In this document: piece by piece, positions 1 through 32,000 of the stretch
How the letters are laid out: each line of letters opens with the position of its first letter
How positions within the stretch are numbered: position 1 is the stretch's first letter
DNA from: Paenibacillus montaniterrae
Lineage (GTDB): Bacteria; Bacillota; Bacilli; Paenibacillales; Paenibacillaceae
Reading direction: 5' to 3'
Assembly (NCBI RefSeq): GCF_018403185.1
Contig: NZ_BOSE01000012.1
Coordinates: forward strand, 94,194 to 126,193
DNA: 32,000 nucleotides
Position numbers and translations under genes: made by a program
Notes under the pieces: generated by a model
What the model saw: only the letters and a program-made list of their open reading frames with translations
What the model was told of the DNA's origin: nothing
The model's database searches: none

Positions 1-243
1 GTGACGGGTATAAACAAAGGCTATCAAAATCAAATGGAATACCGCCAGTACAACCAAAAATCTTCTAAAAAAGATGAGGTGCAAATTTCTCAAGCGGCGC
101 AAGAGCTGCTTGAAAGCAGCCGTGCAGAGGGTTCAGAGCGTGCTGAGCAAATCAAGGCGCTTAAGCAAGCGGTGCAAACAGGCACCTATCATGTTGAGGC
201 TGGCAAGCTGGCGGAGAAGCTGCTGCCGTTTTTCAAATCATAA
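1..243 (+). CDS. flgM: Anti-sigma-28 (sigma-D) factor FlgM; N-terminus may be cut by the window edge
   Basis: 80-codon ORF ending at TAA 241-243. The C-terminal helical segment IKALKQAVQTGTYHVEAGKLAEKLL matches the FlgM C-terminal sigma-binding region. It sits directly upstream of flgN-flgK-flgL, as in Bacillus. The window begins at a GTG, so the true start is uncertain. Confidence 0.75.
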   Translation: MTGINKGYQNQMEYRQYNQKSSKKDEVQISQAAQELLESSRAEGSERAEQIKALKQAVQTGTYHVEAGKLAEKLLPFFKS

Positions 244-261
244 CGTAGTGGAGGCTTATAG

Positions 262-771
262 ATGGAACAGTCCACTTTTTCTTTACTTATTGGGCAGCTA
301 AAGCAATTGCTGCTCATCTATCGCGCATTGTTTACGCTGGCGGATGAAAAAAAGCAAGCCATCATCCAAAATCATATTGAGTTAATCAATATGATTACGA
401 TGAAGGAAACGAAAGCGATGAAGCCTGTTCCAGAGCTGGAAAGCAGCACTCGCTCCTTTCTAACGAAGCTGCAGCGGGAGCTTGGATTTAGGCCAAAGCT
501 GAAGATGACGCTATCCGAAATGGTCCAGCTGCTTACAGATCCTCAGCAGAAGCTTGAGCTTTCGCAACTGCAGGCTGATTTGGCGCAAGTTTCGGATAAA
601 CTGAAGCAAGCGAACGAGCATAATCAACAGCTTATTCAATTGTCGCTAGAGTATGTCAACTTCTCGCTTGATGTTATGTGTGGACCGCCTGAGGATGAAG
701 TGACCTACAAGCGGCCGACTTTAAGCAATGATGTACAGAAAAGAACGGGAATCTACGATCGAAGATTGTAA
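262..771 (+). CDS. flgN: FlgN-family flagellar export chaperone (for FlgK/FlgL)
   Basis: 169-aa helical, Q/L-rich ORF with RBS GGAGG 7 nt upstream. It lies between flgM and flgK. The call rests mainly on synteny and composition. Confidence 0.65.
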   Translation: MEQSTFSLLIGQLKQLLLIYRALFTLADEKKQAIIQNHIELINMITMKETKAMKPVPELESSTRSFLTKLQRELGFRPKLKMTLSEMVQLLTDPQQKLELSQLQADLAQVSDKLKQANEHNQQLIQLSLEYVNFSLDVMCGPPEDEVTYKRPTLSNDVQKRTGIYDRRL

Positions 772-841
772 TCGATCCTCTGGTGCAACAAGCTTGGATG
801 AAGTTATCGATGGACTATAAAAGTTTTGAGGAGGGGAAACG

Positions 842-2431
842 ATGGTTTCCACATTTCATGGATTGGAGACGAGCAAGCGCTCGTTATTAACACAATCTAC
901 TGCACTCAACACAGTCGGGCACAATATTTCCAATGCGTCGACAGTAGGATATACCCGGCAGCGCGTCAATCTGACGAATGCAGATCCTGTTTATGCGCCT
1001 GGCTTTAATCGCGTTCATACTCCAGGGCAAATCGGCACAGGTGTTCAGTACAGCAGCATTACTCGCGTGCGCGACAGCTACCTGGACATGCAGTACCGCC
1101 GCGAAAACCAGGATTATGGCTACTATTCCATTTACAACGCGACAATGGAATCGATCCAAACGATTATTAACGAGCCTTCCGATAACGGCGTAAGCGCAGT
1201 AATGGACAAGTTTTGGAACTCGCTTGAAGTATTGAACCGCGATCCTAATTTGCTTAGTGCGCGTGTTGATTTTATAGGAAACGCGAAGAACCTTGCAGAC
1301 ACCTTCAACAAAATTGGCACCTCGCTTAACACACTTGAGAGCGATATTAACAGCAATACAACAATTAAGCTGAATCAGGCCAACAATCTGTTAAACGACA
1401 TCTCAAGCTTGAACGATACGATTCGCAAAATTGAAATGCTTGGCGACAACGCAAATGATTACCGTGATCAGCGTGATGTATTGCTTGATGAGCTGTCCAA
1501 AATTGTCGATGTTCAATATACCGAGGATGTAAACGGCATGGTCAACGTATTCAGCGGCGGAGTACAGGTCATTGCGGGCACTCAAGTAACAGCATTAACA
1601 GCTACGGATGTGCCTAACATTACTGGTGGAGAAATTGCAGGCTATGCCAAATCGTTAGAGGATATTCAACTAGTACGCAATCAGCTCAATGCGCTTGTCG
1701 ATACGTTTATACGTGGAGAAATTGAGATTACAATGCCTAACGGCTACCGTACCTCGAGCGACATGATTGCTGAGAACGACGTGCAGGTAAAGGATGCTGC
1801 AGGCAATATAACGACATATGCAGCGGGAGACACGATTCCTGCAGGCTCCAATATTACGTCCAGCGTGACGTTTAAAGTGAACGGCTTTAATGGCGTGCAC
1901 GAGTTGGGCTATTCTTTAAACAGCCCTGCTGAAACAGGCATTCCTTTCTTTACTTCAAAGGATAATACAGTTCCATTTACAATAGAAAATATTCAGGTTA
2001 ACGCTGAAATTTTGGCAGATACGAATAAGGTAGCCGCATCCGGACAGTACGAGCTGGACGGTACCGATATGAAAACAATTAAAGGAAACAGCGATGTGGC
2101 ACTTGCACTAACCAGCCTGCGCGATGCCAAATTCGTTTATCCGGTTGCTTTGACTTCAATGTCTTCAGGAACAACAGATGACTACTTCCGTGCATTCGTA
2201 AGCGATCTTGGCACACGTGCCGATGTCGCGATTACGAACTATGATCGAAGCGGCAATTTGTTGGACAATGTAGAAATTCGCAGACAGTCAGTTAGTGGTG
2301 TTAGCATAGATGAAGAGCTGACAGATATGATTCGCTTCCAGCATGCCTATAACGCCGCTGCTCGCAGCATGACCGTAGTGGATGAAATGCTGGACCGCAT
2401 TATCAATAGTATGGGAATCGTTGGTCGATAG
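842..2431 (+). CDS. flgK: Flagellar hook-associated protein 1 (hook-filament junction) FlgK
   Basis: 529 aa. The N-terminus MVSTFHGLETSKRSLLTQSTALNTVGHNISNASTVGYTRQRV and the C-terminus EELTDMIRFQHAYNAAARSMTVVDEMLDRIIN are canonical FlgK axial-protein termini. RBS GAGGAGGGG lies upstream. Confidence 0.95.
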   Translation: MVSTFHGLETSKRSLLTQSTALNTVGHNISNASTVGYTRQRVNLTNADPVYAPGFNRVHTPGQIGTGVQYSSITRVRDSYLDMQYRRENQDYGYYSIYNATMESIQTIINEPSDNGVSAVMDKFWNSLEVLNRDPNLLSARVDFIGNAKNLADTFNKIGTSLNTLESDINSNTTIKLNQANNLLNDISSLNDTIRKIEMLGDNANDYRDQRDVLLDELSKIVDVQYTEDVNGMVNVFSGGVQVIAGTQVTALTATDVPNITGGEIAGYAKSLEDIQLVRNQLNALVDTFIRGEIEITMPNGYRTSSDMIAENDVQVKDAAGNITTYAAGDTIPAGSNITSSVTFKVNGFNGVHELGYSLNSPAETGIPFFTSKDNTVPFTIENIQVNAEILADTNKVAASGQYELDGTDMKTIKGNSDVALALTSLRDAKFVYPVALTSMSSGTTDDYFRAFVSDLGTRADVAITNYDRSGNLLDNVEIRRQSVSGVSIDEELTDMIRFQHAYNAAARSMTVVDEMLDRIINSMGIVGR

Positions 2432-2442
2432 GAGGGTAAAGG

Positions 2443-3330
2443 ATGAGAATTACGAGCATGATGCAAAATACGCAGCTGCTTCGCAATATACGCAACAACA
2501 ATTCGGATATTTTGGATTGGCAGAACAAGCTGTCCACGGGACAGAAAATCAGCAAGCCGAGCGACGATCCAGTAGGCATTGGCTATCAAATGCGCTACAC
2601 AACTGAGCTTGCCCGCAACGAGCAGTATTTGGCGAATGCCAAAACAGGCTATGGCTGGTTGAGCCAAACCGATTCCGTGCTGCAGCAGGCGCATGACATT
2701 CTGCAGCGTCTTAATACGATTACGAATCAGGCTGCGAACGGTACGATTACGCCGGATATAAGAGAACAGATCAAACTTGAGGTGCTGCAGCTTCGTGAAC
2801 AGATGATCACGGTCGGTAACAGTACATACGATGGTCGTCATATTTTTAATGGACAAAAAACGGATGTCAAGCCTTACTCGTCCGATGCTGCTAATGACAA
2901 TACCGATATGGGCATCTATTACTTGAATGTTAGCCCATCAGTTACTGTAGAAGTAAGTATTCCTGGTGAGAAGGTGTTTGGTGAAGCGGGAGCAGCGGAT
3001 AATATTTTCAAGCTGTTCGATGATATTGCAGAGCATCTTGAAAATGATGATCAGGCTGCGCTGTCTGGAAGCCTGGGCAATATTGAAGCCGCTGTTGAGC
3101 GAATCTCCTTGAGCCTTTCAGAGGTTGGAGCGCGGATGAACCGTTTTGAGCTGATCGAAAATCGAATTGGCGACGAGAAGGTTAGCCTTACGACATTAAG
3201 ATCCTCCGTCGCAGATGTTGATATGGCGGATGCCATTATTCAACTGCAGCTTCAGCAAAACGTACTGCAAGCCTCATTATCGGTCGGCGCACGAGTGATG
3301 CAGACCTCGTTGCTGGATTATATTCGATAA
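2443..3330 (+). CDS. flgL: Flagellar hook-associated protein 3 FlgL
   Basis: 295 aa. The N-terminus MRITSMMQNTQLLRNIRNN...LSTGQKISKPSDDPVG and the flagellin-like C-terminus VDMADAIIQLQLQQNVLQASL fit FlgL. It follows flgK with RBS AGGAGGG. Confidence 0.93.
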   Translation: MRITSMMQNTQLLRNIRNNNSDILDWQNKLSTGQKISKPSDDPVGIGYQMRYTTELARNEQYLANAKTGYGWLSQTDSVLQQAHDILQRLNTITNQAANGTITPDIREQIKLEVLQLREQMITVGNSTYDGRHIFNGQKTDVKPYSSDAANDNTDMGIYYLNVSPSVTVEVSIPGEKVFGEAGAADNIFKLFDDIAEHLENDDQAALSGSLGNIEAAVERISLSLSEVGARMNRFELIENRIGDEKVSLTTLRSSVADVDMADAIIQLQLQQNVLQASLSVGARVMQTSLLDYIR

Positions 3331-3367
3331 GTGAAATTACTATATTTCAAGATTGGAGAGTTTGACG

Positions 3368-3826
3368 ATGGGTGAGAAAGCCGCGACAAATATCGTAATA
3401 CACAGTCAGTTATACGGAGAGCTCCAGCCAGAACAGCATCAAATTTACGAGTTTCAGCAAGGCATAATCGGTTTCTCTCATCTTAATCAGTTTGCTCTCC
3501 TGCCTTATGAAGATACGCAATTGTTTATTTTGCAATCCTTTCACGAGGAAATCAGCTTACTGCTGCTGCCGGCTGTAATGAGCGGTAATAATGAGGGCTT
3601 CCATGTAGATGAAGCCACAATTGCAGCGCTTGGCGTTGACAAAGCTGATGAAATTGTTGCTTTTTATATTTTACGGTTCATAGATAGCCAGCCTTATGTC
3701 AATTTGAAAGCTCCGATTTTAATCGTGCCGAAAAAACAGAAAGGATGCCAATTTGTCCTAACAGACGATTTAGTAGGCGTTCGCGAGCGCTTAATTTTGG
3801 CAGGTGAGGCAGATGCTCGTACTTAA
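3368..3826 (+). CDS. fliW: Flagellar assembly factor FliW (CsrA antagonist)
   Basis: The FliW-like sequence includes IYEFQQGIIGFSHLNQFALLP and PYVNLKAPILIV. I place the start at ATG 3368, 7 nt after GGAGAG, rather than at the TTG 3353 used in the ORF track. The 3' end overlaps csrA. Confidence 0.9.
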   Translation: MGEKAATNIVIHSQLYGELQPEQHQIYEFQQGIIGFSHLNQFALLPYEDTQLFILQSFHEEISLLLLPAVMSGNNEGFHVDEATIAALGVDKADEIVAFYILRFIDSQPYVNLKAPILIVPKKQKGCQFVLTDDLVGVRERLILAGEADART

Positions 3827-4064
3827 AAGAAAAGTTGGAGAAGTTGTTCGCATAGGCAATGACATTGAGGTGCATGTACTGGCTGTAGAAGGTGACGTAA
3901 TCAAGCTCGGTTTTGAAGCCCCAAAGCAGGTGCAGATTTTACGATCAGAGATATATGAAGCGATTAAGGCTGAAAATATGCAATCATCAATTTCCAACAG
4001 CAAGGACGCGAAGGAATTGATGAAGCAATTGAAGTTAGGGAGTGCTCCACCAAAAGAAGAATAA
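3813..4064 (+). CDS. csrA: Carbon storage regulator CsrA (translational repressor of flagellin)
   Basis: MLVLKRKVGEVVRIGNDIEVHVLAVEGDVIKLGFEAPKQVQILRSEIY is a canonical CsrA core. It carries the C-terminal extension seen in FliW-controlled CsrAs. The start ATG 3813 follows AGGTGAGG and overlaps the fliW stop (3824-3826). Confidence 0.93.
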   Translation: MLVLKRKVGEVVRIGNDIEVHVLAVEGDVIKLGFEAPKQVQILRSEIYEAIKAENMQSSISNSKDAKELMKQLKLGSAPPKEE

Positions 4065-4077
4065 AGGAGGAATTATT

Positions 4078-4452
4078 GTGTTTGATTCAATCAATCGTAT
4101 GGAAGGAACCTCTATTGATTGGACTCAAATGCCTGGCGTCAAAAAGTCAACAGCTCAAGACAACAGTCTTGCTGGAGCGTTTGCTCAAGCTGCACAGACA
4201 CAGGCAAATTCAAGACTTGCTGAGGATAATAAAGAGAAGCTCTATAAAGAGCTGGAGAAGGTAAACAGTCAGTTTCACGCTCTAAATCATTCATTGCGCA
4301 TGAAGTTCAATGAGGACGCAGAGCAATTTTACGTTGAAGTTGTTGATATCCAAACGCGCGAGGTCATCGACAGCATTCCTGCAGAATATGTGCTGGAGCT
4401 GGCTGCGAAGCTTAAAGATATGGTAGGGTTTTTCATCGACGAGAAACGATAG
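4078..4452 (+). CDS. flaG: FlaG family flagellar protein
   Basis: The C-terminal block LRMKFNEDAEQFYVEVVDIQTREVIDSIPAEYVLELAAKLKDMVGFFIDEKR is typical of FlaG. The likely start is GTG 4078, 7 nt after AAGGAGG (4064-4070). The ORF-track start at 4042 lies inside csrA. Confidence 0.85.
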   Translation: MFDSINRMEGTSIDWTQMPGVKKSTAQDNSLAGAFAQAAQTQANSRLAEDNKEKLYKELEKVNSQFHALNHSLRMKFNEDAEQFYVEVVDIQTREVIDSIPAEYVLELAAKLKDMVGFFIDEKR

Positions 4453-4485
4453 AGCATTAGCTATAGAGGAAAAGGAGGAATCAAC

Positions 4486-5943
4486 ATGGGTATTAGTATT
4501 ACAGGGTTGTCCGGGTTCGATACAGCGAAAATGGTTAGTGATTTAATGGAACTGGAGCGAATTCCGTATAAAAACCTGAGCACTAAAAAGACAAATCTTC
4601 AATCAGAGCAGACAGTATTTCGTTCAATCAACACAGCGTTTAGTTCATTGAGCACAGCATTGAATAATCTAAGATATGCAGCGGACTGGAACAAGCTTAA
4701 AGCAACCTCTGATTCAAATGCTGTAAGCGTAAGCTCAACGAATGGCGTAGCTGCAGGTTCTTATACGGTCAATGTACAACAGCTTGCGACTAAAAATGTT
4801 GTCGAGGTAGATTCCAGCTATATTTTATCTAAAGTTGAGGAAGCAGCAAGCTCTGGTCAAGAATTGAAAATTGGCAGTTATACCTTTACTGAAGAGGATT
4901 TGCAATCCATACAGGATGCTGGTGATTCAGAAGCACAGCTTAAAAAATTGGCGAATATCATAAATACCAATACTGCAGCTGAAAATGGCTCTAATGCTAC
5001 GGCTTCTGTTCTTAAAACTTCATCAAGCGGGGACTTTAAGTTAGTTCTTAATTCTAAAACGACAGGTGCTGGAGATAACAATAGTGTTAGCTTCACTTTA
5101 GCTAATAGCAGCATCATTGACCATAACACGACTGATGAGAATGGCAAAATAGCTGTGACGAATAAAGAGGGTAAGGACGCAATCCTTGAAGTAAATGGAG
5201 TCACAGTAACACGCAACAGCAACACCTTTGACGACCTCATTTCTGGAATTACATTTACAGTTAACAGTACAGGCAACTCTAATATTAATGTAGGTCAAGA
5301 CGTAGATAATATCGTAGCTAATGTAAAGAGCTTTGTAACAGCTTATAATAACTTGATTTCAATGGTTCGCAACAATTTGGCAAAGCCTGAAGATGATAGC
5401 AAAATGAATCCACTTCAAGGCGATTCCTTATTGAAGCAAATTGATAGTCAGTTATATTCGTTGTTCAATTCGGTAGTAGATACTTCGGGCGGAAAGGCTT
5501 GGATGGAGCAGGTCGGCTTAAGTATTGATAAAGGCATTACTAAGGGCAGCGAAATGACTGGAAAAATCACATTTGATGAAGAAGCGTTTAAAGAAGCTTT
5601 GGCAAATGATCCACAAAAGGTTATTGAGCTATTTACGAAGCCGCAGCAAGAAGCTGATCCGGATACAGCGACACCTGCAAAACCAGGCGGGATTATTACA
5701 GAACTGACATCAATTATGGGCTACTATAACTCGACTGTGAATGGCATGCTAAATACTAAAATTACAGGCTATGATGCTGAAATTAAAATGATTGATGATC
5801 GAATGGAGCAAATGGAGCGTCGTTTGGAGATGACTGAAGCGCGCTTGAAGCTGCAATTTGGAACGATGGAAACGATGCTGTCAACGCTAAATAGTCAAAA
5901 GGACTGGTTAACTTCCCAGTTTGATGCACTGACCAAGAAGTAA
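4486..5943 (+). CDS. fliD: Flagellar filament cap protein FliD (hook-associated protein 2)
   Basis: 485 aa. The N-terminus MGISITGLSGFDTAKMVSDLMELERIPY and the C-terminal coiled region RLEMTEARLKLQFGTMETMLSTLNSQKDWL fit FliD. RBS AAGGAGG lies upstream. Confidence 0.93.
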   Translation: MGISITGLSGFDTAKMVSDLMELERIPYKNLSTKKTNLQSEQTVFRSINTAFSSLSTALNNLRYAADWNKLKATSDSNAVSVSSTNGVAAGSYTVNVQQLATKNVVEVDSSYILSKVEEAASSGQELKIGSYTFTEEDLQSIQDAGDSEAQLKKLANIINTNTAAENGSNATASVLKTSSSGDFKLVLNSKTTGAGDNNSVSFTLANSSIIDHNTTDENGKIAVTNKEGKDAILEVNGVTVTRNSNTFDDLISGITFTVNSTGNSNINVGQDVDNIVANVKSFVTAYNNLISMVRNNLAKPEDDSKMNPLQGDSLLKQIDSQLYSLFNSVVDTSGGKAWMEQVGLSIDKGITKGSEMTGKITFDEEAFKEALANDPQKVIELFTKPQQEADPDTATPAKPGGIITELTSIMGYYNSTVNGMLNTKITGYDAEIKMIDDRMEQMERRLEMTEARLKLQFGTMETMLSTLNSQKDWLTSQFDALTKK

Positions 5944-5963
5944 TTAAAGGGGATGAAGATTGC

Positions 5964-6356
5964 ATGATCTCAAGTCTTAACGGTTATCAAGCATATCAAA
6001 AAAATAAATATGAGACAGCTTCTCCTCATCGCTTAATTACAATGCTATATGATGGTGCGATTCGCTTTGCCAATCAAGCAATTAAGCATATTGAAAACCA
6101 AAACGTAGCAGAGACGAATCAAGCTATTCAACGCTTTCAGGATATTATTTATGAACTGATGTCATGTCTTAATTTTAATGAGGGCAAAGAGATCGCTACT
6201 AATCTACAGGCTTTATATACCTATGTAATCGAGCTGTCGATACGCAGCAATCTCGAAAAAACAACAGAGCCATTGCATGAAGCTGTTACCATTATTAGCG
6301 AGATTAAATCTTCCTGGGAACAAATCGGGAAGGAAGTGAATATGTCCAATGGCTGA
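5964..6356 (+). CDS. fliS: Flagellin-specific export chaperone FliS
   Basis: 130 aa. YQKNKYETASPHRLITMLYDGAIRFANQA and LQALYTYVIELSIRSNL are the canonical FliS helical bundle. Confidence 0.93.
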   Translation: MISSLNGYQAYQKNKYETASPHRLITMLYDGAIRFANQAIKHIENQNVAETNQAIQRFQDIIYELMSCLNFNEGKEIATNLQALYTYVIELSIRSNLEKTTEPLHEAVTIISEIKSSWEQIGKEVNMSNG

Positions 6357-6747
6357 GGTAGAGGAGCAATTGCTAGATAGCTGTAAAAGGCTTGTTGCCA
6401 TACAGCAAAAACAGCTTCAAATCGCTCAGCTTGAGCGATACGATACACAAATCGACGACATCTATCAGCTGGAAGCGCCTAAGTTAGAGCAGCAGAAAAA
6501 TATCGATTCGATAAGAGTGGCAACTGCAGACTTCACTTTATTATCTTCACATGCAGAAGCAAAGCTGCTGAATAGTATCGAGGAGCTACGCAGCCTAAAC
6601 GATCAGCTGCAATTTATTATTAGTCAATGGTACGATGAAAATTCACGCTCTATGAGGCAGGTCAGTGTACAGCGCAAGACATTGCAATCATATGGCGGCA
6701 TGTACTCTAATGATGTTATTTCCTACTATATCGACAGTAAAAACTAA
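6349..6747 (+). CDS. fliT: Putative FliT-like flagellar chaperone
   Basis: 132-aa helical ORF whose ATG overlaps the fliS stop (ATGGCTGA). It occupies the position of Bacillus fliT. The C-terminal tail QSYGGMYSNDVISYYIDSKN resembles my recollection of the B. subtilis FliT tail. The call rests on synteny and weak similarity only. Confidence 0.5.
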   Translation: MAEVEEQLLDSCKRLVAIQQKQLQIAQLERYDTQIDDIYQLEAPKLEQQKNIDSIRVATADFTLLSSHAEAKLLNSIEELRSLNDQLQFIISQWYDENSRSMRQVSVQRKTLQSYGGMYSNDVISYYIDSKN

Positions 6748-6765
6748 ACTTTTTCAGTTAACTAT

Positions 6766-6793
6766 TAATTATTAGCGGACTGTGTCCGATAAT
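6766..6793 (+). promoter_or_regulatory. Sigma-D (sigma-28) type promoter of flagellin copy 1
   Basis: tCCGATAAT at 6785-6793 matches the -10 consensus GCCGATAT. TAAT at 6766-6769 sits 15 nt upstream, where the -35 consensus is TAAA. This is a consensus match only; no TSS data are available. Confidence 0.6.
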
Positions 6794-6801
6794 AGTAGTG
6801 T

Positions 6802-6843
6802 GACCACAAGGACGTGGCACGAAAAACCTAATCATGGAGGATG
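6802..6843 (+). promoter_or_regulatory. Flagellin-1 5' leader with two CsrA-type binding sites (GGA in a hairpin loop, and GGA over the Shine-Dalgarno)
   Basis: The hairpin has stem CCAC (6804-6807) paired with GTGG (6814-6817) and loop AAGGAC. The SD region CATGGAGGATG lies at 6833-6843. This is the same two-site layout known for the B. subtilis hag leader. Confidence 0.65.
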
Positions 6844-6849
6844 ATAACT

Positions 6850-7671
6850 ATGTTTATTAACACTAACGTTGGTGCGATGAATGCACATCGTAACCTAGCA
6901 TTTAACAACACAAACATGAACAAAACTATGGAAAAGCTATCTTCTGGTTACCGTATTAACCGTGCTGCTGACGATGCAGCAGGTCTAGCGATTTCCGAAA
7001 AAATGCGTTTCCAAATCAATGGTTTGCAACAAGCACAACGAAACGCACAAGATGGTATTTCTTTGATCCAAACTGCTGAGGGTGCACTAACTGAAGTTCA
7101 TGCTATGCTTCAACGTTTGAACACTCTTGCAACACAAGCTGCTAATGGTACATACAATGATGATGAAGACCGTGCTGCGATCCAAAAAGAAGTAGACCAA
7201 TTGCTTCAAGAGATCAGCAACATTGCTGCAAACACAACATTTAATGGTATTTCGTTGTTGTCTTCCAATGTTGGTGGCACATCACTAAACTTCCAAGTAG
7301 GTAGCACGGCTGAGACAACAATTTCAGTTGATCTGGCTAATATGTCAGTAGCAGGTTTAGGGCTGACTGGCCTATCTTTCGGAACTGAAGACGATGCACA
7401 AGATGCAATTCAAACAATCAAAGATGCAATTAATACAGTATCTGAGCAACGCGCAGTATTTGGTGCTGCACAAAACCGCCTTGAGCACACAATCAACAAC
7501 CTTGGCGTAAACGCTGAGAACCTGTCTGCTGCACAATCTCGTATTCGTGATGCAGATATGGCTGCTGAGATGACAAGCTTCACGAAAAACCAAATTCTAG
7601 TACAAGCTGGTACATCTATGCTAGCTCAAGCAAACTCTGTACCACAGAACGTTCTTAAGCTTCTAGGCTAA
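6850..7671 (+). CDS. hag: Flagellin, copy 1 (273 aa, short Bacillus Hag-type)
   Basis: The N-terminal D0/D1 region (MFINTNVGAMNAHRNL...LSSGYRINRAADDAAGLAISEKMR) and the C-terminal D1/D0 region (QNRLEHTINNLGVNAENLSAAQSRIRDADMAAEMTSFTKNQILVQAGTSMLAQANSVPQNVLKLLG) are canonical flagellin. I chose ATG 6850, 9 nt after GGAGG and matching copy 2. ATG 6841 abuts the RBS. Confidence 0.95.
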   Translation: MFINTNVGAMNAHRNLAFNNTNMNKTMEKLSSGYRINRAADDAAGLAISEKMRFQINGLQQAQRNAQDGISLIQTAEGALTEVHAMLQRLNTLATQAANGTYNDDEDRAAIQKEVDQLLQEISNIAANTTFNGISLLSSNVGGTSLNFQVGSTAETTISVDLANMSVAGLGLTGLSFGTEDDAQDAIQTIKDAINTVSEQRAVFGAAQNRLEHTINNLGVNAENLSAAQSRIRDADMAAEMTSFTKNQILVQAGTSMLAQANSVPQNVLKLLG

Positions 7672-7688
7672 TAGATTTATAATGAAAG

Positions 7689-7708
7689 GTCGCCAATGGC
7701 GGCTTTTT
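7689..7708 (+). terminator. Rho-independent terminator after flagellin 1
   Basis: GTCGCC-aat-GGCGGC forms a 6-bp stem with one G-U pair, followed by TTTTT (7704-7708). Confidence 0.7.
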
Positions 7709-7754
7709 CTATATAAATGGAGAAAAAAGATAGTATTAAGTTATGAAAAACTAT

Positions 7755-7782
7755 TCATTATTAGCCAATGAGTTCCGATAAT
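7755..7782 (+). promoter_or_regulatory. Sigma-D type promoter of flagellin copy 2
   Basis: tCCGATAAT lies at 7774-7782. The position equivalent to the copy-1 -35 reads TCAT, a weaker match. The segment aligns without gaps to the copy-1 promoter. Confidence 0.55.
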
Positions 7783-7790
7783 AATTATGT

Positions 7791-7831
7791 GGCCACAAGG
7801 ACGTGGCGCGAATAACCAATCATGGAGGATG
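7791..7831 (+). promoter_or_regulatory. Flagellin-2 5' leader with two CsrA-type binding sites
   Basis: The hairpin has stem GCCAC (7792-7796) paired with GTGGC (7803-7807) and loop AAGGAC. The SD region CATGGAGGATG lies at 7821-7831. Confidence 0.65.
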
Positions 7832-7838
7832 ATCAATT

Positions 7839-8651
7839 ATGTTTATTAACACTAACGTAGGTGCAATGAACGCACATCGTAATCTATCTTTCAACAACAC
7901 AAACATGAACAAAACAATGGAGAAGCTATCTTCTGGCTACCGCATCAACCGTGCTGCAGATGACGCTGCAGGTCTAGCGATTTCCGAAAAAATGCGTTTC
8001 CAAATCAACGGTCTTCAACAAGCGCAACGCAACGCGCAAGATGGCATCTCTTTGATCCAAACTGCTGAGGGTGCGCTAACTGAGGTTCATGCTATGCTAC
8101 AGCGCTTGAATACTCTTGCAACACAAGCTGCAAACGGTACGTATAATGATGCAGAAGACCGTGCTGCAATCGACAAAGAAGTTCAACAGTTGCTTCAAGA
8201 AATTAGCAACATCGCTGCAAACACTACTTTTAACGGTATTAGCCTTCTTAACAATGGTAATACATTGAACTTCCAAGTAGGCAGCACTGCTGACACAACA
8301 ATTTCAGTGGCTCTTAAAGATATGTCAACTAGCGAACTAGGAATTGATGGAATTGATTTGACTACTGAAGCTGGTGCTCAAGCTGCTATTGAAACTATTA
8401 AATCTGCAATTAATACAGTATCCGAGCAACGCGCAGTATTTGGTGCTGCACAAAACCGTCTTGAGCACACAATCAACAACCTTGGCGTAAACGCTGAGAA
8501 CCTGTCTGCTGCACAATCTCGTATTCGTGATGCAGATATGGCTGCTGAAATGACAAACTTTACGAAAAACCAAATTCTAGTACAAGCTGGTACATCTATG
8601 CTAGCTCAAGCAAACTCTGTACCACAAAACGTTCTTAAGCTTCTAGGCTAA
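7839..8651 (+). CDS. hag: Flagellin, copy 2 (270 aa)
   Basis: The termini are near-identical to copy 1 and the central segment diverges (aa 137-190). This is the only in-frame ATG at a suitable distance (10 nt) from GGAGG 7824-7828. Confidence 0.95.
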   Translation: MFINTNVGAMNAHRNLSFNNTNMNKTMEKLSSGYRINRAADDAAGLAISEKMRFQINGLQQAQRNAQDGISLIQTAEGALTEVHAMLQRLNTLATQAANGTYNDAEDRAAIDKEVQQLLQEISNIAANTTFNGISLLNNGNTLNFQVGSTADTTISVALKDMSTSELGIDGIDLTTEAGAQAAIETIKSAINTVSEQRAVFGAAQNRLEHTINNLGVNAENLSAAQSRIRDADMAAEMTNFTKNQILVQAGTSMLAQANSVPQNVLKLLG

Positions 8652-8664
8652 TAGAACTTTCCAG

Positions 8665-8693
8665 AAAAAGGCTGCCGTCAGGCAGCCTTTTTT
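8665..8693 (+). terminator. Rho-independent terminator after flagellin 2
   Basis: aaaaaGGCTGCC-gtca-GGCAGCCtttttt. The GC core stem is a perfect 7 bp, extended by A/T pairs, with a T6 tail. Confidence 0.85.
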
Positions 8694-8695
8694 GT

Positions 8696-8723
8696 TAATG
8701 AAACATTTCTGAAATTCCGATAT
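8696..8723 (+). promoter_or_regulatory. Sigma-D type promoter heading the glycosylation island
   Basis: tCCGATAT lies at 8716-8723 (consensus GCCGATAT). TAAT at 8696-8699 sits 16 nt upstream. The site lies directly after the flagellin-2 terminator and 39 nt before ATG 8762. Confidence 0.5.
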
Positions 8724-8761
8724 AGTAAGTAGAATACAAAATGAACGTTAGGAGATTTAAA

Positions 8762-9145
8762 ATGAGAATATCCAATACATTATTTAATGAGATCGTTGAT
8801 GACATTGAACAGTATATTCCGAAGCTTATTACAGCAAGCCATTCTATTGGCGACTTATTCTACGAACCATTAACGAATGAAGGTAGTCAATTCTTCTCAG
8901 ATTACATTACAGGTCTAAGTAACCTCATTCAAACGGTTATGATGACCTTAAAGGACGCTGCAGACCATGCTCCATCAATGATAGAACCAGTTACATATGC
9001 GTTGCAAGCGATACCTGAACAGGTTGCAGAGCTAGAAAAGGCTCTAGCACAGCAGCAGTTTGTGCATGTTGCAGATATATTAAAATATGAATTAGCAGAC
9101 CATTTGGATAAACTATTACAAGCACTAAAGGAGTCTCGCTCATAA
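8762..9145 (+). CDS. Hypothetical small helical protein (127 aa), translationally coupled to maf
   Basis: The ORF has RBS AGGAG 7 nt upstream of ATG 8762. Its stop overlaps the maf start (TAATG at 9143-9147). I recognised no family motif. Confidence 0.6.
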   Translation: MRISNTLFNEIVDDIEQYIPKLITASHSIGDLFYEPLTNEGSQFFSDYITGLSNLIQTVMMTLKDAADHAPSMIEPVTYALQAIPEQVAELEKALAQQQFVHVADILKYELADHLDKLLQALKESRS

Positions 9146-10989
9146 TGAATATGCAGCAGGATAATTTAGCTTATCTAAAGAAATATCATCCTCAAATTTA
9201 TAATGCTGTAAATCAAGCAACAAATAGCAATGTGCTAGAAAATTATGAATTGATTCAGAACCGTAATCAATCCTACAATATTTGTATAAAGAACTGGAAC
9301 GATAGCATGCTCTATAGCAAATACGACCCCGCGTACGAGGCACAACGCTGGTGTCAATCACTGGATTATATAGAGCAAAATGAAGACGATGTTATTCTAT
9401 TTGGTTTAGGCTTAACTTATCATTTATCAGCTTTAATTGAGCAATTTCCTAATCGAAGATTTATTATTATCGAGCCTGAAGTGGGTCTGTTTATGCAGAT
9501 GATCAAAATTGTAGACATTTCACAATTATTAAGTCATCCGAATATTAAGCATATTGGAGTAGGGAAAGAGGATTCAACTATAGAGCAGTTTTTAGAATTT
9601 ATTAAAAAATATTGCACGTTCCAGTATCGCTATGTTCGAATTCCTTTTTATGACAAGCTTTCATTAGAAACAGAAAAAGTATTTTTAGAGAAGCTTAAAA
9701 AGATCGATCTTGAAAAGAAAGCGGTGCAAGGCTTCCATAAAACATTTGGAAAAGTCATGTATCAAAATTCTTTGAGAAATATTCCAAAATTACTAAGTAC
9801 ACCTGTACTAAAAACACTGGAACAGCGTTTTCCGGGATCGACTGCGGTCATAATTGGCGGAGGACCTTCTTTGCAATACGACGTTAATCGCATTAAGGAG
9901 AATATTGATAACTGGCTTATCATAGCAGCAGGATCAAGTATACAGAGCTTGCGTCACTATGGCATTCAACCACATTTGATTGTTTCGATGGATCCGGGTG
10001 TATACAATACGAAAATATTTCGGGCATATGACTATGCAGACATTCCAATGCTAGTCATGCCTCAAATTCATCATGAAATTCTAACTATTCATGCTAAGAA
10101 CAATGTATATGCTTATTATAACAATGATCCAATGATTAATTATTTGATCCCTTACCAGGATCAAAATTATGTGCTGAAGCCTACATTCTCTGTAACTGGT
10201 ACAGCTATTCAAGCAGCCGTCTATATGGGGGCCAACCGAATAATCTTTACGGGACAGGACTTATCGTATCCGAATAAGCAACAATATGCAGCAGGTGCAG
10301 AACATGTTACTGAGGCTATGAAAAAAAATAAGGAAAAAGAGCTACAATACGAGGTCGAAAATGTGTATGGGAATTTGAATCCTACCACGTTCAGCATGCT
10401 GCAAACATTAAAAGATATCGAGCAGCTTATTGCAGAATTTACGTCGGTAGAGTTTATAAATGCTTCTAAATCGGGTGCCAAAATTGAAGGAACAACTTTT
10501 AAAAGTATAGAATTAATCACAACATCTGCTACATGTTATAATTTTAACATTCTAAATAGCCTTATAGAAGATCAGGCTGTTTTACATAAAATTGATCGTC
10601 ATTCGATTATAAAAAAAGTTGAACGTACAGTGAAATTCTCTTACATGTTATTAAAGGCTATATCCTTTAATCTAAGAAAATTCAATGAACTTAATAAAAT
10701 AGTTCATAAGGCTCCAAAACAAGGCAAGCTTTTGTTGCTTGAAATAGAAGAAAGCCTAGATCGACTCTTTAATAAAGAAGAATTTAAGGAGTTTATTGCG
10801 CATTGGTTTATAGTAGAGCTAAACATATGCGAACAACACATAATAGAAGCACATGGCGAGCAAAATGTTATTAAAAAAGCGGAGATCTATAACAGAAGCA
10901 TACCTGCATTATTGCAAACTATGAAAACATGGCTCCCAACTATTACCAGTGAGCAAGAGGAGCTTATAATTCAGTTAAAGAATAAGTAA
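9145..10989 (+). CDS. maf: Motility accessory factor (Maf, DUF115/MptE-like), a putative flagellin nonulosonic-acid transferase
   Basis: 614 aa. The central block STAVIIGGGPSLQYD...LIIAAGSSIQ...IVSMDPG...FTGQDLSY matches the conserved Maf/DUF115 core. It lies next to flagellin and the pse genes. Confidence 0.85.
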   Translation: MNMQQDNLAYLKKYHPQIYNAVNQATNSNVLENYELIQNRNQSYNICIKNWNDSMLYSKYDPAYEAQRWCQSLDYIEQNEDDVILFGLGLTYHLSALIEQFPNRRFIIIEPEVGLFMQMIKIVDISQLLSHPNIKHIGVGKEDSTIEQFLEFIKKYCTFQYRYVRIPFYDKLSLETEKVFLEKLKKIDLEKKAVQGFHKTFGKVMYQNSLRNIPKLLSTPVLKTLEQRFPGSTAVIIGGGPSLQYDVNRIKENIDNWLIIAAGSSIQSLRHYGIQPHLIVSMDPGVYNTKIFRAYDYADIPMLVMPQIHHEILTIHAKNNVYAYYNNDPMINYLIPYQDQNYVLKPTFSVTGTAIQAAVYMGANRIIFTGQDLSYPNKQQYAAGAEHVTEAMKKNKEKELQYEVENVYGNLNPTTFSMLQTLKDIEQLIAEFTSVEFINASKSGAKIEGTTFKSIELITTSATCYNFNILNSLIEDQAVLHKIDRHSIIKKVERTVKFSYMLLKAISFNLRKFNELNKIVHKAPKQGKLLLLEIEESLDRLFNKEEFKEFIAHWFIVELNICEQHIIEAHGEQNVIKKAEIYNRSIPALLQTMKTWLPTITSEQEELIIQLKNK

Positions 10990-11012
10990 TTCAAACTTTA
11001 TATTATGAATAA

Positions 11013-12002
<990 letters not shown>

Positions 12003-12021
12003 ATATGTAAGGAGAACGAAA

Positions 12022-13182
12022 ATGCAATATTCTAGTTTAGTTACAGTTTCAGTAATTATTCCAATTCATAATGGTGCAGAATTTATAGAACAATGTTTAG
12101 AGTCAGTACTTAAACAGAAAGAAAATATCCACGAGATAATCGTTGTGAATGACGGCAGTACAGATGGAACAAGCGATATATTGAAACGTTATTCAGATCA
12201 AATCAAAATCGTCTCTTTTAATCAAAAAAGAGGAGTGTCGGTATCTAGAAATAATGGTGTTATTTTATCTCAGAGCGATTGGATTTTATTTTTAGATGCT
12301 GATGATATTTTAAGTGATGATTTTGTTAAGAAATATATTTTTACATTAAATAAAGAACCAAACGACACAATCTTAGTTTATTCTAAAGCAATTGAGATTA
12401 CTAAAGAAGGTAATATTACGAACATAATATATGAAGGATTTGACATGTTGAATGGGACTGCGTTTGGACATGAAATTGTAAGAAATAGAATTCTTCTTAC
12501 AGGTACTATGGTTAAAAGAGATTTATTTCTAAATGTAGGAGGGTTTAATGAGACGCTTACACACGGTGAAGATTGGGATTTATGGCTTAGATTGTCGAAA
12601 TATGGTGCTTTTAAATATGCTTCAACCACAGTTGTTTTTATCAGAAGACATGAGTCAAATTCTTCAGCAAAGCTAAATAGGATGCTTGAAGCTGAAAAAA
12701 CAATAATTAAACAGTATTCATTGCGTGAAATAAAATATAGTATCTCTAAACGAAAGCTTAGTGAATTAGATAATATATCAGACTATTTATTTTTGTTACT
12801 AAAAATAGAGGAATATAAGTTATGTAAAGATGAATTAAATGAATATTTAAACAATAGCCAACAATCAGATATTCTACTGTTTGTTGATGCCTTAATCCAT
12901 TGGAACGAACAAAATTGGATACAAGCAAAAGAGAGCTTATTTTTAGCAATTAGTTATAAAATTAAGGCAGAGTATCATAATAATCTTGGTGCTATCTTTC
13001 TAGTTGAAAAAGAATTTGATAAAGCAAAAACGCAATTTGAAGCAGCACTTAGTATTCATGCAAATTATTTAGATGCAGCATATAACTTAGATTTAGCCAA
13101 AAGTCAGACCTCTGATTTAAAGCAGATAAGAATTACTTCAAGACCCTTACGTAAGAATTTAACATCGTATTCATCATTCTGA
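12022..13182 (+). CDS. Family-2 glycosyltransferase with a C-terminal TPR-like domain
   Basis: The N-terminus VSVIIPIHNGAEFIEQCLESVLKQ...IIVVNDGSTDGT...LDADD is the GT2 (GT-A, DxD) signature. The C-terminus YHNNLGAIFLVEKEFDKAKTQFEAALSIHANYLDAAYNLDLA is TPR-like. Confidence 0.85.
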   Translation: MQYSSLVTVSVIIPIHNGAEFIEQCLESVLKQKENIHEIIVVNDGSTDGTSDILKRYSDQIKIVSFNQKRGVSVSRNNGVILSQSDWILFLDADDILSDDFVKKYIFTLNKEPNDTILVYSKAIEITKEGNITNIIYEGFDMLNGTAFGHEIVRNRILLTGTMVKRDLFLNVGGFNETLTHGEDWDLWLRLSKYGAFKYASTTVVFIRRHESNSSAKLNRMLEAEKTIIKQYSLREIKYSISKRKLSELDNISDYLFLLLKIEEYKLCKDELNEYLNNSQQSDILLFVDALIHWNEQNWIQAKESLFLAISYKIKAEYHNNLGAIFLVEKEFDKAKTQFEAALSIHANYLDAAYNLDLAKSQTSDLKQIRITSRPLRKNLTSYSSF

Positions 13183-13220
13183 CTTAAATTTTCAGTGAGA
13201 CTATTCATAAGAGGTGTAGT

Positions 13221-14462
13221 ATGAAAAAAGTACTTTTTATAACTTATTACTTTCCACCGTATACTAGTAGTGGTGTTTTTCGTCCCTTGAAGTTCGTTAA
13301 ATATTTGATGAGAGAAGGAAGTTGGGAACCAATTATCCTAACTCTTAATCAGGATTCTTTTAAAGACAGGCCAAGAGATTACACTTTAAGCAAAAATATA
13401 CCTGAAGAACTGAAAATTTATTATGCCAACTCGTTAGAACCCAACCAAGACTCTACTAATAATTATAAGGAAATTTATAGAGAAGCACATATACCCGATC
13501 ATGCATATGGATCATTCATGCATTTTGTTATAAAGGCCTTACAAATTATTAAGGAACAAGAGATTAACCTTATTTTTTGTACCATTCCTCCATACACAAT
13601 GGGGTTAATCGGAACAACAATTAAAGAAATTACAAATATTCCCATGATTGTTGATTATAGGGATGGCTGGGTTAATGGGAATATGATGAATAAGTTCAGA
13701 ACTGAGGAAGGCAAACATATTAACACATACTTAGAAAATAAGTTATTGCAAAATGCAGATGCTGCTATTTTTGTTAATAGAGAAGTAGCAGAGGTATCAT
13801 TAAAGCAATTCCCTAAGATAAAACAATTAGTTGCTCCAAACGGTTACGATCTAGAGGATTTTAATAATCTGCGTAAAGTGAATACTAAAAAATTTAAGAT
13901 AGGAAATAAAAAACAGATTGTTTGGTGTGGACATATATATAATGACTACGTGGATCATATATTAAAAATGGCTCAAGCTATTAACGTTTTGAATGAAGAC
14001 GGGCATGACCTTGAGTTTGTGATTGCAGGAACTTTACAAAGTGAAGATATCTTAGAAAGATTAGAATTTAATTATTACTCACATATTCGTTTTTTAGGTA
14101 ATATTTCATATGAGGACTCAATCTTGCTTACGAACGATGCTGATATAAATTTTGGAGTACACATTTTAGAATATTCAATTGGAAGTAGATTTTACAATTT
14201 AATCCCTACATTTAAACCGATTATTGCGTTTTACAATACTGAGAATAAATATATCCCTAGATTTTTTGAAAACTACCCATTAAAAGAATTATTTTCATTA
14301 GACGCAAGTGTTAGGGGAATAAGCAACGGAATTGTAAGGTTGATAAATTCAAATTATAGAATGAATGGAAATAAGGTTATTGACTCTTATAAGGAATATA
14401 GTAGAGAGAATAATGCCTATAAATTAATAGATTTATTCAATCAAATAAGTTTAAGTCAGTAA
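13221..14462 (+). CDS. Putative GT-B fold glycosyltransferase (GT4-like)
   Basis: The N-terminus MKKVLFITYYFPPYTSSGVFRPLKFVKYL and VDYRDGW resemble the Glyco_trans_4 N-domain. The C-terminal nucleotide-sugar domain is degenerate by eye. Confidence 0.6.
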   Translation: MKKVLFITYYFPPYTSSGVFRPLKFVKYLMREGSWEPIILTLNQDSFKDRPRDYTLSKNIPEELKIYYANSLEPNQDSTNNYKEIYREAHIPDHAYGSFMHFVIKALQIIKEQEINLIFCTIPPYTMGLIGTTIKEITNIPMIVDYRDGWVNGNMMNKFRTEEGKHINTYLENKLLQNADAAIFVNREVAEVSLKQFPKIKQLVAPNGYDLEDFNNLRKVNTKKFKIGNKKQIVWCGHIYNDYVDHILKMAQAINVLNEDGHDLEFVIAGTLQSEDILERLEFNYYSHIRFLGNISYEDSILLTNDADINFGVHILEYSIGSRFYNLIPTFKPIIAFYNTENKYIPRFFENYPLKELFSLDASVRGISNGIVRLINSNYRMNGNKVIDSYKEYSRENNAYKLIDLFNQISLSQ

Positions 14463-14499
14463 GTTTTAGGTGAATGTACATAGCAGAGGTGTGGGGATT

Positions 14500-15630
14500 T
14501 TGTATAAACATGTACACATTGTAATTGATCATCTGTATACCAAGCAACTCTATGACTTTATACAATCCAAGTTTAATGATCATTACTTTATAGTAGTAGA
14601 TTTGGAGTTGGATACAGGAAGCGCTTATTTTAGTAATGCTAGTCTGAATATACGGAAATGCACAAAATCTGAAATAAAATCGGCTTCTACTACAAGTGAG
14701 CTATATCATGAAATATCTGCTTTTAAAAACATATTTATTCATTATCTTTATAATTTTTACTGCGACTTTTTTGTGAATCTTCCATTTAACAAATCCAATT
14801 TATATTGGATAGTATGGGGCGCGGATTTGTATGATTACATTCCTTTTGAAATATACGATGATAATGTAAAGCGAATGTTTCCTCAAAGCGTAAACAAGCC
14901 AAAGTACAGCGAGTTATTTTTAAAAAATAGAGCTTTGCTAATTTCAAAATTATCAGGTATTTGTACTACATCTGTCTTTGATTATAATTTGATTAAACAA
15001 TTTTATGAAACACAAGCTCCTAGAATAGAATTAGGATACAACACAAGTATATATTTAAACGAAGCTTATTGTCTTTCAATGAAGGAAATAGAAGGGGCGA
15101 GCTGTATCAGAGTATTGGTTGGAAATTCAGGAGATATTTCTAATAATCATCAAACTATATTCGAGTATCTAGATAAACTATTACCCTCAGATTCAGAGGT
15201 TATTGTTCCTTTATCTTATGGGAACAGGGAACATATCGAAGAAATCAAAAGAATTGGAAAAATGATACTAAAAAATAGAATGATTCCTCTTGAACAATTT
15301 ATGATATTTGAAGAGTATGTGCAATTAATAAGTAAAGTTAATTGCATAGTTATGAACCATAGAAGGCAACAAGCTGTGGGGAATGTTTTAATAGGATTAT
15401 ATTTAGGGAAAGCCGTATTTCTATCTGAAACATCACCAGTTTATTATGATCTCATAGATAAGGGCTTTATTATTTACAAGGCAGGGATGCTTAATAATAT
15501 TTCCTTAGAACAGTTTAGTGAGATCTGCAGCTTAAAATATGACCAAAACAAAGAAAGATTGAAAACTTATTTAGGAGCGGAGTATGTAGAACAACAATAC
15601 TCTAATTTTTTTCTTGATTTTAGTTCATAA
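14500..15630 (+). CDS. WecF-like 4-alpha-L-fucosyltransferase family protein (GT56, TDP-Fuc4NAc transferase family)
   Basis: YWIVWGADLYDY, RVLVGNSGDISNNHQTIFEYL and VIVPLSYGN match E. coli WecF blocks as I recall them (FWHIWGADLYEL, ILVGNSGDRSNEHIAAL, VVVPMGYPP). The start is uncertain: TTG 14500 lies 8 nt after GAGGTG, and the ORF track uses GTG 14470. Confidence 0.72.
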   Translation: MYKHVHIVIDHLYTKQLYDFIQSKFNDHYFIVVDLELDTGSAYFSNASLNIRKCTKSEIKSASTTSELYHEISAFKNIFIHYLYNFYCDFFVNLPFNKSNLYWIVWGADLYDYIPFEIYDDNVKRMFPQSVNKPKYSELFLKNRALLISKLSGICTTSVFDYNLIKQFYETQAPRIELGYNTSIYLNEAYCLSMKEIEGASCIRVLVGNSGDISNNHQTIFEYLDKLLPSDSEVIVPLSYGNREHIEEIKRIGKMILKNRMIPLEQFMIFEEYVQLISKVNCIVMNHRRQQAVGNVLIGLYLGKAVFLSETSPVYYDLIDKGFIIYKAGMLNNISLEQFSEICSLKYDQNKERLKTYLGAEYVEQQYSNFFLDFSS

Positions 15631-15667
15631 TTGCTCGCAAAATTACAAAACTTTATTTCGCGAGCAA
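15631..15667 (+). other. Inverted repeat (hairpin) directly after the GT56 stop codon
   Basis: TTGCTCGC (15631-15638) pairs with GCGAGCAA (15660-15667) as perfect 8-bp arms, extendable by AAA/TTT. No T-run follows. Confidence 0.4.
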
Positions 15668-15769
15668 TAGTCAATGTCTATATTAGAGAGTAAGTTTAGT
15701 AAGTTTAATTATTATTTCAGTGAAAATATAGAGTAAGTTCATTTTGATACAGGAAGGGAAAATCAACCA

Positions 15770-16645
15770 ATGAAAGGCGTTATTTTAGCCGCTGGTACTG
15801 GTTCAAGATTGTTTCCATTAACTAAATCAATATCCAAACATCTATTACCGATTTATGACAAGCCTATGGTGTATTACCCTCTGTCAGTACTTATGTTGTC
15901 TGAAATTAGAGAGATATGTATTATTACCAATGAAGAGGATAGATATTTATATGAAGCGTTGCTAGGAGATGGAAACCAATTTGGTATTTCAATAACTTAC
16001 TTATCACAAAAGAGCCCTAATGGAATAGCAGAAGCATTTTTAATAGCAGAAGAATTTATTGGACAAGAGACAGTATGTTTAATTTTAGGAGATAATGTTT
16101 TCTTTGGTCAAGGCTTCACTCCGGTCTTAAGAAAAGCAGTAAAATTGAAAGAGGGAGCAATTGTTTTCGGTTATCCGGTTCATGATCCTGAAAGATTTGG
16201 TATCGTACAATTTGATGAATGTAAAAATGCTATCTTGTTAGAGGAAAAGCCAAAAAATCCTTCATCTCAATATGCTGTGACAGGCTTGTATTTTTACGAT
16301 AGCTCTGTAGTTAATATAGCTAAAACTTTAAAAGCCTCTGAGCGAGGTGAATTAGAGATTACAGATGTAAATAAAGCATATTTAGAAAGAAAAAAGTTAA
16401 AGGTTGAAATACTTGGTCGAGGATTTACATGGTTAGATGCAGGAACCTTTAGTAGCTTGTTGGAAGCTAGTCAATTTGTAGAAACAATCGAGAAGCGGCA
16501 GGGTTATAAGATTGCATGTTTGGAAGAAATTGCATTCAACCAAGGTTGGATTACACAGGAAGAAGTTTTGAGTACAGCTAGACGATATAAAAATAATGAC
16601 TACGGAAAATATTTATTTAAGTTAGTAGGTGATATACTTGATTAA
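15770..16645 (+). CDS. rmlA: Glucose-1-phosphate thymidylyltransferase RmlA
   Basis: MKGVILAAGTGSRLFPLTKSISKHLLPIYDKPMVYYPLSVLM and YLSQKSPNGIAEAF, GDNVFFG, LEITDVN are canonical RmlA/RfbA motifs. The protein is 291 aa. Confidence 0.93.
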   Translation: MKGVILAAGTGSRLFPLTKSISKHLLPIYDKPMVYYPLSVLMLSEIREICIITNEEDRYLYEALLGDGNQFGISITYLSQKSPNGIAEAFLIAEEFIGQETVCLILGDNVFFGQGFTPVLRKAVKLKEGAIVFGYPVHDPERFGIVQFDECKNAILLEEKPKNPSSQYAVTGLYFYDSSVVNIAKTLKASERGELEITDVNKAYLERKKLKVEILGRGFTWLDAGTFSSLLEASQFVETIEKRQGYKIACLEEIAFNQGWITQEEVLSTARRYKNNDYGKYLFKLVGDILD

Positions 16646-17783
16646 ATTTAACATTGCTCCAGTAGCGGGACAAGAAATAGAATTCATTCAAGATGCAATA
16701 AATTCCAGACATTTATGCGGAGATGGAAAATATACAGAGCTATGCAGTAAATGGTTAGAGAAAACAACCGGAACACCCAAAGTGTTACTAACAACAAGCT
16801 GTACACATGCGTTGGAAATGGCTGCACTCTTATTTGATATAAAACATGGTGATGAAGTAATTATGCCGTCATATACGTTTGTATCGACTGCTAATGCTTT
16901 TGTACTGCGTGGTGCTAAAATTATATTTGTCGATATACGTCCTGATACTATGAATATTGATGAAACAAAAATAGAGGCGGCTATCACTAACAGAACTAAA
17001 GTTATAGTTCCTGTCCATTACGCTGGTGTTGCATGTGAGATGGACACAATAATGAATATTGCTGAGCGATACAATTTATATGTGGTAGAAGATGCTGCGC
17101 AAGGTATTATGTCTACATATAAAGGAAGAATGTTAGGTAGTATTGGGCATCTAGGTACCTTTAGCTTTCATGAAACGAAAAATCTTGTTTGTGGGGAAGG
17201 AGGTGCGCTATTAGTAAACGATAGAAGACTTATAGAGAGAGCAGAAATTATTAGGGAAAAGGGAACAAATCGTTCACAGTTTATTAGTGGACGGGTTGAT
17301 AAATATACGTGGAGAGATATAGGGTCATCATATCTAATGTCCGAACTTACAGCTGCATATTTATATTCACAACTAATTAATGCACAGTATATTACTAAAA
17401 AGAGATTGAAATTATGGAGTATATATTACCAATACTTATATAATTTTATTGATATTTACGATATAGAGCTTCCTTGTATACCAAATACGGTAGAACATAA
17501 TGGTCACCTATTTTTCATTAAACTAAAGAATAAGAAAACAAGAGATAACTTAATTGAATATTTGAAAGATCGAGGTATACAAGCAACGTTCCATTACATT
17601 CCTCTTCATACAACAGAAACTGGAAAGAAATACGGGGAGTTTCATGCCTCTGATAATATGACTTGTGAGCAAAGTGATAAATTATTAAGACTACCGATGT
17701 TTTTTTCTTTAGAAGAGGAAACAGTAATACAAATCTGCAATGTAGTAGTAGATTACCTTAAGAAGGCGAGGGAGAAAATATGA
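16638..17783 (+). CDS. dTDP-4-amino-4,6-dideoxyhexose transaminase, WecE/RffA-like (PLP-dependent, DegT family)
   Basis: Long blocks match E. coli WecE as I recall it: GDEVIMPSYTFVSTANAFVLRGAKIIFVDIRPDTMNIDE, VIVPVHYAGVACEMDTIM, VVEDAAQGIMSTYKGR, FSFHETKN, ERAEIIREKGTNRSQF and VDKYTWRDIGSSYLMS. The start is TTG 16638 (giving MIKFNIAPV) or GTG 16629, and it overlaps the rmlA stop. Confidence 0.9.
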   Translation: MIKFNIAPVAGQEIEFIQDAINSRHLCGDGKYTELCSKWLEKTTGTPKVLLTTSCTHALEMAALLFDIKHGDEVIMPSYTFVSTANAFVLRGAKIIFVDIRPDTMNIDETKIEAAITNRTKVIVPVHYAGVACEMDTIMNIAERYNLYVVEDAAQGIMSTYKGRMLGSIGHLGTFSFHETKNLVCGEGGALLVNDRRLIERAEIIREKGTNRSQFISGRVDKYTWRDIGSSYLMSELTAAYLYSQLINAQYITKKRLKLWSIYYQYLYNFIDIYDIELPCIPNTVEHNGHLFFIKLKNKKTRDNLIEYLKDRGIQATFHYIPLHTTETGKKYGEFHASDNMTCEQSDKLLRLPMFFSLEEETVIQICNVVVDYLKKAREKI

Positions 17784-18979
17784 AAGGACAGAAAATTATG
17801 ATCGTAGCTGGAGGTGAGTGGCAGGTACCTATTATAAAAAAGGCTAAACAACTGGGGCTTCGTGTAATGAATACCAATTTGTATCAAGATTCTCCAGGCT
17901 TCCAATATGCTGATGAAAGTGCAGTTGCTGATGTCCTGGACTATAAAACCAATTTGCAGATAGCGGAGGCTTATAAACCTAATGCGATTATTACTGATCA
18001 GAGTGATATTGCGGTAAAAACAGTAGCACGGTTATGTGAAAGACTGAAACTAAAGGGAATTACTGAAAAGATTGCTGATCTATTTACGAATAAGTATCTT
18101 ATGAGAATGTTTTGCAAGGAACATGGATTTGATATACCAAGATTTGAACTATGCTGCAGTTTGCAGGAAGCTGAGACAGCATCCGAAAAAATCGGTTATC
18201 CGCTTGTAATGAAGCCTTTAAGAAATCAATCTAGCAGAGGTGTGTTTGTAGTTTATAATAAGGCCGAACTATTCCAAAAGTTCAATTTAACCCTTCAATT
18301 TTCTGAATCTGGTGAAGTGTTAGTTGAGGAATTTATTGACGGTAAAGAATTTACTGTAGAAGGATTCATGTTCAGTGATCGCCACATATCATTGGCAGTA
18401 TCAGCAAAGGATTATTTAAAAGATAATATTGCGATAGCAACAAGATTGGTATATAGTCATGAAAATTTTGATTTTAACTACGATTGTTTGAAAATTCAAA
18501 ATAATAATTTAGTAGAAACAATGAAACTCCCTTTTGGTATTACACATGCTGAGTACAAATACAAAGAGGGGAGGTTCTACTTGATTGAAATTGCAGCTCG
18601 AGGAGGAGGTACTAAAATTTCTTCTGATATCGTTCCACTAGTTTCGGGTGTTGACGTAAATGAACTACTTATAAGAAGTGCCTTGGGAGAGGAAATAAAA
18701 TCAGGGGATATTTCCCTAATGCAAAAATCAGTTGCGATTTTAGATTTTTTTATACTACCAACAGGAAGAGTTAAGAGTATCATAGGTGCGGAAGAGATAA
18801 CAATGATTCCAGGAGTAGTTGATTTTAAATTAAATTTTAAAGCGGGAGATACAATAAGTACACCTAATGATGATCGTTCTAGAGTAGGTTACTATATTGC
18901 ACATGCATCCTATAAGGAGAGTTTACTTTCCTTGGCTGAATATATTAAATTGAAGTTGAAGGTAATTTACGATGAATAA
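17780..18979 (+). CDS. ATP-grasp domain protein (carboxylate-amine ligase family), copy 1
   Basis: YPLVMKPLRNQSSRGVFVV, LVEEFIDGKEFTVEG and YLIEIAARGGG are ATP-grasp motifs. The ATGA start overlaps the transaminase stop. Confidence 0.8.
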   Translation: MKGQKIMIVAGGEWQVPIIKKAKQLGLRVMNTNLYQDSPGFQYADESAVADVLDYKTNLQIAEAYKPNAIITDQSDIAVKTVARLCERLKLKGITEKIADLFTNKYLMRMFCKEHGFDIPRFELCCSLQEAETASEKIGYPLVMKPLRNQSSRGVFVVYNKAELFQKFNLTLQFSESGEVLVEEFIDGKEFTVEGFMFSDRHISLAVSAKDYLKDNIAIATRLVYSHENFDFNYDCLKIQNNNLVETMKLPFGITHAEYKYKEGRFYLIEIAARGGGTKISSDIVPLVSGVDVNELLIRSALGEEIKSGDISLMQKSVAILDFFILPTGRVKSIIGAEEITMIPGVVDFKLNFKAGDTISTPNDDRSRVGYYIAHASYKESLLSLAEYIKLKLKVIYDE

Positions 18980-19736
18980 ACTGAACATATTTGATTCGCA
19001 TTTGCATTTTAATATGAATACGGCAGATCCTTATAAGGATCTAGTAACACAAATAACTTCTAGTCAAATGAAAGGCTGCTTGTTAATTTTAAATTATGAA
19101 AATGAACGGAATTATTTTATGAATAATATACAACTTTTACAAGCTCTTGATATTCAACTCGAAGTTGCTCTTATGCTTGATTTTCAAAACATAGATTACG
19201 AAATTATTAAACAGTGTTACTTGAAGAACATTGAGTTTTCAATTAAAATCCACCCTCGTCTCTCTAATATTACTTTAGGTGACTTTAATAAAATCCTCCT
19301 CGCACTTCAGAAAATTAATTACAAACATATCATAGTTGATGGATTTTATTATGGGCCTAATTTAAGGTCACATATAAATATTGAGCTATTAATTTTTTTG
19401 TCAAAATACTTACCCAGTAAAAGAATTCTCTTTGCTCATTCTGGAGGTCATAAGATATTAGAAACAATGCTATATACTAGGAATTTAGACAATATATATT
19501 ATGACTTGTCATTCACACAAAATTATTTTAAAAATACTTCGATCAGCCTTGATATTATTAATTTTATTAAATTTAACTACGGTAAAATTTTATTCGGTTC
19601 GGATTACCCAGAATTTTCGATAGAAGACAGTAAAAAACAGTTGTTAATTTATATGAATAAAGCAGGGTTGAGTTTCGAGGCTCAGAATAAAATTTTAATT
19701 GAAAATAGTTTGAGTTTTTTTCGAGATGGAGGATAA
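18972..19736 (+). CDS. Amidohydrolase-2 superfamily (TIM-barrel metal-dependent hydrolase, hydratase or decarboxylase family) protein
   Basis: The N-terminal IFDSHLHF (HxH), KIHPRLS, FAHSGG and GSDYPE follow the ordered ligand pattern of amidohydrolase-2 proteins. The protein is 254 aa. Confidence 0.65.
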   Translation: MNKLNIFDSHLHFNMNTADPYKDLVTQITSSQMKGCLLILNYENERNYFMNNIQLLQALDIQLEVALMLDFQNIDYEIIKQCYLKNIEFSIKIHPRLSNITLGDFNKILLALQKINYKHIIVDGFYYGPNLRSHINIELLIFLSKYLPSKRILFAHSGGHKILETMLYTRNLDNIYYDLSFTQNYFKNTSISLDIINFIKFNYGKILFGSDYPEFSIEDSKKQLLIYMNKAGLSFEAQNKILIENSLSFFRDGG

Positions 19737-19740
19737 GTAT

Positions 19741-20373
19741 ATGCAAAAAAAAATTATAGAGTATATAAAGAAGAATAGGGTTTCTTCGACGGAAATAGCC
19801 GACTGTCTAGGTAAACAAGGAGTAGTGTCAGGTGTTAAAGCAATAAATAGAGGGAAATTTAAAGTAGGGAATGTTTTTTGGGTCTATGCATACGGGGGAA
19901 GTAATTGGGATATGCATGAACAAATTCAGGGGGTAAAAGAAGGAGATGTAGTTTTTATTGAAGTGTTTGATTGTGAGGACAAAGCAATATTTGGGGATCT
20001 AGTAGCCAAGTATTTGCTACTTTATAGACAAGCAAGCGCAATTGTTGTAAATGGTAATGTACGTGATGTTCCAAGACTAATTAAGGAAAACTGGCCGATT
20101 TGGTGTGTTGGATATAATCCTGTTGGGTGCCATAATGAAAAATTAGATTTTGAGCTAGATAAAAAAATAATAGACAATAAAAGACAAATTTATAGTGGCG
20201 CTATAGCAGTTTGTGATGATACTGGCGTAGTAATAATTCCAAAAGAGTGTATAAATGATGATTTCATGATTAGGATGGAAGAAATCGAAGAACAAGAAGA
20301 TATTTGGTTTGACTGTATTGATAGGAAAAAAATGAGTACTTTTGAGACTGTCTGTTTGAAAAAGTATTTATAA
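19741..20373 (+). CDS. RraA-like / class II aldolase-like (HMG/CHA aldolase, oxaloacetate decarboxylase family) protein
   Basis: STEIADCLGKQGV, GDVVFIEV, AIFGDLVAKYLLLYRQASAIVVNGNVRDVPRL and PIWCVGYNPVG fit the RraA/demethylmenaquinone-methyltransferase-like fold pattern. The start is ATG 19741, 8 nt after GGAGG. The ORF-track start at 19726 overlaps the upstream gene. Confidence 0.68.
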   Translation: MQKKIIEYIKKNRVSSTEIADCLGKQGVVSGVKAINRGKFKVGNVFWVYAYGGSNWDMHEQIQGVKEGDVVFIEVFDCEDKAIFGDLVAKYLLLYRQASAIVVNGNVRDVPRLIKENWPIWCVGYNPVGCHNEKLDFELDKKIIDNKRQIYSGAIAVCDDTGVVIIPKECINDDFMIRMEEIEEQEDIWFDCIDRKKMSTFETVCLKKYL

Positions 20374-20396
20374 TCCTGATTGGAAGTGGTGCCAAG

Positions 20397-21086
20397 ATGA
20401 AAATTTCGAATAAAGACCTAAGAAGTATAATCGAGCGTTACGAAGATAGATATAGTAAATATGGCTATTCTCCAATTACATTAGGTTGGGATAAAGGCAA
20501 ACAATTTATTCGTTTTGATATTTTATTAGATTACTTTGACTTGGATAACCGTACTTTTCTTGATATAGGATGCGGGTTTGGAGACCTTTGTTTTTATTTA
20601 AATCAAAAAGTTTCTGCCTTTCAGTATCTTGGTGTCGATATTGTTCCTAAGTTAATAGAGATTGCCAATGAGCGTTATTCTAATAATACAACTATGTTTC
20701 TGGAAGGGGATTTCTTAAACATGGAATTTATGGAAAACTCCTTTGACTATGTTATTGGTTCAGGTATTTTTAATTTTAAACTGCAAGATGTTGATAACTA
20801 CGAATATGTTTATTCTATTATGAAAGAAAGTTTTTATGTAGCTAGACACGGAGTTGCTTTTAATTTTTTATCCGATCAGGTAGATTTTCATAAAGAAATA
20901 ACTTTTCATTCAAATCCACTAAAGATTTTGGAGTTTGCTTATAGTTTATCAAAAAATGTAGTACTTCGGAATGATTACATGCCATTTGAATTTACAATAT
21001 ATATATTTAAAGATGATTCTTTCCATAAAGCTGATACTTTGTTTAATAAATATAAAGAAGAAAAAGGGATAAGAAATGTTTTCTAA
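20397..21086 (+). CDS. Class I SAM-dependent methyltransferase
   Basis: Motif I FLDIGCGFGDL is followed by YLGVDIVP and FDYVIGSGIF. The protein is 229 aa. Confidence 0.8.
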   Translation: MKISNKDLRSIIERYEDRYSKYGYSPITLGWDKGKQFIRFDILLDYFDLDNRTFLDIGCGFGDLCFYLNQKVSAFQYLGVDIVPKLIEIANERYSNNTTMFLEGDFLNMEFMENSFDYVIGSGIFNFKLQDVDNYEYVYSIMKESFYVARHGVAFNFLSDQVDFHKEITFHSNPLKILEFAYSLSKNVVLRNDYMPFEFTIYIFKDDSFHKADTLFNKYKEEKGIRNVF

Positions 21087-22236
21087 AACCATAGAAAGAT
21101 TAAATCGCCCTGCCTCTATGAGAATCGCATCTTTGGCAAAAAAATTAAAAGCTGGTGGACACGACATTCTTGATTTAACGTTGGGGCAGCCTGACTTACC
21201 AGTACACTATAATATTATTGAATCGGTTCACGAATGCTTGCTTAGTGGAAAGACAGGTTATACAGAATCTCAAGGTATATTAGAACTAAGAGAACAAATC
21301 AGTGTATATGAAAGTGAAAAATGGGGATATCCAATTTCTGCTGATCAAGTATTAGTATCCCCTGGGGGAAAGCAAGCTATTTATTATGCGCTGAGAACAT
21401 TAGTTAATCCATTAGACGAAGTTATTATAATTGAGCCTTGTTGGCTGAGTTATAAAGAGTTAATTGAGATGGTTGGTGGTAAAGCGGTTATACTTAATAC
21501 GGACCCTAATAAAAATTTTGTTGTTTCTATTCATGAGATATTAGCGAAGATCACCTCTAAAACTAAAGCTATTATCTTAAATGTACCAAATAATCCAACA
21601 GGGTCCATTTATCCATCAGATACTATTAAAATGTTAATCCGATATTCCGCAGCGCATCAAATTTTCTTAATATTTGATAATATATATGATGAAATTATTT
21701 TTGATGATGAGAAGATAGAATATTCTTTGGAACCACTACAGTGTGAAAAGCTTATAATAGTAAACGGATTTTCTAAAAGCTTTTCCATGACAGGCTTTAG
21801 AGTAGGCTATGTCATTAGCCATGAGATTATAATGGAGCAAATGATAAAGGTTCATGAGCAGTTAGCTACATGCACATCAATTGTTTCACAATATGCAGCT
21901 TTAGCTGCATTGAGAATTGAAAAATCTTATTTAGAAAAACGAAAAGAGGTATTTGAAAGAAGGAGAGATTTTGTTGTAAACAGATGTAGGGAATTAAATA
22001 TAGATCTAATAGTTCCTCAAGGTGGGATTTATTGTTTGATCGATACACGTAGTATTAACTCAAGTTCTGTTGTAGCAGCGGAAAAAATATTGCAACATGC
22101 ACTAGTTGCTGTAATACCTGGAGTTGTATATGGTATCTCTAGTGAAGGTTATGTTCGAATCTCGTTAGTGGGAGATGAAGCAATATTAGAGGAAGCACTG
22201 AAGCGAATAAGCGATTTGATGGAATTGACTTTATAA
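21076..22236 (+). CDS. PLP-dependent aminotransferase, class I/II (aspartate-aminotransferase fold)
   Basis: SPGGKQA, NVPNNPTG and the PLP-lysine motif NGFSKSFSMTGFRVGY are present, with a C-terminal VRISL. The protein is 386 aa. Confidence 0.88.
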   Translation: MFSKTIERLNRPASMRIASLAKKLKAGGHDILDLTLGQPDLPVHYNIIESVHECLLSGKTGYTESQGILELREQISVYESEKWGYPISADQVLVSPGGKQAIYYALRTLVNPLDEVIIIEPCWLSYKELIEMVGGKAVILNTDPNKNFVVSIHEILAKITSKTKAIILNVPNNPTGSIYPSDTIKMLIRYSAAHQIFLIFDNIYDEIIFDDEKIEYSLEPLQCEKLIIVNGFSKSFSMTGFRVGYVISHEIIMEQMIKVHEQLATCTSIVSQYAALAALRIEKSYLEKRKEVFERRRDFVVNRCRELNIDLIVPQGGIYCLIDTRSINSSSVVAAEKILQHALVAVIPGVVYGISSEGYVRISLVGDEAILEEALKRISDLMELTL

Positions 22237-22360
22237 AAGACTTTATAAAGATTGTTGGAGTTAAGTGAATGATTTGGTGTAAATTTTAAAATATATGCAG
22301 ACGATACTAACCAGTATGAGAAATAATTTGTTAAATCAAATTTGTTAAGGGGGTTCGAAG

Positions 22361-23389
22361 GTGTATATATTAGTTACAGGAGGAGCTGGCTTTATTGGTT
22401 CAAATTTTATTGAGTATTATCTACAACAACATCCTGATGTGAAAATAGTAAATTTGGATTTACTCACCTATGCAGCTCATTTGCAGAATCTAGAGAGCTG
22501 TAATCAGAGTAACAAATACAGTTTTGTACATGGAGACATATGTGACAGGGATCTCGTTAAACATTTGTTTGAACATTATAATTTTGAAGGTGTAATTCAT
22601 TTTGCAGCGGAATCACACGTAGATAATTCTATTAAGAATCCCAGTTCTTTTGTTACTACAAATATCAACGGAACTTTTACATTGTTAAGTGTTGCTCAAC
22701 AGCATTGGATGAAAGCTCCATTTAAGTATAAAAGAAATTATGAACATTGTAGATTTCTTCACATTTCGACTGATGAGGTATACGGGACTTTAGGTAAAAC
22801 GGGGTACTTCACAGAACAATCGCCATATGCACCTAATAGTCCTTATTCTGCTAGTAAGGCAGCCTCAGATTTTTTAGTACGGAGTTACTACCATACTTAT
22901 GGTTTGAATGTGGTCACGACAAATTGCTCAAACAATTATGGCCCAAGACAGCATGATGAAAAGTTTATTCCTACTATTATTCGTAAAGCTATTTCTTTTG
23001 AGCCAATTCCTATATATGGAACTGGACTTAATATAAGGGATTGGCTGTATGTTAAGGAGCATTGTCGTGCTATTGATCTTGTATTTAACAATGGTAAGGT
23101 AGGAGAGACCTATTTAATAGGTGGAAGTAATGAGCATTCTAACATGAATATTGCACTATTGGTATGCTCTATTCTTGATGAATTATTGGTAGACGAACTT
23201 CAACATAAAGAAGTAACTTCCTTTACGGAACTAATAGAATTTGTAAATGATCGTGAAGGTCACGATTTTAGGTACGCTATAGATGCTAGTAAAATAAAAA
23301 AAGAATTAGGTTGGTTTCCACAAGGTAATTTTGAAGTGTTGTTAAGGGAAACAATATTATATTATTTAGATCGATATCAATTGAAGTGA
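22361..23389 (+). CDS. rmlB: dTDP-glucose 4,6-dehydratase RmlB
   Basis: ILVTGGAGFIGSNF, NLDLLTYAA, HFAAESHVDNSI, STDEVYG, SPYSASKAASD and NCSNNYGPRQHDEKFIP are canonical RmlB motifs. The GTG start lies 7 nt after AAGGGGG. Confidence 0.93.
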   Translation: MYILVTGGAGFIGSNFIEYYLQQHPDVKIVNLDLLTYAAHLQNLESCNQSNKYSFVHGDICDRDLVKHLFEHYNFEGVIHFAAESHVDNSIKNPSSFVTTNINGTFTLLSVAQQHWMKAPFKYKRNYEHCRFLHISTDEVYGTLGKTGYFTEQSPYAPNSPYSASKAASDFLVRSYYHTYGLNVVTTNCSNNYGPRQHDEKFIPTIIRKAISFEPIPIYGTGLNIRDWLYVKEHCRAIDLVFNNGKVGETYLIGGSNEHSNMNIALLVCSILDELLVDELQHKEVTSFTELIEFVNDREGHDFRYAIDASKIKKELGWFPQGNFEVLLRETILYYLDRYQLK

Positions 23390-23417
23390 ATAGCAGACTA
23401 TAAAGTGAGGAAAGTCA

Positions 23418-24350
23418 ATGACAAACATACTTATAACAAGTGCTGCAAATAAAGTGCCATTAATAGAATGTTTTAAAAAATTGTTAGGGTTCTCGGCTAA
23501 GATTTTTATTGCAGATTGTGCAGACAATAATATAGCAAAATACTTTGCAGATCAGTTTATTAAAGTTGTACCTTTAAAAGACTCTGTTATTGAGGACTAT
23601 ATTTTATTATGTAGAAAATATCAAATAAAATATATCATTCCTACAAGAGAAGAGGATTTGCTATTTTTTTCACTTTATAGAGATCGACTGGAAATTCAAG
23701 GGGTATATGTTCTTGTATCCTCAGTGGAAGCAATTAGAATTACAAATGATAAACTTAAATTTTACAAAGTTTTAAATGCTGAAAATTTACCTGTCATTCC
23801 TACTTTCTTGACGACAGAACAGTTCCATGAAAAAACAAGATTAGTAGTGAAAGAACGATTTGGGGCAGGATCGAAGAAAATATTCGTTAACTTAGATAAG
23901 GAGCAAGCAGTACAAGTATCGTACCAGCTAGAGAATCCAATAGTTCAGCCTTATATAGTTGGAAAAGAATACAGTGTAGACGTTTACATTACAAGGAAAA
24001 AGCAGGTTAAGGCAGTAGTAGTTCGTGAACGTCAACTTATAGTCGATGGAGAATCACAGATTACAAAAGTCTTAGATCATCCAAGCATATCAGGCTTAAT
24101 CAGCAAAGCAGCGTTGCTGTTGGGCTTAGAAGGCCATGTTATGTTTCAAGTTTTTGAAGATGAGCATGAAATGCTATGGATAATAGAATGCAATGCTCGG
24201 ATTGGAGGAGCTTCTACCTTAAGTATGTATGCTGGATTAGACTCTATTAATTGGTGGATTTCAGAATGTGGCGGAAAAAATGTTGCAGAATCGCCAGTAG
24301 TGATAAAAAAGATAAAGCAAGTTCGTTATAAAAAGGATTTACTTTTATGA
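23418..24350 (+). CDS. ATP-grasp domain protein, copy 2 (310 aa)
   Basis: LVVKERFGAGSKKIF, VQPYIVGKEYSVDVY and WIIECNARIGGAS are ATP-grasp motifs. The fold is the same as the 17780 gene but the sequences clearly differ. Confidence 0.8.
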   Translation: MTNILITSAANKVPLIECFKKLLGFSAKIFIADCADNNIAKYFADQFIKVVPLKDSVIEDYILLCRKYQIKYIIPTREEDLLFFSLYRDRLEIQGVYVLVSSVEAIRITNDKLKFYKVLNAENLPVIPTFLTTEQFHEKTRLVVKERFGAGSKKIFVNLDKEQAVQVSYQLENPIVQPYIVGKEYSVDVYITRKKQVKAVVVRERQLIVDGESQITKVLDHPSISGLISKAALLLGLEGHVMFQVFEDEHEMLWIIECNARIGGASTLSMYAGLDSINWWISECGGKNVAESPVVIKKIKQVRYKKDLLL

Positions 24351-25042
24351 GAAAAGTGATTGTTTTTGATTTGGATGATACACTATATGATGAATATGAA
24401 TATGTGAAAAGTGGGTTCCAAGCAGTTAGTGAATACCTATGGAGAGAATTTGGATTTGATACAAATGAAACTTATAACCGGATGTGGAACAGTTTAAAGT
24501 GTGAGGGTAGAGGAACCATATTTGATGGTTTGCTGAAATACTTTGGAATAACTCAACGAAAATATGTTAAAAAATGTTTATCAGTTTATCGGTTACATCA
24601 ACCAGAAATAATTTTACCTAAAGAGTCTAATGAAATACTGAGACAGTTGCACAAAAAAGTACCGCTATATTTAGTCACAGATGGGAATAAGGTTGTTCAG
24701 GCAAATAAGATTTATGCTTTAAGGTTAGAGATGTACATGAAAAAGTGCTATATTACTTACCGGTATGGTCATGCTAAAAGTAAACCATCCCCGTATTGTT
24801 TCCAGCTTATAGCAAAAAGCGAAGGGGTATCGACTGCAGATATTGTTTATATAGGGGATAATCCTAAAAAAGATTTTGTTGGAATCAAGCCGCTCGGCTT
24901 TAGAACAATTAGGGTGATGACAGGACAGCATTCTCAAGTAGAGATGCCTATACAATACGAGGCAGAATTAAGAATTAATCATATTTCTGATTTGATTCCT
25001 GCTTTAAAGCAAATATGGTGCAATTTTGTAATCGAGGGATAA
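24347..25042 (+). CDS. HAD-superfamily hydrolase or phosphatase
   Basis: Motif I is VIVFDLDDTLYDE (DxDxT), motif II is LVTDGN, and motif IV is YIGDNPKKDF. The ATGA start overlaps the upstream stop. Confidence 0.82.
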   Translation: MRKVIVFDLDDTLYDEYEYVKSGFQAVSEYLWREFGFDTNETYNRMWNSLKCEGRGTIFDGLLKYFGITQRKYVKKCLSVYRLHQPEIILPKESNEILRQLHKKVPLYLVTDGNKVVQANKIYALRLEMYMKKCYITYRYGHAKSKPSPYCFQLIAKSEGVSTADIVYIGDNPKKDFVGIKPLGFRTIRVMTGQHSQVEMPIQYEAELRINHISDLIPALKQIWCNFVIEG

Positions 25043-25047
25043 TTGTT

Positions 25048-25770
25048 ATGAATGTAATCGTTATAATTCAAGCAAGGATGGGATCTAAAAGACTACCTGG
25101 AAAAGTACTGAAAAAACTTGGAAGTACAGATGCTTTAAATTATTGTGTAAAGCGATGTAGCAAGATTAAAGGAGTTTCAGATGTAATTATTGCGACTTCA
25201 AACTTATCTCAAGATGATGCTATCGTTCAATGGTGCAAAACGTATAATGTCAAGTTCTTTCGAGGCTCTGAGGAAGATGTACTAGAAAGGTACGTTCAAT
25301 GCGCATGTACTTACAACCCCAAGTACGTGATACGTGTAACGGCTGATTGTCCGTTTGTAGACTATGAAATGGCTAGTGGTATAGTAGATTTTATTAAGCA
25401 GCAGCAGGTCGATATAGTAGATTTGGGAGCGACCTTGCCACGAGGCCTTGCGGTAGAAGCAATTTCCTACTCCGCCCTGCAATATATAGATCAGCATGGT
25501 CAGGAGCCGCGCCACCGCGAGCATGTGACCTACTATGCCTATGAATACAAAGATCAATTTACTAGAGCTACGTATCAACCGCCTAAAAATCGTTTGCATC
25601 CTGAGCTGCGCATTACACTGGATACAGAGGAAGATTACACGATGCTTGCTGCCGTAGCCCAGCATTTCAATGATCCGTATATACCCAGCAGCGAGGTCAT
25701 TAAGTACTTGCTTGAGCATCCTGAAATTGCTGCGTTAAATGCTCATGTGGAGCAAAAGCCAGTCATATGA
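25048..25770 (+). CDS. pseF: SpsF-type cytidylyltransferase, a putative CMP-nonulosonate (pseudaminic acid) synthetase
   Basis: MNVIVIIQARMGSKRLPGKVL and VIRVTADCPF are SpsF/acylneuraminate-cytidylyltransferase-family motifs. It is directly coupled to pseG. The start is ATG 25048; the ORF-track start at 25015 overlaps the HAD gene. Confidence 0.78.
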   Translation: MNVIVIIQARMGSKRLPGKVLKKLGSTDALNYCVKRCSKIKGVSDVIIATSNLSQDDAIVQWCKTYNVKFFRGSEEDVLERYVQCACTYNPKYVIRVTADCPFVDYEMASGIVDFIKQQQVDIVDLGATLPRGLAVEAISYSALQYIDQHGQEPRHREHVTYYAYEYKDQFTRATYQPPKNRLHPELRITLDTEEDYTMLAAVAQHFNDPYIPSSEVIKYLLEHPEIAALNAHVEQKPVI

Positions 25771-26753
25771 AGCAAGTATTAATAAGAACGGACGCTTCTA
25801 CTGCCATTGGCAGCGGGCATGTGATGCGGTGCCTGACAATAGCGAAGCATTTAAGGCGATTAGGCCATCATATACAGTTTTGGATGGAAATGCTGCCAGG
25901 TAATCTCATCGATTTGGTGCAGAGAGAAGGGTTTTCTGTAACAGAGCAGGAGATTGCTGTTGATCTGCTTATTGTAGATCATTATCAGCTGGACATAGAG
26001 TGGGAGCAAGCGATGCGGGCTGTGGCCAACAAAATCGTTGTTATTGACGATCTGGCTAATCGGCGCCATGACTGTGATTTACTGCTCGATCAAAATGTTG
26101 TTGCAGGCTATAAGCAGCGCTATGATCAATTGGTACCGGAGCATTGCATAAAGCTGCTTGGCCCTGCTTATTTAATTATGCGTGATGAATTTATTGAAGC
26201 TAGACAGCTTGCCGAGGTTCGTGATGGACATGTGCAGCGCCTGCTTGTATTTATGGGCGGCAGCGATCCAACTGGTGAAACGCTCAAGGTGCTGGATGCT
26301 TTAAGGCAAACTGCAACCAGCTTCAAGCATGTTGACATCGTGGTTGGCAGCAGCAATCCAAGTCGCGATTCAATAAAGCAGTATTGTGCAGAGCTGCAGC
26401 TTCATTATCATTGCCAAATTAACTATTTAGCGGAGCTAATGCGGCTTGCAGACTTTGCAATTGGAGCAGGCGGCTCGGCTATGTGGGAGCGCTGCTTTGT
26501 TGGCTTGCCGTCCTCAAGCACTGTGGTGGCGGACAATCAGCGTCTGACGACAGACAAGGCGACTGAGCTGGGAGCTATTATTCATTTGGGCTGGCACGAA
26601 GATGTCACTTCTGCCAGCTATTTGCGGCTATTGGATCAATTGCCGTTGCTTGGTGATCAGCTTGCAGCAATGAGCAGGCAAGGATTGACTATAACGGAAA
26701 GCCAGGGGAGTGCTAACGCTTGGCTTCAAGAAATGGTGGGGTTATTTGCGTGA
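25767..26753 (+). CDS. pseG: UDP-2,4-diacetamido-2,4,6-trideoxy-beta-L-altropyranose hydrolase PseG
   Basis: The N-terminus VLIRTDASTAIGSGHVMRCLTIAKHL, DHY and GGSD match the PseG/SpsG family pattern. At 328 aa it has no fused acetyltransferase domain. Confidence 0.87.
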   Translation: MKQVLIRTDASTAIGSGHVMRCLTIAKHLRRLGHHIQFWMEMLPGNLIDLVQREGFSVTEQEIAVDLLIVDHYQLDIEWEQAMRAVANKIVVIDDLANRRHDCDLLLDQNVVAGYKQRYDQLVPEHCIKLLGPAYLIMRDEFIEARQLAEVRDGHVQRLLVFMGGSDPTGETLKVLDALRQTATSFKHVDIVVGSSNPSRDSIKQYCAELQLHYHCQINYLAELMRLADFAIGAGGSAMWERCFVGLPSSSTVVADNQRLTTDKATELGAIIHLGWHEDVTSASYLRLLDQLPLLGDQLAAMSRQGLTITESQGSANAWLQEMVGLFA

Positions 26754-27796
26754 TTAAAATCGGACATAAGGAAATTGGACGTCATACAAAACCATTTATT
26801 ATCGCGGAAATGTCGGGCAATCATAATCAATCACTAGAGCGAGCGCTGCATTTGGTGGAGCTGGCGGCACAGGCCAGAGTCGATGCAGTTAAGCTGCAAA
26901 CCTATACGCCAGACACGATCACGCTCGATGTACATACAGGAGAATTTTTTATCTCCAATCAGGATGATTTGTGGAAAGGGCAATCACTGTACCAGTTGTA
27001 TCAAAAAGCGTACACGCCATGGGAGTGGCATAAGGCGATTTTTGACAAATGCAAGGAGCTTGGACTGTTGGCGTTTAGTTCTCCTTTCGATGAAACGGCA
27101 GTTGATTTCCTTGAAACGTTGGAAGTGCCTGCCTATAAGATTGCTTCATTTGAAAATGTAGATATTCCTTTAATCCGCAAGGTGGCAAAAACTGGGAAGC
27201 CCGTTATTATTTCTACAGGGATGGCTACTGCTGCAGAGCTTGATGAAGCAGTGCGTGCGGTTAGAGGCGAAGGAAACAACCAGCTTGTCCTGTTGAAATG
27301 TACAAGTACCTATCCAGCTACTCCAGAAAACTCAAATCTGGCTACTATCCCGCATATGGCTGAGCTGTTCCAAACACAGATTGGCTTATCCGACCATACG
27401 ATGGGGATTGGTGTTGCTGTAGCTGCTGTAACACTGGGCGCTACTGTCATTGAGAAGCATTTTACGACCTCGCGCGCAGAAGGCGGTGTAGATGCTGCTT
27501 TCTCGATGGAGCCGCATGAGCTGAAAATGCTGGTAGAAGAAACGGAACGGGCGTGGCTAAGCATTGGCCATGTGCAATACGGTCCAACCGAAGCAGAAAA
27601 GCCTTCTATTAAAAATAGAAGATCGCTATACATCGGCGAGGATATGAAGGCTGGCGATATTTTAACTGAACGCAGCCTGCGCAATGTGCGCCCAGGCTTG
27701 GGACTGGAAACGAAATATTATGATCTAGTGCTGGGCAAAGCTGTGAAAAAGGACGTCAAGAAAGGAACAGCATTGAGCTGGGATTTGCTGCTATGA
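26750..27796 (+). CDS. pseI: Pseudaminic acid synthase PseI (NeuB family)
   Basis: PFIIAEMSGNHNQSLERALHLVELAAQARVDAVKLQTY, YKIASFE, ISTGMAT, LLKCTSTYPA, LSDHT and the C-terminal SAF-like RSLY...AGDILT fit PseI. The likely GTG 26750 start overlaps the pseG stop (GTGA) and follows GGTGGGG. Confidence 0.92.
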   Translation: MIKIGHKEIGRHTKPFIIAEMSGNHNQSLERALHLVELAAQARVDAVKLQTYTPDTITLDVHTGEFFISNQDDLWKGQSLYQLYQKAYTPWEWHKAIFDKCKELGLLAFSSPFDETAVDFLETLEVPAYKIASFENVDIPLIRKVAKTGKPVIISTGMATAAELDEAVRAVRGEGNNQLVLLKCTSTYPATPENSNLATIPHMAELFQTQIGLSDHTMGIGVAVAAVTLGATVIEKHFTTSRAEGGVDAAFSMEPHELKMLVEETERAWLSIGHVQYGPTEAEKPSIKNRRSLYIGEDMKAGDILTERSLRNVRPGLGLETKYYDLVLGKAVKKDVKKGTALSWDLLL

Positions 27797-28938
27797 ACAA
27801 GCGACAATCATTTCTACCATATGGTCAGCAGTGGATCGAAGAGGACGATATTGCTGCAGTAATCGAGACACTTAAGTCTCCCTATTTAACGACGGGGCCG
27901 AAAATAGCCCAGTTTGAGCAGGCAGTAGCCGACTACGCAGGTGCAGCATATGCTGTAGCTTTTGCCAATGGTACGGCTGCTCTGCACGGAGCATGCTATG
28001 CTGCCGGTATTGCGGAAGGTGACGAGGTGATTACGACACCTATTACGTTTGCGGCAAGTGCCAATTGTGCGCGTTACTTTGGGGCAAGTATCGTATTTGC
28101 TGATATCGACGAAAAAACATACAATATTGACCCTGATCAACTGATTCGCAGCATAAGTCCGAAAACGAAGGCGATTGTGCCTGTAGATTTCACAGGTCAG
28201 CCTTGTGATATCGATACGATTATGGATATTGCCAAAAGGTATGGGCTCGTTGTCATTCAAGATGGAGCACACTCATTAGGTGCGGAGTATAAGGGGAAAA
28301 GAGTTGGCACTCAAGCGGATATGACGATGTTCAGCTTTCATCCTGTCAAGCCTGTTACGACGGCTGAGGGCGGAGTAATTGTAACAGATAACCCGGAATA
28401 TTATGAGAAGCTTAAGCTGTTTCGCACGCATGGGATCGCAACGACGACTTACGCCAAGGAGCAGGGAGATTGGTACTATGAGATGGTCGATCTTGGCTTC
28501 AACTATCGGATGACGGACTTGCAGGCAGCGCTTGGCATCTCACAAATGGGCAAGCTGCAGCAATTTATAGAGCGAAGACGAGAATTGGCAGCACTGTACA
28601 CTAAGCTGCTGCGTAATGTACGCGGCGTAACGCCACCTTATCAAGCGCCTGAAGCCCTTTCCGGCTGGCATTTGTATTCTGTTCAGCTAAACGAACAGGA
28701 GCTTGGCATGAGCCGCAAGCAAATTTTTGATCAAATGCGTTCAGCCAATATCGGTGTACATGTTCACTATATTCCTGTTTACTGGTTTCCGTACTATCAA
28801 AGATTAGGGTACGAAAAGGGACTGTGTCCAGTGGCTGAGAAGTGGTATGAAGGGGCATTGACGCTTCCGTTGTATCCGAAAATGACAGATCAGGATGTGC
28901 ACGAGGTAGTCGCTGTGCTAAAAAATATTATAGGTTAG
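27793..28938 (+). CDS. pseC: UDP-4-amino-4,6-dideoxy-N-acetyl-beta-L-altrosamine transaminase PseC
   Basis: FLPYGQQWIEEDDIAAVIETLKSPYLTTGPKIAQFE, NGTAALH, ITFAASAN, DGAHSLGA and FSFHPVKPVTTAEGG are PseC/DegT motifs including the PLP lysine. The ATGA start overlaps the upstream stop. Confidence 0.92.
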   Translation: MNKRQSFLPYGQQWIEEDDIAAVIETLKSPYLTTGPKIAQFEQAVADYAGAAYAVAFANGTAALHGACYAAGIAEGDEVITTPITFAASANCARYFGASIVFADIDEKTYNIDPDQLIRSISPKTKAIVPVDFTGQPCDIDTIMDIAKRYGLVVIQDGAHSLGAEYKGKRVGTQADMTMFSFHPVKPVTTAEGGVIVTDNPEYYEKLKLFRTHGIATTTYAKEQGDWYYEMVDLGFNYRMTDLQAALGISQMGKLQQFIERRRELAALYTKLLRNVRGVTPPYQAPEALSGWHLYSVQLNEQELGMSRKQIFDQMRSANIGVHVHYIPVYWFPYYQRLGYEKGLCPVAEKWYEGALTLPLYPKMTDQDVHEVVAVLKNIIG

Positions 28939-28950
28939 GAAGAAGCAAGC

Positions 28951-30276
28951 ATGAATGAGCGAGAGCAAATGAATACGCTTTTTGATCGGTTATTTCCGCT
29001 TCTCCGCAGCATTACAGGAGAAGGCTTGAGAGAGACGTTGTCTATTCTTAGTGAGCATGTGCCGCTTGAAATAGAAGAGGTTGCTTCAGGAACGAAGGTA
29101 TTCGACTGGACGATCCCTAAAGAATGGGTTTTGCGAGAAGCATGGATTAAAAATGAAGCCGGGCAAGACATTGTGAATGTGAAGCAGAGCAATCTTCATA
29201 TTTTAAACTACAGTGAGCCTGTCGATAAAATAGTAGATCTGGAGGAGCTAAAACAACATGTCTATACGATACCTCATTTGCCGCATGCCATTCCCTATGT
29301 CACTTCCTATTATAAGGAGCGTTGGGGCTTTTGCATGTCACATGAGCAGCTCAGCAGCTTGTCAGAGGGCAGCTACCATGTCTACATCGACAGCGAGAAG
29401 ATCGATGGTGGACTAAATTATGGACAAGCTGTGCTGCCTGGCAGAAGTGAGAAGGAAGTGCTCATCTCGACCTATGTCTGCCATCCTTCATTGGCAAACA
29501 ATGAGCTGAGTGGACCGATTGTGGCGGCATTTTTATACAACCGCATTAAGAAGTGGAAGGATAGAGAATTTACTTACCGCTTTGTATTTCATCCCGAAAC
29601 GATTGGCTCGATAGCTTACTTAGCTAAAAATGGCGAACACTTGAGGCAGCATGTTTATTCAGGCTGCGTCTTGACCTGTCTGGGCGGTAAGGATAAACCA
29701 TTGAATTATAAAATGGCGCGCAGCACTCAAGCGCCGCTTAATCGCTTGCTGGATTATTTAGTTGTCCATGAAAAGCGGGGCTATACGATTAGAGCTTTCT
29801 CGCCATTGAACGGCTCGGATGAACGCCAGTTTTGCTCGCCCGGCTTTAATTTGCCAGTGGGGCAATTTTCGCGAATGGTATACGGGCAATATCAAGGCTA
29901 TCATAATTCGTTGGACACGAAGGAAGCAATGACGATTGAAGCACTGCAGCAAAGCGTCGATGAAATTGAAGAAATATTAAAGCTGCAGGAGCTGGACGGC
30001 AAATATATCAATTTGAAGCCTTTTGGCGAGCCAATGCTTAGCCAATATGAGCTGTATCCCGATATTAATTCTCCAACAAGCTGGAAGGAATCCAATAGCA
30101 GAGTGATAGATAATCGGCAAATGCTGAACCAAATATTAATGACGTTGAATTATGGAGACGGCGAGCATTATTTGACCGACATTGCCAAAAAGCTGAACTA
30201 TCCTTTGCAAGACTATGAGCTAAGTACAAGAAAGCTAATCGAAGTAGGCCTGCTGCAAGGACCAATTCGAGATTAA
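28951..30276 (+). CDS. Aminopeptidase-like domain protein (COG4310 / DUF4910 family), function unknown
   Basis: The N-terminus LFDRLFPLLRSITGEGLRETLSIL...FDWTIPKEW and the central NNELSGPIVAAFLY are characteristic of this family. It recurs in polysaccharide and nonulosonate clusters. The protein is 441 aa. Confidence 0.78.
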   Translation: MNEREQMNTLFDRLFPLLRSITGEGLRETLSILSEHVPLEIEEVASGTKVFDWTIPKEWVLREAWIKNEAGQDIVNVKQSNLHILNYSEPVDKIVDLEELKQHVYTIPHLPHAIPYVTSYYKERWGFCMSHEQLSSLSEGSYHVYIDSEKIDGGLNYGQAVLPGRSEKEVLISTYVCHPSLANNELSGPIVAAFLYNRIKKWKDREFTYRFVFHPETIGSIAYLAKNGEHLRQHVYSGCVLTCLGGKDKPLNYKMARSTQAPLNRLLDYLVVHEKRGYTIRAFSPLNGSDERQFCSPGFNLPVGQFSRMVYGQYQGYHNSLDTKEAMTIEALQQSVDEIEEILKLQELDGKYINLKPFGEPMLSQYELYPDINSPTSWKESNSRVIDNRQMLNQILMTLNYGDGEHYLTDIAKKLNYPLQDYELSTRKLIEVGLLQGPIRD

Positions 30277-30292
30277 AGCGAGGTAAGCCGAT

Positions 30293-31090
30293 ATGAAAGT
30301 GATCATAATGACAGGTTCGCACCCAAGGCATTATTATGTAGCTGAGCAATTAATCAAGACAGGAAAAGTAGTTGGCTGTCTAATTGAGCATAGAGAGAGC
30401 TTTGTTCCTGATCCGCCAGCTTCATTAAATGATCAGGACAAGCAAAACTTTATTCGTCATTTCCATGATCGAGACCAGTCGGAGCGTGCGATGTTTCCTT
30501 CGACTATAACGATACCGGATAGCGTTTCCGTAAGAAACGTTACGATTGATCAGCTGAATAGCCCGGAAACGATCAAGTGGATGACTTCCCTTGAGGCAGA
30601 TGTGCTGATCAGCTATGGTGTGCATAAGTTAAGCAACGAGCTGTTGGCAGAAGCGCCTGAGTATGCATGGAATATTCATGGCGGGCTGTCTCCGTGGTAC
30701 CGCGGCACGACAACTCTATTTTGGCCATTTTATATGCTGCAGCCGAATTGGGCGGGGATGACCGTTCATAAGCTGACAGCCAAGCTGGATGCAGGAGATA
30801 TTTTGCATCATTCTGTCCCTGAGCTTAACTATGGTGACGGTATACACGATGTGGCTAATAAGGCGGTAAAGCAGGTTGCGGAGGATTTAAGCTACATATT
30901 AACGAACCTAAAGCTTGAGGAGCTCAGCTTTGTGCCGCAAAAATCAGCGGGCAAGCTGTTCTTATCTTCGGATTGGAAGCCAGAGCATTTAAGAGTGATC
31001 TATCAGCTTTTTGACAATAACATTGTAGATCGTTTTTTGGATGGAGAATTCCCTCGTACTGAGCCTCCTTTAGTACGAGCTTTTCATTGA
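30293..31090 (+). CDS. Formyltransferase-family protein (Fmt N-domain-like)
   Basis: WNIHGGLSPWYRGTTTLFW corresponds to the formyltransferase HxSLLPxxRG loop. The downstream MTVHKLTAKLDAGDIL corresponds to the xxD(T/A)GxI motif. The protein is 265 aa. Confidence 0.8.
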   Translation: MKVIIMTGSHPRHYYVAEQLIKTGKVVGCLIEHRESFVPDPPASLNDQDKQNFIRHFHDRDQSERAMFPSTITIPDSVSVRNVTIDQLNSPETIKWMTSLEADVLISYGVHKLSNELLAEAPEYAWNIHGGLSPWYRGTTTLFWPFYMLQPNWAGMTVHKLTAKLDAGDILHHSVPELNYGDGIHDVANKAVKQVAEDLSYILTNLKLEELSFVPQKSAGKLFLSSDWKPEHLRVIYQLFDNNIVDRFLDGEFPRTEPPLVRAFH

Positions 31091-31095
31091 TAAAT

Positions 31096-31143
31096 AATAG
31101 AAGCGAATACTGCGGCAGCAGCTGACGCTTCTATTTTATTTTT
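31096..31143 (+). terminator. Rho-independent terminator closing the glycosylation operon(s)
   Basis: AATAGAAGCG (31096-31105) pairs with CGCTTCTATT (31126-31135). The 20-nt loop can itself fold (CTGC/GCAG). It is followed by the T-rich sequence ttttatttttg. Confidence 0.75.
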
Positions 31144-31371
31144 GTAAATACTAAGCCCAGTTCCAACTCTATTCTGTACGTTGTAACAATTCGATGTAAA
31201 CATTTGTGACAAGAAAATTGTAGTTTATTTCATATTTTTGCTCGTTGCAAGCGTAAACGGGCTCTATCAGGGGTCAAAATAAAGGTGAAATTGAAAGTAC
31301 AAAGTTTATTGGAATTGTGCAAGACGACAAATGTTAATCTTGTTTTTATGAATTCGCTTACAACTATATCG

Positions 31372-31400
31372 TTGACATTTTGAACCAACCATTGTATAGT
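31372..31400 (+). promoter_or_regulatory. Sigma-A type promoter of the cold-shock gene
   Basis: TTGACA (31372-31377), a 17-nt spacer ending in TG, then TATAGT (31395-31400). This leaves a leader of about 55 nt before ATG 31462. Confidence 0.65.
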
Positions 31401-31461
31401 CAAATTGTGGGCCACATAATGCAGCCACACAGCATTTAAATGACGAAGGGAATGTTTGCAC

Positions 31462-31659
31462 ATGCAAGGAAAAGTAAAATGGTTTAATGCAGAAAAAGGA
31501 TACGGTTTCATCGAAACAGAACAAGGTGGCGATGTATTCGTACACTTCTCCGCTATCCAAACTGAAGGCTTCAAAACTCTAGAAGAAGGCCAAGCAGTTG
31601 AGTTCGATATCGTTGAAGGCGCACGCGGTCCACAAGCTGCAAACGTAGTTAAACTGTAA
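31462..31659 (+). CDS. Cold-shock protein (CspA/CspB family, 65 aa)
   Basis: [32 protein letters not shown] carries the RNP1 (KGYGFI) and RNP2 (VFVHF) motifs. The likely start is ATG 31462; the ORF-track start is TTG 31456. Confidence 0.95.
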
Positions 31660-31697
31660 TTATACGGCTAATCAGCCTCTATTATAGTGATGATGTC

Positions 31698-31729
31698 AAA
31701 AATCCTCTCTTTTTAAGAGAGGATTTTTT
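31698..31729 (+). terminator. Rho-independent terminator after the cold-shock gene
   Basis: AAAAATCCTCTCTT-ttt-AAGAGAGGATTTTT is a perfect 14-bp stem including the A/T ends, with a T-run. Confidence 0.88.
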
Positions 31730-31804
31730 ATTTGGCACAGCATCGATCATTTGAACAGCTAATTTAATGTAAGCTTTTGTAGCATTTATAATAGGAGGAC
31801 ATGT

Positions 31805-32000
31805 ATGTTCGCACACGAGTGGAGCTGCGTCAAGAAGGAGACGCCTCGAATCGCTGTAGTTGGCAGCTTGAATATGGACCTGGTTGTAAGTGCCGCGGCA
31901 TTTCCACGAAAAGGCGAAACGATAACAGGACATGCCATTCACTATATTCCTGGTGGCAAAGGCGCCAATCAGGCGGTTGCTTGTGCCAGATTGGGTGCAA
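31805..32000 (+). CDS. rbsK: Ribokinase (PfkB family), 5' fragment running off the window; not in the supplied ORF track
   Basis: My own translation from ATG 31805, which lies 6 nt after GGAGG 31794-31798, gives MFAHEWSCVKKETPRIAVVGSLNMDLVVSAAAFPRKGETITGHAIHYIPGGKGANQAVACARLGA. The blocks VVGSLNMDLV and PGGKGANQAVA.ARLG are the ribokinase N-terminal signature. Confidence 0.8.
   Translation, partial: MFAHEWSCVKKETPRIAVVGSLNMDLVVSAAAFPRKGETITGHAIHYIPGGKGANQAVACARLGA

Follow-up and report, generated by a model that had tools for sequence, protein, structure and literature searches.

The only characterised member of glycosyltransferase family GT56 is WecF, and its substrate is lipid II (PMC7439462). 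Flagellin glycosyltransferases bind flagellin through TPR domains (PMC7591256; preprint 10.1101/2023.12.03.569772). It has been shown that P. syringae VioT transfers only the N-acylated viosamine dTDP-sugar to the flagellin glycan (PMC3927599). The type B flagellin of C. difficile bears Fuc3N with a peptide as its acyl group (PMC5207245). On C. botulinum flagellin, a legionaminic acid has N-methyl-glutamate as its N-acyl group (Twine 2008, as cited in PMC13317340); amino-acid acylation of nonulosonic acids is therefore known. An earlier in silico analysis predicted that a flagellar island in a Gram-positive species, Clostridium butyricum CFSA3987/3989, specifies production of dTDP-Fuc4N (PMC13317340).

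In this study, a 32-kb stretch of DNA (the window) from a Paenibacillaceae bacterium was analysed; the ORFs considered, and all features given below, are on the + strand. The segment encoding GT56 and WecE proteins is part of a low-GC flagellin glycosylation island. We propose, with a probability of about 0.6, that it specifies a cytoplasmic flagellin O-glycosylation pathway in which the GT56 enzyme acts on the flagellin glycan without a lipid carrier. A flagellin-directed, cytoplasmic GT56 would, if true, represent a role so far undescribed for this family.

Gene content of the flagellin glycosylation island

Pfam scans identified FlgN, FlgK, FlgL, FliW, CsrA, FlaG, FliD, FliS and two flagellins, followed by Maf. 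The flagellins (6841-7671, Flagellin_N/Flagellin_C E = 1e-46/2.5e-31; 7839-8651, E = 3.6e-46/4.5e-32) are the presumed protein acceptors. The island also has a parallel branch for nonulosonic acid, which begins at 8741-12002 with a candidate GlfM (8741-9145), named only from its size and position beside Maf (preprint 10.1101/2023.12.03.569772), Maf (9145-10989; MptE-like and Maf_flag10_N domains), and PseB (11019-12002; TIGR03589, 525 bits). The remaining pseudaminic-acid genes (23418-31090) encode a PylC-like ATP-grasp protein, a HAD hydrolase, a CMP-sugar cytidylyltransferase, PseG (TIGR03590, 273 bits), PseI, PseC (TIGR03588, 505 bits), a DUF4910 protein, and a formyltransferase; the NeuB domain scored 303 bits. 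The cytidylyltransferase (CTP_transf_3, 96.8 bits vs 22.6) is PseF-like by position. The formyltransferase (30293-31090; Formyl_trans_N, 38.9 bits) is a weak match to PseJ (PDB 6CI2), and PseH was not found in the pseudaminic-acid branch of the window. The GT56 gene sits within one co-directional block, with flagellin/Maf on one side and the Pse genes on the other.

The GT56 gene (14470/14500-15630) encodes a distant WecF homologue. Its product matched PF07429 (Glyco_transf_56) with an E value of 5.8e-20 and 72.1 bits against a cut-off of 25, over profile positions 15-322 of 358. Identity to E. coli K-12 WecF was 23% over 229 aa (pairwise E = 6e-14), and the two proteins have in common the motifs W-x-x-WGADLY, LVGNSGD-x-SN-x-H, and RQQ-x-G. 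All residues that are at least 95% conserved among 81 family members and present in E. coli WecF are kept. The six WecF equivalog models gave at most 170 bits vs cut-offs of at least 457. The AlphaFold model has a GT-B fold (pLDDT 88.5), a TM scan predicted no TM segment in the protein, and both a TPR domain and the PF22674 N-terminal domain are absent from it. A TTG at 14500, preceded by AGAGGTG, is a plausible start codon. The closest relative among 5.8 billion proteins was only 35-37% identical; in a neighbour-joining tree the protein was placed outside the flagellar clade, on a long branch with about 30% identity to everything. Just 3' of the stop codon, in the 140-nt gap upstream of rmlA, a hairpin (15630-15668; -15.2 kcal/mol, z = -2.46 vs shuffles) was found; its function is uncertain because it has no clear U-tract, and it is a possible sub-operon boundary.

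Genes for a dTDP-sugar donor were identified downstream. RmlA, a glucose-1-phosphate thymidylyltransferase (15770-16645), scored 442.5 bits with TIGR01207 (cut-off 360.65), and RmlB, a dTDP-glucose 4,6-dehydratase (22361-23389), scored 444.6 bits with TIGR01181 (cut-off 365.1). The dTDP-4-keto-6-deoxyglucose 4-aminotransferase gene (16629/16638-17783) encodes a WecE orthologue with 62% identity to the E. coli K-12 enzyme over 376 aa (E = 1e-180) and a match to PDB 4PIW/4ZAH at E = 4e-156; alignment with E. coli WecE showed that the HETKN lysine motif is kept. The equivalog NF008687 scored 618 bits (cut-off 375) and TIGR02379 621 bits (cut-off 434.85); the latter is labelled as a gluco-transaminase subfamily and the former as galacto. 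With a TTG start at 16638 (AGGTGA upstream), the product begins MIKFN, parallel to MIPFN in E. coli. Its product is predicted to be dTDP-Fuc4N, the galacto configuration being assigned from orthology only.

The start of an ATP-grasp ligase gene of the L-amino-acid-ligase type (17780-18979; LAL_C2 and ATP-grasp_4 domains) overlaps the WecE stop codon. PDB matches of its product include the L-amino acid ligase BL00235 and BacD. It is followed by genes assigned by Pfam to an amidohydrolase_2 (18972-19736), an RraA-like aldolase (19726-20373), a SAM methyltransferase (20397-21086), and a class I aminotransferase (21076-22236). An ATP-grasp homologue adjoins a WecE-like gene in seven other loci from several phyla (L012, L021, L026, L046, L063, L081, and L082), all of them without Pse genes; in one, from an Acidobacteriota MAG (L012), an aminotransferase-ATP-grasp fusion is followed in a row by amidohydrolase_2, methyltransferase, WecE, and GT56. 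No GNAT or hexapeptide acyltransferase was detected in Pfam scans of 34 + strand ORFs from the window.

A sequence-only reading of this DNA had assigned the 14500 ORF to GT56 and the transaminase to the WecE type, and had placed rmlA and rmlB in a flagellin island; the profile searches bear out all three assignments. It had also noted the lack of a WecD-like acetyltransferase, in agreement with the Pfam scans, and had suggested a differently acylated donor, an idea supported by the coupling of the ATP-grasp gene to WecE, the recurrence of this adjacency, and the aminotransferase fusion. The two candidate N-acylating enzymes, the ATP-grasp ligase (17780-18979) and the formyltransferase (30293-31090), were not mentioned in it.

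Fusions, membrane proteins, and the acceptor side of GT56

Two further glycosyltransferase genes lie directly upstream of GT56. One encodes a GT2 enzyme (12022-13182; Glycos_transf_2, E = 5e-32) with a C-terminal TPR (TPR_1/TPR_2, residues 316-348), predicted to be a flagellin-binding, initiating O-glycosyltransferase. The other encodes a GT4-like (GT-B) enzyme (13221-14462; Glyco_transf_4, E = 3.8e-6, just below the gathering score), predicted to extend the flagellin glycan. In Geosporobacter ferrireducens a single 1860-aa ORF beside flagellin has the architecture GT2-TPR-GT4-TPR-GT56, with genes for a formyltransferase, WecE, RmlB, RmlA, and FliD downstream. The window genes at 12022-15630 are collinear with this fusion, whose residues 1-92, 918-1281, and 1491-1808 correspond to the GT2-TPR (its residues 7-99), GT4-like (27% identity over 385 columns, E = 4e-20), and GT56 proteins, respectively. 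Other GT56 fusions in flagellar loci of Bacillota are GT2-TPR-GT56 in Clostridium sp. (1155 aa) and GT2-TPR-GT56-sulfotransferase in Halanaerobium; in a Cohnella flagellar locus a TPR-GT56 protein without a GT2 domain was found.

No + strand ORF of at least 100 aa in the 32-kb window had more than one predicted TM segment; in the positive control, E. coli WecA, WzxE, and WzyE gave 11, 10, and 10. We surveyed the 80 GTDB loci most similar to the query, a biased set in which only five contain flagellin. ORFs with at least six TM segments (Wzx/Wzy-like) occurred in none of the five loci with flagellin within 10 kb vs 58 of the 75 others (Fisher p = 0.001). Loci free of membrane proteins supplied the best matches of the window GT56: all of the first five and 11 of the first 14 hits (Mann-Whitney p = 4e-4). 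Membrane-docking GT-B enzymes typically have basic N-domains. The mean net charge of the N-terminal (acceptor-side) domain was +9.6 in Wzx/Wzy-type loci and -0.2 in flagellar loci (p = 2e-4); the values for E. coli WecF and the window GT56 were +10 and -3. In almost all of the surveyed loci, WecE shared 48-67% identity with its E. coli counterpart.

The absence of lipid-linked machinery, also remarked upon in the sequence-only reading, thus holds for the window, and its suggestion of a soluble, protein-linked acceptor gains support from the TPR/GT2 fusions, the five flagellin-linked loci free of Wzx/Wzy, and the lost basic charge. Its description of the pair as 'ECA-type' was correct as to the WecE and GT56 families and misleading as a label: the GT56-WecE-RmlAB module is widespread over many phyla, and in Gram-positive bacteria it is also found in polysaccharide loci that encode Wzx/Wzy-like proteins.

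Proposed pathway and alternatives

In the proposed pathway, RmlA and RmlB would form dTDP-4-keto-6-deoxyglucose, which the WecE orthologue would aminate to dTDP-4-amino-4,6-dideoxygalactose (dTDP-Fuc4N). The ligase encoded next to WecE probably N-acylates dTDP-Fuc4N to give the donor: rather than being acetylated by WecD, the 4-amino group is predicted to receive a carboxylate or amino acid in amide linkage from the ATP-grasp enzyme, whose gene is translationally coupled to WecE. The group carried over would probably be amino-acid-like, and the neighbouring aldolase/aminotransferase/methyltransferase/amidohydrolase cassette (18972-22236) is predicted, by a putative chemistry, to make it. On the flagellin, GT2-TPR would start the O-glycan, its TPR binding flagellin, and the GT4-like enzyme would extend it. 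The soluble GT-B enzyme GT56 is then predicted to add the N-acylated 4-amino-4,6-dideoxyhexose ahead of flagellin export, with no role for an undecaprenyl carrier, flippase, or polymerase. We infer the acceptor, the configuration of the sugar, the nature of its acyl group, and the sequence of the transfers.

It is highly improbable that GT56 uses an undecaprenyl-PP-linked oligosaccharide, as in ECA or O-antigen synthesis, with the flagellar position being incidental. The carrier, flippase, and polymerase/ligase genes, for instance those of a cell-wall polysaccharide or S-layer glycan, would then lie outside the window; carrier genes may indeed be located there, or beyond 10 kb in the other loci. 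Multi-TM Wzx/Wzy-like proteins beside GT56 in 58 of 80 loci, including those of the Bacillota Sporosarcina, Virgibacillus, Oceanobacillus, and Clostridium sartagoforme, are in line with such a function, as is the lipid II substrate of WecF. However, no multi-TM ORF was detected in the window, the gene sits in the flagellin/Maf-Pse block, flagellar-locus homologues are covalently fused to TPR-GT2 modules, and the N-domain is acidic, unlike that of polysaccharide-locus members. A flagellin target reached in another way than by capping a GT2/GT4-built glycan is unlikely. GT56 could attach the sugar directly to Ser/Thr, and the Cohnella protein shows that a flagellin-binding TPR can have GT56 as its only catalytic partner; FlmQ of Burkholderia cenocepacia, an enzyme cited in PMC4462625, reportedly links N-acylated Qui4N directly to flagellin. 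It could also act on Maf-installed pseudaminic acid, Pse and Maf genes being present in the same island. Against either route, the window GT56 has no TPR, the order of the genes and the Geosporobacter fusion point to an assembly line of three steps, and WecF and its relatives in polysaccharide loci elongate glycans and do not initiate them.

A donor other than aminoacyl-Fuc4N is doubtful, although several observations fit one. Fuc4N might be used as the free amine or N-formylated; the formyltransferase (30293-31090) could be the N-acylating enzyme, as in Geosporobacter, where such a gene lies between the GT56 fusion and WecE, and the C. butyricum Fuc4N island has one as well. The ATP-grasp/aldolase/aminotransferase/methyltransferase cassette might act in the pseudaminic-acid branch instead, which would agree with the amino-acid acylation known for nonulosonic acids. 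Against this stand the start/stop overlap of ATP-grasp and WecE, their adjacency in seven loci without Pse genes, and the L012 locus, where the entire cassette is linked with WecE and GT56. The PylC-like ATP-grasp protein is a better candidate for Pse modification, because its gene adjoins the PseF-like gene with HAD and the order ATP-grasp-HAD-PseF-like-PseI is conserved in two other loci (L001 and L006); the resemblance of the formyltransferase to PseJ, weak as it is, and the absence of PseH also argue against a formylated Fuc4N donor. For the gluco epimer (viosamine) speaks the label of TIGR02379; the galacto equivalog was passed, and identity to E. coli WecE is 62%.

Comparison with known systems

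E. coli WecF (RffT; TDP-Fuc4NAc:lipid II Fuc4NAc transferase of ECA synthesis, CAZy GT56) and the window GT56 belong to the same Pfam family, have a predicted GT-B fold and the invariants H, WxxWGxDxY, GNS...N.H, P..Y, and RQQ..G, and are paired genomically with RmlA, RmlB, and WecE as the source of a dTDP-4-amino-4,6-dideoxyhexose donor. At 23% identity the window protein scores well short of the cut-off of each of the six WecF equivalogs. Unlike WecF, it has no WecA, WzxE, WzyE, WzzE, or WecD nearby, its acceptor-side domain is acidic (-3) rather than strongly basic (+10), and it is encoded in a flagellar island, with relatives fused to flagellin-binding TPR modules. The window WecE resembles E. 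coli WecE (RffA, PDB 4PIW/4ZAH) over its full length, with the PLP-lysine motif kept and the equivalog passed; its product configuration is predicted, and its downstream partner is an ATP-grasp ligase, whereas that of the E. coli enzyme is the GNAT acetyltransferase WecD.

Like the proposed pathway, the P. syringae VioA/VioB/VioT island and Burkholderia cenocepacia FlmQ place an N-acylated 4-amino-4,6-dideoxyhexose on flagellin. The viosamine island differs in its gluco configuration and in acyl groups from fatty-acid-type synthesis; VioT has 1173 aa and is homologous to P. aeruginosa OrfN. The C. difficile type B system, as far as excerpts of its reports describe it (PMC5207245, PMC5207246), is a Gram-positive, cytoplasmic Ser/Thr flagellin O-glycan that ends in an aminodideoxyhexose made by the RmlA/RmlB dTDP route, with an amide-linked, amino-acid-derived group on the sugar amino, as proposed here. 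It differs in that the sugar is Fuc3N, formed by an FdtB-like enzyme, and the cap is taurine-Ala-Gly; among the locus genes described in those excerpts, no GT56 or WecE homologue is named. The C. butyricum CFSA3987/3989 island, known from prediction only, has RfbB and RffA (WecE) in a flagellar hypervariable region with a GT2-TPR flagellin glycosyltransferase, and other N-acylating enzymes in place of an acetyltransferase, like the window; no GT56 was reported, and acylation would fall to a formyltransferase or a Fem-type transferase. Caulobacter FlmG (PMC7591256) and Shewanella Maf-1 (preprint 10.1101/2023.12.03.569772) differ in that they transfer nonulosonic acids by means of unrelated catalytic domains, but in both the TPR binds flagellin and delivers the catalytic domain, as in the GT2-TPR-GT56 fusions.

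Genetic context of the GT56 gene

All substantial ORFs in the window lie on the + strand. The first 8.7 kb encode FlgN, FlgK (72-76% identical to proteins of Paenibacillus and Candidatus Pristimantibacillus, which places the host in the Paenibacillaceae), FlgL, FliW, CsrA, FlaG, FliD, FliS, a weak FliT-like ORF and two flagellins. Between about 9.1 and 25 kb the G+C content is 29-36%, while both the flagellar genes and the distal pseudaminic acid (Pse) genes lie at 40-48%. This low-G+C stretch encodes, in order, Maf, PseB, a GT2 with TPR repeats (12022-13182), a GT4-like protein (13221-14462), the GT56 ORF (14500-15630), RmlA (15770-16645), a WecE-like transaminase (16638-17783), an ATP-grasp enzyme of the L-amino-acid-ligase type (17780-18979), a four-gene cassette (18972-22236) of amidohydrolase_2, RraA-like aldolase, SAM methyltransferase and class I aminotransferase, RmlB (22361-23389), a PylC-like ATP-grasp protein and a HAD hydrolase. 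The higher-G+C genes that follow encode a PseF-like CMP-sugar cytidylyltransferase, PseG, PseI, PseC, a DUF4910 protein and a formyltransferase. Horizontal transfer may explain the block from Maf to the HAD hydrolase, GT56 and WecE included, with insertion into a Pse cluster that was already there. The presence of flagellar late genes, two flagellins, Maf, GT2-TPR and nucleotide-sugar genes in one co-directional block marks the segment as a predicted cytoplasmic flagellin O-glycosylation island.

The island ends at about 31.1 kb, 5' of a cold-shock gene with a cspA thermoregulator. The thermoregulator (31318-31730; RF01766, 84.9 bits), the cold-shock protein gene itself (31463-31660) and a ribokinase-like ORF beginning near 31806 are outside the island. 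An Rfam scan returned the thermoregulator alone and nothing inside the island, and predicted promoters and terminators between 8.6 and 26 kb were no more frequent than in shuffled sequence. A 134-aa ORF without a Pfam family (8741-9145) stops at the exact point where maf begins. In size and position it fits a candidate GlfM, a small helical adaptor needed by Maf-2-type enzymes for flagellin binding (preprint 10.1101/2023.12.03.569772).

The sequence-only reading had described this locus as devoid of lipid-linked machinery and of a WecD-like acetyltransferase, and both statements hold for the 32 kb. WecA, WzxE, WzyE and WzzE were not found in the 32-kb window, and no + strand ORF in it has more than one predicted transmembrane (TM) segment in a hydropathy scan that gave 11, 10 and 10 segments for E. 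coli WecA, WzxE and WzyE. Pfam scans of the window ORFs revealed no GNAT or hexapeptide acyltransferase of the WecD type.

Identity of the GT56 protein and its WecE partner

An HMM search places the 14500 ORF in GT56, as had been proposed: it matches PF07429 (Glyco_transf_56) at 72.1 bits (gathering score 25, E 5.8e-20) over profile positions 15-322 of 358. The near-invariant residues of 81 family members that E. coli WecF also has are all kept (H6, H81, W103, W106, G107, D109, Y111, G208-N209-S210, N215, H217, P237, Y240, Y273, R289-Q290-Q291 and G294), and the WecF signature blocks first noticed are shared as well. The AlphaFold model (mean pLDDT 88.5, pTM 0.87) has a predicted GT-B fold with two Rossmann domains. 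Its top Foldseek matches (BshA, MshA, sucrose-phosphate synthase, WaaG, PglA; TM-score 0.6-0.69) are GT-B enzymes. A GT56 structure for direct comparison did not emerge from the PDB, where a sequence search yielded no significant match, and none of the Foldseek matches is described as WecF. Identity to E. coli K-12 WecF is 23%. All six NCBIfam WecF equivalog cut-offs were missed widely, the best score being 170 bits against a cut-off of 457 (NF002756), with 71.6 against 525 for NF052570 (ECA_fuco_WecF). The closest relative in a collection of 5.8 billion proteins is 35-37% identical. The protein is classified here as belonging to GT56 without being a WecF orthologue, because the profile match, invariant residues and GT-B model agree but the equivalog cut-offs fail and the closest relative is so distant. 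Several of its named database matches carry the label [quoted passage not shown]. A stable hairpin (15630-15668, z = -2.5) is located immediately 3' of the GT56 stop codon, within the 140-nt gap 5' of rmlA, and may be a boundary between two sub-operons.

The transaminase is much closer to its E. coli counterpart, in line with the resemblance first noticed: it is 62% identical to K-12 WecE over its full length (376 aa), scores 618 bits against a cut-off of 375 for the WecE equivalog NF008687, and matches PDB 4PIW with E 4e-156. By orthology, its product would have the galacto and not the gluco configuration. The identities of RmlA and RmlB in the window were confirmed, and the TTG starts at 14500 (GT56) and 16638 (WecE) are both preceded by good ribosome-binding sites. 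Because the GT56, WecE, RmlA/RmlB and start assignments and the TM and acyltransferase scans all agree, the observation behind the sequence-only reading was correct in every testable respect.

Two classes of GT56 loci and the predicted acceptor

One genome per GTDB species was scanned for GT56 relatives and the best 80 loci were retained; the source genome is absent from the representatives surveyed. A WecE orthologue (at least 45% identity) was found near the GT56 gene in 53 of these 80 loci, at a median distance of 1.7 kb, and RmlA and RmlB are usually close as well. Since these loci span many phyla, the GT56-WecE pair is a widespread module and not an enterobacterial speciality, and the description of the pair as "ECA-type" (enterobacterial common antigen, ECA) is not specifically appropriate. 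Among Bacillota, GT56 genes occur in both polysaccharide-type and flagellar loci. The polysaccharide-type class (58 of the best 80 loci, many of them from Bacillota) has a stand-alone GT56 protein of about 350 aa beside Wzx/Wzy-like proteins with 6-14 TM segments. Flagellin is encoded within 10 kb of GT56 in five of the best 80 loci (Geosporobacter, Halanaerobium, Cohnella, a Clostridium and a Bacillota MAG), none of which has Wzx/Wzy-like membrane proteins (Fisher p = 0.001). The N-terminal acceptor-side domain also differs in net charge, which averages +9.6 in polysaccharide-type loci versus -0.2 in flagellar loci (p = 2e-4); it is -3 in the window protein versus +10 in E. coli WecF. GT-B enzymes with lipid-linked acceptors usually dock on the membrane through a basic N-domain. 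By ranked similarity, the best matches of the window protein belong to the membrane-protein-free class. When 81 GT56 domains were placed in a neighbour-joining tree, a flagellar, TM-free clade was recovered, with the window protein elsewhere on a long branch; the tree was not relied on, and ranked similarity was used in its stead.

Four of the five flagellar loci encode the GT56 domain within a larger TPR-repeat polypeptide: GT2-TPR-GT4-TPR-GT56 in Geosporobacter ferrireducens (1860 aa, ORF confirmed on a complete chromosome), GT2-TPR-GT56 in the Clostridium (1155 aa), TPR-GT56 in Cohnella and GT2-TPR-GT56-sulfotransferase in Halanaerobium saccharolyticum (locus L040, 7673-11866), where the C-terminal sulfotransferase hints at a sulfated flagellin glycan. 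The consecutive GT2-TPR, GT4-like and GT56 genes of the window are collinear with residues 1-92, 918-1281 and 1491-1808 of the Geosporobacter fusion. Flagellin glycosyltransferases bind flagellin through their TPR domains (PMC7591256; preprint 10.1101/2023.12.03.569772), and in published work the clostridial ones are recognised by the criterion of GT2 plus TPR (PMC13317340). Given this criterion and the collinear fusions, GT56 would be tied to a flagellin-bound assembly line. The proposal that the enzyme acts on a protein-linked, soluble acceptor is thus supported by comparative evidence (TPR fusions, membrane-protein-free loci and N-domain charge), which argues for a carrier-free, flagellin-directed GT56 in the window.

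In a Clostridium sporogenes island (L001, 10001-20045; GCA_011012595.1) an N-terminal domain of about 100 aa, PF22674 (C2185-like_N), is present in five different tailoring enzymes: GT56, two methyltransferases, a Gtf3-like glycosyltransferase and an asparagine-synthase-like protein, in which it is listed last. It has the look of a common module for targeting or nucleotide binding and is absent from the window GT56.

The donor sugar and the pseudaminic acid branch

Without WecD, two enzymes of the window are candidates for N-acylation of the Fuc4N donor: the ATP-grasp ligase and the formyltransferase (30293-31090) that closes the island. Overlapping the WecE stop codon, the ATP-grasp gene encodes a protein that resembles L-amino-acid ligases. 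Seven other loci (from Clostridium, Anoxynatronum, Cetobacterium, Alkalibacterium, Thermotogota and Acidobacteriota) have a homologue directly adjoining a WecE-like gene. In the Acidobacteriota MAG (locus L012, 4728-14584) a class I aminotransferase and an L-amino-acid-ligase ATP-grasp are fused (797 aa) and are followed by amidohydrolase_2, methyltransferase, WecE and a multidomain GT56 protein, an arrangement that matches the window cassette. From this we infer that an amino-acid-like acid is made by the cassette and would be amide-linked by it to dTDP-Fuc4N; more speculatively, pyruvate aldol chemistry by the RraA-type aldolase, together with the aminotransferase, could yield a glutamate-like compound. 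The L012 GT56 protein (1533 aa) combines GT56, GT47-like, FkbM methyltransferase, GT1-like and methyltransferase domains; within 10 kb there are no membrane proteins, and no flagellin is nearby.

A less likely alternative is formylation of Fuc4N, suggested by Geosporobacter, in which a formyltransferase gene lies between the GT56 fusion and WecE. The similarity of the window enzyme to that protein is marginal (24% identity over 129 aa), too low to equate it with a dTDP-Fuc4N formyltransferase. The best PDB match of the window enzyme is ArnA, and it is weakly similar to PseJ. The window also encodes a Pse pathway (PseB, PseC, PseG, PseI and the PseF-like cytidylyltransferase, with distal genes at 25767-28938) in which the acetyltransferase PseH was not found. 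Because the formyltransferase gene sits among Pse genes, with a weak PseJ match and no PseH, its more likely product is N-formylated pseudaminic acid. A DUF4910/DUF2172/HTH_47 protein is encoded between PseC and the formyltransferase (28951-30276). The PylC-like ATP-grasp, HAD hydrolase and PseF-like trio of the window (23418-25770) recurs in L001 (1243-3886) and in another GT56 locus, L006 (2966-5400). In clostridial islands this second ATP-grasp and the HAD hydrolase accompany the PseF-like gene and PseI, and the second ATP-grasp probably modifies the nonulosonic acid. By analogy with Leg5GluNMe7Ac of C. botulinum, the trio suggests amino-acid or similar acylation of that sugar.

A more novel and less certain reading, with a probability of about 0.3, is that GT56 is a broad family and not an "ECA family", with one class that docks on membranes and extends lipid-linked glycans, and a carrier-free, flagellin-directed Bacillota clade delivered by TPR domains, fused or in trans. 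In the window the enzyme would cap the flagellin glycan with Fuc4N, amide-linked by the ATP-grasp ligase to a non-proteinogenic methylated amino-diacid made on site by the RraA-type pyruvate aldolase, class I aminotransferase, methyltransferase and amidohydrolase. The earlier interpretation, a carrier-free GT56 with a non-acetylated or differently acylated donor, gains support from the comparative evidence, but it did not account for GT56 in ordinary Gram-positive polysaccharide loci and overlooked the ATP-grasp ligase, the likely acylating enzyme.

If this is true, the flagellum would carry a new "aminoacyl-amido sugar", made by a cassette common to distant phyla such as Acidobacteriota, and Fuc4N derivatives would join the set of flagellar sugars. 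A soluble, protein-glycan-directed clade, if real, would widen the known range of GT56 and correct the automatic lipid II transferase annotation of its homologues; fusions and the charge switch offer simple sequence rules to separate the two classes. The window GT56 would also be a tractable tool with which to put unusual N-acyl-aminodideoxyhexoses on proteins. To our knowledge, the single characterised activity of GT56 is that of WecF on lipid II.

A literature search, of incomplete coverage, found nothing relevant linking WecF, GT56 or N-acetylfucosaminyltransferase with flagella. Flagellin of Pseudomonas syringae carries an N-acylated 4-amino-4,6-dideoxyhexose, and its transferase VioT requires an N-acylated donor (PMC3927599). 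VioT was considered as a WecF homologue and dropped: it is described as a large (1173-aa) homologue of P. aeruginosa OrfN (PMC3927599), and therefore gives no evidence for GT56 acting on flagellin. C. difficile type B flagellin has a terminal Fuc3N that carries a small peptide as its acyl group (PMC5207245). In a 2026 survey, RfbB and RffA were the basis for predicting dTDP-Fuc4N in a flagellar island of C. butyricum; no GT56 is listed for that island, and Fuc4N was previously unreported in flagellar glycans according to the same work (PMC13317340). In ECA synthesis WecF uses lipid II as the acceptor (PMC7439462); the window GT56 shares the family, whereas the carrier machinery and WecD that define that pathway have no counterpart in the window. 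The glycosyltransferase family and the kind of flagellin glycosylation island are thus known, whereas the acceptor class would be new, and probably the donor too.

Follow-up and report, generated by a model that had tools for sequence, protein, structure and literature searches.

An ATP-grasp and RraA-like gene cassette proposed to N-acylate a 4-amino-4,6-dideoxyhexose in the flagellin glycosylation island of Paenibacillus montaniterrae

In the Fuc4NAc pathway of the enterobacterial common antigen (ECA), comprising RmlA, RmlB, WecE, WecD and WecF, the sugar amine is acetylated by the acetyl-CoA-dependent acetyltransferase WecD and the product is incorporated into a lipid-linked polymer. According to a 2026 paper, Fuc4N was previously unreported in flagellar glycans. 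Amino-acid-acylated flagellin sugars, invoked in an initial annotation of the locus described here, are documented in the literature, with N-methyl-glutamyl Leg (Leg5GluNMe7Ac) found on the flagellin of Clostridium botulinum and Taurinyl-Ala-Gly on Fuc3N in the type B flagellin of Clostridium difficile. As at the present locus, these are Gram-positive flagellins, and they carry an amino sugar with an amide-linked amino acid or peptide that is sometimes N-methylated. Their acyl groups are ordinary amino acids, the sugar considered here differs in being a 4-amino-4,6-dideoxyhexose, and the accounts of these systems that were consulted make no mention of RraA-like or amidohydrolase genes. More elaborate N-acyl groups occur elsewhere, with hydroxy-methyl-5-oxoprolyl groups found on the Qui4N of Vibrio anguillarum V-123, the Qui3N of Plesiomonas shigelloides O74 and the Fuc3N of Vibrio cholerae O5, while 2,4-dihydroxy-3,3,4-trimethylpyroglutamoyl-Qui4N is also a known glycan component. 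These groups are branched, hydroxylated and methylated glutamate lactams borne on amino-dideoxyhexoses, the same class of sugar as that of the present locus.

The window, a 32,000-nucleotide stretch of P. montaniterrae DNA, includes a low-GC flagellin glycosylation island in which a five-gene block (17780-22236, + strand) is located between the wecE and rmlB genes. The flanking genes, also on the + strand, encode the same nucleotide-sugar route as that of ECA. RmlA (glucose-1-phosphate thymidylyltransferase; 15770..16645; TIGR01207, 442.5 bits, cutoff 360.65), a WecE-type dTDP-4-amino-4,6-dideoxyhexose transaminase (16629..17783; PRK11706, 618 bits, cutoff 375; TIGR02379, 621 bits, cutoff 434.85) and RmlB (dTDP-glucose 4,6-dehydratase; 22361..23389; TIGR01181, 444.6 bits, cutoff 365.1) all exceed the NCBIfam cutoffs. 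A WecF-like GT56 glycosyltransferase (14470..15630; Pfam Glyco_transf_56, E 5.8e-20) scores 170 bits against NCBIfam PRK02797.1-5, under the cutoff of 457. The block itself comprises, on the + strand, an ATP-grasp ligase with an L-amino-acid-ligase C-terminal domain (17780..18979; 399 aa), an amidohydrolase-fold TIM-barrel protein (18972..19736; 254 aa), an RraA-like protein (19726..20373; 215 aa from 19726), a class I SAM-dependent methyltransferase (20397..21086; 229 aa) and an AspAT-type (class I) aminotransferase (21076..22236; 386 aa). For the RraA-like protein, the gene call in the database and the presence of a GGAGGA ribosome-binding site both favour translation from 19741, which would make the product 210 aa long. 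The WecE stop and ATP-grasp start codons share the motif ATGA, there is an 8-nt overlap between the ATP-grasp and amidohydrolase genes, the 19741 start comes 4 nt after the end of the amidohydrolase gene, a 23-nt gap separates the RraA-like and methyltransferase genes, and the methyltransferase and aminotransferase genes overlap by 11 nt. The DNA carrying the five ORFs has a GC content of 32%, matching the low GC of the island, and the length of the ORFs at this GC content, their significant family matches and their independent calling as genes in public assemblies indicate that they are not chance occurrences.

The five tightly coupled genes that the initial annotation placed downstream of the transaminase were recovered at exactly the coordinates it gave, on the + strand, with Pfam families that agree with its assignments and with overlaps or short gaps between them. 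Its reading of the block as a unit that modifies the 4-amino sugar agrees with the translational coupling to WecE and the setting among RmlA, RmlB and GT56, and its statement that no acetyltransferase is present holds for GNAT and hexapeptide acetyltransferases among ORFs of 100 aa or longer in the window. Where the ECA pathway has WecD, the window contains an ATP-grasp ligase and four putative acid-building or tailoring enzymes, and the modified sugar is destined for a flagellin glycan in place of a polymer linked to lipid. The WecE product is proposed to provide the acceptor amine, while the GT56 protein, whose gene family also neighbours the cassette in some 8-10 further loci, is the likely transferase of the modified 4-amino-4,6-dideoxyhexose.

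The ATP-grasp protein matches Pfam ATP-grasp_4 (E 4.5e-12) and LAL_C2 (E 5.3e-14, 52.7 bits), with 4DIM (1e-20) and the L-amino acid ligase 3VOT (3e-15) as its best PDB matches. The ATP- and Mg-binding residues are retained, and K145, E183, H256, E258, E270 and R274 are invariant across 76 family members. It has the fold, LAL_C2 domain and acyl-phosphate chemistry of the L-amino acid ligases BacD/YwfE, BL00235, RizA and DdaF, but scores only about 48 against the L-amino-acid-ligase equivalogs (cutoffs 840-850), and where the nucleophile of those ligases is an amino acid, that proposed here is the amine of a nucleotide sugar. On the basis of its sequence, the enzyme is proposed to form an amide between an acid and the sugar 4-amine.

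The RraA-like protein (Pfam RraA-like, E 2.6e-23) matches the HMG/CHA aldolase 3NOJ in sequence (3.9e-13), and 3NOJ is also the top fold match (E 1.8e-14) of its AF2 model (pLDDT 96.3). The aldolase residues R123/D124, G101-D102, N71, H75 and G144 are retained as R113-D114, G90-D91, N60, H64 and G134, and comprise the catalytic Arg-Asp pair and most of the pocket. By contrast, the catalytically important K147 of the aldolase is replaced in all members of the present family by Asn, and T145 is replaced by Cys, suggesting that the substrate may differ from HMG or CHA, and the NCBIfam LigK/PcmE equivalog score lies far under its cutoff (66 vs 304.5). As the match to E. coli-type RraA reaches 29.5 bits against a cutoff of 136, these data support an aldolase/decarboxylase-type member of the family rather than an RNase E regulator. 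The protein is proposed, from sequence and model, to be a homologue of class II pyruvate aldolases/oxaloacetate decarboxylases that would build the carbon skeleton of the acyl group.

The amidohydrolase meets the Pfam Amidohydro_2 cutoff exactly (26.4 bits; E 7.2e-06) and retains H10, H12, K92, H156 and D211. Its family profile matches 3IRS (8e-16), and the top Foldseek matches of its AF2 model (pLDDT 94.8) are 3CJP, dihydroorotases, 3IRS and TatD. Both an amidohydrolase-2 hydratase/lactonase (LigJ, LigI) and an RraA-fold aldolase (LigK) serve in protocatechuate 4,5-cleavage, and the two folds likewise lie side by side in the window. That pathway is catabolic, whereas the present context is biosynthetic, and no aromatic-degradation genes were found near the window cassette. 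Furthermore, the nearest solved structures of the amidohydrolase are uncharacterised proteins and dihydroorotases rather than LigI, LigJ, ACMSD or other decarboxylases, so that a hydratase or decarboxylase role is not favoured. A guess would be that it is an accessory tailoring enzyme catalysing ring closure, ring opening or hydrolysis. The methyltransferase (Pfam Methyltransf_25, 31 and 11, about 1e-12 to 1e-14) has ToxA, phosphoethanolamine N-methyltransferases and BamL as the best PDB matches of its family profile, these covering the Rossmann core only. N-methylation by this accessory enzyme is a weak guess, with a sugar hydroxyl as an alternative target, as in anthrose or modified viosamine. 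The aminotransferase (Pfam Aminotran_1_2, E 3e-60) best matches the Thermotoga AspAT 1O4S (1.7e-75), and K234, R361, N173, Y204 and D201 are invariant in nine cassette-linked homologues. Although its score against NCBIfam asp_aminotase_Arch is under the cutoff (362 vs 550 bits), these features support an intact AspAT-type enzyme, which is proposed to convert a 2-oxo acid to an amino acid.

The ATP-grasp and RraA-like pair occurs in 219 species genomes, including Firmicutes, Campylobacterota, Planctomycetota, Verrucomicrobiota, Bacteroidota, Actinomycetota and Archaea, with synteny spanning more than ten phyla, and no description of the cassette was found in the searchable literature. An RraA-like gene accompanies the ligase gene in 80 of 85 loci, always on the same strand (80/80) and directly adjacent in 48, and RraA-like orthologues share 55-73% identity across phyla. 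In 33/85 loci a DegT/WecE-type sugar aminotransferase gene is found no more than 300 bp from the cassette, and in 53/85 no more than 3 kb away. The amidohydrolase is present in about half of the loci (36 with, 30 without) and the methyltransferase in 28/66, 25 of these 28 also having the amidohydrolase. The class I aminotransferase is rare (8/85 loci) and has been recruited at only 28-39% identity. Outside the window the full five-gene set occurs in two loci only, in a Hydrogenedentota MAG (L010), where it is contiguous and adjoins WecE, and in a Clostridia MAG (L014). These are raw counts that ignore kinship, and some loci represent one and the same protein twice (L001/L002, L003/L004). The invariant core is the ATP-grasp and RraA-like pair, with the amidohydrolase and methyltransferase as nested accessories and the aminotransferase as a rare addition. 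The absence of the aminotransferase from most loci means either that housekeeping transaminases substitute for it or that the acyl group is usually something other than an amino acid. The median identity of the RraA-like proteins to that in the window is flat across all sugar contexts (58-62%), while that of the ATP-grasp proteins falls from 46% in WecE contexts to 39% in other DegT and 30% in nonulosonic-acid contexts, suggesting that free metabolites are converted into a small acid shared by all contexts and that the ligase has become adapted to the acceptor sugar of each. Of the 30 loci without the amidohydrolase, 16 carry a gene for a GNAT, for a hexapeptide acyltransferase or for an additional ATP-grasp protein, while none of the 36 loci with it does so. 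This suggests that a reactive moiety, probably an amine, is present on the acyl group and undergoes either acylation or processing by the amidohydrolase.

There is about an even chance that the five genes form one unit making a non-acetyl N-acyl group and attaching it to a dTDP-4-amino-4,6-dideoxyhexose that then enters the flagellin glycan. RmlA, RmlB and WecE would supply the Fuc4N-type sugar. From gene content, coupling, catalytic-residue conservation and synteny we infer the acid, every chemical step and their order. The metal-dependent RraA-like enzyme would form a pyruvate enolate, possibly from oxaloacetate, which would render the step irreversible, and join it to another 2-oxo acid, producing a 4-hydroxy-2-oxo-dicarboxylate akin to 4-hydroxy-4-methyl-2-oxoglutarate. 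The aminotransferase would replace the 2-oxo group with an amine, yielding a branched hydroxy-glutamate analogue, a carboxylate of which would be activated as an acyl phosphate by the ATP-grasp enzyme and attacked by the sugar 4-amine. The dihydroorotase-like amidohydrolase and the methyltransferase would tailor the acyl group, perhaps through closure or opening of a lactam (5-oxoproline-type) ring and N- or C-methylation, before the sugar is transferred, probably by the WecF-like GT56. [quoted passage not shown] The two 3-hydroxy-3-methyl 5-oxoprolyl types do not fit a pyruvate-aldol skeleton, and no gene-level link between 5-oxoprolyl groups and the cassette was found, Vibrio and Plesiomonas being absent among the 80 loci retrieved. 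Similar logic, in which a 2-oxo-dicarboxylate is built or methylated and then transaminated, operates in monatin synthesis with a ProA-type aldolase and in the GlmT/IlvE route to the 3-methylglutamate of lipopeptides. The products of these routes enter free metabolite pools or NRPS lines rather than being joined to a sugar amine, and the likeness drawn to the cassette is one of logic.

An unlikely alternative is that the ATP-grasp enzyme places ordinary Asp or Glu on the sugar amine, with the other enzymes acting later or in a peripheral role. The methyltransferase would N-methylate as in Leg5GluNMe7Ac, the amidohydrolase would deprotect, and the AspAT and RraA-like enzymes would merely balance oxaloacetate, aspartate and pyruvate pools. 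The L-amino-acid-ligase relatives and LAL_C2 domain of the ligase, the amine N-methyltransferases among the nearest solved relatives of the methyltransferase, the AspAT-like aminotransferase and the known decoration of Fuc4N with D-Asp, of Qui4N with N-acetyl-Asp and of Leg with N-methyl-Glu are all consistent with it. It would, however, leave unexplained the RraA-like protein conserved across phyla, which is the most constant partner of the ligase, ahead of the methyltransferase and aminotransferase, and oxaloacetate or pyruvate supply requires no dedicated enzyme. Less probable again is action on the pseudaminic-acid branch, for example on a UDP-4-amino intermediate. PseB, PseC, PseG and PseI are encoded in the window and PseH was not found there, so that a second amine acceptor is available in the island, and the cassette lies among NeuB, PseB, PseC and CMP-transferase genes in eight other loci. 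Against this, the WecE stop overlaps the ATP-grasp start, the window ligase groups by identity with those of WecE contexts (maximum 58%) rather than nonulosonic-acid contexts, and the pseudaminic-acid branch can be served by a second ATP-grasp gene, which adjoins the Pse genes together with HAD, DUF4910 and a formyltransferase-like gene.

The ATP-grasp enzyme has only a slim chance of instead activating the carboxylate of a uronic acid and joining it to an amine-bearing small molecule from the other enzymes. Amino acids are commonly amide-linked to uronic acids in bacterial glycans and either polarity is possible in ATP-grasp chemistry, but no UDP-sugar 6-dehydrogenase was found in the window and the cassette is strongly tied to sugar aminotransferases. 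Least probable, and very unlikely given the comparative data, is that the genes are unrelated passengers encoding a generic methyltransferase, a housekeeping AspAT and an RraA that regulates RNase E. Housekeeping proteins exist in each of these families and promoter and terminator scans were uninformative on operon structure, yet the overlapping starts and stops, the shared low GC, the synteny, the low E. coli-type RraA score and the retained aldolase residues all weigh against this.

The acyl-building interpretation of the initial annotation is therefore retained in part. The tie to the sugar, the L-amino-acid-ligase-like enzyme with its catalytic residues, the aldolase-fold RraA-like protein and the aspartate-type aminotransferase hold, while the RraA-like, amidohydrolase-2 and aminotransferase trio, which apart from the window occurs together in just 2 of the 66 well-flanked loci, is not the conserved unit and the LigJ/LigI/decarboxylase-type assignment of the amidohydrolase is disfavoured. 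The 4-hydroxy-4-methylglutamate-type structure it put forward may still apply, a branched glutamate- or oxoproline-type acyl group being the best guess. The cassette would represent a sort of amino-sugar N-acylation without a prior description in the searchable literature.

Five open reading frames on the forward strand, between the wecE and rmlB genes (17780-22236), were recovered at exactly the coordinates of the initial annotation, and their Pfam families are those it had named. They code for an ATP-grasp ligase (17780-18979), an amidohydrolase (18972-19736), an RraA-like protein (19726-20373), a methyltransferase (20397-21086) and a class I aminotransferase of the aspartate aminotransferase (AspAT) type (21076-22236). 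The window comes from Paenibacillus montaniterrae, and the RraA-like protein and the amidohydrolase share 100% identity with proteins deposited for that species. The independent gene calls of public assemblies agree with these ORFs, except for the RraA-like gene, whose longest ORF starts at 19726; the second ATG at 19741 (210 aa) is favoured because it has a GGAGGA ribosome-binding site and is the start used in the public gene calls. The genes are tightly coupled, with an ATGA overlap between wecE and the ATP-grasp gene, an 8-nt overlap between the latter and the amidohydrolase gene, gaps of 4 nt and 23 nt upstream and downstream of the RraA-like gene, respectively, and an 11-nt overlap between the methyltransferase and aminotransferase genes. 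Scanning for promoters and terminators at the operon limits was uninformative, the counts being equal to those in shuffled sequence.

The cassette is located in a flagellar region encoding FlgN, FlgK, FlgL, FliW, FlaG, FliD, FliS and two flagellins (6841-7671 and 7839-8651). Glycosylation genes run in one direction from approximately 9.1 to 31 kb, the first of them coding for a flagellin glycosyltransferase of the Maf type; between maf and the second flagellin gene lies an ORF of 134 aa (8741-9145) that has no match in Pfam or NCBIfam. The GC content is 0.327 across 9145-25042, as opposed to 0.43-0.45 in the flagellar and downstream genes on either side. Such low values are typical of acquired islands, and the glycosylation island, with the five genes in it, looks to have been horizontally acquired. 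Two sugar branches are encoded. The dTDP branch comprises RmlA (15770), WecE (16629) and RmlB (22361), all above their NCBIfam cutoffs, and a WecF-like GT56 glycosyltransferase (14470). The transaminase is of the WecE/RffA type (618.1 bits against a curated NCBIfam cutoff of 375), with galacto- and gluco-configured products being indistinguishable by profile because TIGR02379 also passes. The pseudaminic acid (Pse) branch, spread over 11019-12002 and 23418-31090 and complete apart from PseH, includes PseB (11019-12002), PseG (25767), PseI (26720) and PseC (27793), likewise above their cutoffs, and a PseF-like cytidylyltransferase (25015). No GNAT or hexapeptide acetyltransferase was found among the ORFs of at least 100 aa in the window, where both WecD and PseH are missing. 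Candidate modifiers of the Pse branch are a PylC-like ATP-grasp protein with a HAD hydrolase (23418-25042), a DUF4910/DUF2172/HTH_47 protein (28951), which we take to belong to the family of Campylobacter jejuni Cj1295, and an ArnA-N-like formyltransferase (30293), and the Pse of the island is probably also non-canonically N-acylated. A divergent PylC-like/HAD pair, apparently split or frameshifted, adjoins the ATP-grasp, amidohydrolase and RraA-like genes in Campylobacter devanensis (fetched homologous locus L001, 6016-7532), the same pairing as that downstream of the cassette in the window.

The RraA-like protein matches Pfam PF03737 at 83.3 bits (cutoff 24.5), and its AF2 model (pLDDT 96.3) adopts an alpha-beta-beta-alpha fold. 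Its best match in both structure (Foldseek E 1.8e-14, TM 0.73) and sequence (3.9e-13) is 3NOJ, an aldolase acting on HMG (4-hydroxy-4-methyl-2-oxoglutarate) and CHA, with the short RNase E regulators ranking behind. In this aldolase Arg-123 is essential and stabilises the enolate, while Asp-124 is a metal ligand (PMC5065237). These residues align with R113-D114, which are invariant in 20 orthologues, as is G90 of the upstream Gly-Asp (G101-D102 in the aldolase), while D91 occurs in at least 90% of them, giving a metal/catalytic spacing of D-X21-R-D. Asn-71 and His-75 of the aldolase are kept as N60 and H64, as is Gly-144, while Arg-40 is replaced by an invariant Lys, K147 by an invariant N137 and T145 by C135, such that the pocket is partly different. 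The C-terminal helix is very conserved (IEEQEDIW...CIDRKK...CLKKY), with E188, E191 and D192 invariant; the pairwise alignment ends at residue 178. In the aldolase, Glu-199 of the C-terminal region is the second metal ligand. The RraA-like signature reads IExQEDIW / VCDDTGVV. The protein fails both the LigK/PcmE CHA aldolase equivalog (NCBIfam TIGR02798; 66.1 bits against 304.5) and the RraA regulator of RNase E (PRK09372; 29.5 against 136). These scores and the pattern of kept and altered residues therefore place it in a distinct subfamily, predicted to combine a catalytic core of the class II pyruvate aldolase/oxaloacetate decarboxylase type with an altered distal pocket.

The ATP-grasp protein matches both ATP-grasp_4 (46.3 bits; cutoff 27) and LAL_C2 (52.7 bits; cutoff 29.4), and all of 76 family members share its K145, E183, H256, E258, E270 and R274, so that it looks, from its sequence, like an active carboxylate-amine ligase. 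Among proteins of solved structure, the nearest in sequence are the unannotated ATP-grasp protein 4DIM (1e-20) and, at 3e-15, 3VOT, which is the L-amino acid ligase BL00235. The named L-amino acid ligase equivalogs are failed by a wide margin (BacD/DdaF, 47.6 bits against 850 and 48.7 against 840). A PurT- or PurK-like formylation or N-carboxylation was considered and rejected, as LAL_C2 and the L-amino acid ligase relatives fit better. 4DIM, a structural genomics entry from Anaerococcus prevotii deposited as a 'phosphoribosylglycinamide synthetase', matches residues 4-304 and may belong, under a wrong name, to this group of sugar-acylating ligases.

The initial annotation had grouped the amidohydrolase with LigI, LigJ and the decarboxylases, a placement that is not favoured. 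Its match to Amidohydro_2 (PF04909) lies exactly at the cutoff (26.4 bits) and spans only residues 119-251, while the family profile retrieves 3IRS at 8e-16, with the LigI-like 2FFI reaching 9e-4 and decarboxylases no better than 1e-4. The confident AF2 model (pLDDT 94.8, pTM 0.92) forms a (beta/alpha)8 barrel, with Foldseek neighbours including 3CJP (an uncharacterised clostridial amidohydrolase), dihydroorotases of C. jejuni, Escherichia coli and Aquifex, 3IRS and TatD; ACMSD ranks only 26th. Close homologues keep the strand-1 HxH (H10, H12), K92 on strand 4, H156 and D211 on strand 8, while the first His of the HxH is variable in the wider family. This residue set resembles that of cyclic-amide hydrolases more than those of LigI, LigJ or the decarboxylases.

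The methyltransferase is a class I S-adenosylmethionine-dependent enzyme, with several Pfam methyltransferase models above cutoff, a motif I (LDIGCGFGD) in which D56, G58, G60 and D63 are invariant in 23 sequences, and a family-specific N-terminal motif. Its nearest solved relatives, sharing only the Rossmann core, are the amine N-methyltransferases ToxA, phosphoethanolamine N-methyltransferases and BamL. The aminotransferase resembles AspAT subgroup Ib, with 1O4S as best match (1.7e-75) and K234 (PLP-Lys), R361 (alpha-carboxylate), N173, Y204 and D201 invariant in nine sequences, and fails the aspartate aminotransferase equivalog (NF041091; 362.4 bits against 550). It carries the GGKQA motif, the Lys of which binds the distal carboxylate in subgroup Ib. 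This lysine was rejected as proof of a dicarboxylate substrate, as any transaminase using glutamate/2-oxoglutarate needs it.

Relatives of the RraA-like protein number approximately 1,900 at 90% clustering, the best 120 sharing 57-73% identity, and its signature peptides occur in 219 of 185,579 species-representative genomes. They extend across the Firmicutes, Campylobacterota, Planctomycetota, Verrucomicrobiota (including Akkermansia sp.), Bacteroidales, Gastranaerophilales, Actinomycetota and Hydrogenedentota, and reach the archaeal Methanospirillum and ANME-2. Eighty-five fetched loci were analysed by blastp, clustering and cluster-derived HMMs. In all 80 loci with an orthologous ATP-grasp gene it lies on the strand of the RraA-like gene, directly adjacent in 48, and a DegT/WecE-type sugar aminotransferase is encoded within 300 bp of the cassette in 33 of the 85 loci and within 3 kb in 53. 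Accessory genes were counted over the 66 loci with at least 4 kb on each side. The ATP-grasp and RraA-like genes are accompanied by those for the amidohydrolase and methyltransferase in 23 loci, the amidohydrolase only in 11, the class I aminotransferase only in five, the methyltransferase only in three and all four (the full five-gene set) in two, while 21 have no accessory genes and in one no ATP-grasp gene was detected. The methyltransferase is nested within the amidohydrolase loci, the latter gene being present in 25 of the 28 loci with a methyltransferase and 11 of the 38 without (Fisher p = 1e-6, uncorrected for phylogeny); all these co-occurrence statistics ignore phylogeny, and a few loci are redundant. 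In the two loci with all five genes these are contiguous and beside wecE in a Hydrogenedentota MAG (L010) and have a Maf/NeuB flagellar context in a Clostridia MAG (L014).

Pfam annotation of the contexts in three organisms confirms this picture. In Nautilia the genes for RmlA, RmlB, GT56, ATP-grasp, amidohydrolase, RraA-like protein, DegT and Wzx adjoin pglB, in Phosphitispora the ATP-grasp/amidohydrolase/RraA-like trio occurs with Maf, GT56 and WecE, and Campylobacter devanensis provides the third. Cohnella sp. CFH 77786 contains two copies on different scaffolds (L007 and L008), each with the genes for ATP-grasp, amidohydrolase, methyltransferase, RraA-like protein and WecE. The archaeal RraA-like orthologues (L062 and L083, Methanospirillum; L048, ANME-2) are 54-59% identical to the window protein, that of Methanospirillum purgamenti being flanked by wecE, ATP-grasp, amidohydrolase and methyltransferase genes, an arrangement that points to inter-domain transfer of the cassette. 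In Lachnospiraceae and other Clostridia (L042, L053, L065 and L085 at approximately 10.6-13.5 kb, among others), the cassette is followed by genes for a GtrB/ArnC-like polyprenol-phosphate GT2 and a PMT_2-like GT-C membrane protein, which suggests that the acylated sugar is delivered there by three-component periplasmic or extracytoplasmic glycosylation rather than onto flagellin.

Two patterns among the loci bear on the mechanism. Identity of the RraA-like protein to that in the window is flat across sugar contexts (medians 58-62%), whereas that of the ATP-grasp protein falls from 46% in WecE-type clusters to 39% with other DegT proteins and 30% in nonulosonic acid clusters. The simplest reading of this difference is that in every context the RraA-like protein acts on the same small, free metabolites, the ligase having been fitted to each acceptor sugar. 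Furthermore, 16 of the 30 loci without the amidohydrolase, but none of the 36 with it, encode beside the cassette a second ATP-grasp protein ('sugar-transfer-associated'), a GNAT or a hexapeptide acyltransferase (p = 2e-7, uncorrected for phylogeny). The cassette appears to have two flavours, one with the amidohydrolase and one with an acyltransferase or second ligase. This pattern suggests a reactive function on the acyl group, in the simplest case an amine. Either acylation or peptide extension would cap this function, or the amidohydrolase would process it, methylation then being optional. Such candidate capping genes (GNAT, PglD-like hexapeptide acyltransferase or ATPgrasp_ST) lie right beside the RraA-like gene in L029, L055, L066, L072, L084, L042, L053, L065 and other loci.

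A pathway can be outlined from family chemistry and synteny, and we give this outline about an even chance of being correct. RmlA, RmlB and WecE would produce a dTDP-4-amino-4,6-dideoxyhexose. The RraA-like protein would generate the pyruvate enolate, possibly by decarboxylation of oxaloacetate, and add it to a second 2-oxo acid to give an HMG-type 4-hydroxy-2-oxo-dicarboxylate, which the AspAT-type enzyme may transaminate to a branched hydroxy-glutamate analogue. The LAL-like ATP-grasp ligase would then form an amide with the sugar amine, the dihydroorotase-like amidohydrolase could close or open a lactam or lactone, the methyltransferase would add a methyl group and GT56 would transfer the acylated sugar. 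The specific HMG-type skeleton is put forward more tentatively and is less likely than not to be correct.

The initial annotation had proposed a glutamate-like acyl group, amide-linked to dTDP-Fuc4N. A less likely alternative is that ordinary aspartate or glutamate is ligated and then tailored, a scheme of rather low probability that leaves the fixed and highly conserved RraA-like partner unexplained. That the module acts on the Pse branch instead is improbable, being opposed by the overlap of the ATP-grasp gene with wecE and by the grouping of ATP-grasp identities. A uronate amide product is more improbable still, as no dehydrogenase is encoded in the window and the cassette is strongly tied to aminotransferases, while the notion that the five genes are unrelated passengers is scarcely credible and is excluded by their synteny across phyla. 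Two further schemes were set aside: an aldolase reaction on the 4-keto sugar to yield a branched-chain sugar leaves the fixed ligase and aminotransferase partners unexplained, and methyl-ester protection and deprotection by the methyltransferase and the amidohydrolase (as esterase) has their co-occurrence as its sole support.

Amino-acid-type acylated sugars are known in bacterial glycans, including N-methyl-glutamyl legionaminic acid on Clostridium botulinum flagellin, peptidyl-amido Fuc3N on that of Clostridium difficile, D-Asp on Fuc4N in Treponema and 2,4-dihydroxy-3,3,4-trimethylpyroglutamoyl-Qui4N in Vibrio anguillarum, which makes the proposed products plausible. The V. anguillarum acyl skeleton, we infer, corresponds to HMG with two C-methyl groups and nitrogen. 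For the other two oxoprolyl groups that are known, both of the 3-hydroxy-3-methyl type, a pyruvate-aldol skeleton does not fit. Fuc4N itself was previously unreported in flagellar glycans according to a 2026 survey. The sugar route is that of Fuc4NAc in ECA, except that the acetyltransferase is replaced. The pairing of folds is like that of LigJ and LigK, but in an anabolic context, with an altered aldolase pocket and apparently another amidohydrolase subgroup, and the ligase, though similar to LALs, probably takes the amine of a nucleotide sugar as its substrate. A literature search over approximately 8 million full texts found no description of this gene combination, and papers on the C. botulinum, Geobacillus and Clostridium flagellar glycosylation islands do not mention RraA, ATP-grasp or amidohydrolase proteins. 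No link to a known O-antigen structure emerged: a blastn search of 5,426 complete E. coli genomes with the ATP-grasp-to-RraA region was negative, and plasmids yielded only RraA relatives of 26% identity. The cassette is conjectured to be a dedicated N-acyl donor pathway for amino sugars rather than a categorically new system, its chemistry being still conjecture.

At its broadest, the reading is of an unrecognised and widely transferred cassette made up of an RraA-fold pyruvate aldolase and an ATP-grasp ligase, to which a dihydroorotase-like amidohydrolase, a methyltransferase and an AspAT may be added. Starting from pyruvate and oxaloacetate, this would build acids of the branched hydroxy/methyl glutamate or 5-oxoproline type de novo and amide-link them to amino sugars, among them dTDP-4-amino-6-deoxyhexoses and nonulosonic acid precursors, in flagellin glycans, O-antigens and cell-wall glycans. 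Its hosts would be over 200 species of bacteria and archaea, with gut Lachnospiraceae, Bacteroidales and Akkermansia among them. It would also account for the genes still lacking for the hydroxy-methyl-oxoprolyl N-acyl groups of Vibrio and Plesiomonas O-antigens and represent the first anabolic role of RraA-fold enzymes. We regard this joint claim as a tentative possibility, well short of an even chance.

N-acyl decorations on bacterial amino sugars shape antigenicity, recognition by phages and the immune system, and flagellar function, and we know of no genes for most of the non-acetyl groups. The cassette offers a candidate for one such pathway that is concrete and can be cloned. With two to five genes it is small, and it is portable, being found on a low-GC island, across phyla and in archaea, and also in human- and animal-gut lineages; this breadth and the clean core of two genes recommend it as an attractive and directly testable lead. 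Annotations of RraA-fold proteins often wrongly name them menaquinone methyltransferases or RNase E regulators. If the RraA-like protein is an acid-building aldolase, these proteins would acquire a role in biosynthesis, a new sugar modification would become predictable from genomes, and glycoengineering would have an enzymatic means of making branched glutamate analogues and acylated nucleotide sugars.

What the first reader, a model, noticed from the sequence alone, without database searches (positions are those of the whole stretch)
23418..31090. No N-acetyltransferase anywhere: the PseH step (and the WecD step) seem to be replaced by ATP-grasp ligases or a formyltransferase
The canonical Pse5Ac7Ac route needs PseB, PseC, PseH (a GNAT), PseG, PseI and PseF. 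All are present except PseH. PseG is 328 aa, so it has no fused GNAT domain. I saw no left-handed beta-helix or GNAT protein anywhere in the window. In their place the pse block is flanked by a second ATP-grasp ligase plus a HAD hydrolase (23418-25042) and a formyltransferase (30293-31090). The amine installed by PseC becomes N7 of the nonulosonate. This predicts a 7-N-formyl variant (Pse5Ac7Fo-type sugars are known from Pseudomonas) or a 7-N-acyl variant, not Pse5Ac7Ac. The island thus has two sugar amines, two ATP-grasp ligases and one formyltransferase, but no acetyltransferase.
Basis: partly seen in the sequence, partly recalled or inferred. Interest (0 to 1): 0.65.

Follow-up and report, generated by a model that had tools for sequence, protein, structure and literature searches.

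The report
Pseudaminic acid island without any acetyltransferase
This flagellar sugar-decoration island makes a pseudaminic-acid-type sugar with no acetyltransferase, probably by using an ATP-dependent ligase for one nitrogen and a widely conserved two-gene "remove acetyl, add formyl" pair for the other, which gives testable candidates for enzymes that diversify these bacterial surface sugars.

Summary
No GNAT or hexapeptide acetyltransferase is encoded anywhere in the 32 kb window, in any frame. PseB, PseC, PseG, PseI, a PseF-like cytidylyltransferase and Maf are all present.

Comparative genomics changes the interpretation:
- This formyltransferase family sits next to DUF4910 in 69 of 69 assessable metagenome loci.
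- It coexists with bona fide PseH in many Bacillales clusters. One is a 98.7%-identical sister strain with a 100% identical formyltransferase.
- It was cleanly deleted in one Lysinibacillus cluster.
- It often occurs with DUF4910 as a stand-alone pair in Proteobacteria.
- The ATP-grasp+HAD cassette never co-occurs with true PseH, and it occupies PseH's slot in the sister strain.
- Published C. jejuni genetics (Cj1295) tie aminopeptidase-like proteins of this kind to exchange of the 5-N-acetyl group.

Best model (inferred, about 0.4): ATP-grasp+HAD acylate the PseC amine (N7), and DUF4910 plus the formyltransferase convert 5-N-acetyl to 5-N-formyl. The main rival is a PseJ-like 7-N-formyl route.

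PseH absence in Geobacillus islands (2016) and the PseJ formyltransferase (2018) were already published. This is a new variant of a known kind.

The parts
9145..10989 (+). Maf/PseD-like flagellin nonulosonate transferase
   Evidence: PF01973 MptE-like 128.8 bits and Maf_flag10_N. NF050051 FlagModPseD domain hit at 75.6 bits, well below the model's 670-bit cutoff.
11019..12002 (+). PseB, UDP-GlcNAc inverting 4,6-dehydratase
   Evidence: TIGR03589 525.3 bits, cutoff 407.8.
16629..18979 (+). WecE-type dTDP-4-amino-4,6-dideoxyhexose transaminase (16629-17783), overlapped by an L-amino-acid-ligase-type ATP-grasp (17780-18979). No WecD is present.
   Evidence: TIGR02379 621 bits and NF008687 618 bits. 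LAL_C2 and ATP-grasp_4. PDB relatives are BL00235, RizA and BacD.
23418..24350 (+). ATP-grasp ligase (PRK12767 'CPS-like', PylC-like N domain). Candidate replacement for the PseH N-acylation step.
   Evidence: Family and structure. AF2 pLDDT 95; best fold match 2pn1 at TM 0.80. Always next to a HAD gene and never in a locus with true PseH.
24347..25042 (+). HAD-IA phosphatase partnered with the ATP-grasp
   Evidence: PF00702 and PF13419. DxDxT motif read from the translation. PDB relatives are PH1655 (4.5e-14) and N-acylneuraminate-9-phosphatase (7.9e-8).
25015..25770 (+). PseF-like (SpsF/KdsB-like) cytidylyltransferase. It contains the recombination breakpoint at about 25324.
   Evidence: PF02348 96.8 bits. 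Only 20.4 bits on TIGR03584. The L005 alignment starts at window position 25324.
25767..26753 (+). PseG, UDP-sugar hydrolase, with no fused GNAT
   Evidence: TIGR03590 272.7 bits over residues 3-261.
26720..27796 (+). PseI, pseudaminic acid synthase
   Evidence: TIGR03586 491.6 bits.
27793..28938 (+). PseC, aminotransferase that installs the amine which becomes N7
   Evidence: TIGR03588 505.3 bits.
28951..30276 (+). DUF4910/DUF2172/HTH_47 metallopeptidase-like protein of the CA_C2195 family, which by published family descriptions includes Cj1295. Candidate 5-N-deacetylase.
   Evidence: Pfam hits of 287.7, 124.6 and 37.2 bits. PDB 3k9t E=2e-98. Motifs CHPSxANNELSG, PETIG, GSDERQ and YH[NT]S are conserved in 87 homologues.
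30293..31090 (+). Formyltransferase of a distinct family that is always linked to DUF4910
   Evidence: PF00551. Asn127, His129 and Asp166 are invariant. AF2/Foldseek best matches are the ArnA formyltransferase domain and Fmt. DUF4910 lies upstream in 69 of 69 metagenome loci.
25324..32000 (.). Segment shared at 98.7% DNA identity with a sister strain (L005) whose upstream cassette is SDR, PseH, ACP, AMP-ligase, LuxE and LuxC instead
   Evidence: blastn and gene tables.

Best explanation
The island makes a CMP-activated pseudaminic acid derivative for flagellin without any acetyl-CoA-dependent N-acetyltransferase.

Shown by strong profile matches:
- PseB and PseC make UDP-4-amino-4,6-dideoxy-L-AltNAc.
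- PseG and PseI build the nonulosonate.
- A cytidylyltransferase and Maf are present to activate and transfer it.

Inferred:
1. The ATP-grasp ligase and its HAD phosphatase partner (23418-25042) take the place of PseH. They acylate the PseC-derived amine (future N7) with a carboxylic acid. The acid may be phosphorylated and dephosphorylated after ligation.
2. The DUF4910 metallohydrolase-like protein removes the 5-N-acetyl group inherited from GlcNAc. The formyltransferase encoded just downstream of it (16-nt gap here; overlapping reading frames in most relatives) re-acylates N5 with formyl from N10-formyl-tetrahydrofolate.

Predicted product: Pse5Fo7X, where X is the unknown ATP-grasp-installed acyl group and no acetyl group remains. 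The part of the island upstream of position 25324 is a strain-variable cassette. The pseG, pseI, pseC, DUF4910 and formyltransferase block is the constant core.
For: Formyltransferase and DUF4910 act as a dependent pair:
- 66 of 69 assessable formyltransferase-anchored metagenome loci have DUF4910 directly upstream. The other 3 have it within 1.7 kb.
- Only 34 of 78 assessable DUF4910-anchored genome loci have the formyltransferase.
- The two reading frames usually overlap by 1-17 bp.
- In Aeromonas and Pseudoalteromonas the pair stands alone among unrelated genes.

The formyltransferase is not tied to absence of PseH:
- An identical formyltransferase protein and 98.7%-identical DNA occur in L005 with a true PseH (111 bits).
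- True PseH also occurs in L003 and L017, and by phmmer in L009-L011, L013, L020 and L077.
- The formyltransferase gene is cleanly deleted in L012 compared with L009.

Site of action:
- Cj1295 knock-out and knock-in strains switch flagellin between Pse5Ac7Ac and 5-N-(dimethylglyceroyl)-Pse. The authors propose cleavage of the C5 acetamido group (PMC3068675).
- In Rhizobium herbae, DUF4910 is followed by an AAC(3)-like N-acetyltransferase.

ATP-grasp+HAD as an alternative to PseH:
- The two genes are always adjacent to each other.
- They sit inside the pse module in Geobacillus, Paenibacillus yanchengensis and Lysinibacillus, and those loci contain no GNAT.
- They are never found together with true PseH.

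Supporting chemistry and precedent:
- Every related cluster has at least two N-acylating enzymes, but the canonical pathway offers only one free amine. A deacetylase is therefore needed.
- C. jejuni PseI tolerates varied 4-N acyl groups but handles a bulky 2-N acyl group poorly (PMC13576459).
- An amidoligase-plus-phosphatase pair is established in C. jejuni capsule synthesis (Cj1438C and Cj1435; PMC12409886).
Against: - No biochemistry exists for any of the four key proteins.
- Every formylated Pse described so far carries the formyl on N7 (PMC11040635, PMC13576459). PseJ shows that a formyltransferase can take the PseH step.
- In several loci the formyltransferase lies next to pseC.
- The ATP-grasp is often fused or adjacent to a non-PseH GNAT, in L007, L014, L168 and many proteins of about 510 aa. 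Its role may therefore not be a simple PseH substitute.
- Homology of Cj1295 to the window protein was inferred from published family descriptions and was not tested by sequence here.
- Asp195, the third Zn ligand of CA_C2195, aligns with Asn184 in this subfamily, which has an invariant Glu185 beside it.
- The loci compared are phylogenetically related, so the counts overstate independent events.
- PseH elsewhere in the genome is not excluded.
Confidence: 0.4

Rival explanations
1. The formyltransferase acts like PseJ on the PseC product and gives a 7-N-formyl sugar. DUF4910 then deacetylates N5, and the variable cassette re-acylates N5: the ATP-grasp here, PseH-like GNAT with acyl-ACP genes in sister strains. 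The product would be Pse5X7Fo, analogous to the known Pse5Hb7Fo of P. aeruginosa.
For: - PseJ is a precedent, and all known formylated Pse sugars carry the formyl on N7 (PMC11040635; PMC13576459).
- The L017 cluster has KAS III, a ketoreductase, a GNAT, DUF4910 and the formyltransferase. That is exactly the gene set expected for Pse5Hb7Fo.
- PseG, PseI and PseC lie in the segment shared at 98.7% DNA identity between strains with different cassettes, so early intermediates may be the same.
- DUF4910 lies next to PseI or PseF in many phyla, and the formyltransferase lies next to PseC in many Bacillales.
- A NulO with one free and one formylated amine, together with a deacetylase and a formyltransferase, is reported in Kuenenia.
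Against: - A PseJ-like enzyme would not need DUF4910, yet this formyltransferase family is never seen without it.
- The GNATs in the sister clusters are bona fide PseH equivalogs, which normally act on the 4-amine.
- The formyltransferase deletion in L012 leaves an otherwise complete pathway.
- Stand-alone pairs occur far from pseC.
- The enzyme is only remotely similar to PseJ.
Confidence: 0.25
2. PseH is encoded elsewhere in the genome. The core product is ordinary Pse5Ac7Ac, and the ATP-grasp, HAD, DUF4910 and formyltransferase only decorate part of the pool or another sugar.
For: - Only 32 kb of a contig of at least 169 kb could be seen.
- In Proteobacteria the DUF4910-formyltransferase pair sits away from the pse genes, so action in trans is normal for this system.
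Against: - Complete islands lacking any GNAT recur in four genera. In Lysinibacillus the whole stretch from Maf to FlaG is visible.
- The published Geobacillus survey also found no PseH in its islands (PMC5109656).
- In the sister strain PseH lies inside the island.
Confidence: 0.12
3. The ATP-grasp+HAD pair does not acylate a Pse nitrogen. For example, it could amidate the C1 carboxylate with a phospho-amine, as Cj1438C and Cj1435 do, or it could carboxylate an amine. The formyltransferase would then be the only N7-acylating enzyme.
For: - The Cj1438C/Cj1435 precedent activates a sugar carboxylate.
- After 2pn1, the nearest folds are bicarbonate-activating enzymes: biotin carboxylase and PurK.
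- The HAD protein is distantly related to Neu5Ac-9-phosphate phosphatase.
Against: - It does not explain the strict mutual exclusion with PseH.
- It does not explain why the formyltransferase always needs DUF4910.
Confidence: 0.1
4. Transient formylation, as in ArnA/ArnD. The formyltransferase caps the PseC amine to pull the transamination forward. DUF4910 later removes the formyl, and the ATP-grasp or GNAT installs the final N7 acyl group. N5 stays acetylated.
For: - ArnA is the closest solved relative.
- The model explains why the formyltransferase always comes with a hydrolase-like partner.
- It would yield known sugar types such as Pse5Ac7Hb.
Against: - DUF4910 is common without the formyltransferase (44 of 78 loci).
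- In C. jejuni the family is linked to N5, not N7.
- The scheme is pointless in clusters that already have a true PseH, or for stand-alone pairs.
Confidence: 0.08

Closest known systems
Canonical CMP-Pse5Ac7Ac pathway (PseB, C, H, G, I, F) of C. jejuni and H. pylori
   Same: PseB, PseC, PseG and PseI are equivalog-level matches. A Maf transferase and flagellin genes lie next to them.
   Different: No PseH is present. The cytidylyltransferase is not a TIGR03584 PseF. There are four extra genes: ATP-grasp, HAD, DUF4910 and the formyltransferase.
PseJ formyltransferase route to Pse5Ac7Fo (Anoxybacillus; PDB 6ci2; cited in PMC11040635)
   Same: A folate-type formyltransferase sits in a Bacillales pse cluster that lacks PseH. 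The catalytic Asn/His/Asp triad is present.
   Different: Similarity to PseJ is only 28 bits (E=8e-6), and PseJ is not among the top 50 structural matches. The window enzyme is 265 aa with a family-specific GxHPRH motif and an insert. Its family is always coupled to DUF4910 and often coexists with PseH.
Cj1295 of C. jejuni NCTC 11168 and CA_C2195 of C. acetobutylicum (DUF4910 family)
   Same: The domain architecture matches CA_C2195 and the match to 3k9t is E=2e-98. As in C. jejuni, the gene sits right after pseC in a flagellin glycosylation locus. Cj1295 is genetically required for replacing the 5-N-acetyl group (PMC3068675).
   Different: The partner here is a formyltransferase rather than GNATs, ACPs and a methyltransferase. 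The biochemical activity of the family is still unproven. Cj1295 homology was not tested by sequence here.
Geobacillus flagellin glycosylation islands, types II-IV (De Maayer and Cowan 2016, PMC5109656)
   Same: The module is the same: HAD, ATP-grasp, PseF, PseG, PseI, PseC, DUF4910 and formyltransferase, next to flagellin. The absence of PseH was already noted there.
   Different: That paper did not connect the formyltransferase, DUF4910 or the ATP-grasp to the missing step. The window additionally carries a dTDP-amino-sugar block.
C. jejuni capsule amidoligase Cj1438C with phosphatase Cj1435
   Same: An ATP-dependent amide-forming ligase is paired with a phosphatase in sugar modification (PMC12409886).
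   Different: There the ligase activates a glucuronate carboxylate and adds a phospho-amine. No sequence relationship was tested. That these two are ATP-grasp and HAD proteins is from my own knowledge.

Membership tests
Pse5Ac7Ac biosynthetic pathway | PseB, inverting 4,6-dehydratase | tested here: met
   TIGR03589 525.3 bits, cutoff 407.8.
Pse5Ac7Ac biosynthetic pathway | PseC aminotransferase | tested here: met
   TIGR03588 505.3 bits, cutoff 423.5.
Pse5Ac7Ac biosynthetic pathway | PseH GNAT N-acetyltransferase | tested here: not met
   No TIGR03585 or Pfam acetyltransferase hit in any ORF. Six-frame profile search gave a best E of 0.2. The rest of the genome was not visible.
Pse5Ac7Ac biosynthetic pathway | PseG UDP-sugar hydrolase and PseI synthase | tested here: met
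   TIGR03590 272.7 bits and TIGR03586 491.6 bits.
Pse5Ac7Ac biosynthetic pathway | PseF (TIGR03584) CMP-Pse synthetase | tested here: inconclusive
   CTP_transf_3 scores 96.8 bits, but TIGR03584 scores only 20.4 bits against a cutoff of 205.7. The gene is conserved inside all related pse modules.
Folate-dependent formyltransferase superfamily | Formyl_trans_N fold with the catalytic Asn/His/Asp triad | tested here: met
   PF00551 38.9 bits. N127, H129 and D166 are invariant in 16 and in 30 homologues and align to the ArnA triad region. Foldseek matches ArnA and Fmt at E=1e-11.
PseJ (Pse 7-N-formyltransferase) | Orthology-level similarity to PseJ (6ci2/6ci4) | tested here: not met
   28.7 bits, E=8e-6, ranked below ArnA and Fmt. 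Not among the top 50 fold matches.
PseJ (Pse 7-N-formyltransferase) | Formylates UDP-4-amino-4,6-dideoxy-L-AltNAc | not testable with these tools
   Requires an enzyme assay.
DUF4910 / CA_C2195 / Cj1295 family | DUF4910 with inserted DUF2172 and a C-terminal HTH_47 domain | tested here: met
   Pfam 287.7, 124.6 and 37.2 bits. 3k9t matches at E=2e-98 over residues 8-420.
DUF4910 / CA_C2195 / Cj1295 family | Single-Zn site (His189, Asp195, His324), with the M28 catalytic Asp and Glu replaced by Ser and Pro | tested here: inconclusive
   H178, S180, P215 and H318 are conserved. Asp195 aligns with Asn184, which has an invariant Glu185 beside it.
DUF4910 / CA_C2195 / Cj1295 family | Sequence homology to Cj1295 itself | not tested
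   Inferred from the family descriptions in PMC3068675, PMC4000134 and PMC10832277.
ATP-grasp amide ligases | ATP-grasp fold and domains | tested here: met
   PF15632, PF02655 and PF21360. AF2 pLDDT 94.9 with TM 0.80 to 2pn1 and 0.71-0.73 to PylC. The substrate is unknown.
HAD phosphatases | DxDxT nucleophile motif and HAD fold | tested here: met
   FDLDDT at residues 7-12. PF00702 and PF13419.
ECA-type dTDP-Fuc4NAc pathway (RmlA, RmlB, WecE, WecD, WecF) | WecD N-acetyltransferase | tested here: not met
   RmlA, RmlB, WecE-like and GT56/WecF-like proteins are present. There is no acetyltransferase. An ATP-grasp overlaps the end of wecE.

The most novel reading that the evidence does not exclude
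DUF4910 proteins are the missing 5-N-deacetylases of nonulosonic acids. With their translationally coupled formyltransferase they form a portable two-gene module that swaps the 5-N-acetyl group for formyl, yielding 5-N-formyl pseudaminic acids, which have not been described. This module is found from Bacillales to Aeromonas and SAR86. In parallel, an ATP-grasp+HAD cassette provides a route to 7-N-acyl Pse that needs neither PseH nor acetyl-CoA.
Probability: 0.3. Interest if true: 0.75.

Novelty: new variant of a known kind. Interest (0 to 1): 0.55.

Why it matters
Pseudaminic acids on flagella, pili, capsules and LPS vary in their two N-acyl groups. These groups affect antibody and Siglec recognition. 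The enzymes that install anything other than acetyl are described as largely unknown (PMC5378307, PMC11040635).

This island and its relatives give concrete, testable candidates:
- a deacylase-like protein with genetic support only in C. jejuni;
- a dedicated formyltransferase family;
- an ATP-grasp/HAD cassette that alternates with PseH, even between near-identical strains.

If confirmed, these rules would allow glycan chemistry to be predicted from genomes. They would also supply enzymes for chemoenzymatic synthesis of Pse variants.

Tried and rejected
- Apparent DUF4910-formyltransferase fusion in L031 (658-aa ORF). The two genes are in different frames and the long ORF is an artefact. No true fusion was seen.
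- DUF4910 active-site motifs compared between formyltransferase-paired and unpaired genes. There was no consistent difference in the metal-site motifs. The scan patterns themselves bias two of the motifs.
- Idea that the formyltransferase formylates an amino acid added by the ATP-grasp. Rejected, because an identical formyltransferase works in L005, which has no ATP-grasp.
- Exact-sequence look-up of window PseB, tried to extend the sister-strain contig. It was not on record.
- Papers that are not held: Reimer 2018 (PseJ), and the two PMC ids I tried for Raymond 2002 (P. aeruginosa O7 locus) and Iyer 2009. I therefore could not check whether the PseJ or O7 clusters contain DUF4910.
- Foldseek with the ATP-grasp model gave only generic ATP-grasp neighbours and no substrate clue.
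- The Tannerella and Clostridium Pse papers have no information on ATP-grasp or DUF4910 roles.

Full report
**What is in the window**

The window is a Bacillales-type flagellar locus. By DUF4910 and formyltransferase identity (72-73% and 62-66%), the closest named relatives are Paenibacillus.
- FlgN, FlgK, FlgL, FliW, CsrA, FlaG, FliD, FliS, a FliT-like protein and two flagellins occupy 262-8651.
- A single-strand, tightly packed glycosylation island runs from 9145 to 31090.
- A cold-shock gene and a PfkB-family (ribokinase-like) kinase gene follow it.

The island encodes the following:
- Maf and PseB.
- Three glycosyltransferases, including a WecF-like GT56.
- RmlA, a WecE-type transaminase, an L-amino-acid-ligase-type ATP-grasp, an amidohydrolase, an RraA-like protein, a methyltransferase, a class I aminotransferase and RmlB.
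- A second ATP-grasp (23418), a HAD hydrolase (24347), a PseF-like cytidylyltransferase (25015), PseG (25767), PseI (26720) and PseC (27793).
- A DUF4910/DUF2172/HTH_47 protein (28951) and a formyltransferase (30293).

**Check of the observation**

- No acetyltransferase of any fold was hit in any main ORF or antisense ORF.
- Two GNAT profiles were built from relatives and searched against every stop-to-stop ORF of 30 aa or more in six frames. Nothing scored better than E=0.2. The same profile found the GNAT of a sister strain at E=9e-13.
- PseG has no fused domain.

**The formyltransferase**

- It has the invariant Asn127/His129/Asp166 triad.
- Its confident AF2 model matches the ArnA formyltransferase domain and Fmt best.
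- It is only remotely related to PseJ, the published Pse 7-N-formyltransferase (28 bits). It is therefore a member of the superfamily but not a PseJ orthologue.

**Comparative genomics: the conserved core**

The block of PseF-like, PseG, PseI, PseC, DUF4910 and formyltransferase genes is conserved in Geobacillus, Paenibacillus, Lysinibacillus, Psychrobacillus, Aneurinibacillus and others.

A formyltransferase-anchored scan of metagenome contigs gave 69 loci with enough upstream sequence.
- 66 have DUF4910 directly upstream on the same strand.
- The other 3 have it within 1.7 kb.

The reverse does not hold. In a DUF4910-anchored scan of species genomes, only 34 of 78 assessable loci carry the formyltransferase.
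- Bacteroidota place DUF4910 beside PseI or PseF-like genes without it.
- Rhizobium herbae follows DUF4910 with an AAC(3)-like N-acetyltransferase.

The two reading frames mostly overlap by a few bases. In Aeromonas fluvialis and Pseudoalteromonas luteoviolacea the pair stands alone among unrelated genes. The formyltransferase therefore appears to depend on DUF4910, and not on PseC or on the absence of PseH.

**Comparative genomics: the variable cassette**

Two assemblies are 100% identical to the window. A third, L005, carries the identical formyltransferase protein and 98.7%-identical DNA from window position 25324 (inside the pseF-like gene) to the window end.
- Upstream, L005 has an SDR, a GNAT, an ACP-like protein, an AMP-ligase, LuxE and LuxC in place of RmlB, the ATP-grasp and HAD.
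- That GNAT is a bona fide PseH (111 bits on TIGR03585, cutoff 93.1). So are those of P. endoradicis (107 bits) and P. anaericanus (122.5 bits).
- In P. anaericanus, KAS III and a ketoreductase lie beside PseH, which looks like a 3-hydroxybutyryl module.

Across about 170 fetched loci, three types recur:
- **Type A:** ATP-grasp, HAD and PseG with no GNAT. Members are the window, Geobacillus, P. yanchengensis and a Lysinibacillus island visible from Maf to FlaG.
- **Type B:** true PseH and PseG, with no ATP-grasp or HAD.
- **Type C:** a distinct GNAT scoring only 21-28 bits on the PseH model, fused or adjacent to the ATP-grasp, plus HAD.

True PseH and the ATP-grasp/HAD pair never co-occur. In one Lysinibacillus type-B cluster the formyltransferase gene is cleanly deleted, while DUF4910 and PseC remain.

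**Literature**

- De Maayer and Cowan (2016) had already noted that PseH is missing from Geobacillus islands, and they listed formyltransferases without linking the two.
- PseJ established a formyltransferase route to Pse5Ac7Fo.
- Das et al. (2014) solved CA_C2195. They showed that it lacks the M28 catalytic residues and proposed a role in sugar-amide chemistry.
- Hitchen et al. (2010) showed that Cj1295, the aminopeptidase-like gene immediately after pseB and pseC in C. jejuni, is required for Pse carrying 5-N-(2,3-di-O-methylglyceroyl) instead of 5-N-acetyl. They proposed that it cleaves the C5 acetamido group. Its biochemistry is still open in 2026. I did not test Cj1295 homology by sequence.
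- C. jejuni PseI accepts 4-N-formyl and 4-N-hydroxybutyryl substrates well, and 2-N-hydroxybutyryl substrates poorly.
- An ATP-dependent amidoligase plus phosphatase pair is established in C. jejuni capsule synthesis.
- A preprint reports a nonulosonate with one free and one formylated amine, next to a deacetylase and a formyltransferase, in Kuenenia.

**Synthesis**

Every related cluster has at least two N-acylating enzymes, but the canonical pathway offers a single free amine. A deacetylase is therefore required, and DUF4910 is the only hydrolase-like protein common to all these clusters.

The dependence of the formyltransferase on DUF4910, its coexistence with true PseH, and the C. jejuni data favour an editing pair that converts 5-N-acetyl to 5-N-formyl. 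The PseH step in the window would then fall to the ATP-grasp/HAD cassette. I give this model about 0.4.

The main rival (0.25) keeps the formyl on N7, as in all known formylated Pse sugars, and sends the variable acyl group to N5. This is the gene set expected for the known sugar Pse5Hb7Fo. Lesser rivals are:
- PseH encoded elsewhere in the genome.
- An ATP-grasp role that does not involve a Pse nitrogen.
- ArnA/ArnD-style transient formylation.

All site assignments are inferences. Nothing here is biochemical.

**Verdict**

This is a new variant of a known kind. It has moderate interest because it turns an acknowledged gap, the enzymes that diversify nonulosonate N-acyl groups, into specific experiments.

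Noticed in passing
window 9000-25300 versus 25300-31100: GC content is 29-36% across the variable part of the island and 42-48% across the conserved pseG-to-formyltransferase block and the flanks. The step coincides with the recombination breakpoint at 25324 inside the pseF-like gene. The low-GC part looks like an exchangeable cassette.
   Followed up: partly
window 15770-23389: A dTDP-4-amino-4,6-dideoxyhexose block lacks WecD. It contains RmlA, a WecE-like transaminase, an L-amino-acid-ligase-type ATP-grasp overlapping the wecE stop, Amidohydro_2, an RraA-like protein, a SAM methyltransferase, a class I aminotransferase and RmlB, with a WecF-like GT56 upstream. It suggests a second sugar N-acylated with a custom, possibly methylated, amino or keto acid.
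   Followed up: partly
window 6841-7671 and 7839-8651: Two tandem flagellin genes share 243 identical residues out of 276 and 270 aa. The differences cluster in the central variable region.
   Followed up: no
window 8741-9145: A 134-aa ORF with no Pfam hit ends exactly where maf starts, sharing one base. It may be a flagellin-glycosylation accessory protein.
   Followed up: no
L029 9992-12153; L055 9989-12120: In Aeromonas fluvialis and Pseudoalteromonas luteoviolacea the DUF4910-formyltransferase pair is an isolated two-gene unit. Its neighbours are HDOD, META and Hsp70-like genes in one case, and MFS, SSB and EAL genes in the other. It lies far from any sugar cluster.
   Followed up: partly
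P0275, P0278, P0298, P0307 and others; L168 10001-11527: Many proteins of about 510 aa fuse an N-terminal non-PseH GNAT to this ATP-grasp. L168 shows a compact cluster of PseB, PseC, GNAT-ATP-grasp, HAD, PseI and PseF-like genes with no recognisable PseG or DUF4910.
   Followed up: partly
L007 4836-6746; L014 6310-8208: In Aneurinibacillus migulanus and Paenibacillus validus the ATP-grasp carries an N-terminal NAD-dependent epimerase/dehydratase-type domain (about 630 aa in total). No PseG was found in those loci.
   Followed up: no
L012 11340-11449 versus L009 11340-12115: There is a natural clean deletion of the formyltransferase gene in Lysinibacillus xylanilyticus ILBB64 relative to another Lysinibacillus genome that aligns at about 89-91% identity across this region. 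This gives a ready-made comparison for glycan mass spectrometry.
   Followed up: yes
L169 4254-4973: The Lysinibacillus island carries a second, unrelated sugar N-formyltransferase (Formyl_trans_N plus N_formyltrans_C) in a dTDP-sugar block. That island therefore has two formyltransferases and no acetyltransferase.
   Followed up: no
window 30293-30500 (formyltransferase residues 8-64): The family has invariant residues that are absent from ArnA and Fmt alignments: GxHPRH (8-13), E32, R34, H56, F57, R60 and E64. They lie partly in an inserted helix (47-67 in the AF2 model) and may bind an anionic substrate group.
   Followed up: no

Follow-up and report, generated by a model that had tools for sequence, protein, structure and literature searches.

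The switching of capsule and O-antigen types proceeds by swapping a low-GC polysaccharide cassette as a unit, with crossovers in conserved flanking or shared pathway genes, as occurs at the cps locus of Streptococcus pneumoniae, between dexB and aliA, and at the rfb locus of E. coli, between galF and gnd; divergent flanking sequence is carried along with the cassette. In Geobacillus, several types of flagellin glycosylation islands were reported to be discordant with the species phylogeny, and their horizontal acquisition was inferred (De Maayer and Cowan 2016, PMC5109656). The flagellar glycosylation islands of Clostridium botulinum and Pseudomonas aeruginosa are also presented as recombination hotspots in the summary given in PMC13317340. 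This swap mechanism is already well established for capsule, O-antigen and flagellar glycosylation loci.

Here we analyzed a window of 32,000 nucleotides of Paenibacillus montaniterrae (contig NZ_BOSE01000012.1, positions 94,194 to 126,193). It has the setting of a flagellar locus: FlgN, FliW, FlaG and two flagellins were recognized by Pfam matches, and FlgK, FlgL, FliD and FliS were assigned by the order of the open reading frames (ORFs) and by the gene calls on the contig of a near-identical relative (Logan contig SRR16278221_260, L014/L015), which was our comparison sequence. As far as its genes tell, the locus is a Maf/pseudaminic-acid flagellin glycosylation island. Pse enzymes scored above their cut-offs (PseC, TIGR03588, 505 bits vs 424; PseG, TIGR03590, 273 vs 154; PseI, TIGR03586, 492 vs 340), and no GNAT or left-handed beta-helix acetyltransferase that could stand for PseH was found among the scanned ORFs of the window. 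We consider it highly probable that this is an island of the replacement type; that its right seam lies inside pseF and that the window carries the mosaic allele is shown by the comparisons below.

The G+C content of the whole genome is 46.2%, and 1.3% of its 1-kb windows have a G+C of 0.34 or less; the 16-kb low-GC island is the longest low-GC run of the genome. The original prediction relied on the hand-counted G+C of lines of 60 nucleotides, and these counts were exact in 14 out of 14 recounted lines, every cited line included: 20/60 for lines 25081 and 25141, 30/60 for 25441 and 25501, 37/60 for 26461, 29/60 for 28021, 34/60 for 1021 and 17-21/60 for the island lines. In windows of 300 nucleotides, G+C rose from 0.34 (25000-25299) to 0.46 (25300-25599) and stayed at 0.44-0.51 downstream, the step within the pseF-like gene (25048-25770) being from ~0.33 to 0.46. 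The maximum-likelihood changepoint for the 20-31 kb range was located at 25261 (2-lnL support 25189-25401; lnL gain 107), the same position being obtained for the local range 24347-26753 (support 25191-25430). The GC3 of the island genes was 0.20-0.29 vs 0.44-0.49 in the downstream pse genes. Along pseF, it was 0.10-0.20 over approximately the first 60 codons, 0.20-0.50 over approximately codons 46-125 and, for the most part, 0.4-0.65 farther along the gene, apart from codons 161-200, where it fell to 0.2-0.35.

The composition step had been proposed to mark a recombination junction of a replaceable cassette, and the comparison with the relative bore this out, as identity changed from 59% to 100% at 25392/25393. 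The features around this right seam are the following:

25048..25770, + strand: pseF-like nonulosonate cytidylyltransferase gene, 240 aa, an intact in-frame chimera (PF02348 CTP_transf_3, E 2e-27)
25048..25392, + strand: pseF codons 1-115, of foreign origin and belonging to the imported low-GC cassette (141 differences from the relative in 345 nucleotides)
25393..25451, + strand: crossover interval, the first 59 nucleotides without differences from the relative (mismatch list; maximum chi-square)
25452..25476, + strand: small patch of divergence at the edge of the native side (8 of 25 nucleotides differing)
25393..31090, + strand: native conserved block with the pseF 3' half, pseG, pseI, pseC, and the genes of a DUF4910 protein and a formyltransferase (98-100% identical to the relative)

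After the 141 differences up to 25392 there were none in the next 59 nucleotides and 16 in the remaining 378 of the gene; synonymous differences were saturated in the 5' segment (pS 0.83). The maximum chi-square statistic of 142 placed the breakpoint at 25392, the highest value of 2000 permutations being 20. The shift was originally predicted to occur within roughly 25300-25440: the sequence seam does fall inside this interval, near its upper end, and is 130 nucleotides downstream of the best G+C changepoint. The patch at 25452-25476 may stem from heteroduplex repair where a recombination tract ended. On these comparisons, codons 1-115 are assigned to an imported AT-rich cassette, and codon 116 onward to the resident Paenibacillus allele, continuous with pseG-pseI-pseC. 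A crossover at a DNA motif conserved in the family was ruled out, as the interval 25393-25451 does not rank with the best-conserved parts of the gene, and so was gene conversion within the genome, which has no pseF paralogue.

On the left side, the anchor of the exchange had been predicted in the 3' end of a flagellin gene; instead, identity with the relative stopped at ~7024, within the conserved 5' region of flagellin 1. A single mismatch, at 6954, was present in 6850-7023, followed by dense mismatches from 7024, where identity fell from ~99% to 60-70%. The left G+C step, at ~8688, does not coincide with this identity edge. The exchanged block has 18.4 kb (7024-25392) and includes both flagellin genes, not the ~16.5 kb first proposed. 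Each breakpoint comes from a single pairwise comparison, as the search yielded just one close relative carrying another cassette. The block and its components are:

7024..25392, + strand: exchanged block of 18,369 nucleotides, with the variable parts of two flagellin genes and the glycosylation cassette (comparison with the relative)
6955..7023, + strand: left crossover interval, within the conserved 5' region of flagellin 1 (mismatches to the relative)
6841..7671, + strand: flagellin 1 (Flagellin_N and Flagellin_C domains)
7839..8651, + strand: flagellin 2, a tandem paralogue without counterpart in the relative (domain matches; comparison with the relative)
9145..10989, + strand: Maf-type flagellin glycosyltransferase (PF01973 and PF20157)
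11019..12002, + strand: PseB, island copy (TIGR03589, 525 bits vs cut-off 408)
12022..23389, + strand: low-GC tailoring genes (Pfam and NCBIfam matches; G+C 0.28-0.35)
23418..25042, + strand: ATP-grasp ligase and HAD hydrolase, directly upstream of pseF (profile matches)

The central domain of flagellin 1 is 42-65% identical to the flagellin of the relative, and the 3' 290 nucleotides of flagellin 2 are 94-100% identical to flagellin 1. The Maf proteins of the two strains share only 34% of their amino acids, and the island copy of pseB has 78% nucleotide identity to that of the relative. The region 12022-23389 encodes GT2-TPR, GT4-like and GT56-like proteins, RmlA, a DegT aminotransferase, an ATP-grasp protein, an amidohydrolase, an RraA-like protein, a methyltransferase, an aminotransferase and RmlB. 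Besides the flagellin parts, the block thus comprises maf and pseB, the genes of three glycosyltransferases, a set for dTDP-aminosugar and acyl tailoring, and the ATP-grasp-HAD-pseF(5') module.

An alternative cassette with the same flanks, which the original prediction suggested looking for, was found in the relative. Its corresponding block has 15,956 nucleotides and a different gene content, ending with the order SDR-GNAT-ACP-acyl ligase-LuxE-LuxC-pseF; the left part of this cassette, from maf to GT2-TPR, has a low G+C (0.30-0.37). The two strains share a left flank that runs from flgL into the 5' part of the flagellin gene, and a right flank from the 3' part of pseF to hpf. Two cassette types were present among the contigs found, those of runs DRR272059 and DRR272107 being identical to the window.

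The proposal that pseF is a chimera was confirmed, as the pseF of the relative resembles that of Paenibacillus along its full length and the one in the window only in its 3' half, its 5' half being nearest to Lysinibacillus and Ureibacillus. Nucleotide identity to P. septentrionalis over three segments of the gene was 78, 78 and 70% for the relative vs 57, 59 and 69% for the window. The pseF of the relative has a uniform, native G+C of 0.48 and, in each of the three segments, is nearest to P. septentrionalis, P. oralis and P. rhizolycopersici. The best nucleotide matches of the 5' segments of the window allele were in Ureibacillus and Lysinibacillus (67-72%), and protein-level affinities repeated this pattern. 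Across more than 100 homologues, the identities of the N and C halves were correlated negatively for the window (-0.71) and positively for the relative (+0.57). The segment 25228-25392 has an intermediate GC3 and the same affinity to low-GC taxa as 25048-25227; a third source for it was unsupported, as its best matches were in the same taxa.

Separate phylogenies of the two halves, the check suggested for the chimera, gave a partly decisive answer: the nearest relatives do differ between the halves, but the AU test did not reject a Paenibacillus placement of the N half (p = 0.156). In the C-half tree, the pseF of the window grouped with the Paenibacillus clade and a Lysinibacillus placement was rejected by the AU test (p = 0.0003). 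In the N-half tree, it grouped with three Lysinibacillus sequences (support 98/85), outside a Paenibacillus clade with support 100/100; as the quick N-half search was unreliable, a constrained tree having scored higher, a careful tree was used, and it yielded this grouping. Because of the N-half AU result, the affinity of the donor with low-GC Bacillales is a preference and no proof, and the mosaic nature of the gene is argued from identity, dS and the C-half test, not from the N-half topology. The order ATP-grasp-HAD-pseF-pseG is kept in Ureibacillus massiliensis, Lysinibacillus halotolerans, Sporosarcina and Lederbergia, and these loci gave the best matches to the island HAD and ATP-grasp proteins, with 52-62% amino-acid identity at best.

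No close donor was found in any database searched. Homologues of the pseF 5' half did not exceed 73% amino-acid identity, nor those of the adjacent ATP-grasp protein 58%. The last 4.3 kb of the island (21076-25392) were absent from 73 other species of the genus, weak rmlB matches aside, and its last 8 kb (17400-25392) had only rmlB matches among 72,556 plasmids. In agreement with the original statement, no integrase or transposase domain was found among the ORFs of at least 100 aa scanned with Pfam and NCBIfam (ORFs other than those of FlgK, FlgL, FliD and FliS); a tRNA gene in the window and direct repeats bracketing the block were likewise not found.

The right flank is 98-100% identical to the relative up to position 32000, including 1.7 kb without differences. 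Synonymous divergence decreases away from the seam: dS is saturated in the pseF 5' segment and then drops to 0.138 (pseF 3' part), 0.032 (pseG) and 0.004 (pseI). In addition, separate divergent patches were detected in fliD, flgL and pseC.

Several explanations other than the replacement proposed here were weighed. A step produced with no recombination, through local amino-acid or codon constraints or a fast evolution of the N half, is practically untenable: the N half of the family is indeed slightly less conserved (mean identity 0.61 vs 0.68 for the C half), but G+C along pseF is flat in homologues from low-GC taxa and from Paenibacillus alike, and mutation alone cannot have brought a strain that is 100% identical 5 kb downstream to saturation at synonymous sites and a GC3 difference of 0.3 within 345 nucleotides. 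The joining of contigs or reads of two organisms in a conserved gene is a typical failure of short-read assembly in mixed samples; that it happened here is very improbable, since the genome is 99.98% complete with 0.11% contamination, the window sequence recurs with 100% identity, over 11.0 and 11.7 kb across the seam, in the Logan assemblies of runs DRR272059 and DRR272107, neither the frame nor the length or order of the genes is disturbed, and the left seam is a matching in-gene junction.

With only two haplotypes known, and with the cassette of the relative also foreign-looking in its low-GC left part, the exchange could be read in the reverse direction, the arrangement of the window being the older one in the species and the LuxC/LuxE cassette with the pseF 5' half having been imported by the relative. 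This is improbable, as the uniform native G+C and Paenibacillus affinity of the pseF of the relative speak against it, P. septentrionalis has the same LuxC/LuxE/ligase module upstream of pseF, and it is the window allele that is mosaic against the genus, whichever strain was the latest recipient. A rather unlikely history, though not as remote as the former, is a one-step import from a distantly related low-GC bacterium, Lysinibacillus- or Ureibacillus-like, with the crossover exactly at 25393 and without a Paenibacillus intermediate. The GC3 of the island, which has not drifted toward the host value of 0.47, and the absence of 21076-25392 from other species of the genus are in its favor. However, dS on the seam side of the flank is raised (pseF 3' part and pseG, against a background of 0-0.004) and therefore points to co-transferred flank DNA of Paenibacillus type from another lineage; in addition, the seam lies outside the stretches conserved between the low-GC and Paenibacillus alleles, so that a direct crossover there would have had little homology to work with.

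We therefore favor a replacement in two steps, considered more likely because alleles that are ~60% identical lack ready pairing and the seam is outside family-conserved DNA. A donor cassette with its own pseF-pseG would have paired with the resident pse genes, so that a crossover could take place within pseF; the block as a whole, together with the chimeric pseF, then probably spread among closely related strains, presumably through homologous recombination of the ordinary kind between their flanks. Strain-to-strain transfers of this later kind would explain the dS gradient from the seam and the patches in fliD, flgL and pseC. The selective driver was likely the diversification of an exposed surface that is a target of phage and immunity. 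It is doubtful that cassettes are repeatedly exchanged across Bacillales families by docking at the 5' end of pseF, a reading for which a first hint came from 75 Bacillales loci: 19 had a significant G+C step at 5 kb or less from pseF, at 25 nucleotides or less from the pseF start in 6 of the 19. If true, pseF-G-I-C would be a universal right homology arm for variable low-GC cassettes that cross between distant genera such as Lysinibacillus and Paenibacillus, and functional chimeric cytidylyltransferases would be by-products of the exchange.

As for the chimeric enzyme, the reading frame is intact across the shift, as stated originally, with 240 codons from the ATG at 25048; nearly all of its 7763 homologues also have 240 aa. 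The naming of the gene as pseF held for its position but not for a canonical PseF, as TIGR03584 gave 20.4 bits vs a cut-off of 205.7, over residues 15-83 only. From its profile matches the product is an SpsF-type CTP_transf_3 cytidylyltransferase of a 240-aa Bacillales family in the PseF position (PF02348, 96.8 bits; PDB 6oew 'cytidylyltransferase', E 1e-33), and its putative PseF role is deduced from this position and from its being the sole cytidylyltransferase of the locus. Because the join is in frame, without indels, and all of the 70+ family-invariant residues are retained, the chimera is predicted to be probably active. The AlphaFold model has a mean pLDDT of 91.5. The seam is not a domain boundary, since the model is one continuous alpha/beta fold in which it falls at the end of helix 106-119 and strand 123-126.

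The swap of a flagellar surface chemistry is resolved here at the base-pair level in a Gram-positive soil bacterium. That the variable domain of flagellin, Maf and the sugar-tailoring genes move as a unit supports a co-adaptation of glycan and protein, and the natural chimeric nonulosonate cytidylyltransferase could reveal which half of the fold tolerates exchange. For annotation, it is a caution that an intact pse gene can be half core genome and half island.

In contrast to capsule and O-antigen loci, the target here is a flagellin glycan made in the cytoplasm, and the glycosylated protein itself is exchanged. Like the C. botulinum and P. aeruginosa islands summarized in PMC13317340, the locus is an exchange hotspot of the flagellar region, with recombination sites there proposed in flagellar genes; many of those islands have transposases, unlike the one described here, and no seam in a nonulosonate cytidylyltransferase gene was found described there. 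The similarity to the Geobacillus islands (PMC5109656) includes a Bacillales flagellar locus with variable flagellins on the 5' side, a G+C ~10% below that of the genome and PseC/F/G/I without PseH; in that study gene content served to type the islands, genes for transposases and endonucleases were reported and no crossovers were mapped, whereas here there are no mobile-element genes in the scanned ORFs and both seams are within conserved genes. As in the flagellum-glycosylation island fGI3 of Alteromonas macleodii (PMC3698932), the same site in closely related strains holds different genes for the same exposed structure, with flank recombination in the absence of mobile-element genes and, next to the island, a raised SNP density. 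Unlike fGI3, the island belongs to a Gram-positive organism, a Paenibacillus, its sugar genes are exchanged together with those of flagellin, and one seam was mapped to an interval of 59 nucleotides in a biosynthetic gene, giving an in-frame chimeric enzyme.

Our analysis supported the core of the original prediction, namely that pseF (25048-25770) is a chimera lying at the seam of a replaceable cassette, and corrected its left anchor, its block size and the gene family of pseF. The locus consists of a Firmicute-type flagellar region, then an island, then a native pse block, with the following gene order:

flgN, flgK, flgL, fliW, flaG, fliD, fliS, fliT and two flagellin genes
an ORF of unassigned function, maf and pseB
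glycosyltransferase genes of the GT2-TPR, GT4-like and GT56-like types
rmlA, a DegT aminotransferase, an ATP-grasp ligase, an amidohydrolase, an RraA-like protein, a methyltransferase, a second aminotransferase and rmlB
a second ATP-grasp ligase, a HAD hydrolase and pseF
pseG, pseI, pseC, a DUF4910 protein and a formyltransferase

FlgN, FliW, FlaG and both flagellins were matched to Pfam models; flgK, flgL, fliD, fliS and fliT were named by ORF order and by gene calls on the contig of a near-identical relative. The pseF product is a CTP_transf_3 cytidylyltransferase (PF02348, E 2e-27) whose closest solved relative is PDB 6oew. It failed the canonical PseF model TIGR03584 (20 bits, cut-off 206), and is a member of the SpsF-type family, which is common among Bacillales. 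As it is the only cytidylyltransferase of the locus, immediately upstream of PseG, PseI and PseC (all exceeding their curated cut-offs), its context points to a role as CMP-pseudaminate synthetase. An alternative in-frame ATG at 25015, which would make pseF 11 codons longer, its start then overlapping the HAD gene's end, corresponds to the longer 251-aa form taken by one Logan gene call; since nearly all homologues have 240 aa, the length obtained from 25048, the latter is the likely start. Among the ORFs scanned, neither the island nor the pse block (window 8741-31090) yielded a PseH-type acetyltransferase; the relative's cassette has a GNAT, and the window has instead two ATP-grasp ligases and the formyltransferase.

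The block at ~8.7-25.3 kb showed a G+C of 0.28-0.37 and a GC3 of 0.20-0.33, the flagellar genes a G+C of 0.42-0.47, and the downstream pse block 0.44-0.49 for both measures. In 300-nt windows, G+C was 0.33-0.37 over 24.1-25.3 kb, 0.41 at 25150-25449 and 0.44-0.51 past 25.3 kb, and the maximum-likelihood changepoint fell at 25261 (2-lnL support 25189-25430), within the pseF reading frame. GC3 of pseF was 0.10-0.20 across roughly codons 1-60 and mostly 0.4-0.65 beyond codon 115, apart from codons 161-200, where it fell to 0.2-0.35. The island is the longest low-GC run in the genome (6.05 Mb, 99.98% complete, 46.2% G+C), where only 1.3% of the 1-kb windows have a G+C of 0.34 or less. The step is thus real and far beyond chance, and the hand counts that first revealed it were exact on recount. 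G+C profiles along pseF homologues were flat, both in low-GC taxa and in Paenibacillus; therefore, the step is not intrinsic to the family. Three other low-GC runs of 8-11 kb (G+C <0.38; C1:804001-815000, C3:381001-392000 and C7:320001-339000 of genome G000) could be surface-polysaccharide or mobile regions.

The best non-self match among 7763 homologues was P0002, the PseF of the near-identical relative (Logan contig SRR16278221_260), with 79% overall identity, 96% over residues 120-240 and only 59% over residues 1-70. The genes downstream are the same as in the window, while a different cassette lies upstream: LuxC, LuxE, acyl-AMP ligase, a small ACP-like ORF, GNAT and SDR, continuing with GT2-TPR, UDP-glucose dehydrogenase, a 680-aa glycosyltransferase, a methyltransferase, pseB and maf. 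A G+C step of its own marks this cassette at the intergenic border between GT2-TPR and SDR (14542-14572 of the relative's locus L015, ~5.3 kb upstream of pseF), with 0.30-0.37 from maf to GT2-TPR and 0.40-0.48 from SDR to LuxC. A LuxC/LuxE/ligase module is also found upstream of pseF in Paenibacillus septentrionalis.

Aligned without gaps, the two pseF alleles differed at 141 of 345 nt in 25048-25392; over the remainder of the gene 16 of 378 nt differed, with none at 25393-25451. The breakpoint at 25392 gave a maximum chi-square of 142 (permutation maximum 20, n=2000). Synonymous divergence was saturated in the 5' part (pS 0.83) and fell to a dS of 0.138 in the 3' part, 0.032 in pseG, 0.004 in pseI and 0 in the formyltransferase gene. 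Identity from the end of pseF to that of the window was 98-100%, the final 1.7 kb being identical; therefore, the two genomes are near-clonal outside the exchanged region. Between stretches of 0-0.1% divergence, pseC (27846-28908) and the DUF4910 gene (28961-30207) were 1-2% diverged (24 and 13 SNPs), which implies more small recombination tracts in the "native" pse block.

To identify the mosaic allele, pseF was split into nucleotides 1-180, 181-345 and 346-720. The relative's allele was 78%, 78% and 70% identical to that of P. septentrionalis over these segments (P. oralis and P. rhizolycopersici were similarly close), and the window's allele 57%, 59% and 69%. The first two segments of the latter were closest to Ureibacillus, Lysinibacillus and allied genera (67-72%), and protein identities followed the same mosaic pattern. 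In a set of over 100 homologues, the identities of the N and C halves correlated at -0.71 for the window and +0.57 for the relative. Judged by these comparisons, it is the window that has the mosaic allele. Maximum-likelihood trees placed the C half within the Paenibacillus clade, a Lysinibacillus placement being rejected (AU test p = 0.0003), and grouped the N half with three Lysinibacillus sequences (support 98/85), outside a 100/100 Paenibacillus clade. The two halves differ in their nearest relatives, but a tree that forces the N half into the Paenibacillus clade was not rejected by the AU test (p = 0.156); a low-GC taxonomic affinity of the 5' half is indicated but not proven.

On the left, the G+C changepoint at 8688, directly past the second flagellin gene, agreed with the composition border originally proposed. 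The sequence anchor, placed in the flagellin 3' end, had to be moved: 6850-7023 has one mismatch to the relative, and from 7024 on, within the N-terminal region of flagellin 1 that is conserved, mismatches are dense. The loss of identity at 7024 and 25392 thus defines an exchanged block of 18,369 nt, flagellins included, standing in place of 15,956 nt in the relative. The flagellin genes, two in the window and one in the relative, have an island-like GC3 (0.31-0.33); compared with the relative's, their central domains are 42-65% identical and their C-terminal parts 75-90%. The pair is a tandem duplication (6760-8655, period 989 nt) including the upstream promoter and leader region; the 3' 290 nt are 94-100% identical between the copies and the central domains 55-78%, a pattern of conserved ends that suggests gene conversion. 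Separate patches diverged by 12-17% from the relative occur in the centre of fliD (4826-5825, ~85% identity) and in flgL (2726-3425, ~88%), within surroundings 99-100% identical; these two further exposed proteins of the flagellum, the cap and the hook-filament junction, seem to have undergone exchange independently.

The Logan assemblies of two runs, DRR272059 and DRR272107, showed no difference from the window (100% identity) across 11,050 and 11,708 nt that span the seam; they may stem from the same strain or clone, but were assembled separately. The join is in frame, with no insertion or deletion, and the chimera keeps every residue invariant among 26 diverse homologues. Its AlphaFold model (mean pLDDT 91.5, pTM 0.89) is one continuous alpha/beta fold, with the seam at the end of helix 106-119 and strand 123-126. 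The chimeric enzyme is, on this predicted basis, likely active.

Regarding the source, the ATP-grasp ligase and HAD hydrolase upstream of pseF best matched Ureibacillus massiliensis and Lysinibacillus halotolerans (52% and 62% aa identity); a whole-database search with the ATP-grasp ligase gave nothing above 58%, the named top matches being Lysinibacillus. The ATP-grasp-HAD-pseF-pseG order is common to the window, both these species, Sporosarcina and Lederbergia; therefore, the donor cassette very probably carried its own pseF-pseG, which would have offered homologous sequence for pairing with the resident genes. No close donor was found in the collections searched: the last 4.3 kb of the island were absent from 73 other species of the genus, and a plasmid search with its last 8 kb matched rmlB only. 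Gene conversion within the genome is excluded, as it holds no pseF paralogue.

Domain searches covering most ORFs of 100 aa or more bore out the claim that integrases and transposases are absent; the window also lacks a tRNA gene or a bracketing repeat. Both seams lie inside genes common to donor and recipient, and such seams without mobile-element features are characteristic of replacement by homologous recombination. At 25393 the seam does not coincide with DNA conserved across the family. Next to it, the native flank differs from the relative more than the background does, and a patch at 25452-25476 has 8 differences in 25 nt. We consider a two-step history somewhat probable: an older join would have given the chimeric pseF, and the whole block with some flanking DNA would later have passed between related Paenibacillus lineages, through outer crossovers around pseG-pseI and fliD-flagellin. 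The main alternative, a single direct import of the block, appears unlikely.

In an exploratory scan without a proper null model, a significant step in G+C lay no further than 5 kb from pseF at 19 of 75 other Bacillales loci, and in 6 of these 19 it lay within 25 nt of the pseF start. Variable cassettes may therefore repeatedly use the pseFGIC block as their right-hand anchor, and the pseF 5' end may be a recurrent island border. The strongest nearby step lay 11-24 nt past the pseF start (pseF at ~10001) in loci L035, L040, L043, L045, L064, L077 and L075; among these are two Sporosarcina, Lysinibacillus telephonicus, Bacillus sp. FJAT-29790 and Schinkia azotoformans.

Flagellin glycosylation islands of Geobacillus have a G+C ~10% lower than the genome, form five types that do not track the species phylogeny, carry variable flagellin genes on their 5' border and lack PseH (PMC5109656). 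Clostridial and Pseudomonas flagellar glycosylation islands have been called recombination hotspots (PMC13317340). In Alteromonas macleodii, "replacement" flexible genomic islands with SNP-dense flanks, including one for flagellum glycosylation, are swapped between strains by recombination (PMC3698932). The island studied here fits this class, to which it adds a case from Paenibacillus in which both seams are mapped, the flagellin genes moved along with those for their glycosylation, and one seam gives an in-frame chimeric cytidylyltransferase.
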